Source: Candidatus Heimdallarchaeota archaeon (GTDB taxonomy: Archaea > Asgardarchaeota > Heimdallarchaeia > Heimdallarchaeales > Heimdallarchaeaceae). From it: a DNA stretch of 48,806 nucleotides. This document shows, piece by piece, positions 1-48,806 of the stretch. Below the pieces are notes generated by a model. It was not told the origin of the DNA, did no database searches, and saw only the letters and a program-made list of their open reading frames with translations. The position numbers were made by a program, and so were the translations under genes. The stretch lies in assembly GCA_030608385.1 (NCBI GenBank), contig JAUWEG010000003.1, positions 1-48,806 on the forward strand, written 5' to 3'. How positions within the stretch are numbered: position 1 is the stretch's first letter; each line of letters begins with the position of its first letter.

Positions 1-99
1 TTCTTTTCCAGTTTTAAATCCATTATAATAATTAGACTGATTTTAAGCAATTAATAGCAAAAAAAGATAAGACAACTTCCTTACAAAAGAGATGAGTGT

Positions 100-663
100 T
101 TAGAATTGAATTACGTTATCTACACTAATTTTTGCTAATTCGTATGGGGTGTTGCGTGGAACTTCAACTATACGAAGTTCAAATGGTCCTCTTCTGAAAT
201 ATCTATTCTCAAAGCTGAAATATTCGTCCATTGTTTTTCTTAACATCCTGTTAAGAGATTCAGTGATATCTCTAGTTCCAACAGGTTTATGATTAAAGTA
301 TTTGCTCTGAACAACTCTAATTAGTTCATATTTGCTTATCTTAGTTTGATCCCTTAGACGTAATAACTCAAGTATTAAAGCTGAGTTTACTTGACCACTA
401 TAACAGTTTAATCTGTTTATGATTCTTTTATAGCGGATGGGATGCGCATCTTCGATTCTAAATCGGTCAACGCTTAAGAAAGCACCAGCACTATAAGCTA
501 TAATCAATCCCATAGCTGCATTAAATTCTCGCAAACGAATTGCTTCGTTTAAACGAACTCTTTTACCATTCTCAGTAGTAAATAGTTGAGCTGATTGTCG
601 TAGGACACGATCAATCTGGGCCCTCACCTCTAGTTCGTCCATATCTTGCTGAAATATACCCAT
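100..663 (-). CDS. hypothetical protein (about 187 aa), no family recognised; divergent neighbour of the actin-fold ATPase
   Basis: The long ORF runs 100..672. The GTG at 672 lies inside a GGTGAT Shine-Dalgarno-like motif 5 nt upstream of the ATG at 663, so 663 is the preferred start. A minus-strand TATATAAA sits about 40 nt upstream. I recognise no catalytic or binding motif. Confidence 0.5.
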   Translation of the reverse strand: MGIFQQDMDELEVRAQIDRVLRQSAQLFTTENGKRVRLNEAIRLREFNAAMGLIIAYSAGAFLSVDRFRIEDAHPIRYKRIINRLNCYSGQVNSALILELLRLRDQTKISKYELIRVVQSKYFNHKPVGTRDITESLNRMLRKTMDEYFSFENRYFRRGPFELRIVEVPRNTPYELAKISVDNVIQF

Positions 664-960
664 AGTTATCACCTGGGTTTACGTGTGCTAGCCATAAAAT
701 AGCACATGCATTTATATACTTTTTCCAGTGGTATATAATCTTCTAATCAACTTTGAGGCGTTGAAACCTTTAAATTTATGCTTTTTACATTTTAATAATT
801 GGAATAAAAAATTCTAGAATTGAACCTCGAGCTTTTATAGTAATTTAAGTATATTAGAATGAAATACAGTAAGTGCAAAGAGCTTGGCGATTAGCTTTGC
901 TTGTGAACTTACAAATGGTTTAAATAATGAAATCATGAGATAAAAACTGTGGTGAAAAAT

Positions 961-2010
961 ATGCCTATCGCACCCATGACAAATGCTGTTGGAATTGATT
1001 TAGGAACAAGCACAATAAAGCTTACTTCAGGAGATAAGAGTTATAGGATTCCTTCTGTTATTGGAACACCTAATCCTGGTTGGCAAGGTATGTCTTCTGA
1101 TAAAAGTTGGCTAAACAATCTTATCATAGAAGATGCAAAAGGACAAGAAGTTTACATAGGTGAACTAGCTAGGCTGCAAAGTGAGATTAGAAAGCCTTTA
1201 GCTTCAGAAGGAAAGATGAAATCAATTCAAAATAGTCTTTTGGCTTTGAAAGCTATTTTGAGTCTTATTATGAAATCCAGTTATGAACAATTTGTAGTTG
1301 CTACAGGTGTTCCCATTGCAACTGGTGTTAATGAGAGTAAAGAACTAAGCCGAGGTCTCAAGGGAACTCACGAAATTAAGGTTCGAAATGATGCTACTGG
1401 TGAAGCAAAGCAGATGAAAATCTTAATTGAGCAAGTATTCATTGCACCAGAACCTTACGGAACTTACTGGCACACATTAAAAACAAGCGGTGTTCAAACT
1501 GCCGTAGATTCGATAATTGTAGATGTTGGTCATGGAACTACTGACATTCTATGTATGTATAAAGGTAACATGATGAGAGCTGCATCAGGCTCTTTAGAAG
1601 AAGCTGTTGACAGTTTAACAAGTGCTCTATCTAGAGCGATTCAAGAAAAAGCTGGCAAAATCATACGACCATTTGACTTGATGACAGCTATAGAACAAGG
1701 TAAGAAAAATATTCTAGTTGGTGGAAAAGCTCTAGATATTACCTCAGCAATGGATCAAGCAGTTACATCTATTGCAGATGTGATTGTTGACGAAAGCAAT
1801 CGACTACTTAACAATCTTCCACCTGATGCGTGGATTGAGAAAGTTATTGTTTGTGGTGGAGGAGCATATATCTTTGGTGATTACCTAAAACAAGCCTTCT
1901 TTGAAGCTAACATAGTTAAGAACACCAATGAAGTATTGCAACCAACCGATGCTGTGATGTCGAATGCTTTAGGTTTTGAGCAAATAGCTCTAACAAAATT
2001 AAAGAAATAA
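961..2010 (+). CDS. actin-fold (ASKHA) ATPase, ParM/StbA / Ta0583-like archaeal actin homologue
   Basis: The actin/Hsp70-fold motifs appear in order: phosphate-1 GIDLGTSTIK, phosphate-2 IVDVGHGTTD, adenosine VCGGGAYIFG. The size of about 350 aa also fits. GGTGA lies 5 nt before the ATG at 961, and the GTG at 949 from the ORF track is part of that SD. Confidence 0.75.
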   Translation: MPIAPMTNAVGIDLGTSTIKLTSGDKSYRIPSVIGTPNPGWQGMSSDKSWLNNLIIEDAKGQEVYIGELARLQSEIRKPLASEGKMKSIQNSLLALKAILSLIMKSSYEQFVVATGVPIATGVNESKELSRGLKGTHEIKVRNDATGEAKQMKILIEQVFIAPEPYGTYWHTLKTSGVQTAVDSIIVDVGHGTTDILCMYKGNMMRAASGSLEEAVDSLTSALSRAIQEKAGKIIRPFDLMTAIEQGKKNILVGGKALDITSAMDQAVTSIADVIVDESNRLLNNLPPDAWIEKVIVCGGGAYIFGDYLKQAFFEANIVKNTNEVLQPTDAVMSNALGFEQIALTKLKK

Positions 2011-2022
2011 TAAGCATCAAGC

Positions 2023-2823
2023 TTATTTTTTACTTTTCATTTCTTCTGTATCTTCTTTAAGTCCTAATTTTAATGTTTCATCAAGTTTCATAGCATAACC
2101 TGGACCCATAATGAGATAAATTATCATTAGAACTGCAATTCCATATGCAGGGTAAACCATCCAATTTGGATCGAAAGGAAGTACAGCAAAAAGAACAACA
2201 CACAGTGTAGTAGATACTATCCAAAACATGTCAAATTTTGTAGGGACTCCCTTAAAGGAGGGAAAAGGAATTTTTGATAACATGAATCCTGAAATTATTA
2301 CTGTCGATAACATAATTACCCATTGTTCTGTGTATGGAAAAATAACTAAACAAGCAACAACCATCCCTGCAAATGGACTAGGAAGTCCATTAAAATAAGG
2401 AGTATAAAGTGGATCTCGCTTAATGAAACGACAAAGTCTAAACCATACTGCACCTAAATAAATTAATCCTGTGAAAATGCCTGCAACAATATTCCAAGTT
2501 TGTATTGGCCAAGAAGCAACTGTGTAACCCAAGTATATAGCTGGAAAGATTCCAAAAGAAATAGAATCTACAATAGTATCAATATCAACAGCCAGTTTTT
2601 TACTACCGCTTATTCTTGCTAATTTCCCATCTGCAAAATCAAATATTGAACATAATGCAATTATTTTTGCAAACCAATAGTTAAAATCTGTTGGATTAAT
2701 AAAAGTGAAAACAATTCCAATAATTGCTAGAATCAGGCTTGAAAAAGTAAGGAAATTTGCCAAAATCCAAGCTGTCTTTTTTATCCAGTTTTTTTGTAAA
2801 AATGTTACATCTTGCCATTCCAT
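2023..2823 (-). CDS. pssA: CDP-alcohol phosphatidyltransferase, probable archaetidylserine synthase
   Basis: A polytopic membrane protein carrying the CDP-alcohol transferase signature DGKLAR-x7-A-x3-D-x3-D (DFADGKLARISGSKKLAVDIDTIVD). Its ATG directly abuts the stop of the upstream decarboxylase gene. Confidence 0.75.
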   Translation of the reverse strand: MEWQDVTFLQKNWIKKTAWILANFLTFSSLILAIIGIVFTFINPTDFNYWFAKIIALCSIFDFADGKLARISGSKKLAVDIDTIVDSISFGIFPAIYLGYTVASWPIQTWNIVAGIFTGLIYLGAVWFRLCRFIKRDPLYTPYFNGLPSPFAGMVVACLVIFPYTEQWVIMLSTVIISGFMLSKIPFPSFKGVPTKFDMFWIVSTTLCVVLFAVLPFDPNWMVYPAYGIAVLMIIYLIMGPGYAMKLDETLKLGLKEDTEEMKSKK

Positions 2824-3474
2824 TTAATCACATTCAGCTAACACTGTCTTCCCAGCTCTTACTACATCAGATTTACCTATCTTAAATTTAAACTTTTTAT
2901 CACTTTTGATTTCTAAACTTGTTAGTGAACCAAACCTGATGGTTCCTATTACTTCTCCTTGTTTTACGCTATCTCCGTCCTTAACATAAGCAACTGTTCT
3001 TCTTGCAAAGATACCCGAAACCTGAGTTACAATTGCACTAATGTTTCCTACTTCATCAATAATTTCAATCTTATTCCTCTGGTTTTTCATTGCATAATTT
3101 GGAAAATATGCCGGCCAATGAGACCCCTTCTTGAAGGCTGTTTTCGTTACTTTTCCTTTAATTGGACTTCTTGTCATGTGAACATCAAACGGTGACATTC
3201 TAATTAAACAGTAGATTATTCCTTCTTTCTCTTTAACTTCCATTATTCTTCCATCAGCTGGAGCTAGAATTTTATTGATGTCTATACTAACGGATCTTTC
3301 TGGATTTCTAAAAGTCCAAATCAAGAAAGAGCTTGCTATAACAATTAAACCGAGTATAATAAAATGCCAAAAGAAGCTAGTTAAATACCATATTACAAAT
3401 GACAAAACGAAACATAGAGCTGAAAAAGCGAGTAAAAACAAAACAATGAACTTTGTTCCTTTTGCTATAGCCAT
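2824..3474 (-). CDS. psd: phosphatidyl/archaetidylserine decarboxylase proenzyme (short form)
   Basis: It has an N-terminal TM hairpin, a short-type Psd body and a C-terminal G-S self-cleavage-type motif (IRFGSLTS). GAGGA lies 5-6 nt before the ATG at 3474; the ORF-track start at 3486 is TTG. The gene is translationally coupled to pssA. Confidence 0.8.
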   Translation of the reverse strand: MAIAKGTKFIVLFLLAFSALCFVLSFVIWYLTSFFWHFIILGLIVIASSFLIWTFRNPERSVSIDINKILAPADGRIMEVKEKEGIIYCLIRMSPFDVHMTRSPIKGKVTKTAFKKGSHWPAYFPNYAMKNQRNKIEIIDEVGNISAIVTQVSGIFARRTVAYVKDGDSVKQGEVIGTIRFGSLTSLEIKSDKKFKFKIGKSDVVRAGKTVLAECD

Positions 3475-3581
3475 TTGAATCCTCAAACTTCCCTTGTGTA
3501 ATTAATCTCGTGAGAATCTCAAAATAACTAAAGAAAACAGTGTTAAAAATGTTTGCCAAAGGAAGAAAAAGAGGGAAAAAA

Positions 3582-6500
3582 CTAGTTTTTCCTTTTTCTT
3601 AAGAGAGTAGTTAGAGCGGCTATAGATAACAACCCTAATATTACATAAAATGTGTTCACTGGGCTTCCTTTTGGCTTCTTTGTTGGAATAATATATGTGG
3701 CTTCAATTATATTACCTGCTTCATCTCTTGCATAGACATACAATGTGTTGTCTCCTTCAATTAGAGAAGAAACTAATACAACAAAGGTTCTTACTTTACC
3801 GGTTCCAGAAATACTGATACTTCCACCATTAAGTTCTACAGCCGTTGAAATGATGTCTGTAGTCGTATCTTGAATCTTGAAATCCAATCTAGCGGTTTCT
3901 GGAACAGTATAATTTGCCCAAGTTCCACTGGTAATTACTGGTGGACTTGAATCAAATAGAAACTCACCTATCCATTTATCATCAGCAGATTCAAGAATAA
4001 ATGTGTAGATACCTTCATTTGTATAAGTAAGTCTGTAGCTATATAGTCCACCACCATCATCAGTTAACGATACATATTGGAATGAAGTTCCAGTTGAATC
4101 CTCAAGTCTAACACTAGCTACAATATCTGCTAGTGGATCAAGTGAGAATATGTCAAAATCTACGCCTGTTTCATCTTCAAGGTAATCTGCTGTGATTTTT
4201 TCTCTAGCAGTTAACCAGTTGAACAAGTTTATTGCAAAAATCTGATTTTGTGTTCCGGCATTGTATAAATTACGATATCCTTGTGTGTCTATATGGAAAT
4301 TAGTTGAAGTTATTAACACTCTTCCTCCGGCTAAATTCTCCCAGAGAGCTACTGTTGGTTTGTTATTATATTTTGCTAGAGCAATAGCATTGCCTGTGAC
4401 AGTTAATGTTGTACCATAATGATCTATGTAATCAACACCTTCAGTAACAGCATGGGTTTTAGTTACTGGTACTTTTACTGGAGCACCAAAATCAAACAAT
4501 ACAGATGAAGCTTCAATTCCATAAATAGAAATGAGCTCATTTAATCTTGTAATGTTAGTTCCAAGATTTCTATATCCAGAAGGTGTTTCCTGTGAAGATA
4601 ATCCTAAGAAGTCTATAAATAAACCTCCTCCACCTGTTACATAATTTTGAATAGCCGTAATTTCACTGTCCGTTATTTCAGTATAATCAGAAATGGTATA
4701 ATTTTCATCAAGTCTCAACTCAAAGGGATCTGGTAACCAAATAGCGTCATATTGATTTAACAAATCTTCAGTAATGACGTTTTCTTCTCCAGTTATGTTA
4801 AACAATCTATACTCATTAACAGCAATTCCCTTTGATAGAAGGTCGTCAATTGCATAGTAATACTGACCAAGTAGATTATCTATTCCATAATCAGTAAATA
4901 ACCTTGCATAAAGTATTTTTCCTTTACCTTCAGTAACTGTAATTTCTATTGGAGTATTAGCTGTTACACCTGTAGCAGTCTCATAAGTAATAATACCTGT
5001 ATAAAGACCTAAAGCTGCATCGTCAGGAACATTAATTGCCAAATAAAAATTCTTTGTCCATGGTCCTGTAACTGCTGTAGTGTTCAAATCCAGAATAGCA
5101 GTAATATTTCCATTAAGAACAGGAACTAAATCTTCCCAAGGTGTTGAAGATACTGATTGGACAAATAATTCAGCATGAAATCCTTGAGGTATGATTTGAT
5201 AATCAATTATTGGGAAGTATGGGTGTGCATAAAGAATAACTGGGAAACCAGAACCATTAGTTGGCGCAGCTTGAATATCAGCATAAGCAGTACCAAAGTT
5301 TGCGAGCCCCGCACCATTGCTGAGGTAACTGTTAGTTCCGAGATAAGCTGATCCCATAAGAGCTGCTTTAATTAAACCAGCATCATATTGTATTCCTTGA
5401 TCCTTCAATGCTTCAATTAAGACCGCTACACCGCCTGCAATATGTGGAGTTGCCATTGAAGTTCCGCTTTTCAACACATAATCAGAAGGATTAGCAATCC
5501 CACAACTCATTATATCCATACCTGGAGCTGCAATATCTGGTTTAATGTAACCCTCCGCTGTTGGTCCATTTGAACTAACTGCATATCTACCACCAGTTAC
5601 TGTAGTTCCTGCAACGCTTAATGCATTTGGGGCAGATCCCGGAGAATCTAATGAGTAAAAACCACTGTCACCCGCATTACCTGCTGCTGCAGCAACGACC
5701 ACTCCTTGAGCAATCATTTCTTCAACTGCAATTTCGGTTAAATCCATTCCTTCGCTGTCTCCCCCACCCCAACTGAGGTTGACAACATCTACACCTATTG
5801 TCAGACCATAATTCATTGCGGCTATTCCCGCTAAAGCATAGACTGTGGGACCAGCACCACCTATTTTTGCAACTAGAATGTCTGCATCTGGTGCCATTCC
5901 AATATAGTCTCCATTAGCGATTCCTCCACCTGCTGCTATTCCAGCAGTATGAGTTCCATGACTATTCAAATCGTTGATTGTATGATCATCGGTTGGAGCT
6001 CCATATATTGTCAAAAGGAATGATTGGCTAGTACCCAATATTCTATCTTCAAAATCGAGATGGTCTTCAAATATTCCAGAATCTATGTCATAAACTACAG
6101 TATTACTGCCTGTATAACCTAATGACCAGAGAGCATCTATATTGAGCAAATCTCGTGTTTGAATAGTTTTTTTCACACCAGAATCATCTAACATAATATA
6201 TTCAATTTCTTCTGGTTGATCATAGAAGTAAAATTTAGAATCTGTAATGTCTAAAACGGCATCTACGCCATCTATTTCTCTATATTCATCCTTTTTACTC
6301 AAATAATCCTCCAAAGCAACCATTTTGAGATTAGAAAATGTTAATTCTTCTACTGGATTGTAAGAATCAACAAAGTTGTTGAACATTGCTTTTTTATCAA
6401 AATGCAAAACAAAAGTTCTAATCGAATCAACAAAGGGTTGTTCTGGAAGAGAATATGGTTGTGTAATTATTTCTATTTCTATGGTAGTGTCATTTTGAGC

Positions 6501-6590
6501 AACTGATGTCATAATCATCATTGAACTCATTTGAAACATAAACAAAGAAAGTAAAAAGATAGTTGTAACTATTATTGCTTTTCGTTTCAT
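3582..6590 (-). CDS. secreted subtilisin-like serine protease (peptidase S8) with large C-terminal extension and C-terminal TM anchor
   Basis: A signal peptide is followed by the S8 triad motifs DIDSGI (Asp), HGTHTAG (His) and GTSMATPH (Ser), with the oxyanion Asn in NLSWGG. About 550 aa of extra domains follow. The C-terminus is a hydrophobic helix plus RKRKN. GGTGA lies 3 nt before the ATG. Confidence 0.85.
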   Translation of the reverse strand: MKRKAIIVTTIFLLSLFMFQMSSMMIMTSVAQNDTTIEIEIITQPYSLPEQPFVDSIRTFVLHFDKKAMFNNFVDSYNPVEELTFSNLKMVALEDYLSKKDEYREIDGVDAVLDITDSKFYFYDQPEEIEYIMLDDSGVKKTIQTRDLLNIDALWSLGYTGSNTVVYDIDSGIFEDHLDFEDRILGTSQSFLLTIYGAPTDDHTINDLNSHGTHTAGIAAGGGIANGDYIGMAPDADILVAKIGGAGPTVYALAGIAAMNYGLTIGVDVVNLSWGGGDSEGMDLTEIAVEEMIAQGVVVAAAAGNAGDSGFYSLDSPGSAPNALSVAGTTVTGGRYAVSSNGPTAEGYIKPDIAAPGMDIMSCGIANPSDYVLKSGTSMATPHIAGGVAVLIEALKDQGIQYDAGLIKAALMGSAYLGTNSYLSNGAGLANFGTAYADIQAAPTNGSGFPVILYAHPYFPIIDYQIIPQGFHAELFVQSVSSTPWEDLVPVLNGNITAILDLNTTAVTGPWTKNFYLAINVPDDAALGLYTGIITYETATGVTANTPIEITVTEGKGKILYARLFTDYGIDNLLGQYYYAIDDLLSKGIAVNEYRLFNITGEENVITEDLLNQYDAIWLPDPFELRLDENYTISDYTEITDSEITAIQNYVTGGGGLFIDFLGLSSQETPSGYRNLGTNITRLNELISIYGIEASSVLFDFGAPVKVPVTKTHAVTEGVDYIDHYGTTLTVTGNAIALAKYNNKPTVALWENLAGGRVLITSTNFHIDTQGYRNLYNAGTQNQIFAINLFNWLTAREKITADYLEDETGVDFDIFSLDPLADIVASVRLEDSTGTSFQYVSLTDDGGGLYSYRLTYTNEGIYTFILESADDKWIGEFLFDSSPPVITSGTWANYTVPETARLDFKIQDTTTDIISTAVELNGGSISISGTGKVRTFVVLVSSLIEGDNTLYVYARDEAGNIIEATYIIPTKKPKGSPVNTFYVILGLLSIAALTTLLRKRKN

Positions 6591-6747
6591 AAGTCACCAT
6601 TGTATCATTACCTTCATAAATTTTTTTGAACACCAGTATTTCAAAATAGATTAGACAATGTGGATCCATTTTTGCTGTTGATACTGCAATTTTTATAAAA
6701 TCCTAAACATACTTCTAACCAAATAATCCTCTGTAGGTGTTTAAAAA

Positions 6748-7590
6748 ATGAACAATGAGCAATTTATCCCTCTTTACCAGTTAGATTCCTTTAGCAATGA
6801 AGCATTCAAAGGAAATCCTGCTGCTGTTTGTTTAATCGTTCGAGAGCTTGATGATGCACTTCTTCTGAAAATAGCAGCTGAAATGAATCTTTCAGAAACA
6901 GCCTTTATCTATGTTGACGATTTCAAAACCATTAGGAATGTAGATACTTTTCGATTGAGATGGTTCACTCCTCAAGTAGAAGTTAATCTGTGCGGGCATG
7001 CAACTTTGGCTTCTGCAGCTGTTCTTTTTAATGAATATCACTTGATCACTGATGTAATTAAATTTGAAACCTTGAGCGGTCAATTATTGGCTAAAAAAGC
7101 AGACGAGAAAATGCAATTAAACTTTCCATTGACTGAATCAAGCACTTGTGAACCTGACGATAAAATACTCGACGCATTGGGGATTCATGAATTTGAAGAC
7201 TATGTATATTCCGAGATAAGTCAAGACCTATTAATCAGATTGAAAAACGAAGGATCTGTGGAGCGGTTATCACCAGATTTCAGTGCAATGAAGATGATTG
7301 TTTCTAGCAAAACTATAAGAGGTGTAATAGTAACTGCAAAGGGGGATAATTATTATGATTTTGTATCCCGGTTTTTTGCTCCTTGGGTGGGAATTAACGA
7401 AGACCCAGTAACGGGTTCTGCCCACACCCAACTTCAACCTTACTGGTCTAAGCTTTTGGGTAAAAATGAAATGAAAGCCAAGCAAGTTTCTAGTAGAAGC
7501 GGAGAGCTAATTGTAAGAGCAACTAAGGAGAACAGAGTCGAAATAGAAGGTGATGCAACTTTAGTTATGAAAGGAAAGCTATTCCTCTAA
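6748..7590 (+). CDS. PhzF-family isomerase-like protein
   Basis: Typical PhzF family motifs are present: FKGNPAAV, LSETAF, CGHATLA and DPVTGSAH. The length of about 280 aa fits the family. Confidence 0.85.
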   Translation: MNNEQFIPLYQLDSFSNEAFKGNPAAVCLIVRELDDALLLKIAAEMNLSETAFIYVDDFKTIRNVDTFRLRWFTPQVEVNLCGHATLASAAVLFNEYHLITDVIKFETLSGQLLAKKADEKMQLNFPLTESSTCEPDDKILDALGIHEFEDYVYSEISQDLLIRLKNEGSVERLSPDFSAMKMIVSSKTIRGVIVTAKGDNYYDFVSRFFAPWVGINEDPVTGSAHTQLQPYWSKLLGKNEMKAKQVSSRSGELIVRATKENRVEIEGDATLVMKGKLFL

Positions 7591-7820
7591 GAATCTCACG
7601 AAACAAAAGTTGCTAACTTATTTTTCTTTATAAATCTCTGTGTGAAACATATAGATATGATAGTATGGAAAGCTGACTTTTTATGAACATTATAACTGGT
7701 TAATCAAAAAAATATTAATCCTCAAATATGCCTTCTTAAGACTTAGCGGAATAGTTTTAACTAATTCTAAAAAAATGGAATTACGTTTAGTCATTTACAT
7801 AAATTCGTTTCACTGAACTG

Positions 7821-7827
7821 TATATAA
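7821..7827 (+). promoter_or_regulatory. archaeal TATA box for a leaderless SDR gene
   Basis: TATATAA lies 29 nt upstream of the ATG at 7850, and there is no SD in between. Confidence 0.4.
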
Positions 7828-7849
7828 CTGTCGGTGTGTAACTTAACTT

Positions 7850-8872
7850 ATGAGAGTCTTACTCACTGGGGCATTTGGAAATGTGGGACAAAGTACCTTA
7901 GAGGTTTTGCTTAAGAAAGGGTACTCTGTAAAATGTTTTGATTTAGGGAATCCAAGGAATCTAAAGATTAAAAAGGAGTTGAAAAAGCTTGGATATTTTG
8001 ATACTATCTGGGGAGATATCAGGGATCAGGAAATAATAGAAGATTTAGTCAAAGACGTTGATGTTATAATTCATCTAGCAGCAATAATTCCTCCTTTAGC
8101 ATATGATAGACCTGATTTAGCATATGCAGTTAATGTAACTGGTGCAACTAACATATTACGTGCGGCAGAGAGCATGGAAACCCCTCCTAAACTTATTTAC
8201 GCATCTTCTATCGCAGTTCATGGTAACAGAATGGATCATATTCCTCCAACAAAGATATCTGATCCAATAAAACCTCTGGAATATGATAATTATGCTAAAC
8301 ATAAAGTTGAGATGGAAAAGAGAATAATTAAAAGTAAAATCCCTTGGACAATTTTGCGATTTGCTGCAATTACACCATTTGAACTAGGCTGGAAAATCCC
8401 AGATATAATGTTTGAAATACCATTAAAGCAAAGAATAGAGATCGCGGATACTAGAGATGTTGGACTAGCTTGCGCAAATGCTGTTGAAGCTGACACTGCA
8501 GGAAAGATTCTTTTCATTGGAGGTGGAGAGGGAAATCAATTATACCAATCTGAATATGTTTCAAAACTGCTTGAAGCTTTGGGGATAGGGATGTTACCTG
8601 AAGAAGCATTTAAGCCTGTAAAAAATATTGATGACTATTATCATTGTGATTGGATGAACACGGATGAAGCACAGAAGATACTCAAATTTCAAAGATACTC
8701 TTTTGAAGATTTCATCAAGGTATTCAAGAAGAAAATTAGTTTTAGGAGATTCCTAATTAAACTATTCAAACCAACAGTAAGAGGCATTTTACTCCATAAA
8801 TCACCCTATTATAAAACACATAAAAAGAAACGAACTCGTCATAGCTCCAAAGGGAAACCTACCTTTGGATAA
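7850..8872 (+). CDS. NAD(P)-dependent epimerase/dehydratase (extended SDR) with basic C-terminal tail
   Basis: A Rossmann motif LLTGAFGNVGQ and a catalytic YxxxK (YAKHK) are present. TATATAA lies 29 nt upstream of the ATG, suggesting a leaderless mRNA. The C-terminus is Lys/Arg-rich (HKKKRTRHSSKGK). Confidence 0.8.
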   Translation: MRVLLTGAFGNVGQSTLEVLLKKGYSVKCFDLGNPRNLKIKKELKKLGYFDTIWGDIRDQEIIEDLVKDVDVIIHLAAIIPPLAYDRPDLAYAVNVTGATNILRAAESMETPPKLIYASSIAVHGNRMDHIPPTKISDPIKPLEYDNYAKHKVEMEKRIIKSKIPWTILRFAAITPFELGWKIPDIMFEIPLKQRIEIADTRDVGLACANAVEADTAGKILFIGGGEGNQLYQSEYVSKLLEALGIGMLPEEAFKPVKNIDDYYHCDWMNTDEAQKILKFQRYSFEDFIKVFKKKISFRRFLIKLFKPTVRGILLHKSPYYKTHKKKRTRHSSKGKPTFG

Positions 8873-8974
8873 TTTTTTTTTCCAATGATAAGATATATAT
8901 ATCACTATATGACATCTAAATCAAAACGCTTTGGTGAATATTTTACATTAACAAAGTACCTTAATGGTGATAAA

Positions 8975-10852
8975 ATGAGTAACGAAACAAAAAAAGAACT
9001 TGTCGTTGGAATTGATTTAGGTACAACTAACTCAGGTATCGCATATATGGTTGCAGGTAAACCAGAGATTATTCCAAATATTGAAGGAGGAAGAATCACT
9101 CCTAGTGTTGTTACCTTCAATGAGGACGGAACTCGTACTGTTGGAATACAAGCAAAAAGACAGGCTATAGTCTTGCCTGATAGAACTATCAGAAGTATTA
9201 AGAGAAAAATGGGCACTGATTTTAGATTTAAAGTAGATGATAAAGAATTTCACCCTGAAGAAATTTCTGCTATAATTCTATCTAAACTAAAAGAAGATGC
9301 TGAAACATATCTCAATCAGAAAATTCACAAAGCTGTTATAACTGTTCCAGCTTATTTCAGTGATTCTCAAAGACAAGCTACAAAAGATGCTGGAGAAATT
9401 GCTGGCTTAGATGTTTTGAGAATTGTAAATGAACCCACTGCCAGTGCTCTGGCTTATGGACTAGACAAAGAAGGTGCAGAAAGAGTTTTGGTTTTTGATC
9501 TTGGTGGAGGAACTTTCGATATTTCAATTCTAGAACTCGATGATGGATTATTTAGAGTAATTGCTACTTCTGGAAATAACCTACTAGGTGGGGATGATTG
9601 GGATCAAAGAATAATTGATTGGATTAGTGAAGAATTCAAGAAGAAAGAAGGCATAGATTTATCCAAAGATTCTAAAGTTGTTCAAAGATTAAAAGATGCG
9701 GCAGAAGAAGCTAAAATTGAACTAACATCTAAATTGAAAACACAAATCAGTTTACCTTACATCACAGCTGATGCTTCAGGACCAAAACATCTTGATATGG
9801 AATTATCTCGAGCTAAATTTGAAGATATGACTAAGGATTTAGTAGAGAAATGTGCTGGTCCTTCTAGACAAGCTTTGAAAGATGGAAAAATCAAACCTGG
9901 TGATTTAGACCAAGTAATCTTAGTTGGTGGTGCTACAAGAATGCCTATGATTAGAGATATGACCAAGGAGTTATTTGGTAAAGAACCACATAAAGGGGTT
10001 GCTCCTGAGGAAGTTGTTGCTTTAGGCGCTGCTGTTCAAGCAGCTGTTCTAGCTGGTGAAGTTAAAGATATCTTACTTCTTGATGTGACTCCTTTAACAT
10101 TGGGTGTTGAAACCTTGGGTGGAGTAATGACTCCTTTAATAGATAGAAACACTACCATTCCAGTTACAAAGAAGAAAGTCTTCACAACAGCTGCAGATAT
10201 GCAAACTTCTGTTGAAGTTCATGTTCTTCAAGGAGAAAGAACCATGGCTTCAGATAATATTACTCTAGGGCAATTTCAACTAGTTGGAATCCCCCCTGCT
10301 CGCAGAAATATTCCTCAGATTGAAGTTACGTTTGATATGGATGCAAATGGAATTCTACAGGTATCAGCCAAAGATTTAGGAACAAATAAGGAACAGAAAA
10401 TAACAATTCAATCTTCACATTTATCAGATGAAGACATTGAGAAAATGAGAAATGATTCAGAAAAATACAGCGAAGAAGATGAGAAACGAAAATTAATCAT
10501 CGAAGCTAAAAATACTGCAGAACAAGCACTATATTCTACTGAGAAAACAATAGAAGAATTAGGAGACAAAATATCTGATTCTGAGAAGAAGTCTTTAGAA
10601 GAAAAGATGGAAGAACTGAAGAAAGAAAACGAAACTGAAGATGCTGAGAAAATTAAAGCAAAAACTGATGAACTTATGCAAATTATGATGCAAATATCTC
10701 AGCGAATCTATCAGGAAACAGGTCAAGCTCCTGGTGAAGCTCAACCAGAAGGCAAATATACTCCTGATGCTCCTGGTGCTCCAACTCAACATGATATTGA
10801 TGAAGAACAAGTTATCGATGTGGATTATGAACCCGTAGAGGATGATGAGTAA
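8975..10852 (+). CDS. dnaK: Hsp70 chaperone DnaK
   Basis: Hsp70 signatures are clear: [19 protein letters not shown] and [10 protein letters not shown], with an acidic C-terminal tail. GGTGA lies 4 nt before the ATG at 8975. The 30-codon upstream extension in the ORF track is not Hsp70-like. Confidence 0.97.
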
Positions 10853-10876
10853 ATTCATAACACTCTAACCGATAAC

Positions 10877-10917
10877 ATTTTTATTCCCTTTTTATTTTCT
10901 ATTTTGTTAGCTTCTAA
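10877..10917 (+). terminator. T-rich tract downstream of dnaK (possible attenuating terminator)
   Basis: The tract reads CATTTTTATTCCCTTTTTATTTTCTATTTTGTT and contains the same CCCTTTTT unit. Confidence 0.3.
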
Positions 10918-10935
10918 AATAGATGAGGCCAAATC

Positions 10936-12099
10936 ATGTCCCAAAAACGAGATTACTACGAAGTCCTTGGAATATCAAAAGATGCCTCAGATTCAGATAT
11001 TAAGAAAGCTTTTCGAAAACTAGCTATGCAGCATCATCCTGATAAAAATCCTGATGATCCAGATGCAGCTGAAAAATTCAAAGAAGCTACAGAAGCTTAT
11101 GATATACTTTCTAATTCAGAGAAAAGAACTGCTTATGATAGATTTGGATTCGCAGGAGTTCATTCTGATTTCTCTTCAGTAAATTCTGGAGATTTCTCAA
11201 CAATTTCGGATTTATTCTCATCCCTCTTTAGAGATGACTTCATGGGTGATGACCTCTTTAGTCAATTTTTTGGAGGAAGACGTAGGTCTAGATCTTCAGG
11301 ACCCCAAAAAGGTTCAGATTTATTGATGAATTACCAAATTACTTTTACAGATGCAATATATGGAGCGCAAAAAATAGTAGAAGTTCCTATAAAGAAAGAA
11401 TGTGAAAAGTGCAAGGGAAGTGGAGCCCAAGAAGGAACACAACCAAAGAAATGTGACAATTGTCAAGGGTCTGGAATTGAAACTGTAACCAGACAAATGG
11501 GCTTTACAAGATATATTTCACAACAGAACTGTAGTAGATGTCAGGGTAAAGGGGAGAAAATTGATAAACCTTGTAAAGAGTGCAAAGGGTCTGGTAGATC
11601 TAAAGAAAATGAAAAATTAAAACTAGTAATACCTCCTGGTGTTGATTCAGGCTTCCGTCTAAGAATTCGCAACAAAGGAGAAGAGGGAAGATTAGGGGGA
11701 CCTAGAGGGGATCTTCAAATAAGATTGATAGTTGAGCCCCATTCGTTTTACAAGAGACAAGCGGATAATATCATTGTGGAAATAGAAATTCCATTTCCTC
11801 TAGCTATTCTTGGAGGAGAACTTGTTATTCCGACACTTTATGGACCAGAAAAAGTAAAAATTCCTAAGAAGACAAGAGAAGGAAGCGTACTCCGATTACA
11901 AAGAAAGGGTATTCAACGAAAAACTCAATATGGAATGAATTATGGCGATTTCTTAATTGTTGTTCATTATTCAGTCCCTGAAAGAATATCTGAGGAAGAA
12001 AAGAACCAGTTAATAGAACTGAATAAAATTATGAAAATGCCTTCAAAGCAATCAAAGCTTTTTGATGAACTGATTAAAGAGTCAAAGGAAAAAAAGTAG
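10936..12099 (+). CDS. dnaJ: Hsp40 co-chaperone DnaJ (type I)
   Basis: It has a J domain with HPD (DYYEVLGI...HHPDKN), a G/F-rich linker and four CxxCxGxG zinc-finger repeats (CEKCKGSG, CDNCQGSG, CSRCQGKG, CKECKGSG). Confidence 0.95.
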   Translation: MSQKRDYYEVLGISKDASDSDIKKAFRKLAMQHHPDKNPDDPDAAEKFKEATEAYDILSNSEKRTAYDRFGFAGVHSDFSSVNSGDFSTISDLFSSLFRDDFMGDDLFSQFFGGRRRSRSSGPQKGSDLLMNYQITFTDAIYGAQKIVEVPIKKECEKCKGSGAQEGTQPKKCDNCQGSGIETVTRQMGFTRYISQQNCSRCQGKGEKIDKPCKECKGSGRSKENEKLKLVIPPGVDSGFRLRIRNKGEEGRLGGPRGDLQIRLIVEPHSFYKRQADNIIVEIEIPFPLAILGGELVIPTLYGPEKVKIPKKTREGSVLRLQRKGIQRKTQYGMNYGDFLIVVHYSVPERISEEEKNQLIELNKIMKMPSKQSKLFDELIKESKEKK

Positions 12100-12110
12100 A
12101 CTACTAGTCA

Positions 12111-12132
12111 TTCCCTTTTTAGATACTTTTTT
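12111..12132 (+). terminator. oligo-T terminator downstream of dnaJ
   Basis: TTCCCTTTTTAGATACTTTTTT begins 12 nt after the dnaJ stop. Confidence 0.35.
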
Positions 12133-12158
12133 AATTTCCAAATTTCTATTATTTACTA

Positions 12159-12971
12159 ATGAGTGAAGAATTTGTTCGTTGTCCAGAATGCGGAAATATA
12201 AACATAAAAGGGACTAAAAAATGTGTTTTCTGTGATACAGATATATTAGAAGCTGAAGTTGTAACTCATGAGGTTGAAGCTCCTCCTGAAATCGCAGAAG
12301 CTCCTCCTGTTGAAATTCCTGCTACTATTTCTCCTGAACTGGAATCTGTAGAAGAAGCATCTTCCCCTAGGTTACCTGATTTTGATAAAATTGATAAACC
12401 AGTTGCAAAAAAGAAAAAAACAAAAGAAAAAGATATTTTAATTACAGATTCTGCAGATAAAAAATACAATTTTGGACAAAAACTTTTGTTCATTTCACTT
12501 TTCACAGTATTAGTGTCTCTCATTCATTATACTTTGAACTTCCTTATTGCATTAGCTTCAATAGATATAATTGATCAAAACTTGAACATCATTCCTTTTC
12601 CCGCAAATATATTGGACTTTCTACAGATCCGAAGTATTTCATTCTTACTTGGTATTCCATTTGCTGTTCTAATAGGATATGTTCTTGGAAAAATAGTAAG
12701 GAAATTCACAAGTGATAAGAAGAGTACTATGAAATGGGTAGCTTTTTCTTTCTTTTTAGATATAGTTCTTAATATAACATATGCTGTAGTCTTAGTGATC
12801 CTAACAAATGCATTAGATGAGAAGGACATTTTGTTTGCTTGGATAACTGGTGCTGTTTTCATTTTCTTAATAACACTAGTGATAACTTTGTTCATTCCAA
12901 TGATTTCAGGATCTTTCTTTCTTTTTGGCAATATTGACAAAGTATTCTTCCGACGCAAATATGCAAAGTAA
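12159..12971 (+). CDS. zinc-ribbon membrane protein (unknown function)
   Basis: An N-terminal CPECG-x12-CVFCD zinc ribbon is followed by a Pro/Glu/Ala-rich linker with repeated EAPP units, then about 5 predicted TM helices. Confidence 0.6.
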   Translation: MSEEFVRCPECGNINIKGTKKCVFCDTDILEAEVVTHEVEAPPEIAEAPPVEIPATISPELESVEEASSPRLPDFDKIDKPVAKKKKTKEKDILITDSADKKYNFGQKLLFISLFTVLVSLIHYTLNFLIALASIDIIDQNLNIIPFPANILDFLQIRSISFLLGIPFAVLIGYVLGKIVRKFTSDKKSTMKWVAFSFFLDIVLNITYAVVLVILTNALDEKDILFAWITGAVFIFLITLVITLFIPMISGSFFLFGNIDKVFFRRKYAK

Positions 12972-12974
12972 TCG

Positions 12975-13424
12975 ATGGTGAATTTCTTGGGATTTGATGA
13001 TAAATTATCTAATTTCCTTAAGCATGAAATTGACTCAATTAATATGCATCTTCCGAAAAAGAGAGTTACTCTTGAACAAGCTCTTAAAGGATACAATTAT
13101 TACGTTAGTCGCGAAAATATCCAGCTTTACATTGATAAAAAAGAAATAGATTTATTACATTCTCTATGTCCTCAAGAGCTGTTTACATCAGTTCAACTGC
13201 CTATTTTAATTATAAGACGGAGAGATATTGGGCAAGGAACCTATGTTATTTCTGGGGAATTAATTGAACAATATTTAGTTCTTAAAACGTTAGAGAAGAT
13301 AGAAATTGATTGGGCTAAATTTCTAGAAGAACAGATAGCTTCTAAGGAAATTTACCTTTATAAACCAGATTTGATACAAGTAAGAAAAAAACTTCCCACA
13401 AGTACAGTTATTGGATTTTCCTGA
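12975..13424 (+). CDS. small conserved archaeal protein, DUF61/UPF0216-like
   Basis: The pattern INMHLPKKRVTLEQAL...KKEIDLL...LPILI...GQGTYVISGE resembles my recollection of the DUF61 family consensus. It starts 3 nt after the preceding stop. Confidence 0.45.
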   Translation: MVNFLGFDDKLSNFLKHEIDSINMHLPKKRVTLEQALKGYNYYVSRENIQLYIDKKEIDLLHSLCPQELFTSVQLPILIIRRRDIGQGTYVISGELIEQYLVLKTLEKIEIDWAKFLEEQIASKEIYLYKPDLIQVRKKLPTSTVIGFS

Positions 13425-13500
13425 AATAATGTAGGTGATTTTAGCTTAAGACCACTTGGATTGGGAAAAAAGTTTTAACATTCTAAAAAAAAGCATAAAC

Positions 13501-14685
13501 ATGAATAAGTATTCAATTTCAAAAGAAAACCATCTTAGACGAGTTGAAAGAGTTAAGGATTTCATGGATAAAAAAGAACTTGGTTCAATGATTTTCTTTA
13601 GTCCATTATCAATTTATTATCTGACAGATTACCACTTTATTCCAACTGAAAGACCAATCTGTTTAGTTCTCCCCCGTTCTCAAGAACCTTGGTTTTACGT
13701 CCCTCGATTGGAAAAAGAACATCTTATTGAGAAAATTCCTTGGGTAGAAAGAGAAATTTATTTTGAATATCCTGATGAAAAACATCCAGCAAATGTCTTT
13801 ATTGATAGACTTGAAGAAAGAAAAGTTACAAATCAAAAAATTGGGATGGAATCCCCATCATTTTCAAGTTATTGGGGATATGAAGGACCAAAACTAACCG
13901 ATCTTCTTGAAGGTAAAGCTACAACAGAGTTACACTCTAATCTAATCAGAGATATGAGAAAAATAAAGGATGAAGAAGAGCTCAGTTTAATTAAGATTTC
14001 AGCCAAGTATGGAGATTTAGCTCACCATTTGTTGCAGGATTATACTGCTGAAGGTAAAAATGAAGTAGAAGTTTCTTTACAAGCTTGCATGGAAGCATCT
14101 GAAAAAATGCTTGAAGATTTGGAAGGATTCATTCCTAGAGGGTTACTTCCAGCTGGAGCTGGATACAGGGGGCAAATTGGAGAATGGTCAGCTATACCAC
14201 ATTCAGTAATTCAAAAAACCATATTCAAAAAGGGAGATGTTCTAGTTACTGGTGCGTCTGCAAATGTTTCTGGATATCATTCTGAATTGGAAAGAACAAT
14301 GTTTATTGGTCCACCTAACGAGAAGCAAAAAAGATACTATGATGCAATGAAAAAATCACAAGATGCTGCGTTAGATGCATTTAAACCCCACATTCCGTGT
14401 AGTGAAGTAGATAAAGCTGCAAGAAAAGTCCTCAAGGATGAAGGTGTTTTCCATCTTGTTCAGCATCACACTGGACATGCTATAGGACTTGAAGGACATG
14501 AAGCACCTTTCTTAGATATAGGAGTAGAAGAGATAATGAAACCAGGAATGGTTTTTACATGCGAACCAGGAATATATGAGTATAAGTTTGGTGGTTTTAG
14601 ACACTCTGACACAGTTATCATAACTGAAGATGGTTCTGAATTAATAACTCCTTATCCAAGAGATCTTGAAGAGCTGATAATTTAA
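13501..14685 (+). CDS. M24B (Xaa-Pro peptidase/creatinase fold) family protein with incomplete metal-ligand set
   Basis: Pita-bread fold motifs are present: GYHSELERT, HHTGHAIGLEGHEAP, CEPGIY and GGFRHSDTV. The ORF-track start at 13456 is TTG, so the ATG at 13501 is preferred. See the finding on this gene for the ligand substitutions. Confidence 0.8.
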   Translation: MNKYSISKENHLRRVERVKDFMDKKELGSMIFFSPLSIYYLTDYHFIPTERPICLVLPRSQEPWFYVPRLEKEHLIEKIPWVEREIYFEYPDEKHPANVFIDRLEERKVTNQKIGMESPSFSSYWGYEGPKLTDLLEGKATTELHSNLIRDMRKIKDEEELSLIKISAKYGDLAHHLLQDYTAEGKNEVEVSLQACMEASEKMLEDLEGFIPRGLLPAGAGYRGQIGEWSAIPHSVIQKTIFKKGDVLVTGASANVSGYHSELERTMFIGPPNEKQKRYYDAMKKSQDAALDAFKPHIPCSEVDKAARKVLKDEGVFHLVQHHTGHAIGLEGHEAPFLDIGVEEIMKPGMVFTCEPGIYEYKFGGFRHSDTVIITEDGSELITPYPRDLEELII

Positions 14686-14700
14686 AGCTCATTTCTTTTT

Positions 14701-15621
14701 CTAATTATTTTTTGTCAGGATATGTATTGTGTCCTCACCTATGTACACAGTTTCCTCTTCTTGTGTAACAGGAGCATCTGTAGCTTCAATTAGAACAGGA
14801 TATCCATGAACAATATTGCGTTTTAGTAGAAAATTCCTTGTTTTATGTATTTTTTCTTTTGAATAGCCAGCATTGTATACCCATCTCCAACTGAAGGGTA
14901 ATCCATTGAAGTTATCATCAATAAACCTGTAAATTTCTCTGAATTGGCTTGATAGTGATGATGCATCTATTTTCTTATACTGTCTAAAAATTGTTTCTTG
15001 ATCAGTATCAATTACTCTCCCTATTCCAGGAGTAACAAAAGGTTCAATTGCGTAAGCTTTGCCTATTTTGAATACATGTGTGGAATCTCTAGCTTCTTTG
15101 GATACACTGTAATTGGGAATAGAAATACCATCATGTAAAGAATAATGAGAGAGTGAATGTCCGCTTAAATTCACAATGGGCTTGAAACCTTCTTCTTCTA
15201 TAGTTTTTTGAACAATTTCTCCGATTCTAAAAACACTTTCATTGGCTTTTACAGCATTCAAGGCAGAGTTGAGCGCTTTTCTAGCAAGATTTTTCATTGG
15301 TAGCCATTTTTCATCAAAAACTAAGGTTCTTGCTGCATCTGTAAGATATCCATCAACAGAGACACCAGCATCAATTTTTACAATAGAGGCTTCTGGTATG
15401 ATACTTTCGTCTTCTATTCTTGGAGAATAATGTGCAGCGATTTCGTTTATTGAAATGTTTACAGGAAAAGCTGGAACTACAGATTGTCCTCGGATATAGT
15501 CCTCAGTTTTTTCTGCAATGTCCAATAGCTTTATCCCAGGTTTAACTAAGCCTTTAGCATATTCGAGAGCCATTGCTAAGATATGACCAGATTTTTTATA
15601 CTTCTCGAATGATTCATTCAT
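14701..15621 (-). CDS. map: methionine aminopeptidase, type 2 (archaeal/eukaryotic type)
   Basis: It has M24A type-2 architecture of about 300 aa. The full ligand set is present: IDAGVSVDGYLTDAARTL (D, D), SGHSL (H), YAIEPF (E) and EETVYI (E). Confidence 0.9.
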   Translation of the reverse strand: MNESFEKYKKSGHILAMALEYAKGLVKPGIKLLDIAEKTEDYIRGQSVVPAFPVNISINEIAAHYSPRIEDESIIPEASIVKIDAGVSVDGYLTDAARTLVFDEKWLPMKNLARKALNSALNAVKANESVFRIGEIVQKTIEEEGFKPIVNLSGHSLSHYSLHDGISIPNYSVSKEARDSTHVFKIGKAYAIEPFVTPGIGRVIDTDQETIFRQYKKIDASSLSSQFREIYRFIDDNFNGLPFSWRWVYNAGYSKEKIHKTRNFLLKRNIVHGYPVLIEATDAPVTQEEETVYIGEDTIHILTKNN

Positions 15622-15678
15622 TGCTTCTCTACCTTATTATATTCTGAGAATAGAATCTCTCATTTATTGTTTGTGTTT

Positions 15679-16098
15679 TTACCGATTTTTGTTTTTAATC
15701 TGCCCTAGAGTGGAATAGATTGTGTCACCTATAATTGTTGATATTAGAGTGGTTTTTGTGTTACCTCTCATGCCAATAGTTTCAAAGAAACCTAAATCTC
15801 TGAGTTTAGTTATATTCCATTTAGCTGTTGAAAAGGAAATATCCAACTTTGTTGAGATTTTTTCTGCTAAACGGTTTAGAGATATTCTTTTTCTTTCTAT
15901 TTGAATATAACTTTCAAAGAAAATTCCTTTTTGTTTATCATTTAATTGATCAAACAAAATGATTAAACTCTGATGAAGTAAATCAAACAAAAATAAGTTA
16001 TCTTTTTCAAGCTTCCTTATCCTCTCTTGAGCAAAGGCGATCCCTTCTTCTGAGTAGTCTAAGCTTTCCAGTTCCGTTGGATTTAACAAAACGTTCAC
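15679..16098 (-). CDS. small winged-helix DNA-binding protein (putative regulator)
   Basis: The C-terminal half reads like an HTH/wHTH (LAEKISTKLDISFSTAKWNITKLRDLGFFETIG). It is divergent from the ATPase/coiled-coil operon. The start is GTG, so its position is uncertain. Confidence 0.45.
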   Translation of the reverse strand: MNVLLNPTELESLDYSEEGIAFAQERIRKLEKDNLFLFDLLHQSLIILFDQLNDKQKGIFFESYIQIERKRISLNRLAEKISTKLDISFSTAKWNITKLRDLGFFETIGMRGNTKTTLISTIIGDTIYSTLGQIKNKNR

Positions 16099-16260
16099 CT
16101 ATCATATTTGCACCTCAGCGTTTGAGTAATACAATATCTAGCATTTACACTTTTAATGTTTTCTACTTACAAGTAAGATATACTTTAAGAATGTATTTCA
16201 ACAGAGTTACTTTTGATAAAAAAATCTATAGTATTAGTGGAGATTATCAACATTCATAGA

Positions 16261-16268
16261 TTTTATAA
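16261..16268 (+). promoter_or_regulatory. archaeal TATA box of the ATPase/coiled-coil operon
   Basis: TTTTATAA lies about 50 nt upstream of the ATG at 16312. It is followed by the SD-like GTGAGGT at 16302..16308. Confidence 0.35.
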
Positions 16269-16311
16269 GATATGGTTAACATAACCAAAATGAAATATAA
16301 CGTGAGGTCAT

Positions 16312-18075
16312 ATGAGTACTCAAGATTCAAACCTTTTCCAACCTTGCAATCCTGACGATTTTTATGGGTTAAGAGACTTTATCAAAGACTTTAGTCAGAT
16401 TAAAGAAAACATGAAGAAAGAAGGAGAAAAAACTAATTCTATACTTCTAGTTGGTGATGAAGGAACAGGAAAAAGTTCTCTTTTAAGAAAATTATTTTCC
16501 TCTATATCTGTAAGGAAAGATATTTTCCATATGTTTGATTTAATACCTGAAGAAAAAGATTTGTTAGGGTTCTTCAAAGAATGGAAAAATATGATTGATG
16601 AGATATCTCCAGATTGGCGTTCAGTTCTTGAAAAAGTAGGAAAAAAGAAATTAGGTGATGATCTTCCTGCCCTCAAGGAGAACATCAAGAAACAAACTTC
16701 CCAGACTTATACTGAGATTTATGTCAATTTGTTTTTCGAGAATCTAGATAAAGTTAATCAAAAGCTACAGGAGACACAAACAACTTTGTATTTCTTTGTA
16801 GATAATATTCATTTATTCAAATTGATGGATATTCAAGAGTTTTACCCAATTTTCTCAACTATAATTAAGGAACTATCTATTCGAGGATACAACATTGTAG
16901 TTATCACAGCTCTAACAAAGCAATATCTTGTTGATTTTGACTATGAAAAGAATTTAACAGACAATTCAAAGATTTTTAGTATAGAACCTCTATCTGTTTC
17001 AGATACTGAGATTTATCTTCGACGAATTGCACCTCAACTTGTAAATAAAGGGATTCTAGAACTTGTTAATAATAGTCAAAGAACTTTCTTTGATCTAAAC
17101 TTAGGTAACTTTTTCATCAAATCTGGATTTGAAATCGATGATTTCGTTGAAAGAAATATTCCTAAGGTCTTTAGTCTTACAGACGAAGAGGAGTCTGTCT
17201 TATCAGAAATGGCCTCATTCAATGAAAATCTTTTCTTGATTGAACAATTAACTGCATATGTTCCACTTGAAGCTATCAAGTCACTTGAAGAAAAAGGATT
17301 TTTGTGGATTGGTTCAACATATGCTCGTTTAGTTCAAGAATCCTTATTAACAGCGATGAAGTTCCGAATGAGATTATTCAGTCCCATTACCTCACTGATG
17401 GTTACACTTGATTCAATTCTAGAGGATTTGAGCAAATACATTTCTCCATCAGATAAGATTATAGAAAAAGTTGGGAGCTTATCGGGTAAAATTAGAGACA
17501 GACTTGCTGATTTTGCAATAGCTTCAAAAATTCAAAAAATCGCTAATATATGTATCGAGAGAAAAATGTATCAAAAGGCATATGATTTAACATTAATCAA
17601 TACTCAACAATTTGAGCAAATTAATGAATTAGAGCAAGCAGGAGCATTCTGCGAAAAAATCGCAAGAGAATTCGAAGAAAAGAACTTCTATTTTGCAGCT
17701 AGACTTTACCTGAAATCTGCTTCTTATTACAAAGCAGTTGAAGAAGAACTTAAAGCAAATAGATCCTATGCAAGAGCTGCAGATCAATTTGAGAAACTAT
17801 CAGTAACACTGCCTGTGGAAAAAAGTGAATACGCTATACGCGGTTACTTGAAATCAAGCCTTGATTGTTATAAGAACATGGGGGACAAAACTAACTTCGA
17901 AAGAATTAGGAAAAAGGCAGTTGAGATGTTTGAAAAGGAAAGCATACATCACAATTATTTTACAAATATGATTTACGGGAGAGAAGAGGAATTACAGATT
18001 CCTTTAGAAGAACCTGAGCCAAAAGAAGTAGAAGAAATTTCTATTGAAAATATTGAAAAAGAATTGGATTTTTAG
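16312..18075 (+). CDS. STAND/ORC-like P-loop NTPase (archaeal ATPase type) with wHTH and C-terminal TPR/alpha-SNAP-like helical repeats
   Basis: It has Walker A LLVGDEGTGKSSLL and a Walker B-like LYFFVDNIHLF. The middle region is wHTH-like (LIEQLTAYVPLEAIKSLEEKGFLWIG). The C-terminus carries paired amphipathic helices (AGAFCEKIA, ARLYLKSASYYKA, YARAADQFEKL, LDCYKNMGD). TTTTATAA at 16261 and GTGAGGT lie ahead of the ATG. Confidence 0.7.
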   Translation: MSTQDSNLFQPCNPDDFYGLRDFIKDFSQIKENMKKEGEKTNSILLVGDEGTGKSSLLRKLFSSISVRKDIFHMFDLIPEEKDLLGFFKEWKNMIDEISPDWRSVLEKVGKKKLGDDLPALKENIKKQTSQTYTEIYVNLFFENLDKVNQKLQETQTTLYFFVDNIHLFKLMDIQEFYPIFSTIIKELSIRGYNIVVITALTKQYLVDFDYEKNLTDNSKIFSIEPLSVSDTEIYLRRIAPQLVNKGILELVNNSQRTFFDLNLGNFFIKSGFEIDDFVERNIPKVFSLTDEEESVLSEMASFNENLFLIEQLTAYVPLEAIKSLEEKGFLWIGSTYARLVQESLLTAMKFRMRLFSPITSLMVTLDSILEDLSKYISPSDKIIEKVGSLSGKIRDRLADFAIASKIQKIANICIERKMYQKAYDLTLINTQQFEQINELEQAGAFCEKIAREFEEKNFYFAARLYLKSASYYKAVEEELKANRSYARAADQFEKLSVTLPVEKSEYAIRGYLKSSLDCYKNMGDKTNFERIRKKAVEMFEKESIHHNYFTNMIYGREEELQIPLEEPEPKEVEEISIENIEKELDF

Positions 18076-18084
18076 GTGAGTAAG

Positions 18085-19533
18085 ATGTCAGAAAGAATAA
18101 CAAAAGATTTAGAAAAAGTGAAAAGAGAAATTGAAAATTTAGATGGAGAGATTGTAAATTTTAAAGAATCTCTAGAAAACTTGAAGGAATTACATCAATT
18201 TTATCAAATTCTAGCAACTTTAGTTCAAAACAAGTTTATTGGTTTGAATGAGAATTTACGCAATTTAATTGACACAAATAGACAGTCATTAGATGATATT
18301 ATTGAAGCAAATGTATCTGAAGATAAAAAACTAATTGATGAATGGACTAAAAGTCAATCAGAATCTGTAGTGTCGAAGCTAGACAATACAAAAAATGAAT
18401 TATCTAAATTACATGAATCTATTGCTTCTATTTTAGATGAAGGAAAAACCAACTTTGTGGAGTATTCTTCCTCATTTGGTGAAAAAATAAGAACCACTCT
18501 TACAAACCACGAACAAGATTTAGAACGATTAGCAAACAATCAAGTTAATGCTTTTAGAAAAGCAATTGATAGTGTAAAAGAAGATGTTAGTACTGTAAAG
18601 GAAAAAAATCTTTCAACCTTCAAGAACAATTCAGACGATATGAGAACAAAGATTGAATCTAACATTAATATTTCTCAAAACATCATGAAAGAATCCATAG
18701 AACATTTAAGATCAGAGTATGGTGATAAATTAACTGAAAACATGGAATCTGTCTTTGAAAGCTTTAATCGAATTAAAAGTGAATTAGGACAGCTTGTCAA
18801 TAACGCAGTTCAAAGAATTCAATCTGAATTATCTGATGTAACCGATTCAATGGATAAGTATCTTGTTGATGAAATTGCAAAAGTACAAGATGTTTTAGCA
18901 GAATACGAAACTGGAATGATTGATGTTAATGAAGTAGCTATGACAAATTTCAATTCATCTAAGGAATCTATGCTAGGATCTTATGATGATTTAACAAATA
19001 ATCAATATAATGAACATGATTCTGAACTTAAAGAATTTGAAGGGGATTTCAATAACAAAGTGGATGCAATTTTATCTACACTCTCTGAACAATCAGATTC
19101 AATTAAACAAGAAATAAAATCCTTTGTGTCAAGAGAACAGGACGATATTAAAAACCATTTAGATGATATTTTAACAACCGTTGTTGAAAAATCTGATAAT
19201 CTTCAAGGTAATGCTGCAAAAACAGCAGCAGAAAGAATATCTATTCTTGAAAATGAAATTACCGATGCAAAAGATTCCTTAGAAAGAACAAGTCTACAAA
19301 TTACCTCAAGATTAGATTCAGCTCAAAAAGATACTATAGCTGAAATTTCAACCATGTCCTCGAATGCAAAAAGCAAGATTGTTGAAACACAAGATTCCAC
19401 TGTAGCTAATCTTGAAATTGAAGCAAAGGACAATATCAAAAAAGCAGAACAAGTAGAAAAGTTGAGAAAAGATCTCATAAGTCGATTAGAAAGACTAGAA
19501 AGGAATCTTGAAACAATAAAAGATCAATTATAA
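18085..19533 (+). CDS. all-alpha coiled-coil protein (482 aa), unknown function
   Basis: The ORF is uninterrupted and its composition is E/K/D/S/N/L/I-rich and helix-forming, with no Cys and almost no Pro or Gly. AGGTGA overlaps the upstream stop and lies 5 nt before the ATG at 18085. Confidence 0.65.
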   Translation: MSERITKDLEKVKREIENLDGEIVNFKESLENLKELHQFYQILATLVQNKFIGLNENLRNLIDTNRQSLDDIIEANVSEDKKLIDEWTKSQSESVVSKLDNTKNELSKLHESIASILDEGKTNFVEYSSSFGEKIRTTLTNHEQDLERLANNQVNAFRKAIDSVKEDVSTVKEKNLSTFKNNSDDMRTKIESNINISQNIMKESIEHLRSEYGDKLTENMESVFESFNRIKSELGQLVNNAVQRIQSELSDVTDSMDKYLVDEIAKVQDVLAEYETGMIDVNEVAMTNFNSSKESMLGSYDDLTNNQYNEHDSELKEFEGDFNNKVDAILSTLSEQSDSIKQEIKSFVSREQDDIKNHLDDILTTVVEKSDNLQGNAAKTAAERISILENEITDAKDSLERTSLQITSRLDSAQKDTIAEISTMSSNAKSKIVETQDSTVANLEIEAKDNIKKAEQVEKLRKDLISRLERLERNLETIKDQL

Positions 19534-19547
19534 AAGAAGTGATTAAA

Positions 19548-22500
19548 ATGGAAGGAACATTAGAAAAGATTGGTTTATCGAAAGATGAAGTTCAAGTTTA
19601 TTCAATAATTGTTCAATTTGGTTATAGAACCATAGGTCAAATCCAAACATATTACAAACAACCCTCAAATGTCATCCAAAATGCTTTAAACAGTTTAGCT
19701 GGCAAAGGATACATTAGAGAAATCAAAGCTAAAAACCAAGAGGGGACCTCATATTTTATTCCACTCCCCCCACAAATTAAGCTTACAGAGGATGTATCTA
19801 TTCGTTTAGAAACTGAATTAAAGTCATTAAGTGATGATGTAAAAGAAGATTGGAATAAAACAATGAATAATTTTAGATTACAATTATCCGCATTTCATGC
19901 AAAAATTACAGAAAATGTTGATGATCATGCTTCTGAAATCGCATCAACTGCTACTAAATTTTTAGATTCATTAACAAACATAGTTTCATCAGGAAAAACT
20001 GAAACAGCAGAAGTGATTGAAAGGCTAAAGTCAGAAACTTCCAATATTTCTGCAACAAACAGTGATGCTATTGCAAAAACTGCTCAAAGAGTAAAAGAGA
20101 ATGTTCTTAGTTCTTTTGATTCTACTATTCACAAAATAGGCGAACATCATGATTCATTCAAAGTAAAAATAGAGGAAAGACTAGGTTTTCTGCAAAAAGA
20201 GCATGATGATAGAACTCAAATACAACTTGATGCCCTTCTTGAAAAAGTCGAAAGGATAAAAGAAAGCTTATCAGTTCAGCTTCAGGAATTTATAGAAGAA
20301 GCAGGAGAACGAAAAAGTGTAATTATAACTGTTACAGATGAAGCTGTTAAGAAAATCTCAGCAGATTCAAGCGTAGTTGCAAGAGATTCTTCTAAGAAGC
20401 TTTCTGATACAGTAAACAAAATTATCGCAAACTATGAGAAAAAGCTTGACGAATATCAAGTAAAAGTACAGCAGATTATAATTTCATTAAATGATGAATT
20501 GAAAAAACTTGAAGACGCAACAACAAACAGAATAAGAACCTCAATTGATAGATCAAAAGAAACAGCAGTAAATATTTTGAGAGGGAATGAGAATCAGTTT
20601 GTTGATTTAATGAATAAAACTAAAGTTGATTCTGTTGAAAAGCTGGGAGATTTAATTACACAAACTGAAGCAAAAACAGAAGAAATGAAAGTTAAATTGA
20701 GTAATGATTTAGCCTCATATCTCAAAGAATTCAAAAAGAATAGCGATAATCTACTATCTTTACTTAATTCAGGAATAGAAATAGGTTTCAATCTGTTTGA
20801 AGAGAATCTGTCTTCTTCAATTGAAAACGTAAGTAACCAAATCAAACTGTTTGTAGAAGACATAATGTCTGCATTTAGAGAATCAACTAACGCGTATTTA
20901 GATAAATTGTCAAAAACAACCACTAAATATGAAAAGGCTTTGAAGGAGAGGAAAGAAAAGTTTGCCACCACACATGAGGAATTTAAAGAAAACTTCACTT
21001 CTCATATCAATGAATTAAAATCCACTGTTATTTCTAATATTGAGAAAAACATTAAGGATAACAATGAAACAATTCAAAATCTAATAACTGAAAAAGAAAA
21101 CAAATTCAAATCTGATGTTGAAGTTTTTTCAGATGAGTTCTCTAAAAGAGGAAGAGATGTTAGAGATGAAGTACCTAATGTTGTTCAGATTAACTACCAA
21201 GCTAGCCTAGAAAGATTACAAGAATTAGATGATCAGCTTAAATCATCAATTGCAAAAATTGAAGTGATTAACCAAGCATTTCAAGGATTAGAGGAGAAAC
21301 AGCTTCAAAAAGTATTTGGAAAAGAAGAGGGACCACGAATGGCTCAACTAATCGGAAGTATGAATAGAGATATTGAGCTAGTAAAGGAGAATGTTGGAAA
21401 TAAAATGGAGGAAATGATTCAAACATTGACAAATTCAATGAATTCTTTGTCCAATGAAATATTTGAAAAGATGAATTTAAGATTAGAAGATTTAGCAAGA
21501 TTCACAACAGATACCCTTCAAAAAACCAGCCAATCATTTGAAATTTCAAGAAGTGAAATTAGTAGCCAATTTACAGCATCTTCAGATGATATGAAAAGAA
21601 CTATTGAAGAAACCTATACAACTTATGAAGAGCAATTTAATGAACTACAAGGAACAAGCACTAAATCATTAGCCGATGTAATAGGAGCTGAATCTAAAGC
21701 ATTTTCTGATGTAACTAAATCCATAAGTGGTTCATTGGATGAACTTCTCCAAGCTCCAGATTCAACTGAAGATAATGAAGGTCAAACAGAAATTCATCTG
21801 ACAATTCAAGACGGTCTAGAAGCTCTGCTAACAACAAAACAAGAAATTCTTGATGTAATGAAGAAAAATAATATCGAGGTAACAACTAATCTTCAAGAAT
21901 TACTTAAGTCAAACATTGACGACCATTCCAAATTAGTAACCAAAGCTACTTCCTCAATGGATGTAACAATGAAATCTTTGCAAAGTGAATTCAAATCTGC
22001 AAAAGAGGCTCTTGATACTGACATTTCTGTCACTCTAGATGAGGCTGCTACAAATTATAGCGCTCAAACAGCAAAGGTTGAAACCGAGATTAATGATTTA
22101 ATTGAGCAAGAAGTTCAACAGTTTATTGAAGGTACTGAAGGTGTATTAGCGGAATTAAATGTTTCCCCTGAGAAATCATCATTGTTAGATGAAGCACTTG
22201 CAAATACTAAGGGAGAGCTTCAAAAGCTTGGTGCAAATTATCCAAAATGGGTTAAAACTGACTCTGATGCATTTGCAACTAAATTGGACTCTTCCATAAA
22301 AGAATTTCAAATAGGTGCACAGACAGAAATTGATACAATGTTTACTAGCGTTCAAAGAGGTCTTGAGAAATCCTATGAACGCTTGGCAACTGACTTTGTT
22401 AATAATGTCACAGAAATTCAAAATGAATTTGAAAAAGAAAAGAATGATTATGAATTAAACATGTCTCATCAAGTTAATAGCTTTATTACTAATTCAGATT

Positions 22501-23321
22501 CAAATTCATCTGCCTTGGTAACTAATATTCAAGGAACAAAAGATGCTCTTATAGAGGCTATAACTTCTGGAGATGATGCAGTCAATGCAGACCTTAGTAA
22601 TCTAGAAAAAACTTTAACCGACCTATTTGATTCAAATTTGACCGCTCTAACAGAAAAATTGAATGCAGCTCAAGAGGATTCAATGATTGTAGATACTGAG
22701 AAAGATGATTACAGCTCTAAACTTATGAGTTTTAAAGAGAATATAATCAAAGGAACTCAACAAGAAATTGAAAATATAGACACTAGTATTTCTGGGACAC
22801 TAAGTTCAATTCCAGATAAAATCGGTGGCGCTTTAGATGCAACAGGGGAATCAATGAAATTAATTAAGAGTGTTTTATCGCTGGGGTCAGGGATTGAACC
22901 AAATCCAATTGAAGATATATGGATAGTAACAGGTAACGAACAAGTTAATGGAACTATGATGTCTCTCTTGAGAAATACAAAGTCTTCTGCTACAATAATT
23001 TGCCCAAGATTAAATTGGATAGATTCTGAATTCCTTGAAACTTTTGCTAGAAAACTAGAAATTGTAACAAATACAACAGCTCATACAGACGAAGATAAAG
23101 CTATCTTAAGTAAAATGCTTGGGATGGGGAATGTAGTTGTAAAGGATGATACAAACCTAACAGTAATGATGGCAACCAGAGATGGTATAGAAGAAGGTTT
23201 CTTAGGGCACAAAGCTCCAAGTGGAGATCCACTTCTAATTGTAACCTTTAATGAAGAAATTGTTGGGGAAATAACTAAAATTTACTACGATTTCAGAAGT
23301 AGGGCCCCTATAAGACAATAA
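19548..23321 (+). CDS. giant TrmB-family protein: N-terminal TrmB wHTH, about 1000-aa coiled-coil rod, TrmB-like C-terminal domain
   Basis: The N-terminus LEKIGLSKDEVQVYSIIVQFGYRTIGQIQ...VIQNALNSLAGKGYIREI matches the TrmB HTH consensus. The C-terminus IWIVTGNEQVNGTMMSLLRNTKSSATIICPRLNWID...VVVKDD resembles the TrmB C-terminal regulator domain. The interior is helical and low in Pro/Gly. The ATG at 19548 is preceded by GTGAT. Confidence 0.7.
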   Translation: MEGTLEKIGLSKDEVQVYSIIVQFGYRTIGQIQTYYKQPSNVIQNALNSLAGKGYIREIKAKNQEGTSYFIPLPPQIKLTEDVSIRLETELKSLSDDVKEDWNKTMNNFRLQLSAFHAKITENVDDHASEIASTATKFLDSLTNIVSSGKTETAEVIERLKSETSNISATNSDAIAKTAQRVKENVLSSFDSTIHKIGEHHDSFKVKIEERLGFLQKEHDDRTQIQLDALLEKVERIKESLSVQLQEFIEEAGERKSVIITVTDEAVKKISADSSVVARDSSKKLSDTVNKIIANYEKKLDEYQVKVQQIIISLNDELKKLEDATTNRIRTSIDRSKETAVNILRGNENQFVDLMNKTKVDSVEKLGDLITQTEAKTEEMKVKLSNDLASYLKEFKKNSDNLLSLLNSGIEIGFNLFEENLSSSIENVSNQIKLFVEDIMSAFRESTNAYLDKLSKTTTKYEKALKERKEKFATTHEEFKENFTSHINELKSTVISNIEKNIKDNNETIQNLITEKENKFKSDVEVFSDEFSKRGRDVRDEVPNVVQINYQASLERLQELDDQLKSSIAKIEVINQAFQGLEEKQLQKVFGKEEGPRMAQLIGSMNRDIELVKENVGNKMEEMIQTLTNSMNSLSNEIFEKMNLRLEDLARFTTDTLQKTSQSFEISRSEISSQFTASSDDMKRTIEETYTTYEEQFNELQGTSTKSLADVIGAESKAFSDVTKSISGSLDELLQAPDSTEDNEGQTEIHLTIQDGLEALLTTKQEILDVMKKNNIEVTTNLQELLKSNIDDHSKLVTKATSSMDVTMKSLQSEFKSAKEALDTDISVTLDEAATNYSAQTAKVETEINDLIEQEVQQFIEGTEGVLAELNVSPEKSSLLDEALANTKGELQKLGANYPKWVKTDSDAFATKLDSSIKEFQIGAQTEIDTMFTSVQRGLEKSYERLATDFVNNVTEIQNEFEKEKNDYELNMSHQVNSFITNSDSNSSALVTNIQGTKDALIEAITSGDDAVNADLSNLEKTLTDLFDSNLTALTEKLNAAQEDSMIVDTEKDDYSSKLMSFKENIIKGTQQEIENIDTSISGTLSSIPDKIGGALDATGESMKLIKSVLSLGSGIEPNPIEDIWIVTGNEQVNGTMMSLLRNTKSSATIICPRLNWIDSEFLETFARKLEIVTNTTAHTDEDKAILSKMLGMGNVVVKDDTNLTVMMATRDGIEEGFLGHKAPSGDPLLIVTFNEEIVGEITKIYYDFRSRAPIRQ

Positions 23322-23345
23322 TCTCCCTTTTTCTCCCTTTTTATT
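23322..23345 (+). terminator. oligo-T terminator, duplicated TCCCTTTTT unit
   Basis: TCTCCCTTTTTCTCCCTTTTTATTT begins immediately after the TAA at 23319..23321. Archaeal RNAP terminates at oligo-T tracts. Confidence 0.4.
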
Positions 23346-23426
23346 TCACTTGATTCATATCGCGTAGGTATTATGTAAGATTTTTATTTATCATTGGCAG
23401 ATGTCTATATCAAGGCGTAGATTCTA

Positions 23427-23792
23427 ATGTGGATAATGCAACCCTGTCCAATGCATAGAGAGATTGAATATACTACTTATTGTATTCTTGAAGATGAGCT
23501 TGAAATGATTTTATTAGTCTCTTTTTATGATCCAGATGATCTTCTTACTGCAGATTTGGAAGAGTTTGCTAACCCTACATTTTGTTTAAACGCTGTGGTT
23601 TTGGACGATGAAAATGTAATTTATTGTCCAACTAAAAAGAAAAGAATAGAGCTCAGAGGTAGATCAATACCTCAAAAAGTCTATGAAAACACAAGAGAAA
23701 CTCTACTGTTCATGGATCCTGATGCTAAAGAATGCTCAGATTGTTTATACAAAGCCTTAGTTGCTTTGATAAAAAGTCTAGAAGAGATGTAG
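23427..23792 (+). CDS. hypothetical small acidic Cys-containing protein
   Basis: Support comes only from the ORF and from its non-overlapping fit between neighbouring genes. No motif is recognised. Confidence 0.35.
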   Translation: MWIMQPCPMHREIEYTTYCILEDELEMILLVSFYDPDDLLTADLEEFANPTFCLNAVVLDDENVIYCPTKKKRIELRGRSIPQKVYENTRETLLFMDPDAKECSDCLYKALVALIKSLEEM

Positions 23793-23794
23793 CA

Positions 23795-24808
23795 TTATAG
23801 TCCCTTACTTGCTATATATTTTGCTAGATCTACCATTCTTGTTGAGTATCCAGTTTCATTGTCATACCAAGCAACAACTTTGATTTGATTCTTAATTGCT
23901 TTTGTTAAAGATAAATCAACAGTTGCAGAGAAAGGATTTCCATTGTAATCTATAGAAACTAATGGTTCATTAGAAACAGCTAAAATATCCTTTAGATTGC
24001 TTTCTGATGCTTCAATGAATTTTTTGTTAACCTCTTCTGCAGTTACTTCTTTTCCAAGAGTATAAACCGCATCTATTAGAGAAACGTTTGGAGTTGGAAC
24101 TCTAACTGACATAGCATCAAGTTTTCCTTGAAGGTGAGGTAGTACTTTTCCTACTGCAGTTGCGGCACCTGTAGATGTTGGAATCATAGATAGAGCTGCT
24201 GATCTTGATCTACGTAAATCACTATGAGGTAAGTCTAATAATCTTTGATCTGTTGTATAGGAATGAATAGTAGTCATAAATCCTGATTCAATACCAAATG
24301 CGTCATCTAAAACCTTAGTTACTGGTGCATAACAGTTAGTTGTACAACTAGCGTTAGAGATAACAACATCCTCTGTGGGGTTGAATTTGTCTTCATTAAC
24401 CCCTAACACAATAGCAGGAATAGGTTTTACTTTACCTTTATCGGGTGCAGAAAGAATTACTTTTTTCGCTCCAGCTTCAATGTGCTTAGACGCAAGCTCA
24501 AATGTTCTAAAAAATCCTACACATTCGAAAACTATCTCAACTCCCCAATCCTTCCAAGGAATATTTACAGGGTCCCTTTCTTTTGAAATAGGTATTTTTA
24601 CATCATCAACAATTAAATATGAATCTGTTGCTTCAATTTTGTGATTAAAAATACCATGAACACTATCGTACTTCAATAAATGAGCCATAGTTTTTGAATC
24701 ACCAATATCATTAATTCCAACAAATTCAATATCTGGATTATTAAATCCTACTCGAAAAATCCCTCTTCCAATTCTTCCAAAACCATTTATACCAATTCGA
24801 ATTGCCAT
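23795..24808 (-). CDS. gap: glyceraldehyde-3-phosphate dehydrogenase, class I (bacterial/eukaryotic type)
   Basis: It has the N-terminal NAD motif IGINGFGRIGR and the active-site signature SNASCTTNC. GGTGAT lies 3-4 nt before the ATG at 24808; the ORF-track start at 24829 is 7 codons upstream. Confidence 0.93.
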   Translation of the reverse strand: MAIRIGINGFGRIGRGIFRVGFNNPDIEFVGINDIGDSKTMAHLLKYDSVHGIFNHKIEATDSYLIVDDVKIPISKERDPVNIPWKDWGVEIVFECVGFFRTFELASKHIEAGAKKVILSAPDKGKVKPIPAIVLGVNEDKFNPTEDVVISNASCTTNCYAPVTKVLDDAFGIESGFMTTIHSYTTDQRLLDLPHSDLRRSRSAALSMIPTSTGAATAVGKVLPHLQGKLDAMSVRVPTPNVSLIDAVYTLGKEVTAEEVNKKFIEASESNLKDILAVSNEPLVSIDYNGNPFSATVDLSLTKAIKNQIKVVAWYDNETGYSTRMVDLAKYIASKGL

Positions 24809-24923
24809 TTCATCACCAATAATGTGCAAACTTGTAAAAACTAGGTTTTAAAGTTTCTGTCATCAATATGAATAAGTGCTTAACATTAAAAAATAGAGAA
24901 AAAATGAAGAATTTCCTTCATTA

Positions 24924-25904
24924 TTATTCAGTTTTTTCTGGAGGGTCTGAAGAAACACCATGTACGATTGTAAAGAACCAAGTAGCAAATATCCCTACAC
25001 CAACGAATAAGATAGCTGCTGCGTAAGCTGCAAATCTTAGTACATCTCCTTCACCCCAAGGAGCCACAGGATCATTGAAGTATTTCTGGATTCCCATATA
25101 AATCGCGAAAACAAAGAAAGCTACTGTCACTATTAGCTGGAATAAAACATTTGTCCAGAAGAAATTCTTAGATCTAGAGTTCACATACTTTTCGCCAATG
25201 AGATACTTCAGAATGAAATCCTTTACCTTCTGATGAGTTATTTTGACCCAGTCAGTTAATCCTCTGAAAACCTTCTTCAACCATATAATTAGCTTCCCTT
25301 TCTTTATTAGATTATATAGTAGAATTAATAGTCCTCCACCAACGATTACTACAGCCAGAAGAACTGCAGCTGAAACCCATTGATGAGATGAAAGAATTTC
25401 AGAAAAAGGTTCTACAATCATTCCCCAAAGAAATATAACAAAAATTTGATTTAATAACCAACCTATCCCTTGACCTAAATCAACAAACCAGCTGCCAATA
25501 GATGCCCAGAATCCTGGATCAATTAAATTCTTAGTATCTTCAAAGACATCTAAGTAAAACAATAGATAGAATAGAACAATTGTTATTCCAATCATAAAGA
25601 AAGTATGAGGGATCAAGGAGAGGAAATTTCTATCTTCTTTCGATAAAGGATCGTCGCTTCTGAATCGCAAGAATTTATACCATTTAACAAGTAAAACCCC
25701 TGTAATCCAGAATGGAAATAGGATATATTTTAGAATGAATTTGATAATTTTCCAGATAATCTTAAGAAAAACAAGTACTCCTGACCAGACAATTTGCCAA
25801 AAGGTTTTTTCTCTGACTTTTACTTTTTTTTCTTTCTGTTTTTTTTCTTTTCTTAGTCGTCTTTGTTGACTTTTATCTTCCATTTCCATGGCTTTTTCAT
25901 TCAT
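24924..25904 (-). CDS. polytopic membrane protein with Lys-rich N-terminus, unknown function
   Basis: The N-terminus is QQRRLRKEKKQKEKKVKVREK, followed by about 7 hydrophobic helices. No family is recognised. Confidence 0.5.
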   Translation of the reverse strand: MNEKAMEMEDKSQQRRLRKEKKQKEKKVKVREKTFWQIVWSGVLVFLKIIWKIIKFILKYILFPFWITGVLLVKWYKFLRFRSDDPLSKEDRNFLSLIPHTFFMIGITIVLFYLLFYLDVFEDTKNLIDPGFWASIGSWFVDLGQGIGWLLNQIFVIFLWGMIVEPFSEILSSHQWVSAAVLLAVVIVGGGLLILLYNLIKKGKLIIWLKKVFRGLTDWVKITHQKVKDFILKYLIGEKYVNSRSKNFFWTNVLFQLIVTVAFFVFAIYMGIQKYFNDPVAPWGEGDVLRFAAYAAAILFVGVGIFATWFFTIVHGVSSDPPEKTE

Positions 25905-26010
25905 ACCTTTTTATTAGAGTATGTTGTATTAAATTCTTTTGGGTTTTCTAACCAATTTTTGTAAATACAAAGCTTTTATAGATTATGTTCCCGTTATTAT
26001 TTTGAAGATA

Positions 26011-27018
26011 ATGAAGAAGAATCGAATATTTACTATAATTACGTTAACAATTCTACTCAGTTTAGGTTTTCAATCACTAAACAGTAATGTTACCGCTGAA
26101 TTTCAAAAGGATACAATCGAAAATATCGAAGACTGGTTTACTTCTTCTAGCTTAGTAAATTTCACACAAGATTATAAAATAAACTTATTTTTTAACATTG
26201 CAAATGACACTTTGGGATATGCAATTGCACCAAGACTATCCTTTACTACAAATATGCATGTACCCCTTAATTTTACTTCATATTTGAACAAGGATGTCAA
26301 AGATGGTACCACAGAATTTGGGTTACAAATAAGTAGTAATCCCGGTAATTTCACTCTCGGATTAAATGGTACAATAATTGTAGTAACCCCAAGTACTGGA
26401 CCTGTTTATATTGATGTGAAGGAAGGTGAAAGTGAATCTTTTGCAGATTTTGAAACTTTATTGGGAGAAAATATCACGGTTCCCATAAATTTCAGTCCTA
26501 TCCTCTTTACAGTAGATGGTCTTGAAATTCCTGGATTACCGGAGCTACAATCACTTGGTCTAGAACTTACTCCTATTGTTTTGCTGAAAGGAACAATTAA
26601 ATTGAATGCAATAGTTTTAGGTGAAGAGCTATCATGGACCGATCCAGATGATATCTATTTTACTGAAGTACCTATTGAAGATAAAAGTATCGAATTTAAT
26701 ACACTTGTCAGCAATATAACCTTAGATTTTTCCAATGTTAAATTATCACTGATTGGTTTTGAAACAGCTATTCATTTTGGTACATCTATTGGAACAATAA
26801 TACAGCATTTTGAGTATGATTTTAGCTCTATTGAGTGGATTGAAGGAGAACAAGCTCTTGGCGATATTTTCATATTTTTAATAGACAGCTTATTTGTGAT
26901 TAATGATATGGAAGTCTATATCTCTATTGAAAAAACTCCTTTCTCAATCTTATCAATATTAGCTGCCATTACCCTACTTTCAGGTTTGATTTACATCAGA
27001 AAGAAAAGAAGATCATAG
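26011..27018 (+). CDS. secreted/surface protein with C-terminal TM anchor and polybasic tail
   Basis: A signal peptide follows the ATG at 26011 (MKKNRIFTIITLTILLSLGF). The body has many N-x-S/T sequons. The C-terminus is PFSILSILAAITLLSGLIYIRKKRRS. The ORF-track start at 25939 is TTG. Confidence 0.55.
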   Translation: MKKNRIFTIITLTILLSLGFQSLNSNVTAEFQKDTIENIEDWFTSSSLVNFTQDYKINLFFNIANDTLGYAIAPRLSFTTNMHVPLNFTSYLNKDVKDGTTEFGLQISSNPGNFTLGLNGTIIVVTPSTGPVYIDVKEGESESFADFETLLGENITVPINFSPILFTVDGLEIPGLPELQSLGLELTPIVLLKGTIKLNAIVLGEELSWTDPDDIYFTEVPIEDKSIEFNTLVSNITLDFSNVKLSLIGFETAIHFGTSIGTIIQHFEYDFSSIEWIEGEQALGDIFIFLIDSLFVINDMEVYISIEKTPFSILSILAAITLLSGLIYIRKKRRS

Positions 27019-27085
27019 TTTATCTTCTTTATATCTAAAATTTTAAAAATCAACTCCCCTTCAGAGAACTGAAAGTTGTGGTTGT

Positions 27086-28318
27086 ATGCCTAAAAATATC
27101 AAGAATAAGTCAAAATATTATTTAGAATTAGACAAAAAATGGACCGCTCACAATTACAAACCAATTCCTGTAGTTATTAAGAAAGCTAAGGGAACATGGG
27201 TTTGGGATGTCAATGGCAAAAAATACTTGGATTGTTTAAGTGCTTATTCAAGCCAGAATTTTGGTCATAACAATCCTAAATTAGTAAAAGCGCTCAAGAA
27301 ACAAGCAAATAGGGTTATTCTGACATCTAGAGCTTTCTGCAATGATGTTATGGGAGAAGCAGCAAAGAATCTGTGTGAATTGACTAACTATGAAGTTTTT
27401 CTTCCAATGAACACAGGTGCTGAAGCTGTTGAATCCGCACTGAAAATAGCCAGAAAATGGGGCTATGATAAGAAAGGAGTAGACGAAAACAAAGCAGAAA
27501 TTATTGTTTGTGAAAATAACTTCCATGGAAGAACAATTACAATAATTGGTTTTTCAACTGATCTTGATGCTTTTTCCGGTTTTGGTCCAAAGACACCTGG
27601 TTTTAAGGTTATACCATATGGTGAGGCTAAAGCGTTAGAGAAAGCAATTAATAAGAATACAGTGGCTTTCATGTTTGAACCAATTCAAGGAGAAGCAGGA
27701 GTTTTAATTCCTCCTGAAGGATATCTGAAAGAGGTAGAAACAATTTGTAAGAAAAACAACATTCTTACAATTGCTGATGAAATCCAAACTGGTCTCTGTC
27801 GAACAGGATCTCTTTTTGCTTCTGACCATGAAGGTGTCAAACCTGATATTACTCTTGTTGCTAAAGCAGTAGGTGGAGGAGTTTTTCCAGTATCTGGTGT
27901 TTTATCAAGTTGGGATGTAATGGATGTTCTTACTCCCGGAACTCACGGTTCCACCTGGGGAGGAAATAGTTTAGGAATGGCTGTACTAGATGCTGTGTGC
28001 AATCTTATCAGAGAAGTAGATTATTCTGCAATATCTTTAGAGCTTGGTAAATTCTTTGTTGATGGTTTAAAGAGAATTCAAGAGAAATATCCAAAGAAAA
28101 TTAAGGAAGTTAGAGGAAAAGGTCTTTTAGTCGCTATTGAGCTAAATGATAAAGCTCGACCCTATACTGAGGCAATGATGGATAATTCTCCTATAGGTTT
28201 ACTTGCAAAAGAAACACATGAATTTTCAATTAGGTTTGCACCTCCCTTAGTAGTAACAAAATCTGAACTAACATGGGCTTTAGGAGTTATAGAGAGAGTA
28301 TTCGATGAAGTAAATTAA
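27086..28318 (+). CDS. rocD: class III PLP aminotransferase, ornithine aminotransferase-like
   Basis: The PLP-Lys region DITLVAKAVGGGVFPVSGVL closely resembles the OAT motif DIVLLGKALSGG.YPVSAVL. Other matching segments are SAYSSQNFGHNNP, EPIQGEAGV and ADEIQTGL. Confidence 0.85.
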   Translation: MPKNIKNKSKYYLELDKKWTAHNYKPIPVVIKKAKGTWVWDVNGKKYLDCLSAYSSQNFGHNNPKLVKALKKQANRVILTSRAFCNDVMGEAAKNLCELTNYEVFLPMNTGAEAVESALKIARKWGYDKKGVDENKAEIIVCENNFHGRTITIIGFSTDLDAFSGFGPKTPGFKVIPYGEAKALEKAINKNTVAFMFEPIQGEAGVLIPPEGYLKEVETICKKNNILTIADEIQTGLCRTGSLFASDHEGVKPDITLVAKAVGGGVFPVSGVLSSWDVMDVLTPGTHGSTWGGNSLGMAVLDAVCNLIREVDYSAISLELGKFFVDGLKRIQEKYPKKIKEVRGKGLLVAIELNDKARPYTEAMMDNSPIGLLAKETHEFSIRFAPPLVVTKSELTWALGVIERVFDEVN

Positions 28319-28322
28319 AACT

Positions 28323-28559
28323 TCATCCTTCATTTTTATTATTATAATAAAAGTCTGCTTCTGAATAATCATAATCGTTCTTTTTTAAAATTAGATAAGC
28401 TCTTTCAATTGAGGTTGTGAAAATTTTTCTATTTGGTTCCCTGTAAATTCTAACTTGATAGACGGATCTGTTTATAGAGATGATTTCCCCATTTTTGTGT
28501 AATAATACTACCTCCTTCTCAGTTTGATCCGTACCAGGTAGAATCTGGTGGCTATGCAT
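28323..28559 (-). CDS. possible small protein (78 aa)
   Basis: This is an ORF only, sitting in an otherwise unexplained gap between rocD and the antiporter gene. Confidence 0.25.
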   Translation of the reverse strand: MHSHQILPGTDQTEKEVVLLHKNGEIISINRSVYQVRIYREPNRKIFTTSIERAYLILKKNDYDYSEADFYYNNKNEG

Positions 28560-28684
28560 AACATAAAGTCTAGTGTAGAATATTTAAACCCAGAAAGGAA
28601 AATGATGAAGTTTAGTTTCAGTCAAGTCTACAATTTCTCAAATGATGAAAAAGAGAAAAATGAAAAAAATGAGTTTCATATTCT

Positions 28685-29905
28685 TCATATAAGAATTGCT
28701 ATATCCTCAAACAGTATAATGAAAACGAGAATTTGAAGTAATATAATCATTATAGCCTCAAACGTGTCAAATCTTCCATCCTGTATACATCTTTTAACAA
28801 ACCAGAGCGTTCCTGCAATTGATCCCAATTGAATTAGTATAAATGGATGAAGAGTTATTGAAACTATGATTCCTATAATACCAAAGATCAATAATGTTGA
28901 TTGTAAAATTCCTCCCATTGCATTGCCAATTCCTACTTCTATTTCACCTTTCGCTGCTGACATAATCGCAATTCCATGTTCAGGAACTGCTCCAGCTGCA
29001 CCTAATATCAGAGCTGCAGTTAAAGGTCCTTTTGGAGAAGAAAAGAAAGTAACGTTACTTATCAAATGCTGAACACTTTCAGTAAGAGTTTCACCACCAA
29101 AGTAAATTCCAACAAATCCTAGTATGAGAAGAAACACAGTTATTGGCTTAGAAAGAAGATCATGATCATTAGAACCCCCCTTAGTATGTTTTTCATCTGT
29201 TTTGTGTTGTTCTTCCGTCTCAACTCCATTATCCTCTAAATTTTTTACCATTTTGTTAGTATTTTCTTTTACAAAAATTAAGTATACAAGATAAATAACA
29301 TAGCTTGCAGCAAGCATTGCAGCAACAGGTATTGTGAGTTGTGCTAAATTCAAATCATCTTTACCAAAATAAGAATACTGGACAAAACCAAAGAGTACAG
29401 TCATTAATAATGCAACAATAGCCCATCTGATGATAGGTGATTCTCTTTTTTTAAGATCATCAGGAACAGCTATACTACCTCTCTTTTTTAAAGTAGCAAC
29501 TAAGATGGCAATTCCGAGGATAATTGTATTAAAACCTGCTGCTGATAATACTGTCACTACGGCCATAAGTTGATTTGTAGCCTTAACACCTGTTTTAGAA
29601 GTAATTAATATAATTGCAATTACAGCTTCTGGTAAGTTTGAAGCAATACTTGATAGAACACCTGCAACATATTCTGACAAACCAACATATTTTGCACCGC
29701 TATTCAATCCTGATACAGCCCACTCCGATGGTCTAAAAGCTAACCATGTTCCTACCGCAAAACCTGATATTGTTAACCAGAGAGGGGGGTGACCTGCATA
29801 AACAGCTTTAGCAAGAATGAAATATACGATTATTACAGAAAAAGCTATTATTGCCTCCCAAATTGTTATGTGAAATATATGTTTGAATTTCTTGATAAAA
29901 CTCAT
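28685..29905 (-). CDS. Ca2+/cation antiporter (CaCA, sodium/calcium exchanger membrane region) family
   Basis: Two alpha-repeat motifs are present: GVLSSIASNLPEAVIAI and GAAGAVPEHGIAIMSAAKGEIEVGIGNAMGGILQS. They are separated by a hydrophilic loop. The ATG at 29905 lies 2 codons inside the TTG start of the ORF track. Confidence 0.8.
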   Translation of the reverse strand: MSFIKKFKHIFHITIWEAIIAFSVIIVYFILAKAVYAGHPPLWLTISGFAVGTWLAFRPSEWAVSGLNSGAKYVGLSEYVAGVLSSIASNLPEAVIAIILITSKTGVKATNQLMAVVTVLSAAGFNTIILGIAILVATLKKRGSIAVPDDLKKRESPIIRWAIVALLMTVLFGFVQYSYFGKDDLNLAQLTIPVAAMLAASYVIYLVYLIFVKENTNKMVKNLEDNGVETEEQHKTDEKHTKGGSNDHDLLSKPITVFLLILGFVGIYFGGETLTESVQHLISNVTFFSSPKGPLTAALILGAAGAVPEHGIAIMSAAKGEIEVGIGNAMGGILQSTLLIFGIIGIIVSITLHPFILIQLGSIAGTLWFVKRCIQDGRFDTFEAIMIILLQILVFIILFEDIAILI

Positions 29906-29972
29906 ACTCAAAAATATTCTCGAGTAATATATAAATTGTTGGGAGGTTAATTAGGATAAACCAATATTGACA

Positions 29973-32900
29973 TTACTCCTTTGTTTCCCCTTCTTCCACT
30001 GTCTCTGAAACAGCTTCATTATTTTCTTTTGAATCAATCTCCGATCTAAGGATTTTTCTTACTTTTTCAGTTTCTAGATAACTGTCTGAAATTTTTTGAG
30101 TAATCACTTCTATTTTCTTAGCTTCCTCGATTATAATTGTTGAATGTAAGGTTTCAGAAAGTTCAGCATAACCTATTACTCCCATTAGAGGATTTCTAAT
30201 TCTATCTACCAGTTCAGCGAAATCCTCAATATTTTGAGCAATTTGGTCATAAGCTTGCCTTCGTAGCTCCCTATCACGTTTTCTATCAGTGATATCTCTT
30301 GCTGTTACTAACATTGTTAATTCTTCTTTTAGAGTAAAGGGTGTTGCAGTGATTTCAACTGGGAAAGTTGTTCCATCTTTTCGAATAAATTCTCGTTCAA
30401 ATCTAATGATATATTTTTCCATCATTTCAGCGAAATAATCCATTATCTCTTCCTCCGTTAAATCCTTAACAAGGTCTACAAGACTCAAACCAATTAGTTC
30501 CTCTCTTTTATATTTGGTCATTACTAATGCTGGATCATTTGCTTCTACAATATTACCGATAGAACCATCTCGTGGTATACTCAGAATTGCAATAATATCA
30601 TTTGCTTCATGGAAAAGCTTACGATATCTTTCCTCACTTTCCATTAATTCTCGCTCTGCATTTTTTCGCTCAGTGATATCTCTAGATACCGATAGAACAA
30701 CCATTTCACCTCTTAACTCAAAAACATGAGAACTAATTTCAGTAGGAATTCTTTTTCTATCTTTAGATATTAAGGTATTTTCAAAAGTTGTTATTCCTTC
30801 CTTTATAATTTGATGAATATTTTCAGAAAGTACATCTCTGTCTTCAGGAGCTGTAATTTCAGAGGATTTCATTTTCAAAAGTTCAGCTCTTTCATATCCC
30901 AATAGTGTGCAAGCTACGTCATTAACCTCTATGAATGTACTAGTACTATTTCTTTCTTCATCGACATTTGTCAAGAAAATAGCATCATTTGTATTATTGA
31001 AAATTTGTCTATATTGTTCTTCTCTCTCTATAAGTTCTTCTTCAGCTTTTTTGCGGTCAGTTATATCCCTGACAATTCCCTGAACAACCTCTATTCCTCC
31101 TATTTCAAACCTACTAGAAGATACATCTGCTGGGAAGACTGAACCGTCTTTTCTTCGGAATCTGGTTTCAAAATTAACAGAACCTTTTTCCTCTATTGTA
31201 TCAAATGCTTTCTTAGATGTTTCCTGCTCAGTAATTGGGTGCAATTGCATTATGGTTAATTGAAGAAATTCTGATTTTGAATAACCGAAGAGCTCTTTAA
31301 CCCGTAGATTGACATCCAAAATATTTCCTCTTAAATCATGTAGGAATATTCCATCATTTGATTGATCAAAAGTTTGTCTGAATTTTTCTTCACTTTCTTT
31401 TAGTGCTGATTCAGCTTTCATTCTTTCCTCAATATCTCCAATAACAGCCATTATTTCAGAAGGATTTCCTTCCTCATCTGTAGTTAGAGAAGCACTTAGT
31501 TCTATTGGAAATTTGCTTCCATCTCTCTTTAGTGACATAAATTGAGTATTTTGTAATCGTCCTTCAGTTAAAACTAGTTTTAGTTGACTATTTGCAAATT
31601 CTAGATTCTCTCTAGCAATAAAATCAACAGTTGTCAAACCAATCATATCTTTTATATCATCATATTCATACATATTTGCAGTCTGTTGATTGGCAAAAGA
31701 AACTCGTCCATCTAGATCAATCAGAATAATAGCGTCAGGAGAGGTTTCAATAAGTGTTCTATATCTTTCTTCACTCTTCCTAATAGAAAGTTCAGCTATC
31801 TTTTGTTCGGTTATATCTCTAGCTACAGAAAGCAATACTTGTTGATCTCTCAGTGTAAAGAGATGGGAGCTTAATTCCACTGGTCGCAATTCACCTTTTT
31901 TATTTTCTATTTGCGTTTCAAAAGTTTTTGTTCCTGCTGCGAATAGATCTGCTGTAATTTCCAACGAAAATTGAAGATTACTAAAATTACTATTTGCATC
32001 AATTGAATGTTTGAGAAGTTCTTCTCGAGAGTATCCCAACCACTGACAAGCTGTTTCATTCACTTCTAACATGTCCCCAATTTCGTCATATTCATTTATT
32101 TTGTGAATGAAAATTGCATCTTTTGCATTTTGGAATATTTGTCTAAATTTTTGTTCACTTTCTTTAAGAGCTTCTTCTGCTTTTTTCCTTTCAGTAATGT
32201 CGATTTCAACACCTATAAAACCAAAAACGCTTCCTTCTTTATCTTTTATAGCTGCTGCATGAAACACCCCTGGGATGGTTGTTTCGTCTTTTCTTAAAAT
32301 TGAAACTTCAATATCATGAATGAATCCATCTTCTATGGTTCTTCTTTGAACATCTTGAGCTGTAAAAGTATCCTCATAGGCAATTAGTTCATTAGTATTC
32401 TTTCCAAGTAATTGATCTTCGTTCTCATAACCATGAAGAATAGCTGCTCTTTTATTGACAAATGTCACTCTACCAGATGAATCTGAACGTATAATTGCTG
32501 CGGGAATTGTTTCAACTAATTTTCTGTATTTTTCCTCACTTTCCATTAAGTCTCTTTGGGCTTTTTTCCTTTCAGTAATATCCCTTGCTATTGAAAGTAT
32601 TACTTTTTGAGATTGTAATTCGAAGATGTGTGAATTAATTTCAACTGGTATCCGTTTTCTATCCTTAGAAAATAGAATAGTCTCAAAAGTCAAATGACCT
32701 GTATCCACAATCTTCTTTGTATACTCAGAATTGTAATCTATCTCTTCAGGAGCTGTAATATCACTAGAAAACTTATTAAGCAATTCTTCTTTAGAAAAAC
32801 CTAACCATCGTAATGCTACATTATTTGCTTCAATAAATTTACTTGAAGAACCATTTTCTCTTAGGTAAGTTAAGAAGATAGCATCACTTGAATTATGGAA

Positions 32901-34433
32901 TATCTGTCTAAACCTTTCTTCACTACTAGTAATCTCCGCCTCTGCTTTTCTTCTCTCTCTTAAATCTCTAGCTGTTGTTAAAACAACTTTTTCATTGTTC
33001 ATTAAGAAGATATTTGAGTTATATTCAACTGGAATCTTACTACCGTCTTTGTGAATTATGTACCCTTCGAATGTAACTCTACTTTTTTCTAATAGATTTT
33101 TACCGATTTCTGATTGTCCAACAGTTTCTTCTGGGGTATGTAAATCAACTGGTGTCATTTGAAGAAGTTCTTCTCTTGAAAATCCAGTCCATTCACATGC
33201 TATATAATTTACTTCTATAAACTTCCCCATCACGTTATCAGCTGTTAAGGGTGACATGAAAATAGCTTCATCTACATTCTGGACTATTTGTCTGAACTTT
33301 TCTTCACTTTCTATCAATTCATCTTGTTCTTCTTTCCTTTCGGTGATATCTCTTACAACAGCTAAACTAACTAAGTCATCACCAAGAGTGAATAAGTGAG
33401 AATTAATTTCCACAATTATCACCCTTCCATCTTTAGTTTTATGCATTCTCTCAAAAGTAAGTTCTTTTTTCTCCATTAACTCCTGTACAAATTCTAAACT
33501 TTCCTTTTCTCCTGTAACAATGAAGTCAGATGGTTTCATCTTCATGAATTCTTCTCTAGTGTAACCATACATGGCAGCTGCTACACTGTTAGTTTCAATG
33601 ATCTCTTCAAATGTTCCATCATCTCCTCTTCTACTGACGAAGATACCATCATTTGTATTATGAAAAATCTGTTTAAATCTTTCTTCACTTTCTTGAAGTT
33701 CTTTGGATGTTTGTTTACTTTCTGTAATATCACTAGCTAATTCTGCTACTCCAATTAAATTCCCGTCATCTCCATAAACAGGGTATCCTCGAACAAACCA
33801 GGTTTTATGATCTGGAGTTATTACTTCTGCAATATGCTCTTGTCCTGAATCTCTTGCTTTAATGACAGGGCAATTGTCACATGGTTGGTCTCTTTGATAC
33901 CATAGTTCATAACATGTTTCTCCAACAATATCCTCCGGAGATTGACCCAATAGATCACTTGCAATTTTATTAGACCAAATTATTTTCATGTCTGTATCAT
34001 AGAAAATTATATGTTCAGTCAGAAAATCTAAGAATTTTGATTTTTTGAACTCAGAAGCCATAACTTTGGTTTCTTTTTGTTTATCCCCTGTTATGTCATT
34101 AGTAATAATAAAAAGTTTGTTTAATTTTTCTCCCTCTATAATAGGATAAAAGCGATTACGTATGAACTTTCTAGTTCCATCCTTTGTTGCAATCCAAAAT
34201 TCGATTTCTTTTGGGTAAGTATTCATTTTATCATTTTCAGATTTAATTAATTTCAATCTGTTTTTCTCTTCTGTTGCAGCAAGAAAAATAAAGTTTTTTC
34301 CTTGTATCTCTTTTAATGAATATCCTGTTATTTGTAACAAATAATCGTTTGCAAATTCGATTTTTCTATTTTTTACTATAGTTACTCCTACATCGATTTT
34401 ATCGAATATCTCCCCTAAGTCTTCTTCTGCCAT
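29973..34433 (-). CDS. multi-PAS sensor protein (11 PAS domains) ending in a His-less DHp-like segment, no HATPase domain
   Basis: Eleven PAS modules are delimited by a repeated linker, DITERKKAE..L.ESEE+FRQIF. The C-terminus is AELVDRIRNPLMGVIGYAEL. The ORF-track start at 34481 is TTG; the ATG at 34433 (MAEEDLGEIF) is preceded by GTGA. Confidence 0.85.
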   Translation of the reverse strand: MAEEDLGEIFDKIDVGVTIVKNRKIEFANDYLLQITGYSLKEIQGKNFIFLAATEEKNRLKLIKSENDKMNTYPKEIEFWIATKDGTRKFIRNRFYPIIEGEKLNKLFIITNDITGDKQKETKVMASEFKKSKFLDFLTEHIIFYDTDMKIIWSNKIASDLLGQSPEDIVGETCYELWYQRDQPCDNCPVIKARDSGQEHIAEVITPDHKTWFVRGYPVYGDDGNLIGVAELASDITESKQTSKELQESEERFKQIFHNTNDGIFVSRRGDDGTFEEIIETNSVAAAMYGYTREEFMKMKPSDFIVTGEKESLEFVQELMEKKELTFERMHKTKDGRVIIVEINSHLFTLGDDLVSLAVVRDITERKEEQDELIESEEKFRQIVQNVDEAIFMSPLTADNVMGKFIEVNYIACEWTGFSREELLQMTPVDLHTPEETVGQSEIGKNLLEKSRVTFEGYIIHKDGSKIPVEYNSNIFLMNNEKVVLTTARDLRERRKAEAEITSSEERFRQIFHNSSDAIFLTYLRENGSSSKFIEANNVALRWLGFSKEELLNKFSSDITAPEEIDYNSEYTKKIVDTGHLTFETILFSKDRKRIPVEINSHIFELQSQKVILSIARDITERKKAQRDLMESEEKYRKLVETIPAAIIRSDSSGRVTFVNKRAAILHGYENEDQLLGKNTNELIAYEDTFTAQDVQRRTIEDGFIHDIEVSILRKDETTIPGVFHAAAIKDKEGSVFGFIGVEIDITERKKAEEALKESEQKFRQIFQNAKDAIFIHKINEYDEIGDMLEVNETACQWLGYSREELLKHSIDANSNFSNLQFSLEITADLFAAGTKTFETQIENKKGELRPVELSSHLFTLRDQQVLLSVARDITEQKIAELSIRKSEERYRTLIETSPDAIILIDLDGRVSFANQQTANMYEYDDIKDMIGLTTVDFIARENLEFANSQLKLVLTEGRLQNTQFMSLKRDGSKFPIELSASLTTDEEGNPSEIMAVIGDIEERMKAESALKESEEKFRQTFDQSNDGIFLHDLRGNILDVNLRVKELFGYSKSEFLQLTIMQLHPITEQETSKKAFDTIEEKGSVNFETRFRRKDGSVFPADVSSSRFEIGGIEVVQGIVRDITDRKKAEEELIEREEQYRQIFNNTNDAIFLTNVDEERNSTSTFIEVNDVACTLLGYERAELLKMKSSEITAPEDRDVLSENIHQIIKEGITTFENTLISKDRKRIPTEISSHVFELRGEMVVLSVSRDITERKNAERELMESEERYRKLFHEANDIIAILSIPRDGSIGNIVEANDPALVMTKYKREELIGLSLVDLVKDLTEEEIMDYFAEMMEKYIIRFEREFIRKDGTTFPVEITATPFTLKEELTMLVTARDITDRKRDRELRRQAYDQIAQNIEDFAELVDRIRNPLMGVIGYAELSETLHSTIIIEEAKKIEVITQKISDSYLETEKVRKILRSEIDSKENNEAVSETVEEGETKE

Positions 34434-34569
34434 CTGATTCACTCGAATAGATTTTTTACCCCAGATTGAGAACCAAGCCAATATTATGGTTGCTCTCTTG
34501 ATATATTTATTAAAATAATTTTAATAAGATTGTGATGGTTCTAGTCAAAATTTTAACGAGAAAAATCCA

Positions 34570-35694
34570 CTAAAATACTCTCTTGTTGTCTCCAGTAAAA
34601 GTGTAGAGGGATTCAGAGTGTAGAAGAACCGATAGTTTCTGACTTATTGTGAATTTCTTCTTAGTTTTGGTGACAAAGAATAAGTTTTCTCCTTTATAAT
34701 TCAGAGTTAAAACTTGTTGATCAAGTATTTTTTCTGAATCAGTAATAGAACATTCCAGTACTATTTGATTTTCATCAACAGTTTTGTTTGGATCTAGTTC
34801 TCTGATTGACTCTGCTCTAAATCCTATTTCACCTTCTGTGATATTTTCTTTTAGAATTCTTTTTTGAAGATTTTTAGGAAGTAAAATCTGTTTGTCAATA
34901 ACTAATGAGACTGAATTTTTTGAGGACTTGAATTTGAGAAAATTCATTGGGAAGTTGCCAATAAATTGTGCTACAAACTTCTGATTAGGTTCATCATAAA
35001 GATCTTCAGGAGGGCCCATTTGAGCAATTTCTCCATCTTGTAATAAAATGATAGTATCTCCGAGGCTGAGAGCTTCAGATTGATCATGTGTCACATAAAC
35101 CATTGTTGTCTTCAGAATTCCATGAAGTTTTCGAATCCATGTTCTCATCTCATATCTTAATCTTGCATCAATATTGCTTAGTGGTTCATCAAAGAGAAAA
35201 ATTACTGGCTTTCTAATTACTTCTCTACCTATAGCTACTCTTTGCTGTTCCCCCCCACTTAGTTGAGAAGGATACTTGTTTCTATGTTCCTCCAATTTAA
35301 ACAACTTTAGTGTTTCATCCACTTTATCTTGTACGTCTGATGATGAGAAAGTTCTTCTTTTAAACAAATTTCCTTCTTTTTGACTCTCCAATGGAAAACG
35401 CAAATTTTCTTCTACAGTCATATGTGGAAAAAGAGGATAGTTTTGAAAAACCATTGCTATGTTTCTTTTATTTGCAGGTATGTTTGTTATGTTTTTTTCA
35501 TTAAAAAATATTTGACCTTCTGAAGGATATAATAATCCTGCTAGAATTCTCAATAATGTGGTTTTTCCACTTCCTGAAGGTCCGAGGATAACAGTGAAAC
35601 TTCCTTCAGGAATTGTGATATTAATATCATTGAGAGCTGTTTTTTTGCCATATTTTTTTGTTAGATTTTTTATTTCAACTTTCATTTCATACAT
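34570..35694 (-). CDS. ABC importer ATP-binding subunit, MalK/UgpC type
   Basis: It has Walker A GPSGSGKTT, Q-loop, signature LSGGEQQRV, Walker B IFLFDEPLS, H-loop VTHDQ and a C-terminal regulatory (TOBE-like) domain. It overlaps or abuts the permease gene stop. Confidence 0.92.
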   Translation of the reverse strand: MYEMKVEIKNLTKKYGKKTALNDINITIPEGSFTVILGPSGSGKTTLLRILAGLLYPSEGQIFFNEKNITNIPANKRNIAMVFQNYPLFPHMTVEENLRFPLESQKEGNLFKRRTFSSSDVQDKVDETLKLFKLEEHRNKYPSQLSGGEQQRVAIGREVIRKPVIFLFDEPLSNIDARLRYEMRTWIRKLHGILKTTMVYVTHDQSEALSLGDTIILLQDGEIAQMGPPEDLYDEPNQKFVAQFIGNFPMNFLKFKSSKNSVSLVIDKQILLPKNLQKRILKENITEGEIGFRAESIRELDPNKTVDENQIVLECSITDSEKILDQQVLTLNYKGENLFFVTKTKKKFTISQKLSVLLHSESLYTFTGDNKRVF

Positions 35695-38600
35695 CTCTTA
35701 TATTTACTGAATTATCAATTCCTTTAAGCAGATAATTTCTTAGAAATACGAAAACCAAAAGCAAAGGAATTGTTACTAATATTGATGCAGCCGCAAATAA
35801 TCCCCATTCAGGAGAACTAGATTCAATAGACCCCAGAAAAGTGTATAGTTTGATGGGGAGAGTGTATTTTCCTGGTGACTGTAATAATACAAATGCCATC
35901 AGAAAACCATTCCATGTACTCAAGAAATTTAACAAGAATGTAATAGCTATCGCTGGTCCTGATAGTGGTAAAATGATTTTTCGAAGTACTCTAAATCGCG
36001 AATTTCCCATAACCATAGCAGATTCATCTAATTCCTTCGGAATTGAATCAATATACCCTTTTATTATCCATAATGCTAGTGGTATGGTGTGCGTGCTAAA
36101 GGCTAAAATTGCACCAATGTATGTGTCTATTAATCCTAAATTAAACATGATAAGATAAAATGGTATTAGTGTAAGGATGCCTGTGAACATTTTTAAAGCA
36201 AAAACACCAACCATCATCTCCTTCTTAGCTTTAATTGTGTATCTTGAAAATCCATAAGCTGCTAAAGCTGTTAAAATGACGCAAATACTTGCTGATCCTA
36301 ATGCAATGAGTAGCGAATTAGCAAAGTTCAAGTGAATACTTTCTTGAGTAAATAATCTTCTAAAATTATCTAAAGTAGGATTCTCCGGGAAAAACGAGGT
36401 TGGTACAGAACTATTGCCCCTCGAGAAAGCTATCCATATTATGTTCCAAAATGGAATAAGTGCCACAGCTGTAACTAGGAATAGGAAGAAAATGCTGTTT
36501 TTTGGTTTGGTTGCAATTTCATACGTTTTTGATAGGAGCTTGTTCTGTTTGAAATTAAACTGTGTGTGAATTCTAAGATAATTTAGAATAAACGTGAATG
36601 ATAATAAACTGATAGTTGTAACCCAACCTACTAGATTCCAACTTATAATTATTCCCGTCCAAAGTATTGGCTGCAATAGTATAGATAGTTTCACAAAGAA
36701 GTCTGAGACAAAACTAGCTAGTAAATAAATACCCAATAGTGCTAGAATAGTCCAAGGAAGCCAATTAGTCAATTTCAGCAGGATATTGGCCGTTAAGATA
36801 GTAGTAAACTGAATTAACAGTATGCCGTGAATTGAATTCAAATTAACTATTCTAGAATCAAGCTTTTGAAGAAAAATCCTAACACTTCTTTTTATTTGTT
36901 TGAACCAGATTATTATTTTTTCTCTTGGTTTGAATTCTACTTCTTCTGAATCATTTTTTCTTATATTTGAAACTATAAAAAACTCTAGAACAATAATGAA
37001 GATATTCCAATTCAAAGCATACCACATCTGATAGAAAAAGAATTGTGATAATGAAAGGGTTATATCTGCAATAAGCAACACTTTGAACCATTTGATTGAA
37101 ATGTTCTTTTTTGAAAGTATCAAAATTGCTGATATTAGATAGAAACCCGCAAGGACATAACTTAGTGCATCATTCCAATAAATACCAAAATATCTGAATC
37201 CCGTTAAACTTGAAGCTAAATACCCTGCTGATTGGAATAGGAAAAGAATGGGTAAAACATATTTATTGGTTGAAGTTTTTTTCTGACTAGATGGTATGTA
37301 AGAACTTTTTGTACCCTTTGACATCTTCACCCATATCAAAACAAAAAACAATGTCAGAAGACTCATGATTGTAGAGTATGCAGCTGCTATTCCAATCTCT
37401 CTTTGTTGATAGAACATATAAAATGTAAACGTGCTAAAGAGATCCGTGGCGCCTATGATTCCAGCTTCGTTTGACCCGTATGATAGAAGTGGATATCCGT
37501 TTGTTAGTAAAAATGCTACATTAAAGCTACCAAAAGTTTTGATAATTTCCAATATTATTGCTGGGAGAATAATAGGTTTGATTAAAGGGATTACGATTTT
37601 TCTTATTTTAGTTCTTTCCCGAATCTGATCAATATCCGCCATATCATTTAATTCTCTGGGAATACTGCTCAAACCTGCTAGAAATAATGTTGTTATCAGG
37701 GGAATTGAATCCCAAACCTCTACAAAGCATGCTATGAATAAAGCTACATAAGGTTGTGTCAAAAGATTCACATTCGTTCCAAATAGTGCATTAAAAAAGG
37801 ATATACTACCTGTACCGTGGAAGAATGTTCTCCAAGATAAGATTTTGATGTATGATGGGATTGCCCAAGGTAGATATAAGAACAAGTACCATAATTTCTT
37901 CCTTTTTACCTTATATTGAATAATATATGCTAAGATAAAACCTAGAACTATTTTTACAAAAATAATTAAGGTACTCCAAACTAAAGTAGTTGTGAAAGCT
38001 ATTGGAAGTTGAGGATTTTCAGTAATATGAGCATAATTACTGAATCCGGTAAAAACAGGTTGTTCTCCTCTTACAAGGTTGTAAGAGGTAAAAGATAGAA
38101 ATATGCCATATAAAATTGGATAAACTTCCAATAAAACGAGAGCCAATAAAGCTGGGAAGATGAATATATATGCAGTTTTATTGAACGGAACATCCCTCCT
38201 TGCAAAAAAGATGAAGATTGCAACAAATAAAATGACAATAACTAGTAGTGATAGAGAAGTAGCCAACTTTGAGTAGTGTAATTGATCCTCCTGACTTTGG
38301 AGAGTCTCAATTTGTTCTGATTCCCAATGAAGTTCTTCACTCACTTGTTGAATGATTTGCATTTCTGCATAATCTACGAAAGTTGCATTAACGAGATATA
38401 TTGAGAATTGGTATAATTGCGATGGTAAAAGTCCTGTAATTCTTGCATGAATCGCATCTGATTCATTACTAACAATGTAGACTGTGAAGTTAAAAGTAAT
38501 CCTCTTTTGTGCAAGAAAATTTGAGTCAGATATAGTATAATTCACTGGAGAGAAATAGTTTTCTTCTCTTTCTACACTTTGATTAAGAAAAATAAAAGAC

Positions 38601-38842
38601 CATGTATGATTGAAGCCTGTTTCGTTTCTATAATCAATTCTAAATCCATTAAAAAGGGAATTATCTGGAACTGACCAATTAAGTAGAACATACCTATCTT
38701 GGATATCAGTAATAGACACATTATCGTTTTGAGCTCTAATTTTGTTTGATGCGGGAGATTGGGCGAAAAGAAGAATTCCAATTAAGATTATAGCTGTAAG
38801 TAAGCTGATTTTGAAATTCTTTGTTAGTTTAATTTTCCTCAT
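35687..38842 (-). CDS. fused ABC sugar-type permease (MalF/UgpA-like + MalG/UgpE-like) with N-terminal FN3-like ectodomain and inserted polytopic module
   Basis: Two EAA-loop regions are present: SSIPRELNDMADIDQIRERTKIRKIVIPLIKP and DSIPKELDESAMVMGNSRFRVLRKIILPLSGP. The N-terminus has a signal anchor and a beta-rich domain (YVLLNWSVP...GLLPSQLYQFSIYLVN). GGTGA lies 5 nt before the ATG at 38842; the GTG at 38851 is inside the SD/stop overlap. Confidence 0.85.
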   Translation of the reverse strand: MRKIKLTKNFKISLLTAIILIGILLFAQSPASNKIRAQNDNVSITDIQDRYVLLNWSVPDNSLFNGFRIDYRNETGFNHTWSFIFLNQSVEREENYFSPVNYTISDSNFLAQKRITFNFTVYIVSNESDAIHARITGLLPSQLYQFSIYLVNATFVDYAEMQIIQQVSEELHWESEQIETLQSQEDQLHYSKLATSLSLLVIVILFVAIFIFFARRDVPFNKTAYIFIFPALLALVLLEVYPILYGIFLSFTSYNLVRGEQPVFTGFSNYAHITENPQLPIAFTTTLVWSTLIIFVKIVLGFILAYIIQYKVKRKKLWYLFLYLPWAIPSYIKILSWRTFFHGTGSISFFNALFGTNVNLLTQPYVALFIACFVEVWDSIPLITTLFLAGLSSIPRELNDMADIDQIRERTKIRKIVIPLIKPIILPAIILEIIKTFGSFNVAFLLTNGYPLLSYGSNEAGIIGATDLFSTFTFYMFYQQREIGIAAAYSTIMSLLTLFFVLIWVKMSKGTKSSYIPSSQKKTSTNKYVLPILFLFQSAGYLASSLTGFRYFGIYWNDALSYVLAGFYLISAILILSKKNISIKWFKVLLIADITLSLSQFFFYQMWYALNWNIFIIVLEFFIVSNIRKNDSEEVEFKPREKIIIWFKQIKRSVRIFLQKLDSRIVNLNSIHGILLIQFTTILTANILLKLTNWLPWTILALLGIYLLASFVSDFFVKLSILLQPILWTGIIISWNLVGWVTTISLLSFTFILNYLRIHTQFNFKQNKLLSKTYEIATKPKNSIFFLFLVTAVALIPFWNIIWIAFSRGNSSVPTSFFPENPTLDNFRRLFTQESIHLNFANSLLIALGSASICVILTALAAYGFSRYTIKAKKEMMVGVFALKMFTGILTLIPFYLIMFNLGLIDTYIGAILAFSTHTIPLALWIIKGYIDSIPKELDESAMVMGNSRFRVLRKIILPLSGPAIAITFLLNFLSTWNGFLMAFVLLQSPGKYTLPIKLYTFLGSIESSSPEWGLFAAASILVTIPLLLVFVFLRNYLLKGIDNSVNIRDV

Positions 38843-38847
38843 TAAGC

Positions 38848-40089
38848 TCACCTATTAGCGTCTATACCTGCTTGAGCATCATCAAGAGAACTTTGAATGT
38901 TTTCGTGATTTAACAATATGAACTGTAATGCTGCTCTCATAAAATCAGAATAATAATTGTAGATGGGATCCATAGGATAATATTGACTATTTTCAATTTG
39001 TTTAATTTGAGTTAAAATTAATTGCTCGTTTTGAACAGTTGGAGAATATATTGTTTCAATTAATGTAGGAACCTTGTATTCAATTGAAACCAGCTCTTTT
39101 TGAACTTCATCTGATGTTAAGAATAAGAGAATATCATAACAAATATCCGGATAGAGCGTATCCTTTGATATTCCCCATCCTTTAATTTCAACCATTGGAG
39201 AAATTCTTTTATCAGTAGAAGATATAATTGGAAGAATCTGAACTCCATAATTTGTTCCTATTTCATTTAAAGATGGGATATACCAACCTCCATAAATCAG
39301 CATTGCTCCTTTGTTTGTAATGAATGCTTGAGTAGCTGAATGGCTGGTGTCATCATGACCTACACACCTCTCCACATATTTTAAGTTGTAAATGAATTCC
39401 ATTGCATTTCTAGACGCGGTGTCATTTACTATGATAGAGTTATTCTGATATAATGGTCCATGACCAAAACCTGACTGAAAAGCTGGCCACATATAAGGAG
39501 ATAATGTTCCCCATACAAGTCCATACTCCTGATTTATAGAGCGATCAGTCATATTAACAGCTGCTTCTACGAATTCTATGTCTGTCCAGTTTTCTTGAGG
39601 GTAAGGCTGACTATTTTGATCAAAAACATCCTTGTTATAAAATAATAAAATTGAATCATACCATAAAGGCAATCCCCAAAGTTCGTTCTTGTAACTTAAA
39701 CTATTAATTGCTGAAGGGAGATATTTCGCTTCGTCTGTAGGAGAAAGAAAATTAGTTAGAGAACGGATATACTCTAGCTCCGTAAGTTCCCCAAACCAAG
39801 CCCCCTTACCAAGGAAGATGTCAGGAGCATCACCTGTCTGCGCTACACTAATGAACTTGTCTAACCACCCAGAAGAAGGTTGCTCAATAAGATTAATGTT
39901 GATGTCTGGATGCTCTAGCTCATACTTTTCTATAGCCTTTGCTATGACCTGAATACCTTCATATGTGTACCATAAATCTATCTCAATGTCTTTTTGTGGT
40001 CCCTGATAAAAGCTAAAATAAAACGCAGGGATTATAACTCCAAGTACTGCAATAGAAACTGCTATAATTTTTACATACTTGGAGACCAT
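38848..40089 (-). CDS. ABC transporter extracellular solute-binding protein, family 1 (sugar-type)
   Basis: It has an N-terminal TM/signal anchor and is about 410 aa with family-1 SBP-like sequence (DIFLGKGAWFGEL, WGLPLWYDSILLFYNKDVF). It is the first gene of the SBP-permease-ATPase operon. Confidence 0.8.
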   Translation of the reverse strand: MVSKYVKIIAVSIAVLGVIIPAFYFSFYQGPQKDIEIDLWYTYEGIQVIAKAIEKYELEHPDININLIEQPSSGWLDKFISVAQTGDAPDIFLGKGAWFGELTELEYIRSLTNFLSPTDEAKYLPSAINSLSYKNELWGLPLWYDSILLFYNKDVFDQNSQPYPQENWTDIEFVEAAVNMTDRSINQEYGLVWGTLSPYMWPAFQSGFGHGPLYQNNSIIVNDTASRNAMEFIYNLKYVERCVGHDDTSHSATQAFITNKGAMLIYGGWYIPSLNEIGTNYGVQILPIISSTDKRISPMVEIKGWGISKDTLYPDICYDILLFLTSDEVQKELVSIEYKVPTLIETIYSPTVQNEQLILTQIKQIENSQYYPMDPIYNYYSDFMRAALQFILLNHENIQSSLDDAQAGIDANR

Positions 40090-40209
40090 CTTGTATATTC
40101 CTTCTAAATTCTCTTTTTATTGTTTTGCGTTTAATTGTAAGAAAATGATGTTTCTATTCAATTTCTTTGTCTATTAATTTATAAATTAAAGTTCTGTCAG
40201 TTAATAAAA

Positions 40210-40216
40210 TTTATAT
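40210..40216 (+). promoter_or_regulatory. archaeal TATA box for the leaderless 40240 gene
   Basis: TTTATAT lies 30 nt upstream of the ATG at 40240, the same spacing as at 7821/7850. Confidence 0.35.
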
Positions 40217-40239
40217 CACGAATACAGATAAATTTACTC

Positions 40240-41238
40240 ATGAGTAGCAAAGTCAGTACAATTTTTATTGGTATAATTTCAGTTTTAATTCTTACAGGAG
40301 CTGGTTTAGGCATATATTTTGGTGCGTTTTATGAGCAGATTCCTGATACAAATGTTGTCTTGACTCTCCAAGGATCAAGTTCTACAAAGAATTATACAAT
40401 GACCGAAATCAGGGATTTTGTTAATATTACAGGATATGCTGGTTATAGAAAATCCACTGGCACACTAGTAGGACCAAATCTCTACAAAGGTGTAGAAATA
40501 TCAACTCTTCTAAACGATGTAGGGGGGTTAGCTGGTGGAGAGGAGCTTGAGATAGTATCTAGTGATAATTATAAAGTCATTTTTACATATGATATGCTTC
40601 AAGGACATTTTCCTGCTTATGATAGTACTACTGGGGATTACTTAGGCGTAGGAAATTTTAGTATTATTTTAGCATATGAAATGGATGGGGGGAACTTAGA
40701 TCCGGGTGATGGAAAACTAAGAGTTGCTGCTGTAGCTGAGGATGGAGAAATGTATCTATCTGATGGTTCACCATGGGTAAAAGATGTAGTAGAACTTAAT
40801 GTCATAACTCTAAGTTCATGGATTGTTTATTTGTATGGAATAACTAACGATAGTATAGATAAGCCTACCTTTGAAGCGTTTATGCATTTCAATGAAGGAG
40901 AAAATAGATTGTTTTACCAAGTACAAGAAGGAGATAGATTTAACACATACGAAGGCTTAGCTTTATGGAGAATAATTGCAATAATTGATGGAGGTGCTAC
41001 TGATTCCTTTAATGACTCACTTGCAGCATCTGGTTATAATATTATTCTCAAAAATTCTTTAGGTGAAACTGTTAATCTGAATGCAGTAGATATTGCAAGA
41101 AATGATAGTATTATATTAGCTGCTGAGAAAAATGCGGTCTTTCTAAGCGGAAGTGACGCCCCATTAAAATTGGTTGGACCTGGTGTAGTTTCTCTAGAAA
41201 TGATTGGAGGAATTATTGAAATCAGATTGGGCTTATAA
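40240..41238 (+). CDS. membrane-anchored protein with two sulfite-oxidase/YedY-like (Moco-binding fold) domains, Cys-free
   Basis: An N-terminal TM anchor is followed by two domains. Domain 1 is ILAYEMDGGNLDPGDGKLRVAAV...WVKDVVELNV. Domain 2 is ILAAEKNAVFLSGSDAPLKLVGPG...IIEIRL. Both resemble the LAYEMNG.PL...G.PLRLVVPG motif. TTTATAT lies 30 nt upstream of the ATG. Confidence 0.5.
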   Translation: MSSKVSTIFIGIISVLILTGAGLGIYFGAFYEQIPDTNVVLTLQGSSSTKNYTMTEIRDFVNITGYAGYRKSTGTLVGPNLYKGVEISTLLNDVGGLAGGEELEIVSSDNYKVIFTYDMLQGHFPAYDSTTGDYLGVGNFSIILAYEMDGGNLDPGDGKLRVAAVAEDGEMYLSDGSPWVKDVVELNVITLSSWIVYLYGITNDSIDKPTFEAFMHFNEGENRLFYQVQEGDRFNTYEGLALWRIIAIIDGGATDSFNDSLAASGYNIILKNSLGETVNLNAVDIARNDSIILAAEKNAVFLSGSDAPLKLVGPGVVSLEMIGGIIEIRLGL

Positions 41239-41330
41239 TTGAGTTTAATGGTATGATGTCTCCAATCCTTATTGTTAAATATGGCACTTTATATAGCCAA
41301 AAATAATATCTGAAACAGAGTGGGGAAAGA

Positions 41331-43253
41331 ATGATTGAAAATAATTCAGACCTTCTTACTGGAGAGTTTTTTGATCCAGTTATGGTTAAATATAGTAAAA
41401 AAAGCCATTTCAAGTGGGTAATCAGTCATGTTCTAGCCCATAAAGGTATGATTGCCTTATTTTTTCTTTTTGCCACAATAAGCGCAGCAATAGCCGCTAT
41501 TTCTCCAGTTATACTTGGAAAATTAATTACAGAAATTTTGGATTCTTTTGGAATTTGGGATCGAATCACATTTTTCGCGTTTATAATTCTAATATTAACA
41601 ATAATAAGTGGTATTGCTAGCTTTGCTTCTGGTTTAATTATCGAAGTGACATCTCAAAGGGTTGAAAGAGATATTAGAGATGAATATTATGCTTCCATGC
41701 TATCTAAATCAATGACCTTCCATGATGAAGTTAAAGCAGGTGACGTTATGGCCAGGGCTACCTTTGATACTAGAATGGTAAATTTCTTTGTCAATCCAGT
41801 AATCCATTTAGCATATGCTGCAGTTTTTGGGGTTTTATTTACGATAGGAACAATGTTCCTCATAACTCCCTATTGGAATGGTCTTCCAGTCCTCATTATT
41901 ATACCGGTAATCATTGCTTTCCCAATTTTCTTTTTCGCTAGAAGATTTTACAAATCAGTAGGTCCAATATCAATGCAGATACAAGCATCCTACTCCAGTC
42001 TTTCTGCTTATTTGCAGGAGAAATTACTAGGAATTAGTGTTATCAAAACATTTGCTCGAGAACCATTCGAAAGAGTTTCATTCAGAGAAAAAAATGATAA
42101 ACTATCAGAAGAAATTATTACAAGAGGAAAATTAAGATCCAAATATTATCCCGTATTATTTGTGGGTATGGGCGTTGGGCTCTCAATTCTATGGGGGAGT
42201 TTACTAATAAATTGGGGTATAGGAAATCCTGTTACTTCAGTTTTATGGAATCAAGAAATTTTATTAGCTGGAGGGGGATCTGTATCGGGATTTGGTATCG
42301 GCGAATTGATAACTTATTCTCTTTTAGCAGGAAATCTCTTCTTTCCAATTTGGGTGATGTCGTGGATGTTAGTTCTTGTTCAAATGGGATTTGCTGGAGC
42401 TGATAGAATTGTCGACATTCTAACTAAAGAAGCGATTATCCCCGCACCTGAGCAACCTATTATGCTAGAATCACTAAATGGGAATATAGAATTTAGAGAT
42501 ATAGCTTTCGCTTATGAAGGTGAAACAAAAGTTTTGAAGAATGTATCTTTTTCAGTTCCTTCAGGCAGTAGAGTTGCGATAGTAGGACCAGCAGGGTGTG
42601 GTAAAACTACGTTAATGAAACTTCTAACAAGATTGTATGATGTAGAATCTGGCAGTGTAGAAATCGATGGCATAAATGTTAAGCAGTTGTCTTTTGATAC
42701 TATAAGACAAAACATTGGTGTAATTGAACAAGATATCGTATTATTTTCAGCCACAATTAAAGAAAATATTTCATATGGAAAACCTGATGCAACTGATGAT
42801 GAAATCTTTCAAGCTGCTAGAATGGCTCAAGCTGAAGAATTTATTGAGAAATTCGATCAAGGTTACGACACTATTGTAGGTGAAAGAGGTACGACACTTA
42901 GTGGAGGGCAAAAACAACGAGTAGCAATTGCTCGAATGTTGCTTGCTAATCCAAAGATACTTGTTTTTGACGATGCTAGTTCTGCAGTAGATTCCGAAAC
43001 TGAAGACAAAATCAATACTGCTATTAATAGAGTGTTAAAGGATCGAACTAGTTTTGTTATCACTCATAGATTATCAACAATAAGACATTCAGACATTATT
43101 GTTGTTTTGAAGCAGGGAGAAGTGAAAGCAATAGGTTCTCATGATCAATTGTTGAAGGAATCTGTAGATTACTGGAGAGTTTTTGCCAGATTCTCTGAAA
43201 TACGAAAAATGATGCCCGAGCAAATGAAAACTGAACTATATGAGGGTGAATGA
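41331..43253 (+). CDS. ABC exporter fused TMD-NBD half-transporter (type IV/MdlA-like), degenerate Walker B
   Basis: A six-TM domain precedes an NBD with Walker A GPAGCGKTT, signature LSGGQKQRV, and Walker B ILVFDDASS, where Asp replaces the catalytic Glu. Confidence 0.9.
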   Translation: MIENNSDLLTGEFFDPVMVKYSKKSHFKWVISHVLAHKGMIALFFLFATISAAIAAISPVILGKLITEILDSFGIWDRITFFAFIILILTIISGIASFASGLIIEVTSQRVERDIRDEYYASMLSKSMTFHDEVKAGDVMARATFDTRMVNFFVNPVIHLAYAAVFGVLFTIGTMFLITPYWNGLPVLIIIPVIIAFPIFFFARRFYKSVGPISMQIQASYSSLSAYLQEKLLGISVIKTFAREPFERVSFREKNDKLSEEIITRGKLRSKYYPVLFVGMGVGLSILWGSLLINWGIGNPVTSVLWNQEILLAGGGSVSGFGIGELITYSLLAGNLFFPIWVMSWMLVLVQMGFAGADRIVDILTKEAIIPAPEQPIMLESLNGNIEFRDIAFAYEGETKVLKNVSFSVPSGSRVAIVGPAGCGKTTLMKLLTRLYDVESGSVEIDGINVKQLSFDTIRQNIGVIEQDIVLFSATIKENISYGKPDATDDEIFQAARMAQAEEFIEKFDQGYDTIVGERGTTLSGGQKQRVAIARMLLANPKILVFDDASSAVDSETEDKINTAINRVLKDRTSFVITHRLSTIRHSDIIVVLKQGEVKAIGSHDQLLKESVDYWRVFARFSEIRKMMPEQMKTELYEGE

Positions 43254-45075
43254 AGCGATGGGATTTATACAAGAATTACCAGATGACAAATACGATAGAA
43301 AATATGGCGACATCTATCTGTTTAAGCGATTATTTGGTTACATTGCTAAGCATGACATGAAAACTTTCATAACAGTTCTAGCATGGATGATTCTTCAAAC
43401 AGGTGCAACTATAGGAATTCCATTTTTCATAAGATTTATAATTGAAGGAGTACAAGATGGCGATTTCAATGTTGTTTTTTATTTAGAAACAGCTGCAGTA
43501 ATAGTTCTATATGGTTTGTTTTGGTTTGCTCAATATAGAGCACTTTACAAAAGTTCAAGCTTAACAGGAGAAATGCTAAGGAGAGTAAGAAAAGATAGTT
43601 TTGAAACACTACTTAGTAATGATATGAACTTCTATGATGAAAACAAAAGTGGAAAACTTGTAAGTCGTGTTACAAGTGATTCTGATACAATTTCCCAAAT
43701 GGTTCAAATAACTACCTCATTTCTAATTAACATCCTAGTAATGTTAGTTGTTATTATCATATTGTTTGTCACTGATGTTAGACTTGCAGGAATTACATTA
43801 GCAATTGTACCACTCCTTTTTGGTCTAGGAATTGGAATCAGACTTTTCTCAAGAAAAACATCAAAGAATTGGAGAAAAACTATTGCTATTCTTAATGCAA
43901 ATGTTGCAGAATCAATATCTGGTATTGAAGTAACAAAAAGCTTCAATCAAGAAAAAGAAGCTTTTGAAAGATTCAAAGGAATTAATATGAGGAATTATCG
44001 TGCAGCATATGTCAGAGCATGGGGTATGAGTATTTTCTTCCCAATAATTGAAACATTATTTGGTGTTGGAACCTTCTTGGTACTTTACTTTGGAGGAAAA
44101 ATAACTTTCCAAATAGGTGATCTAACTGTTGCTACTCTTTATTTCTTCATTTTAATGTTGAACAGATTCTTCATGCCTTTGTTGGAAATTACTCGATTCT
44201 TCAACCAATTTGAAGCGGGTTTGGCTGCAGTAGAAAGGATTTTTAGCTTGATGGATAGTAAACCAAAAGTTATCGAAGATCCTAATCCTTTACCTGTTCC
44301 AAAACTTACTGGGAAAATTGATTTCAACAATATAACCTTCTACTATAATGAAAAAGAACCGTTATACAAAGATTTTACTCTATCAATTCCACCAGCAGAG
44401 ACTGTTGCTATAGCTGGAAGAACTGGTGCTGGAAAAAGTACTTTAGTTTCCTTAATTGCTCGTTTTTATGATGTTGTAGATGGATCGATTATAGTAGATG
44501 GTACAGACATTCGAAAATACGTCATGCAAGACTACAGAAATCAAATAGGAATAGTTCTGCAAGACAATATCCTTTTCAGCGGTTCGATAGAAGAAAATAT
44601 CCGTTATGGAAAGCTAGATGCAACAAGAGAAGAAATAGAAAAAGCAGCAAAGAGTGTTCATGCTTGGGAATTTATTCAGAGTTTACCTCAAGGATTAGAT
44701 ACAGAAGTAGGAGAAAAAGGGACAAAATTATCCGCTGGACAAAAACAACTTGTTGCTTTTGCTCGAGCATTGCTATCAGACCCTAGAATTCTTATTTTAG
44801 ATGAAGCTACAGCTGCAATTGATGCTTATACTGAATCTCTTATTCAAGAAGCTCTGAAGGTTTTACTCAAAGATAGAACAGCAATTATTATTGCTCATCG
44901 TTTAACAACTGTAGAGAATGCAGATAGAATTATAGTCATTGATGATGCTCAAATCGTTGAAGAGGGTAGCCATCATCAGTTAATGGATAAGAAGGGTAAA
45001 TATTGGCAACTTTATGATATGTATTTCAGACATCAATCTCTTGAATATGTTGAACATGCAGCTGAGCTTCTATAA
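43240..45075 (+). CDS. ABC exporter fused TMD-NBD half-transporter (MdlB-like), partner subunit
   Basis: It has Walker A GRTGAGKST, a non-canonical signature LSAGQKQLV and a canonical Walker B ILILDEATAAID. The start is either 43240, overlapping the upstream gene by 14 nt, or 43258. Confidence 0.9.
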   Translation: MRVNEAMGFIQELPDDKYDRKYGDIYLFKRLFGYIAKHDMKTFITVLAWMILQTGATIGIPFFIRFIIEGVQDGDFNVVFYLETAAVIVLYGLFWFAQYRALYKSSSLTGEMLRRVRKDSFETLLSNDMNFYDENKSGKLVSRVTSDSDTISQMVQITTSFLINILVMLVVIIILFVTDVRLAGITLAIVPLLFGLGIGIRLFSRKTSKNWRKTIAILNANVAESISGIEVTKSFNQEKEAFERFKGINMRNYRAAYVRAWGMSIFFPIIETLFGVGTFLVLYFGGKITFQIGDLTVATLYFFILMLNRFFMPLLEITRFFNQFEAGLAAVERIFSLMDSKPKVIEDPNPLPVPKLTGKIDFNNITFYYNEKEPLYKDFTLSIPPAETVAIAGRTGAGKSTLVSLIARFYDVVDGSIIVDGTDIRKYVMQDYRNQIGIVLQDNILFSGSIEENIRYGKLDATREEIEKAAKSVHAWEFIQSLPQGLDTEVGEKGTKLSAGQKQLVAFARALLSDPRILILDEATAAIDAYTESLIQEALKVLLKDRTAIIIAHRLTTVENADRIIVIDDAQIVEEGSHHQLMDKKGKYWQLYDMYFRHQSLEYVEHAAELL

Positions 45076-45081
45076 TTCTAC

Positions 45082-46077
45082 TTAGAGATATATTTTGTTA
45101 GCATTTTCCCAGTAGATTTTTTTGAGTATTTCTTGTGAAAAATCCAAACCAAAAATCTTTGTTTCATTGTTATTCTCAGGATCAGGAATCGGAAAGGGCA
45201 ATCCCTCTACATCGGTTTCAAACAAAGCTTGGAAACTAAGGAAACGGTTAATATAATATCCTGGAATTGGTTCTCTATCTGTTCTTCCTGCTACAAAATC
45301 AGTTCCAAACATGATTCTATCCTTATGTTTTTTGAAGAATTTTATAACTTCATCTCGTTTATGTGCAAATTCTCTAACCATCCATTTTGCTGATCCAGTA
45401 TCTACAAAGAGATTTGGAAATTTATCTAGCCATGAGTCTAGTAGTGGTAGATTTTCAGGTTGCGAAGCTAAATGTGCTCCGACAATTCTTAGCTTAGGAT
45501 ACTTCTCTAGTATATTTTTTAATGCATTAATGTGGTCTTTCTTAACGCCATATTTGCTTGCAGGCTGATAGTTTTTCTCATAGAGTAAATCTGGATCACT
45601 AACATGAAGAAGTAAGGTAAATCGAAGATCTTCTAACTTGGTGAAAAGAGGTTCTAATTTGGGGTCATTCAAGTGAACATCTTTAGTTCGAAACTCTATT
45701 TTCAAATCTTCTGATTTGAAATAATTAACCCATCTTGGAGAAAACCAGAGTTTTCCAAGTTTGAAGCCATCTTCATAAGCTTTGTCAAGATGGTCAAGAG
45801 AGCCCTTGAGGTTATCTTGTAAGGCTTCTCTTATGGAAAGGAAGATTGAATAAACAAAGAGGTCTGGAAATTCTCTTTCTATTTCATCCCTACTTTTTGT
45901 GTCCCTAACAATTCCAAAGATTTTCTTGACGTTGAATTCTTCTTCGTATTTGACCATTGTTTTTACGTCTGCTACATTACCTAGATGAGTATGAGCATCA
46001 AATACTGGACCAGTATATTTTCTTTGCATAGTTTTAAAGTAAGGATTCATGTTGTTCTCTACGTAGTCCGCATCCAT
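45082..46077 (-). CDS. metal-dependent amidohydrolase-fold (TIM barrel) hydrolase
   Basis: An N-terminal FDAHTHLG motif (HxH metal ligands), later HVSD/GAHL and a C-terminal FGTDF are typical of the amidohydrolase_2-like family. Confidence 0.7.
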   Translation of the reverse strand: MDADYVENNMNPYFKTMQRKYTGPVFDAHTHLGNVADVKTMVKYEEEFNVKKIFGIVRDTKSRDEIEREFPDLFVYSIFLSIREALQDNLKGSLDHLDKAYEDGFKLGKLWFSPRWVNYFKSEDLKIEFRTKDVHLNDPKLEPLFTKLEDLRFTLLLHVSDPDLLYEKNYQPASKYGVKKDHINALKNILEKYPKLRIVGAHLASQPENLPLLDSWLDKFPNLFVDTGSAKWMVREFAHKRDEVIKFFKKHKDRIMFGTDFVAGRTDREPIPGYYINRFLSFQALFETDVEGLPFPIPDPENNNETKIFGLDFSQEILKKIYWENANKIYL

Positions 46078-46163
46078 TAGAAGCTCTCCAAAAGTAAAAA
46101 AACAAGCCTACTTATCTAAATTGTGATTATACAATAATTAAAAAAAGAGAGTAGGAAGAAGAA

Positions 46164-48041
46164 TTATTTCTTTCTTCTTCGAATAATCAAGGCATTTACG
46201 AATATTACTGGAACTATAAAAATAATATAAGTCAAATTACCGAGTTCTGGAACTCCAGGCGGAATACTACTTAATGGATAGGTATCATTAACTCCCCATG
46301 CACCATCTAAAGTATAATTTCCACTCACATGGTCGTTCCAATAATTGCCTTCCATATTCCAAGGATCATCCCACATATTCAAACTATTTGTATCATCAAA
46401 AGCTTGTGAAGTTCCCCCTAGATTGTTAGAGATGAATGCATTGTGGTGTATCCAACTACCTGTAGATGAAGCATCTAAATGTAAAGCATAGCCTGTATTA
46501 CTTTCAAAGAGATTGTGAGAAATGTTTACATAATCAAAATTTAAAAACATTAATCCTACAGAACCCGCATTTGTGAAAGCATTGTATTTAATGTTTCCTG
46601 CTGCACCTTCAGCTATGTAAGCATTTGTGATTGTATTTTGATTGAAAGTACTATTAAGGATTGTAGAATTAGTACTGGAAACCATCTGCAATCCATACAT
46701 ATTATTGCTGGAGGTACAATTCTGTATCACTGTATCAATTCCTCCACCTACAAAGATTCCAGGTTTGGTAGGATTATGATTACATAAAGTGTTGCTAACT
46801 GTGCAATTCATCGTTCCTTCAAGCAACACGCTTCCACCGACATTGTTATTAAAATCACAATTATCTACAACAGTAGAATCACATCCAATAAGGGCTACAG
46901 CATAATCTGTTTGGCTAATTGTCAGATCTTTAACAACAGAGTTGTCACAAGCTGCTAAAACTAATTGACCAAAGATATTACTCGAAAAAATTGTGTCATC
47001 TGTATCATAATAGAATCCTAGTTGTTTTCCATTAACCATATTGTTTGAAACACTTAGAGTTCCATAATCTACTAATGAGGACAAGTTAAAACGAAAACCA
47101 TCATTAGTAAGTGTATTATCTGCGATTAAAGTTCCTGTAGATTGAGCTATAAGAATACCTGCTCCGTCATTTGAATAGACAGTATTGTTAGCAATATTAC
47201 CATCAACTGAAAATTGAATGAAAATCCCATTGAAAGTATTATCATGTAGAATATTAAATGTAATATCAGTATTTGTATCTGAAAATGTTGCAATCCCATG
47301 ATAGGAATTATCGTAGCATTCGTTATCCCAGATAGAGGTGAGAGTTGAGCTTCCAACATAAATCCCAGCATAGTTGTTATTATAACAGATATTTTCTGTT
47401 GCATTACAGTAATCACTATCGACTATCCTTAATCCATACTCGGTATTTTGGTGTAATTTATTATCTATATAATTACAGTAATCCGCGAGAGTACCATATA
47501 TACCTGTAGCACCATTGATGCAAGTATTATTCTTAACTAGAGCATGGGCAGCGGTATCCACATTGATCCCATATGAAGTGCTACCATCACAATAGTTGTT
47601 CGTAATATTAGCGTAATCACTACCAATGATTCGAATACCAAAAGGACTATCATCGAGAATATTGTTGTCGATTTCAACAGAGCGTTCTGCTGCAAGATAT
47701 ATGTAAATACCATAAATATTTGCTTCTATGAAGCAGTTACGTATGGCAAAGTTCACAGTAGTGTCTCTAATATAAATTCCATAAGTATCAGTTGTAATGA
47801 TTTCTAAATTTTCAATTACATAAGGGTCAATTGCAGTACCAGAACCACTTGAACTGTTTCCTACTAGGTCAGAATCGTTATCGATATACAAAGGAACACT
47901 TGTTGTATAGTTTAAACGCCTGAAATTCTCCTGTGGAACCTGTTGAGTCGAACTAACACCTACCATTGAGAAAGTAGTCGTTAGTAGTATAATAAGAGAA
48001 AAAATTCCTAGTTTATTGTTTCTTTTTATTCTTTTATTCAT
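46164..48041 (-). CDS. secreted right-handed parallel beta-helix (PbH1/NosD-like) repeat surface protein with C-terminal TM anchor
   Basis: It has a signal peptide and more than 15 repeats of about 22 aa (N.I..N...GI.. pattern). N-x-S/T sequons are very frequent. The C-terminus is YIIFIVPVIFVNALIIRRRKK. Confidence 0.8.
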   Translation of the reverse strand: MNKRIKRNNKLGIFSLIILLTTTFSMVGVSSTQQVPQENFRRLNYTTSVPLYIDNDSDLVGNSSSGSGTAIDPYVIENLEIITTDTYGIYIRDTTVNFAIRNCFIEANIYGIYIYLAAERSVEIDNNILDDSPFGIRIIGSDYANITNNYCDGSTSYGINVDTAAHALVKNNTCINGATGIYGTLADYCNYIDNKLHQNTEYGLRIVDSDYCNATENICYNNNYAGIYVGSSTLTSIWDNECYDNSYHGIATFSDTNTDITFNILHDNTFNGIFIQFSVDGNIANNTVYSNDGAGILIAQSTGTLIADNTLTNDGFRFNLSSLVDYGTLSVSNNMVNGKQLGFYYDTDDTIFSSNIFGQLVLAACDNSVVKDLTISQTDYAVALIGCDSTVVDNCDFNNNVGGSVLLEGTMNCTVSNTLCNHNPTKPGIFVGGGIDTVIQNCTSSNNMYGLQMVSSTNSTILNSTFNQNTITNAYIAEGAAGNIKYNAFTNAGSVGLMFLNFDYVNISHNLFESNTGYALHLDASSTGSWIHHNAFISNNLGGTSQAFDDTNSLNMWDDPWNMEGNYWNDHVSGNYTLDGAWGVNDTYPLSSIPPGVPELGNLTYIIFIVPVIFVNALIIRRRKK

Positions 48042-48115
48042 CTAATCACAAGAAGTTATTAGGTAGAATGTCATATAAAACATTTACTGGAAACAATACA
48101 ATTTTAATGTCGGCA

Positions 48116-48806
48116 TTAAATCCCTAGTAACTTTCTAAAATCTATATCCTTGTAACTCATTATGTTTATCAGACTAGAAATATTCTCTTTATCTAAAGAG
48201 CTACCTGAATATTTCTTCAAGAGCTTATCTACTTCTTCAGTTGCTCTTTGAGTAACAGATCTTCTACCCTTGTTTATCCATTCTTCATTAGTTGAACGAT
48301 CGATTATTTTATTCGGTATAAATTGTTCTTCTCTAAACCACTTCAGTGTATGATCGTGAGAAAGCAAATGAGTCTTTTCTTCTAAATCAATTAGCAGATT
48401 TTTTGCTATAGGTTCATCTCTTTGAACAATTCCTTTATTGAATCTGTGGATCATTCCACACATCTGATTATCAATGACTACTTTCTGAATGCTTTGTGTG
48501 GTTTCAAAATCAATCATTCCTGCCCCAGATATCATATTTACCCCTTTAATCCCTGCTAAAAGAGCCCCCATTCCAGATTCAAATCCAGATTGCATATCTA
48601 GTATTTTTGTATCTGACATTCCTAAATATGCATGAGTTGGTAGATTGAGATATTTGCCAATTTCTACGTACCCTAGATCAAGAATCATCGTATCAATAGA
48701 ACCCATAGGCGTAGTGGCTTTCCTCATATCGAAAACTGCGGGAGAACCTCCCCATATTACAGGCGCTCCTGGAGATACAAGTTGAGTTATAACTAATCCA
48801 GCTAAT
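48116..48806 (-). CDS. MttB-superfamily (trimethylamine/quaternary-amine) methyltransferase, C-terminal part; 5' end lies beyond the window
   Basis: The reading frame stays open to the window edge (LAGLVITQLVSPGAPVIWGGSPAVFDMRKATTPMGS...). The sequence is MttB-like (MSDTKILDMQSGFESGMGALLAG, VVIDNQMCGMI). There is no in-frame stop in the visible part. Confidence 0.8.
   Translation of the reverse strand, partial: LAGLVITQLVSPGAPVIWGGSPAVFDMRKATTPMGSIDTMILDLGYVEIGKYLNLPTHAYLGMSDTKILDMQSGFESGMGALLAGIKGVNMISGAGMIDFETTQSIQKVVIDNQMCGMIHRFNKGIVQRDEPIAKNLLIDLEEKTHLLSHDHTLKWFREEQFIPNKIIDRSTNEEWINKGRRSVTQRATEEVDKLLKKYSGSSLDKENISSLINIMSYKDIDFRKLLGI

Follow-up and report, generated by a model that had tools for sequence, protein, structure and literature searches.

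What do three closely packed genes of a Candidatus Heimdallarchaeota archaeon, one for a P-loop ATPase and two for long helical proteins, encode together? The genes, referred to as g1, g2 and g3, were located in the window, that is, the whole 48,806-nt stretch of DNA that was analysed. An ORF check placed them, co-oriented on the plus strand, at 16312-18075 (g1), 18085-19533 (g2) and 19548-23321 (g3), separated by gaps of 9 nt (TAG at 18073-18075 to ATG at 18085) and 14 nt (TAA at 19531-19533 to ATG at 19548). The longest open reading frames of g2 and g3 open at GTG 18076 and GTG 19539, respectively. The ATG codons at 18085 and 19548 match the conserved N-termini of homologues (MSE... and ME.TLEK...), and both are preceded by GGTGA or GTGAT. 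Upstream of g1, the TATA string TTTTATAA was found at 16261-16268. The promoter block that contains it and the Shine-Dalgarno sequence of g1 were both conserved over 8 loci with an ATPase identity of 62-97%, and this footprint exceeds chance expectation. The first-pass annotation had claimed the tight packing, separate Shine-Dalgarno motifs for g2 and g3, the TATA box at 16261 and the duplicated oligo-T at 23322; the ORFs, spacings, ATG starts and signals were all borne out (Table 1).

Table 1. Features of the operon and of the adjacent divergent gene, in positions of the window.
Feature	Residues	Position	Strand	Basis or remark
g0, 139-aa small wHTH protein		15679-16098	-	Weak HTH_24 and TK0271-family matches
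Promoter block ACATTCATAGATTTTATAAG with TATA box		16250-16269	+	Kept in 8 loci, flanking intergenic DNA divergent
g1 Shine-Dalgarno GTGAGGT		16302-16308	+	GTGAGG conserved in the same 8 loci
g1, 587-aa STAND/Orc-Cdc6-like NTPase		16312-18075	+	NBD, helical lid, wHTH, SNAP/TPR-like helical domain, acidic tail
g1 Walker A GDEGTGKSS	48-56	16453-16479	+	Invariant in 15 homologues
g1 Walker B LYFFVDN	159-165	16786-16806	+	Homologue alignment
g1 winged-helix domain (predicted)	~291-345	17182-17346	+	AF2 secondary structure
g1 C-terminal all-helical SNAP/TPR-like domain	~360-555	17389-17976	+	Pfam SNAP PF14938
g1 C-terminal tail ...ISIENIEKELDF		18037-18072	+	Conserved, after disordered acidic linker
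g2, 482-aa proline-free protein	~34-440 (helix)	18085-19533	+	Unbroken hendecad (11/3) helix
g2 central motif	210-269	18712-18891	+	Exact midpoint; in 7/7 Asgard lineages tested
g3 N-terminal TrmB-type wHTH	1-75	19548-19772	+	PF01978, 34.6 bits vs threshold 25.6
g3 N-arm	78-530	19779-21137	+	Continuous hendecad helix, phase constant over ~43 hendecads
g3 apex element ...RDEVPNVVQINYQ...FGKEEGPRMA...	531-608	21138-21371	+	Conserved, mid-rod
g3 C-arm	609-1116	21372-22895	+	Hendecad helix, about 4 phase-shifted segments
g3 C-terminal PLD-like domain	1117-1257	22896-23318	+	TrmBL2/TrmB-type fold, without HKD motif
Duplicated oligo-T tract CTCCCTTTTT		23322-23345	+	Directly after g3 stop; putative archaeal terminator

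All sufficiently long Heimdall loci carried the triad. It was also present, within unrelated neighbourhoods, in the divergent Heimdall lineages L036 and L037, where the ATPase was only 22-24% identical, and in Promethearchaeota (Loki; L038), Freyrarchaeum (L039) and Hodarchaeales (L041). The reading of the three genes as one unit was thus strongly upheld by synteny in related, especially Asgard, genomes. Profile and literature searches did not place the triad in any characterised system and found no published description, in line with the earlier claim that no such combination had been described. It was concluded that the three genes make up a self-contained Asgard operon, inherited vertically, which encodes a three-part protein machine.

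The description of g1 as a STAND-like ATPase with a wHTH and TPR repeats was supported. AAA_16 scored 35.7 bits against a Pfam threshold of 32.6, and the C-terminus is of the helical-repeat type. The AF2 model (pLDDT 87, pTM 0.80) gave the best Foldseek matches to 2qen, Orc1/Cdc6, SAMD9, NLRP9 and Avs4, with AVAST5 and NLRs matched too. The winged helix was predicted from the secondary structure of this model, which as a whole best matches Orc1/Cdc6 and STAND NTPases, in which a winged helix follows the NBD. The Walker A motif was kept across Asgard, the exception being a degenerate Helarchaeota copy, and the Walker B motif ended in D164-N165 in the window lineage and in D-D in other lineages. 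An NBD, a helical domain, a winged helix, a C-terminal helical-repeat sensor and a Walker B of the form hhhhD[DN] are common to g1 and the STAND NTPases (MalT, Apaf-1/NLR, Avs). Unlike these, g1 has no N-terminal effector domain (~35 residues lie before the P-loop region) and is inherited much as a housekeeping gene, in single copy and with rod genes in its operon.

For the C-terminal domain of g1, SNAP (PF14938) ranked first among the Pfam matches of 5 of 7 lineages. Against a threshold of 25 bits, the score was 28.1 for the Helarchaeota orthologue and a sub-threshold 13.3 for the copy in the window, and a PDB profile search returned a weak match to Sec17/alpha-SNAP (E 0.095). The alpha-SNAP/Sec17 and NSF pair likewise brings together a SNAP-like TPR domain and a P-loop ATPase, which in the triad stand beside long helical-bundle genes. 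In g1, however, the domain shares one polypeptide with a STAND/Orc-type switch NTPase instead of being paired with a hexameric unfoldase; SNARE motifs are absent from the triad, and rod binding by the SNAP-like domain is putative. Within the C-terminal tail, K583, E584 and L585 were invariant and F587 near-invariant in Heimdallarchaeaceae homologues. The tail was modelled with a pLDDT below 50 and was absent in the other Asgard lineages compared.

The g3 protein (1257 aa) had been annotated as a rod with a TrmB head. The TrmB wHTH was indeed above threshold, the match covering residues 5-72, with G25, R27, T28, G30, Q31 and Y35 invariant, but the second globular domain at the C-terminus had been missed. 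The latter was modelled with pLDDT values of 77-92 and was matched by Foldseek to TrmBL2 (5bpd/5bqt, E 4e-9, the best structural match), NucT (6ehi) and TrmB (2f5t, E 2e-5). The likeness to TrmB and TrmBL2 was undetectable in sequence, where Pfam and PDB searches gave no match. A comparison of homologues revealed neither an HxK...D motif nor an invariant His, and the domain was predicted to be non-catalytic. No viral relatives of it were found.

Both TrmB and TrmBL2 consist of a wHTH, a dimerisation helix and, at the C-terminus, a further domain, an order that g3 has in common with TrmBL2, a tetrameric chromatin protein (PMC4877046) of Thermococcales. Since g3 carries both the TrmB-type wHTH (PF01978) and the PLD-like C-domain, it represents a full TrmBL2-like protein interrupted by a very large insert, and the short, single dimerisation helix of TrmBL2 is replaced by ~1040 residues of 11-residue-periodic helix, probably a hairpin arm whose apex is conserved. 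The lengths differ correspondingly (~260 aa in TrmBL2 vs 1257 aa in g3). Neither protein has a sugar-binding subdomain; g3, unlike TrmBL2, is encoded in one operon together with a second rod and a STAND ATPase.

STAND proteins such as MalT activate transcription, and g3 carries both TrmB-family domains. Instead of acting on chromosome structure, the operon might thus control a regulon through an exotic TrmB-family transcription factor, in which the arm serves as a module for sensing or oligomerisation and g1 and g2 modulate the activity. Such a role would fit the short (670-770 aa) g3 paralogues, which exist stand-alone without g1 or g2, and the TrmB proteins themselves, most of which are regulators (PMC4158304). 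It was nevertheless judged improbable: an arm of 65-100 nm, whose two-strand symmetry is strictly kept across phyla, is hard to explain as a ligand sensor, and TrmBL2, to which g3 is structurally closest, is the family's non-specific chromatin protein and has no sugar-binding subdomain either.

Defence systems are another typical setting for STAND NTPases and long coiled coils. The triad could in principle act against viruses or MGEs as a STAND sensor NTPase with coiled-coil partners, in the manner of Avs, Lamassu or CoCoNuT-type systems, given the similarity of the g1 fold to Avs4, AVAST5 and NLRs, PADLOC matches to ZorA tails, LmuB and mad8, and the relation of the g3 PLD fold to the NucT nuclease. 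The PADLOC matches, however, extended over coiled-coil tails or the P-loop alone, the HxK...D motif and an invariant His are missing from the PLD-like domain, and neither an effector domain nor copies in viruses were found. Defence genes are patchy and island-borne, whereas the triad is conserved across Asgard phyla, with ATPase identities of 47-97% among Heimdall homologues. A genome scan showed no second locus per genome among 33 distinct loci, the triad has housekeeping neighbours (DnaJ, M24 peptidases, GAPDH), and in Heimdallarchaeaceae this kind of neighbourhood is stable. A defence function was considered highly improbable.

Two long all-helical rods had been expected from the annotation. 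The long helices were real, but they followed a hendecad (11/3) repeat and not that of canonical coiled coils, and the fold-back symmetry of g2 and g3 had been overlooked. The helix of g2 had a periodicity of 3.66 with a constant phase and core positions a, d/e and h, and no internal indels occurred in 16 homologues. Its central motif, the most conserved part of the protein, was flanked by 209/213, 206/213, 185/187, 185/182, 326/331, 323/333 and 348/362 residues in the seven lineages. Judged from these alignments, g2 is a centre-symmetric rod without a globular domain, which would form a hairpin or an antiparallel dimer.

In g3, no Pro occurred between residues 76 and 542. Within the apex, R539 and P543 were invariant; the apex HMM matched at mid-rod in 38 proteins, and homologues from Loki, Hod and Hel carried a [RK]-x-x-[VIA]-P motif close to the midpoint of the rod. 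The phase of the C-arm broke at residues ~727-738, ~860-870 and ~1035-1046. The lengths of the N- and C-arms covaried (r 0.989, slope 1.03) over 23 phylogenetically related proteins with N-arms of 356-550 residues, which fell into roughly 8-9 independent length classes. Indels were paired between the arms (106/104, 84/87, 106/114 and 102/97 residues), at residues ~445 and ~715-744, two sites similarly far from the apex (~90-100 residues before and ~110-135 after it). The covariation and the paired indels point to mutual packing of the helices, and we infer an antiparallel hairpin, conserved at its apex, of SMC/Rad50 topology without ABC heads. The wHTH and the PLD-like domain should then sit together at one end, as the hairpin lies between them. 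With ~450 residues per strand, the arm would be roughly 65-70 nm long.

Helices that lie on lipid surfaces are characterised by an 11/3 periodicity, such as that of the g2 and g3 rods. Since the acidic rods match the Apolipoprotein Pfam model, a role on lipid or on another surface was kept under consideration. The best Pfam match of both was Apolipoprotein A1/A4/E (PF01442), with ApoLp-III, at 72.5 bits in the window; distant homologues scored higher than the gathering threshold (103 bits in L036, 100 in L037 and 133 in P0122). The complex could then tether DNA to a membrane or lipid body: the amphipathic 11-mer helices would lie on lipid like exchangeable apolipoproteins or perilipins, the TrmBL2-like head would hold DNA and g1 would regulate loading. 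Small GTPase, longin and Roadblock genes close to the triad in L039, L040 and L041 would suit this role, but GTPase neighbours were inconsistent and are common throughout Asgard genomes. Against this reading, the rods have a narrow hydrophobic seam (about 3/11 positions; 26-30% LIVMFWY), carry a strong net negative charge (-5 to -8 per 100 residues) and lack the Pro-punctuated 22-mer of apolipoproteins, while the arm covariation and paired indels point to helix-helix packing, with the strands of g3 paired. Moreover, g3 is an intracellular archaeal protein with predicted DNA-binding ends. The resemblance to apolipoproteins most likely reflects convergent periodicity, and lipid tethering was regarded as unlikely.

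Two-helix hendecad (11/3) rods also form the peripheral stalk (E-G) of A/V-type rotary ATPases, as known from archaea (PMC6131620, PMC3293630), and the shared periodicity accounts for a weak ATP-synt_B Pfam match. The stalks are parallel heterodimers of ~100 residues, whereas the triad rods fold back, each arm being 185-675 residues long, and lie outside any ATPase-stator context.

Another architectural counterpart may be the arms of SMC, Rad50 and MukB, in which an intramolecular antiparallel coiled coil joins N- and C-terminal globular parts, as is proposed for g3. A conserved apex is common to both, the arms of g3 being length-matched through paired indels, and in both the rod would be tied to DNA and an ATPase. 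The SMC-type proteins carry an ABC ATPase head; the head of g3 is composed of a wHTH and a PLD-like domain, and the ATPase is the separate STAND/Orc-like g1. Furthermore, g3 has neither a hinge domain nor a CxxC zinc hook (it contains a single Cys), the triad lacks a kleisin, and the repeat is a hendecad vs the heptad of SMC arms, with no detectable homology.

It was tentatively proposed, with a little less than even confidence, that the triad forms a nucleotide-gated, DNA-anchored architectural or tethering complex for the nucleoid. A nucleotide-switched, DNA-anchored tether had been guessed in the first-pass annotation; this was right in outline and is now better grounded, still as a matter of inference. 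The g3 head would bind DNA, probably as a dimer or tetramer in the manner of TrmBL2, with the acidic arm pointing away from DNA and the apex ~70 nm off. Nucleotide-bound, oligomerising g1, together with the g2 rods, would engage the rods or apices, and the SNAP-like domain of g1 may grip helical bundles as alpha-SNAP grips SNARE bundles. Nucleotide would thereby control the bridging of DNA segments to one another or to some other structure of the cell. Under the proposed tethering mechanism, the topology would be analogous to that of SMC/Rad50, the ATPase being provided in trans.

The divergent small wHTH gene reported upstream, g0, was present with weak wHTH matches, but it is no part of the core system. 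It was absent from L003/L029 and L032-L037, and no counterpart was identified beside the triad in the other Asgard phyla examined. In Heimdallarchaeaceae loci, g0 adjoined the triad at 45-98% identity, and by its distribution it is a lineage-specific accessory outside the conserved core.

The three co-oriented genes of the operon encode a STAND/Orc-Cdc6-like NTPase (g1) and two long helical rods, g2 and the TrmB-headed g3; together they are referred to as the triad. Their coordinates, the gaps of 9 nt (g1/g2) and 14 nt (g2/g3), the GGTGA or GTGAT motif present in each gap and the upstream TATA box, all described in the first-pass annotation, were confirmed from the sequence. Its ATG starts were preferred over the slightly longer GTG open reading frames (ORFs), as they matched the conserved N-termini of the homologues. 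The TATA box lies inside a 20-nt block which, together with a GTGAGG Shine-Dalgarno site, was kept in 8 loci (proteins only 62-97% identical) amid intergenic DNA that had diverged, which amounts to a phylogenetic footprint. Directly 3' of the g3 stop codon, a duplicated CTCCCTTTTT tract was found. The window is AT-rich (GC ~33%), and the homologues place it in a Heimdallarchaeia (Asgard) genome. A scan for sigma-70 promoters and intrinsic terminators returned a chance-level result and was dismissed as irrelevant because the host is an archaeon.

The triad is surrounded by housekeeping genes: DnaJ, DUF61 and two M24 peptidases lie on its upstream side, GAPDH and an aminotransferase on its downstream side. 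The divergent small wHTH gene (g0) and a downstream gene of 121 aa are lineage-specific neighbours. The latter, a Cys-containing ORF with no Pfam match, lies directly 3' of the putative terminator. Most Heimdall loci have it conserved at this position (41-98% identity), and it is missing from the divergent lineages.

Positions of the features in the window and in homologous loci (L numbers)
Feature	Source	Position	Strand	Length
g0, divergent small wHTH gene	window	15679-16098	-	139 aa
Conserved block	window	16250-16269		20 nt
TATA box TTTTATAA	window	16261-16268		
g1	window	16312-18075	+	587 aa
g2	window	18085-19533	+	482 aa
g3	window	19548-23321	+	1257 aa
C-domain of g3	window	22896-23318		
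Cys-containing ORF	window	23427-23792	+	121 aa
Large ORF	window	29973-34481	-	1502 aa
Large ORF	window	35687-38851	-	1054 aa
MttB-family ORF, runs off window end	window	48116-48727	-	
Rfam PYLIS_3 match	window	48520-48619	-	
MoxR/Bat-like cluster	L036	2181-8830		
MoxR/Bat-like cluster	L037	467-5474		
Small GTPase/Roadblock genes	L039 (Freyr)	3188-5323		
Small GTPase/Roadblock genes	L040 (Hel)	5316-7184, 13441-14349		
Small GTPase/Roadblock genes	L041 (Hod)	2145-2732		
ATPase-rod dyad	L040 (Hel)	8103-13372		
Stand-alone g3 paralogue	L042 (Thorarchaeota)	8001-10145		714 aa
Stand-alone g3 paralogue	L043	8001-10292		763 aa

A TrmB wHTH had been assigned to the start of g3, and PF01978 matched residues 5-72 above its threshold (34.6 vs 25.6 bits). 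An HMM of this head matched 93 of 107 long g3 relatives, a set that included cluster members and locus-derived proteins. The rest of g3 had been described as rod alone, which overlooked a second globular domain conserved in the last ~140 residues (1117-1257, the C-domain). No sequence-level match to this domain was obtained in PDB or Pfam searches, and its identity was resolved only by fold comparison. The AlphaFold2 model of residues 1040-1257 reached a pLDDT of 77-92 in the globular part, and Foldseek matched the domain to TrmBL2 in eight chains (E 4e-9 to 2e-7), to the TrmB effector domain 2f5t (E 2e-5), and also to the PLD-fold nuclease NucT and other PLD-superfamily members. Neither an HxK...D motif nor an invariant His was found in the C-domain, so it is non-catalytic, like that of TrmB proteins.

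The order of wHTH, dimerisation helix and C-terminal domain is common to TrmB and TrmBL2, and TrmBL2 is a DNA-coating tetrameric chromatin protein (PMC4877046). Two of the three structural features of this family, the wHTH and the PLD-like C-domain, were found in g3, whereas the third, the single amphipathic dimerisation (linker) helix, was absent and a putative hairpin arm of ~1040 residues was located instead. A conserved helix right after the wHTH was kept. Judging by conserved residues of its recognition helix, g3 would bind DNA and form a dimer or tetramer. Another reading of the triad, in which g3 is an exotic transcription factor and the other proteins are its accessories, was judged improbable.

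Two versions of the C-domain were observed among the g3 homologues P0009, P0010, P0013 and P0015 (63-68% overall identity). Version 1 reads ...ATIISPxLxWID...KLEIVTN... and version 2 reads ...VTLITPDLDWVD...RKRLHFFF..., which suggests domain replacement or recombination inside the g3 family.

Three independent observations, a mid-rod apex, arm-length covariation and paired indels, indirectly argue that the ~1040-residue insert of g3 folds as an antiparallel hairpin. The apex, a conserved helical element of ~78 residues (531-608) with invariant R539 and P543, lies at the rod midpoint between the N-arm and the C-arm. The lengths of the two arms covaried in 23 distinct proteins with HMM-defined boundaries (r = 0.989, slope 1.03), the C-arm being longer by 76 ± 8 residues, and the 1719-aa Promethearchaeota protein followed this pattern. 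The length classes of g3 differ by paired insertions at two fixed sites, residues ~445 (N-arm) and ~715-744 (C-arm) of the window g3, which are similarly far from the apex (~90-100 residues before and ~110-135 after). The inserts measure 106/104, 84/87, 106/114 and 102/97 residues (N/C). The helical length of the N-arm (~472 residues) equals that of the summed C-arm helical segments (~474).

Matched arms with paired indels are the known hallmark of the arms of SMC and Rad50. The likeness of g3 to SMC/Rad50 is confined to arm topology, the antiparallel arm being deduced from covariation and indels; SMC, Rad50 and MukB have an ABC head, divided between the two termini, and a hinge or zinc hook, whereas g3 has none of these. 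Neither a CxxC zinc hook nor a hinge domain was found in the apex, and the entire g3 contains a single Cys. A P-loop and an ABC signature were absent from g3, whose termini are the wHTH and the PLD-like domain. At ~0.15 nm per residue, the arm of the window g3 would measure ~65-70 nm and that of the longest homologues up to ~100 nm. Such a hairpin would place the wHTH next to the PLD-like domain, the arrangement found in TrmBL2.

Protein lengths (aa), g2 flanks and g3 arms (residues, N/C) and SNAP (PF14938) scores of g1 (bits; gathering threshold 25)
Source	g1/g2/g3	g2 flanks	g3 arms	SNAP
Window	587/482/1257	209/213	468/524	13.3
L032, Ca. Heimdallarchaeum		206/213	552/613	18.7
L036, divergent Heimdall-labelled MAG, ATPase 22-24% identical	560/432/1241	185/187	450/505	
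L037, unclassified archaeal MAG of the L036 clade, ATPase 22-24% identical	560/427/1462	185/182	570/625	
L038, Promethearchaeota	575/717/1719	326/331	675/736	19.4
L039, Freyrarchaeum	572/770/1812	348/362		21.3
L040, Helarchaeota				28.1
L041, Hodarchaeales-type	561/716/1413	323/333		
1471-aa g3 form			574/632	
P0022, homologous protein			574/643	

The g2 protein showed zero internal indels in 16 Heimdall homologues with identity down to 35%, and its conservation was the highest at the centre (residues 200-290). A 60-residue central motif (residues 210-269) was found in 7/7 lineages tested, always with equal flanks, which suggests that g2 either folds as a hairpin or pairs as an antiparallel dimer about a central dyad. 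Simple zipping of g2 along the whole g3 arm was ruled out, because the length of g2 does not track that of the g3 arms: it is 482 aa beside the 1257-aa and the 1471-aa g3 alike, the arms of which differ by ~106 residues. A homology between the g2 centre and the g3 apex received no support, as the apex HMM produced high-bias repeat matches only.

Both rods had been called giant coiled-coil proteins in the first-pass annotation. The long helical rods were corroborated, but their periodicity proved to be hendecad rather than heptad: the hydrophobic period was very sharp at 3.66-3.68 residues (11/3). The phase was unchanged over residues ~34-440 of g2 and ~78-550 of g3, and shifts were located in g3 at ~551-584, ~727-738, ~860-870 and ~1035-1046. 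The core positions were a, d/e and h, with ~3/11 of positions hydrophobic. Prolines were absent from g2 and from residues between 76 and 542 of g3. The 11/3 periodicity was common to every Asgard lineage examined, with a nearly identical composition (26-30% LIVMFWY, ~30% S/T/N/Q, net charge of -5 to -8 per 100 residues). Unbroken hendecad helices of 400-770 residues are remarkable for coiled-coil structural biology, whatever their function.

The matches of the rods to Apolipoprotein, ApoLp-III, ATP-synt_B and the ZorA tail arose because of this periodicity and were treated as resemblance, not homology. For PF01442 (threshold 90 bits), g3 scored 72.5, g2 41.4 and the distant homologues 100-133; the 11-mer periodicity of that family was present in the rods and its Pro punctuation was absent. 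A DNA-lipid tether acting via apolipoprotein-like helices was judged improbable.

The first-pass description of g1 as a P-loop NTPase with a wHTH and helical repeats agreed with Pfam (AAA_16 above threshold), AlphaFold2 and Foldseek. In an alignment of 15 homologues the Walker A motif GxxGTGKSS was invariant, the Walker B motif was hhhhD-N, and a C-terminal tail, ...EKELDF, was conserved with K583, E584 and L585 invariant. Across Asgard lineages Walker B was D-[ND], the Helarchaeota copy being degenerate, and the EKELDF tail was confined to Heimdallarchaeaceae. When a broad ATPase alignment served as the query profile, the search reached Heimdallarchaeia only, owing to its word-index limit. 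The model of g1 was confident (pLDDT 87, pTM 0.80) and comprised a P-loop NBD, a helical lid, a winged helix (~291-345), all-helical repeats (~360-555) and a disordered acidic linker. Foldseek matched it to the archaeal Walker ATPase 2qen, Orc1/Cdc6, SAMD9, NLRP9, Avs4, AVAST5 and plant NLRs. The model thus assigns g1 to the STAND/Orc-like switch class and not to the unfoldases. The STAND domain order (NBD, helical domain, winged helix, repeat sensor) was found in g1, whereas the effector domain typical of STAND NTPases was missing from both the Pfam matches and the model, just ~35 residues preceding the NBD. The best Pfam match of the C-terminal domain was repeatedly SNAP (PF14938), and Sec17/alpha-SNAP was matched at E 0.095 in a PDB profile search.

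A defence system was considered very unlikely, since the triad shows vertical, single-copy inheritance in a housekeeping context and has no effector. PADLOC yielded no full-length match to Zorya, Lamassu or Avs, the hits being limited to ZorA/LmuB coiled-coil tails and the P-loop of mad8; the ZorA and LmuB matches (PADLOC, NCBIfam) were rejected as compositional. TM segments, MotA and nuclease motifs were absent from the triad proteins.

Every Heimdallarchaeaceae locus of sufficient length displayed the g1-g2-g3 order. Since close Heimdall genomes share the entire neighbourhood, synteny among them was given little weight, and the case was rested on divergent lineages, where the order recurred with unrelated neighbours. 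Conserved as it is across Heimdallarchaeia, Promethearchaeota and Freyrarchaeum, the triad is probably ancient within Asgard archaea. Helarchaeota (L040) carries a dyad, in which a 1123-aa rod comes right after the ATPase with no g2 between; the Walker A/B motifs of this ATPase are degenerate (GIGRKS; ...ISNLAE), yet its SNAP-domain score was the strongest.

A C-domain profile retrieved 106 cluster representatives, most of them 670-1830 aa long and carrying it at their very C-terminal end. The named sources were all Asgard (Heimdall, Hod, Kari, Prometh, Hel, Thor and Frey), and no relatives were found in viral contigs. Short forms of 670-770 aa stand alone, without g1 or g2, hence the rod-TrmB family is wider than the triad. 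The paralogues of L042 and L043 share the plan of head, hendecad rod and C-domain with no adjoining ATPase or g2, and a Kariarchaeaceae-labelled form has 669-672 aa.

Small GTPases (Arf/Ras-like, one with a longin-like match) and several Roadblock/LC7 genes were observed near the triad or dyad in three lineages. Both families are abundant in Asgard genomes, and the proximity could be due to chance or hint at a functional link. Additionally, DUF58/VWA, CARDB-domain and HEAT-repeat genes, forming a MoxR/Bat-like cluster, are co-oriented upstream of the divergent triad in L036 and L037; this cluster is missing from the window locus.

We regard as established which domains are present, that both rods are fold-back symmetric and that the operon is conserved. 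On this basis, we tentatively proposed, at somewhat less than an even chance, that the triad is a nucleotide-gated, DNA-anchored rod system bridging DNA to DNA or to another structure. The g3 head would bind DNA, probably as a dimer or tetramer by analogy with TrmBL2, and the acidic arm would project from the DNA and present the apex. The g1 protein would oligomerise and act as a nucleotide-dependent switch, its SNAP/TPR-like domain binding the helical bundles of g2 and/or g3, and the outcome would be gated assembly of the rods into DNA-DNA or DNA-other bridges. An unlikely extension is an Asgard-wide chromatin-anchoring apparatus, with the head on DNA, an arm of 65-100 nm, and the apex, g2 and g1 coupling the nucleoid in a nucleotide-controlled way to another structure, be it the membrane, the cytoskeleton or a second DNA segment. 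It would be a prokaryotic forerunner in function, or an analogue, of the long-rod chromatin tethers of eukaryotes, for example lamina/LINC, kinetochore rods or synaptonemal transverse filaments.

As the first-pass annotation had claimed, no described system was recognised: the full-text literature, the coverage of which was incomplete, gave no account of the operon and none of giant Asgard rod proteins of the TrmB type, so an earlier description is possible. The component folds of the triad are known, and it is their combination and architecture that are considered new. It joins a chromatin-type head, an SMC-like fold-back arm made from different parts, and a switch ATPase with a SNAP-like domain. 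No known prokaryotes are more closely related to eukaryotes than the Asgard archaea, and little is known of how their DNA is organised and moved. If the triad tethers or bridges DNA, it would represent an independent invention of long-arm chromosome organisation in the lineage leading to eukaryotes. It is directly testable, as the proteins are soluble and cultured Asgard strains exist; the predictions are rods of 65-100 nm, N- and C-terminal domains head-to-head, and ATP-dependent assembly.

Elsewhere in the window, the Rfam element PYLIS_3 (mttB pyrrolysine insertion element) was matched at 38.7 bits (threshold 38) inside an ORF encoding the C-terminal part of an MttB-family protein (Pfam MTTB E 8e-31). 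It was rejected as a pyrrolysine site, the frame being ...HAYLGMSDTK... without an in-frame TAG. Because of this, the ORF probably encodes a non-pyrrolysine MttB homologue, and the match would reflect coding-sequence conservation. Two very large ORFs were also noted on the minus strand, and the gene tables of L001 and L002 suggest that the 1502-aa one corresponds to a PAS-repeat protein in related loci.

Follow-up and report, generated by a model that had tools for sequence, protein, structure and literature searches.

A TrmB-like protein family of Asgard archaea with a giant hendecad coiled coil that may fold back as a hairpin

Introduction

The closest described relatives of the protein considered here belong to the TrmB family. 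TrmB and TrmBL1 are sugar-responsive regulators (PF01978 plus PF11495; structures 3QPH and 2F5T). TrmBL2 is a chromatin protein of the Thermococcales (PDB 5BOX, 5BPD, 5BPI and 5BQT), which coats DNA, assembles into stiff filaments and causes SMC to stall (PMC4158304, PMC11840125). Here we describe a gene from a Candidatus Heimdallarchaeota archaeon, found in a window of 48,806 nucleotides (the whole stretch of DNA that was analysed), whose product carries TrmB-type domains at its two ends with about 1,040 residues between them. It belongs to a large family, often encoded beside an ATPase, and no prior description of this family was found in the literature.

Results and discussion

The gene, its neighbours and its relatives

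The gene (the third of its unit) lies at 19548..23321 on the + strand and encodes 1257 aa, in which a predicted antiparallel arm of hendecad coiled coil joins a TrmB-type winged helix (wHTH) to a TrmBL2-like C-terminal domain. A GTG at 19539 would give 1260 aa with the same end at 23321, but the ATG at 19548 was taken as the start because homologues begin MEGTLEK or MESTLEK. The first gene of the unit (16312..18075, +) encodes a STAND-like P-loop NTPase of 587 aa, which matches Pfam AAA_16 at residues 37-175 (35.7 bits, cut-off 32.6) and has a Walker A motif, GDEGTGKSS, and a Walker-B-like motif, FFVDNIH. Its C-terminal half is helical and TPR/SNAP-like, and the Helarchaeota orthologue matches SNAP/TPR. 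The second gene (18076..19533, +) adjoins the first, whose stop ends at 18075, and encodes a hendecad-repeat helical protein of 482-485 aa (likely start ATG 18085), with no proline at all and an 11/3 register that is unbroken over residues ~34-430.

A STAND-like ATPase precedes the giant gene in four subfamilies, and the two are usually separated by a gene for a second hendecad protein. Orthologues of the ATPase are found immediately 5' of giant-family genes in Heimdallarchaeaceae, Borr/Sifarchaeum, Helarchaeota and the P0034 class, while counterparts of the second gene, of 437-770 aa, are in the equivalent position in L001-L003, L042-46/L061 and L063-64, and the order ATPase, hendecad protein, giant gene is kept across several divergent subfamilies. 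The three-gene unit is not universal, because the ATPase and the partner are absent nearby in many subfamilies (Thor, Hermod, Loki 848 aa, Heimdall 762 aa). Reading of the sequence suggests that oligo-T tracts immediately after the giant stop codon (TTTTT C TCCC TTTTT A TTT, 23328..23346, +) are likely to be the archaeal transcription stop for the unit, and that the TTTTATAA element and the Shine-Dalgarno-like GTGAGGT (16255..16311, +), respectively ~45 nt and 5 nt upstream of the ATPase ATG, are possibly its promoter and ribosome-binding site.

The preliminary description suggested a search for homologues with intermediate linker lengths. Such homologues exist, and the protein is no isolated case but one member of a large Asgard-wide family, in a conserved operon. 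Members range from 350 to 1827 aa, with rods of ~135 to ~1,600 aa, and are distributed vertically across Asgard classes; the 350-aa relative keeps both end domains and has lost almost all of the rod.

Synteny around the locus is conserved (DnaK/DnaJ, DUF61, M24 peptidases, GAPDH), which indicates a chromosomal, housekeeping setting. This bears on the idea of a defence or conflict system, in which a STAND NTPase sensor would act with long coiled-coil proteins and a PLD-fold effector (compare ZorA tails and Lamassu/SMC-like effectors). The ATPase is indeed of STAND type (AAA_16 plus TPR), and PADLOC models of the ZorA tail match both rod proteins with E values down to 6.5e-16, LmuB matching more weakly. 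However, these matches are confined to the coiled-coil tail, with no MotA-like membrane part; PADLOC called no defence system at the locus; two pattern scans of viral contigs returned no relatives; and both the synteny and the vertical distribution are against it. We consider a defence role very improbable.

The terminal domains

The N-terminal wHTH (residues 5-72; 19560..19763, +) matches the TrmB HTH profile PF01978 with 34.6 bits (E 1.8e-8; gathering cut-off 25.6), and so bears out the preliminary assignment. Using phmmer, residues 4-96 align with residues 10-104 of P. furiosus TrmB (3QPH), and in this alignment the coiled coil starts exactly where the TrmB dimerisation helix alpha5 starts. 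By homology, the giant protein would be expected to bind DNA. It is worth adding that the recognition-helix residues Tyr50 and Asp51 of TrmB are not conserved, being Ile43 and Gln44 here.

The C-terminal domain (residues 1124-1257, ~135 aa; 22917..23318, +) is an alpha/beta domain with a PLD-like fold, as seen from an AlphaFold2 (AF2) model, Foldseek and hhalign. The last 173 aa have no Pfam or NCBIfam match, including to PF11495, the profile proposed for this end in the preliminary description; on relatives, PF11495 falls slightly under its cut-off and reaches no further than positions 3-138 of its 233. For residues 1099-1257, the AF2 model has a pLDDT of 92.2 and a pTM of 0.78, and its best PDB matches by Foldseek are TrmBL2 (E 2e-8, TM 0.63-0.70), TrmB 3QPH (5e-7) and the TrmB sugar-binding-domain crystal structure 2F5T (2e-6). 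Similarly, when hhalign compares the family alignment (A4) with a genuine PF01978+PF11495 protein (P0166), the probability is 95.8% (E 7e-9, 124 columns). The protein ends after this domain, and the second, beta-barrel sugar-binding subdomain is absent. On the model and the alignments, the C-terminal module is homologous to the C-domain of TrmBL2 and, within the TrmB effector domain, to the first subdomain alone, the PLD-like one, so that the earlier identification of an effector domain holds as regards homology but extends to one subdomain only. Given that the sugar-binding subdomain is absent and PF11495 is unmatched, the protein resembles the chromatin protein TrmBL2 more than the effector-sensing TrmB. 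The fold is also common to nucleases such as Zucchini (Foldseek), a point in favour of the defence effector, but the domain has no HKD catalytic motif (HxK...D), and its conserved residues (K, P and RDxEE) are those of TrmB.

The protein had been called a TrmB regulator, and it does have two TrmB-family end domains with a coiled coil of about 1,040 residues between them, but it is at most a putative regulator. An effector-responsive transcription regulator, in which a very long linear coiled coil does no more than hold the DNA-binding and effector domains apart or dimerise them, would account for a wHTH above the Pfam cut-off, a C-domain homologous to the effector domain and a rod that begins at the dimerisation helix. 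The missing sugar-binding subdomain, the incomplete PF11495 coverage and the loss of Tyr50/Asp51 all point the other way, as does an operon that also encodes an ATPase and another rod protein, which is unlike TrmB regulons. The mirrored indels and conservation and the midpoint proline (below) also speak against a simple parallel linear rod, and we regard such a regulator as unlikely.

The hendecad rod

The interior of ~1,040 aa is essentially all-helical, rich in E, S, L, K and T, and strongly acidic (net charge -72), and the protein has no TM segments. As previously noted, it is poor in proline (16 in the whole protein, only 5 within residues 79-1088) and free of cysteine, the sole Cys being residue 1152 in the C-terminal domain. 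AF2 predicts helix all through residues 79-1111, with breaks at 191-222, 312-316, 579-593, 734-747, 870-873 and 978-990. Three of the four breaks originally proposed (KEEGPRM, QAPDSTEDNEGQ and NVSPEK) coincide with these, but none is predicted at GANYPKW, and those at 191-222 and 978-990 had been overlooked.

The periodicity peaks at 3.67-3.68 (11/3), with no peak at 3.5, and the hendecad phase is unchanged over residues 56-600. Hydrophobic occupancy is 0.70, 0.54, 0.42 and 0.73 at positions a, d, e and h, and at most 0.2 elsewhere; in 51 of 51 non-redundant relatives, 11-residue power is far greater than 7-residue power. The coiled coil of the interior is of the hendecad (11/3) type, with an a/d/e/h core, and not of the heptad type.

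The N-terminal arm (residues 79-578; 19782..21281, +) comprises ~45 consecutive hendecads in a single register, with a, d, e and h hydrophobic. Within it is a conserved non-helical segment, DSTIHKIGEHH... (residues 191-222; 20118..20213, +), which AF2 predicts as a loop, the residues F190, G198, H201, F204, K205 and E210 in this region being invariant. A conserved basic/Pro motif, RDVRDEVPNVVQINYQ (residues 536-551; 21153..21200, +), lies ~50 residues N-terminal of the turn, and an R-D-x-V-P motif is found at the equivalent offset in distant subfamilies. The putative turn (residues 579-593, leading into GKEEGPRM at 591-597; 21282..21326, +) is at the exact midpoint of the rod. The C-terminal arm (residues 594-1111; 21327..22880, +) consists of hendecad helices at 594-733, 748-869, 874-977 and 991-1111, separated by short breaks, of which the conserved non-helical segment NSDSNSSALVTN (residues 978-990; 22479..22517, +) is the mirror partner of 191-222, the symmetry being about residue ~592.

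Periodicity of this kind is also found in apolipoprotein-, perilipin- and synuclein-like proteins. An amphipathic 11-mer protein of this type, lying on a membrane or lipid droplet and tying DNA there through the wHTH, would be in keeping with the matches to Pfam Apolipoprotein A1/A4/E (72.5 bits), ApoLp-III and, in the PDB, ApoA-IV; Rhodococcus MLDS reportedly links lipid droplets to DNA. Yet the apolipoprotein matches are below the Pfam cut-offs (72.5 against 90 bits), the hydrophobic stripe, confined to a, d/e and h (~22% of residues), is narrow, and the acidic rod lacks the Lys/Arg interfacial belt of class-A lipid-binding helices. The absence of TM segments, and the helix-helix pairing implied by mirrored indels, add to the case against a lipid surface, which we find hard to credit.

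Probable pairing of the two arms

The two halves of the rod show mirror-related co-variation. Between Borrarchaeum and Sifarchaeum, which are 76% identical, there are indels of 33 residues at 309, 40 at 539, 33 at 909 and 33 at 1122, forming pairs centred at 732 and 742 around a rod midpoint of ~736 (p ~0.003, on position only). In a Helarchaeota pair, indels of 38 at 239 and 30 at 788 are centred at 530, with the midpoint at ~530. Between the window protein and the 1470-aa class there is a difference of 106 aa following residue 440 and one of 104-108 aa following 729-745, together centred at 588, and the length differences in Thorarchaeota sit at the rod midpoint. Indel totals are balanced between N-arm and C-arm (334/315, 214/203, 401/411 and 172/139), with unbalanced indels in one low-identity pair (L015 and P0068, 31% identical). 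Of 801 centres tested for mirror correlation of column conservation, 592.5 scores highest (r 0.60-0.68), though with a z-score of only ~2.4 against an oscillating background. Among 51 family members, a proline falls near the computed midpoint of the rod much more frequently than expected by chance, with a random-placement rank below 0.2 in 53% (KS p 9e-8). The AF2 model of the whole protein has its central break at 579-593, with the highest pLDDT of the rod around there, although the rod is predicted with low confidence (pLDDT 50-73, pTM 0.31) and modelling a single chain favours folding back. Whole-chain Foldseek matches are to MukB, Smc2/4, Smc5/6, the cohesin elbow, JetC, Rad50 and PrgA. 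The evidence indicates that residue i pairs with residue ~1185-i, with the turn at GKEEGPRM. A linear rod of more than 100 nm, if extended, had been envisaged; the mirrored indels and conservation, the midpoint proline and the Foldseek matches favour a hairpin of ~75 nm as the most likely form.

The mirror co-variation fits an intermolecular antiparallel dimer equally well, which would be an extended rod of ~150 nm with a head at each end. Such a homodimer, or a higher-order, cytoskeleton-like polymer (as with Scy/FilP or intermediate filaments), would lay the N-arm of one chain on the C-arm of another, and could bridge distant DNA segments or anchor DNA to a scaffold. A second hendecad protein is co-encoded, and an a/d/e/h hendecad core is also used in four-helix assemblies. 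TrmB itself dimerises by what has been called a domain swap around its coiled-coil helix (PMC4158304). The Gly/Pro break conserved family-wide at the exact midpoint and the central turn in the AF2 model nevertheless favour the hairpin, and the 350-aa relative, with its rod almost deleted, is what insertion of a hairpin would predict. We therefore hold the dimer or filament to be possible but doubtful.

Proposed function

The best explanation as a whole, to which we give a probability of roughly one half, is a TrmBL2-like head with a hairpin hendecad arm and an architectural DNA-binding role. The head would consist of the wHTH and the single PLD-like domain, and the one dimerisation helix of TrmB would have expanded into two arms of ~510 residues each, pairing antiparallel as a hendecad coiled coil and turning at residues ~579-597. 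Folding back would give an arm of ~75 nm whose base carries the wHTH next to the C-domain; the hairpin would therefore keep the two end modules together, as in ordinary TrmB. The arm would be like those of SMC, Rad50 or MukB but without ATPase heads, and the head, by analogy with TrmBL2, may bind DNA with little sequence specificity. Contacts may be made at the conserved tip and at the 191-222/978-990 "joint", the partner being a second copy of the protein, the helical 485-aa product of the neighbouring gene, or the STAND-like ATPase, which might control assembly. The role that we find most likely is an architectural one, in which the protein would act as a bridge, tether or roadblock and keep DNA held or spaced over a fixed long distance; control of genes by a ligand is less likely.

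Comparison with known systems

Long rods with 11-residue-based repeats and nearly straight coiled coils are found in Streptomyces Scy/FilP and in the b-subunit stalk of ATP synthase, and there is a weak Pfam ATP-synt_B match on the giant protein. These rods, however, form parallel dimers or filaments, carry no head that binds DNA and show no half-to-half mirror symmetry. The cytoplasmic tail of ZorA (Zorya anti-phage system) is similarly very long, helical and alike in composition, and the ZorA models of both PADLOC and NCBIfam have matches in the rod regions, but our locus has no MotA/ExbB membrane domain and no ZorB, C or D, and its genomic context is different. The exchangeable apolipoproteins (ApoA-I/A-IV/E, ApoLp-III) share 11/22-residue amphipathic repeats, with sub-threshold Pfam and PDB matches; in contrast, the giant protein is archaeal, has no secretion signal, and combines a narrow hydrophobic face and an acidic rod with a DNA-binding head.

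SMC, MukB, Rad50 and JetC also build a long antiparallel coiled coil from the two halves of one chain, which brings the terminal modules together, and in them too the coiled coil is interrupted in register ("joints" or "elbows") and arm length co-varies between homologues. The giant protein has no ABC ATPase head, hinge domain or zinc hook; its head is a wHTH with a PLD-like domain, its repeat is a hendecad, and its arm, with ~510 aa per strand, exceeds typical SMC arms in length. Sequence homology was not detected.

TrmB and TrmBL1 have a homologous wHTH, the giant rod starts at their alpha5 coiled-coil helix, and the C-domain is homologous to their first effector subdomain, but the beta-barrel sugar-binding subdomain, Tyr50/Asp51 and a significant PF11495 match are all missing. 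TrmBL2 is the best structural match (E 1e-7 for the whole model; E 2e-8 and TM up to 0.70 for the C-domain), at a sequence identity of only 10-14%. Both proteins run from wHTH through helix to a single PLD-like domain and lack the sugar-binding subdomain, but the one short connecting helix of the 264-aa TrmBL2 is replaced by an inserted hendecad coiled coil of ~1,040 aa, in a protein that is restricted to Asgard archaea and whose gene is accompanied by those for an ATPase and another rod protein.

The giant protein and its N-terminal domain

The gene for the giant protein (19539/19548-23321, forward strand) is intact and encodes 1257 residues counted from the ATG at 19548, the start shared by all close homologues. 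The preliminary description presented it as a TrmB regulator split by a coiled coil of about 1000 residues, and the composition given there holds. There are 16 prolines in the whole protein, five of them within residues 79-1088, the interior is rich in E, S, L, K and T, and the sole cysteine (residue 1152) lies outside the rod, as we call the interior of some 1,040 residues. Outside its hydrophobic stripe the rod is strongly acidic, with a net charge of -72. Kyte-Doolittle hydropathy reaches no more than 0.76 over any 19 residues, and the protein therefore has no transmembrane segment. A 134-residue antisense ORF within the gene (20594-20998, reverse strand), rich in S, L, F and N, is very likely spurious, this being the composition expected of an E/K/S-rich gene read backwards.

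The TrmB-type winged helix-turn-helix (wHTH) proposed for the N-terminus was recovered directly: PF01978 matches residues 5-72 with 34.6 bits (E 1.8e-8), above its GA threshold of 25.6, and phmmer aligns P. furiosus TrmB (3QPH) with residues 4-96 (E 0.002). In the 3QPH alignment the start of the rod coincides with the α5 dimerisation helix of TrmB. The helix that follows the wing starts in alignment with the TrmB helix (LTEDVSIRLETEL against ELEDIMKKLEIEL in TrmB) and runs on for about 500 residues. The DNA-contacting Tyr50 and Asp51, which are conserved residues of the TrmB recognition helix (PMC4158304), are replaced by Ile43 and Gln44 (NRVYDTISSL in 3QPH, SNVIQNALNSL in the giant protein).

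The C-terminal domain

The last 173 residues have no match in Pfam or NCBIfam by direct hmmscan, PF11495 included, so that the proposed TrmB effector domain fails when PF11495 is applied literally. A profile made from Heimdall C-domains alone found no match among PDB sequences, and a broad C-domain profile placed the TrmB structures 3QPH and 2F5T within its top four with E-values of just 0.26-0.42. Several relatives match positions 3-138 of the 233 in PF11495 with 21.9 bits, just below the cut-off of 22.2. Since sequence and profile scans were insufficient, structure and profile-profile comparison were needed to establish the homology.

AlphaFold2, run on residues 1099-1257 with an alignment of 40 sequences (A4), gave a model with a pLDDT of 92.2 and a pTM of 0.78. 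Foldseek ranks crystal structures of TrmBL2 first (E 2e-8 to 5e-7, TM 0.63-0.70), next P. furiosus TrmB (3QPH, 5e-7) and the sugar-binding domain of T. litoralis TrmB (2F5T, 2e-6, 19% identity), with PLD-fold enzymes ranked after the TrmB structures. Comparison of A4 by hhalign with P0166, a protein carrying both PF01978 and PF11495, gives a probability of 95.8% (E 7e-9) over 124 columns, and the alignment opens immediately after the HTH and helix of P0166. These three results identify the C-terminal module with the first (α/β, PLD-like) effector subdomain of TrmB. The sugar-binding β-barrel that forms the second subdomain is missing: the protein stops about 135 residues past the rod, and the alignment with 2F5T takes in only 146 of its 233 residues. 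The near-invariant residues of the family C-domain, namely the Lys in RTKS, a Pro and RDxEE, align with AK...P and TDGKE of TrmB; they do not form the PLD HKD motif.

The close Heimdall homologues (P0009, P0010, P0013, P0015 and P0027) are about 64-69% identical overall, as measured for the first four. In a subset of this group the C-domain sequence (aligned to residues ~1135-1257 of the giant protein) is markedly different; P0010, which is 68% identical overall, falls to 44% in the C-domain and has short indels there at 1164, 1174 and 1190. The sequences suggest that in this subset the C-domain alone has been replaced, or is diverging faster.

A hendecad rod

The hydrophobic periodicity of the rod has a sharp peak at 3.67-3.68 residues (11/3) and none at 3.5. 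Its phase is unchanged from about residue 56 to about 600, and the N-terminal arm (79-578) keeps one register through 45 consecutive 11-mers, the hydrophobic positions being a (0.70), d (0.54), e (0.42) and h (0.73), with all others at or below 0.2. This is the classical hendecad core, forming a narrow stripe on an acidic helix, and it explains the sub-threshold matches to Apolipoprotein, ApoLp-III, ATP-synt_B and the ZorA tail.

Mirror relation of the two halves

A roughly regular spacing of about 125 residues between helix breaks would mimic symmetry, and the symmetry of the breaks was therefore set aside as proof of a hairpin. Because it is insufficient alone, we relied on co-variation of indels and on symmetry of conservation.

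Homologues of about 1470 residues differ from the 1257-residue class by two insertions, never one: 106 residues after 440 and 104-108 residues after 729-745, the centre of the pair being at 588. The proteins of Borrarchaeum (1532 residues) and Sifarchaeum (1392 residues), which are 76% identical, differ by indels of 33 residues at 309, 40 at 539, 33 at 909 and 33 at 1122. They fall into two mirror pairs, one nested in the other, with centres at 732 and 742, the rod midpoint being at about 736 (position-only probability ~0.003). A pair of Helarchaeota proteins has indels of 38 residues at 239 and 30 at 788, with both centre (530) and midpoint (~530) in the same place. Four further pairs have N-half/C-half length differences of 334/315, 214/203, 401/411 and 172/139, and in Thorarchaeota the length differences are located at the rod midpoint itself. 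A counter-example comes from locus L015 and protein P0068, whose indels are unbalanced; their identity is low, and we treated the imbalance as unreliable alignment of repetitive helices.

The two insertions of about 106 residues also led us to consider bundles of spectrin-like 106-residue repeats. These were rejected: Foldseek gave no spectrin or plakin match, AlphaFold2 predicts a continuous helix of 262 residues across one insertion site, and the hendecad pattern is present throughout.

Conservation has the same symmetry. Smoothed column conservation at residue i was correlated with that at its mirror position 2c-i, with c taking all values between 400 and 800, and the global maximum is at c = 592.5 (r 0.60-0.68 over ~498 pairs; background mean 0, sd 0.25-0.29). 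The top two conserved clusters of the interior, 181-227 and 961-995, are mirror images, and contain the non-helical segments 191-222 and 978-990. The position of proline was analysed in 51 non-redundant family members, using the boundaries of HTH and C-domain to compute each midpoint. A proline is found near the rod midpoint far above chance, with a random-placement rank below 0.2 in 53% of the 51 (KS against uniform, p 9e-8); in the giant protein it is P596, within GKEEGPRM.

The AlphaFold2 prediction for residues 58-1257 (pLDDT 60, pTM 0.31) consists of long helices with a central break at 579-593, around which the confidence of the rod is highest. In the whole-chain Foldseek search, the matches that follow those of the head to TrmBL2 and PLD structures are to antiparallel arms only: MukB (1417 aligned columns, E 1e-4), Smc2/4 condensin, Smc5/6, the cohesin elbow, JetC, Rad50 and PrgA.

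Taken together, mirrored indels, conservation, midpoint proline and predicted structure indicate that residue i pairs with residue ~1185-i. The partners may lie on different chains, in an antiparallel dimer of some 150 nm that carries a head at each of its ends; mirror co-variation is as compatible with pairing between molecules as with pairing within one. The simplest reading is an intramolecular hairpin with about 510 residues per strand, which places the wHTH beside the C-domain as in TrmB and TrmBL2 and, at 0.148 nm per residue, has an arm of about 75 nm. We estimate a probability of roughly 0.8 for the structural description of the giant protein.

Family and distribution

The C-domain profile A2 was searched against 1.84 billion representative proteins and found 105 (E <= 1e-3). 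The domain is at the extreme C-terminus in nearly all of them, and almost all those with a true N-terminus, whose lengths are 350 to 1812 residues, begin with a TrmB-like HTH. The named members are from Heimdall-, Prometh(Loki)-, Hel-, Frey- and Thorarchaeota. A homologue search with the A4 alignment yielded mostly fragments. A single conserved motif of the C-domain, scanned against the species genomes of GTDB, located 59 loci, with genes of 762 to 1807 residues. The labelled loci are all from Asgard archaea (Hel, Loki, Hermod, Hod, Heimdall, Thor, Wukong, Borr, Sif) save one Bathyarchaeia record, and several of the 59 carry only the label 'uncultured archaeon'. No relatives were found in viral contigs in two pattern scans. 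Family proteins are named 'helix-turn-helix domain-containing protein' or 'hypothetical' in the databases, and our literature searches found no description of the architecture, the family or the three-gene unit.

One relative, P0117 (350 residues), is about 40% identical at both ends to the 1732-residue Helarchaeota protein P0088, and has about 135 residues between HTH and C-domain. It is thus a natural 'rod-less' form, with the rod almost deleted, and comes from a single 4.8-kb Logan contig. Rod-length variants coexist in Heimdallarchaeota as a group, where both 762-residue and 1257/1470-residue types are present, and one Hodarchaeota MAG (DZ1B.339) has two paralogues, L012 and L031, of 968 and 808 residues. 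In one Hermodarchaeota MAG (locus L014) the family gene is split into a 1596-residue ORF (5102-9892) and a separate 170-residue C-domain ORF (9971-10483), which might reflect a frameshift, decay into a pseudogene or an error of assembly.

A three-gene unit

The giant gene is the last of a tight unit of three on the forward strand. The first gene (16312-18075) encodes a STAND-like NTPase of 587 residues, with an AAA_16 match above the Pfam cut-off, a Walker A motif (GDEGTGKSS) and a TPR/SNAP-like C-terminal half. The second (18076-19533) encodes a proline-free hendecad protein of 485 residues that keeps its register without a break over some 400 residues. The third is the giant gene itself (19548-23321). 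TATA-like and SD-like elements are found upstream of the first gene, and oligo-T tracts downstream of the third.

This order is kept in Heimdallarchaeaceae relatives down to 34% identity. It is also found in Borr/Sifarchaeum, with 25% identity along the entire ATPase (E 1e-35) and a middle hendecad protein of 769 residues, and in a divergent 1479-residue class from marine sediment, with a 437-residue middle protein and overlapping stop and start codons. In Helarchaeota the ATPase is immediately upstream of the family gene and the middle gene is missing; in other subfamilies the neighbours are unrelated. A homologue search with the ATPase returned Heimdallarchaeaceae only, and the remoter orthologues came from HMM searches of the fetched loci.

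The 762-765-residue Heimdallarchaeota paralogue is preceded by other genes (L048 3937-7407 and 7429-7956; also L052, L055, L056 and L060), encoding a 1157-residue PD-(D/E)XK nuclease + SF1 helicase (AAA_11/AAA_12) and a protein of about 177 residues with no family match. This is a different, likewise conserved partnership, with DNA-processing enzymes.

The unit is flanked by two small ORFs that are found in the same places in L001 and L002: a 121-residue ORF without family match (23427-23792, forward strand) and a 139-residue ORF (15679-16098, reverse strand), divergent from the ATPase gene, with a weak HTH_24 match. The window has 33% G+C, and its gene content is typical of an Asgard archaeon, the housekeeping genes including DnaK, DnaJ, DUF61, two M24 peptidases, GAPDH, an archaeal actin-like protein and phosphatidylserine synthase and decarboxylase. 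The actin-like gene (ALP_N + MreB-like_C) adjoins those for CDP-alcohol phosphatidyltransferase and phosphatidylserine decarboxylase (949-2010, forward; 2023-3486, reverse). On the reverse strand there are also a 1502-residue ORF (29973-34481), to which multi-PAS proteins correspond by synteny in L001 and L002, and a 1054-residue fusion of an fn3-containing N-terminal region with an ABC permease domain (BPD_transp_1; 35687-38851). An MttB-family methyltransferase gene (48116-48806, reverse strand) simply runs past the window end; truncation by an amber codon was considered and rejected, and the available part has no in-frame amber (pyrrolysine) codon. A tRNA scan found no tRNA genes in the window.

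Possible function

DNA coated by TrmBL2 forms stiff filaments, and TrmBL2 stalls SMC (PMC4158304; PMC11840125). By analogy, the head of the giant protein would bind DNA, probably with low sequence specificity, and the arm would hold a conserved tip at a distance of about 75 nm. Part of this tip is an R-D-x-V-P motif, which precedes the turn by some 50 residues and recurs in distant subfamilies. The tip and the joint (191-222/978-990) might bind another copy, the helix of the gene-2 protein or the ATPase, which would gate assembly. We tentatively propose that the function is architectural, in bridging, tethering or spacing DNA.

A bolder and rather unlikely reading is that the three genes encode an unrecognised Asgard-specific machine for chromosome organisation or DNA tethering, with a TrmBL2-like head, an arm of 75-120 nm and a STAND-type NTPase switch. 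Arm length would then be tuned in each lineage by paired expansions, setting a fixed distance to the partner of the tip (another DNA segment, a cytoskeletal element or a membrane), and the NTPase would switch assembly.

To our knowledge, few Asgard DNA-architectural proteins are known besides histones, and the organisation of Asgard chromatin and nucleoid bears on the origin of the eukaryotic nucleus and of chromosome handling. Rod length varies more than 10-fold among lineages, with both arms expanding in pairs, a pattern to be expected if selection acts on the length of a molecular spacer or tether. The family is widespread over Asgard classes, often with several paralogues per genome, and partly tied to a dedicated ATPase. 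It stands out by its scale, Asgard-wide spread and testability, and offers cloneable targets for work in those Asgard archaea that are in culture. Moreover, it is a clean natural case of very long hendecad coiled coils, useful to the structural biology of coiled coils.

Comparison with known systems

Unlike exchangeable apolipoproteins (PF01442), the giant protein scores 72.5 bits, below the Pfam cut-off of 90. It differs from Zorya ZorA in that it matches tail positions only and has no MotA/ExbB-type membrane domain; a PADLOC scan gave only coiled-coil tail matches, and no known defence system beyond coiled-coil similarity.

With the TrmB family (PF01978 + PF11495) it shares the N-terminal TrmB-type wHTH and the first C-terminal subdomain, whereas it lacks the sugar-binding subdomain of TrmB and TrmBL1 sensu stricto and the recognition Tyr/Asp. 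The sugar-binding subdomain is also missing in TrmBL2 (PMC4158304), and a wHTH with a single C-terminal subdomain is common to the giant protein and the TrmBL2-type chromatin proteins. Its best placement is within the TrmB superfamily, as a TrmBL2-like protein.

With SMC-like proteins it shares an antiparallel arm made from two chain halves, as the mirror evidence indicates, whether within or between molecules. In place of an ABC-type ATPase head, a wHTH and a PLD-like domain make up its two ends; it has no Walker motifs, and SMC_N gave no match in Pfam and NCBIfam scans. It also lacks a hinge or zinc hook, the apex being a turn, some 15 residues long and including a short helix, on a rod free of cysteine. 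The giant protein would work like an SMC arm yet is no SMC. A scaffold of the archaeal chromatin proteins TrmB and TrmBL2 has here gained antiparallel coiled coils like those of SMC arms.
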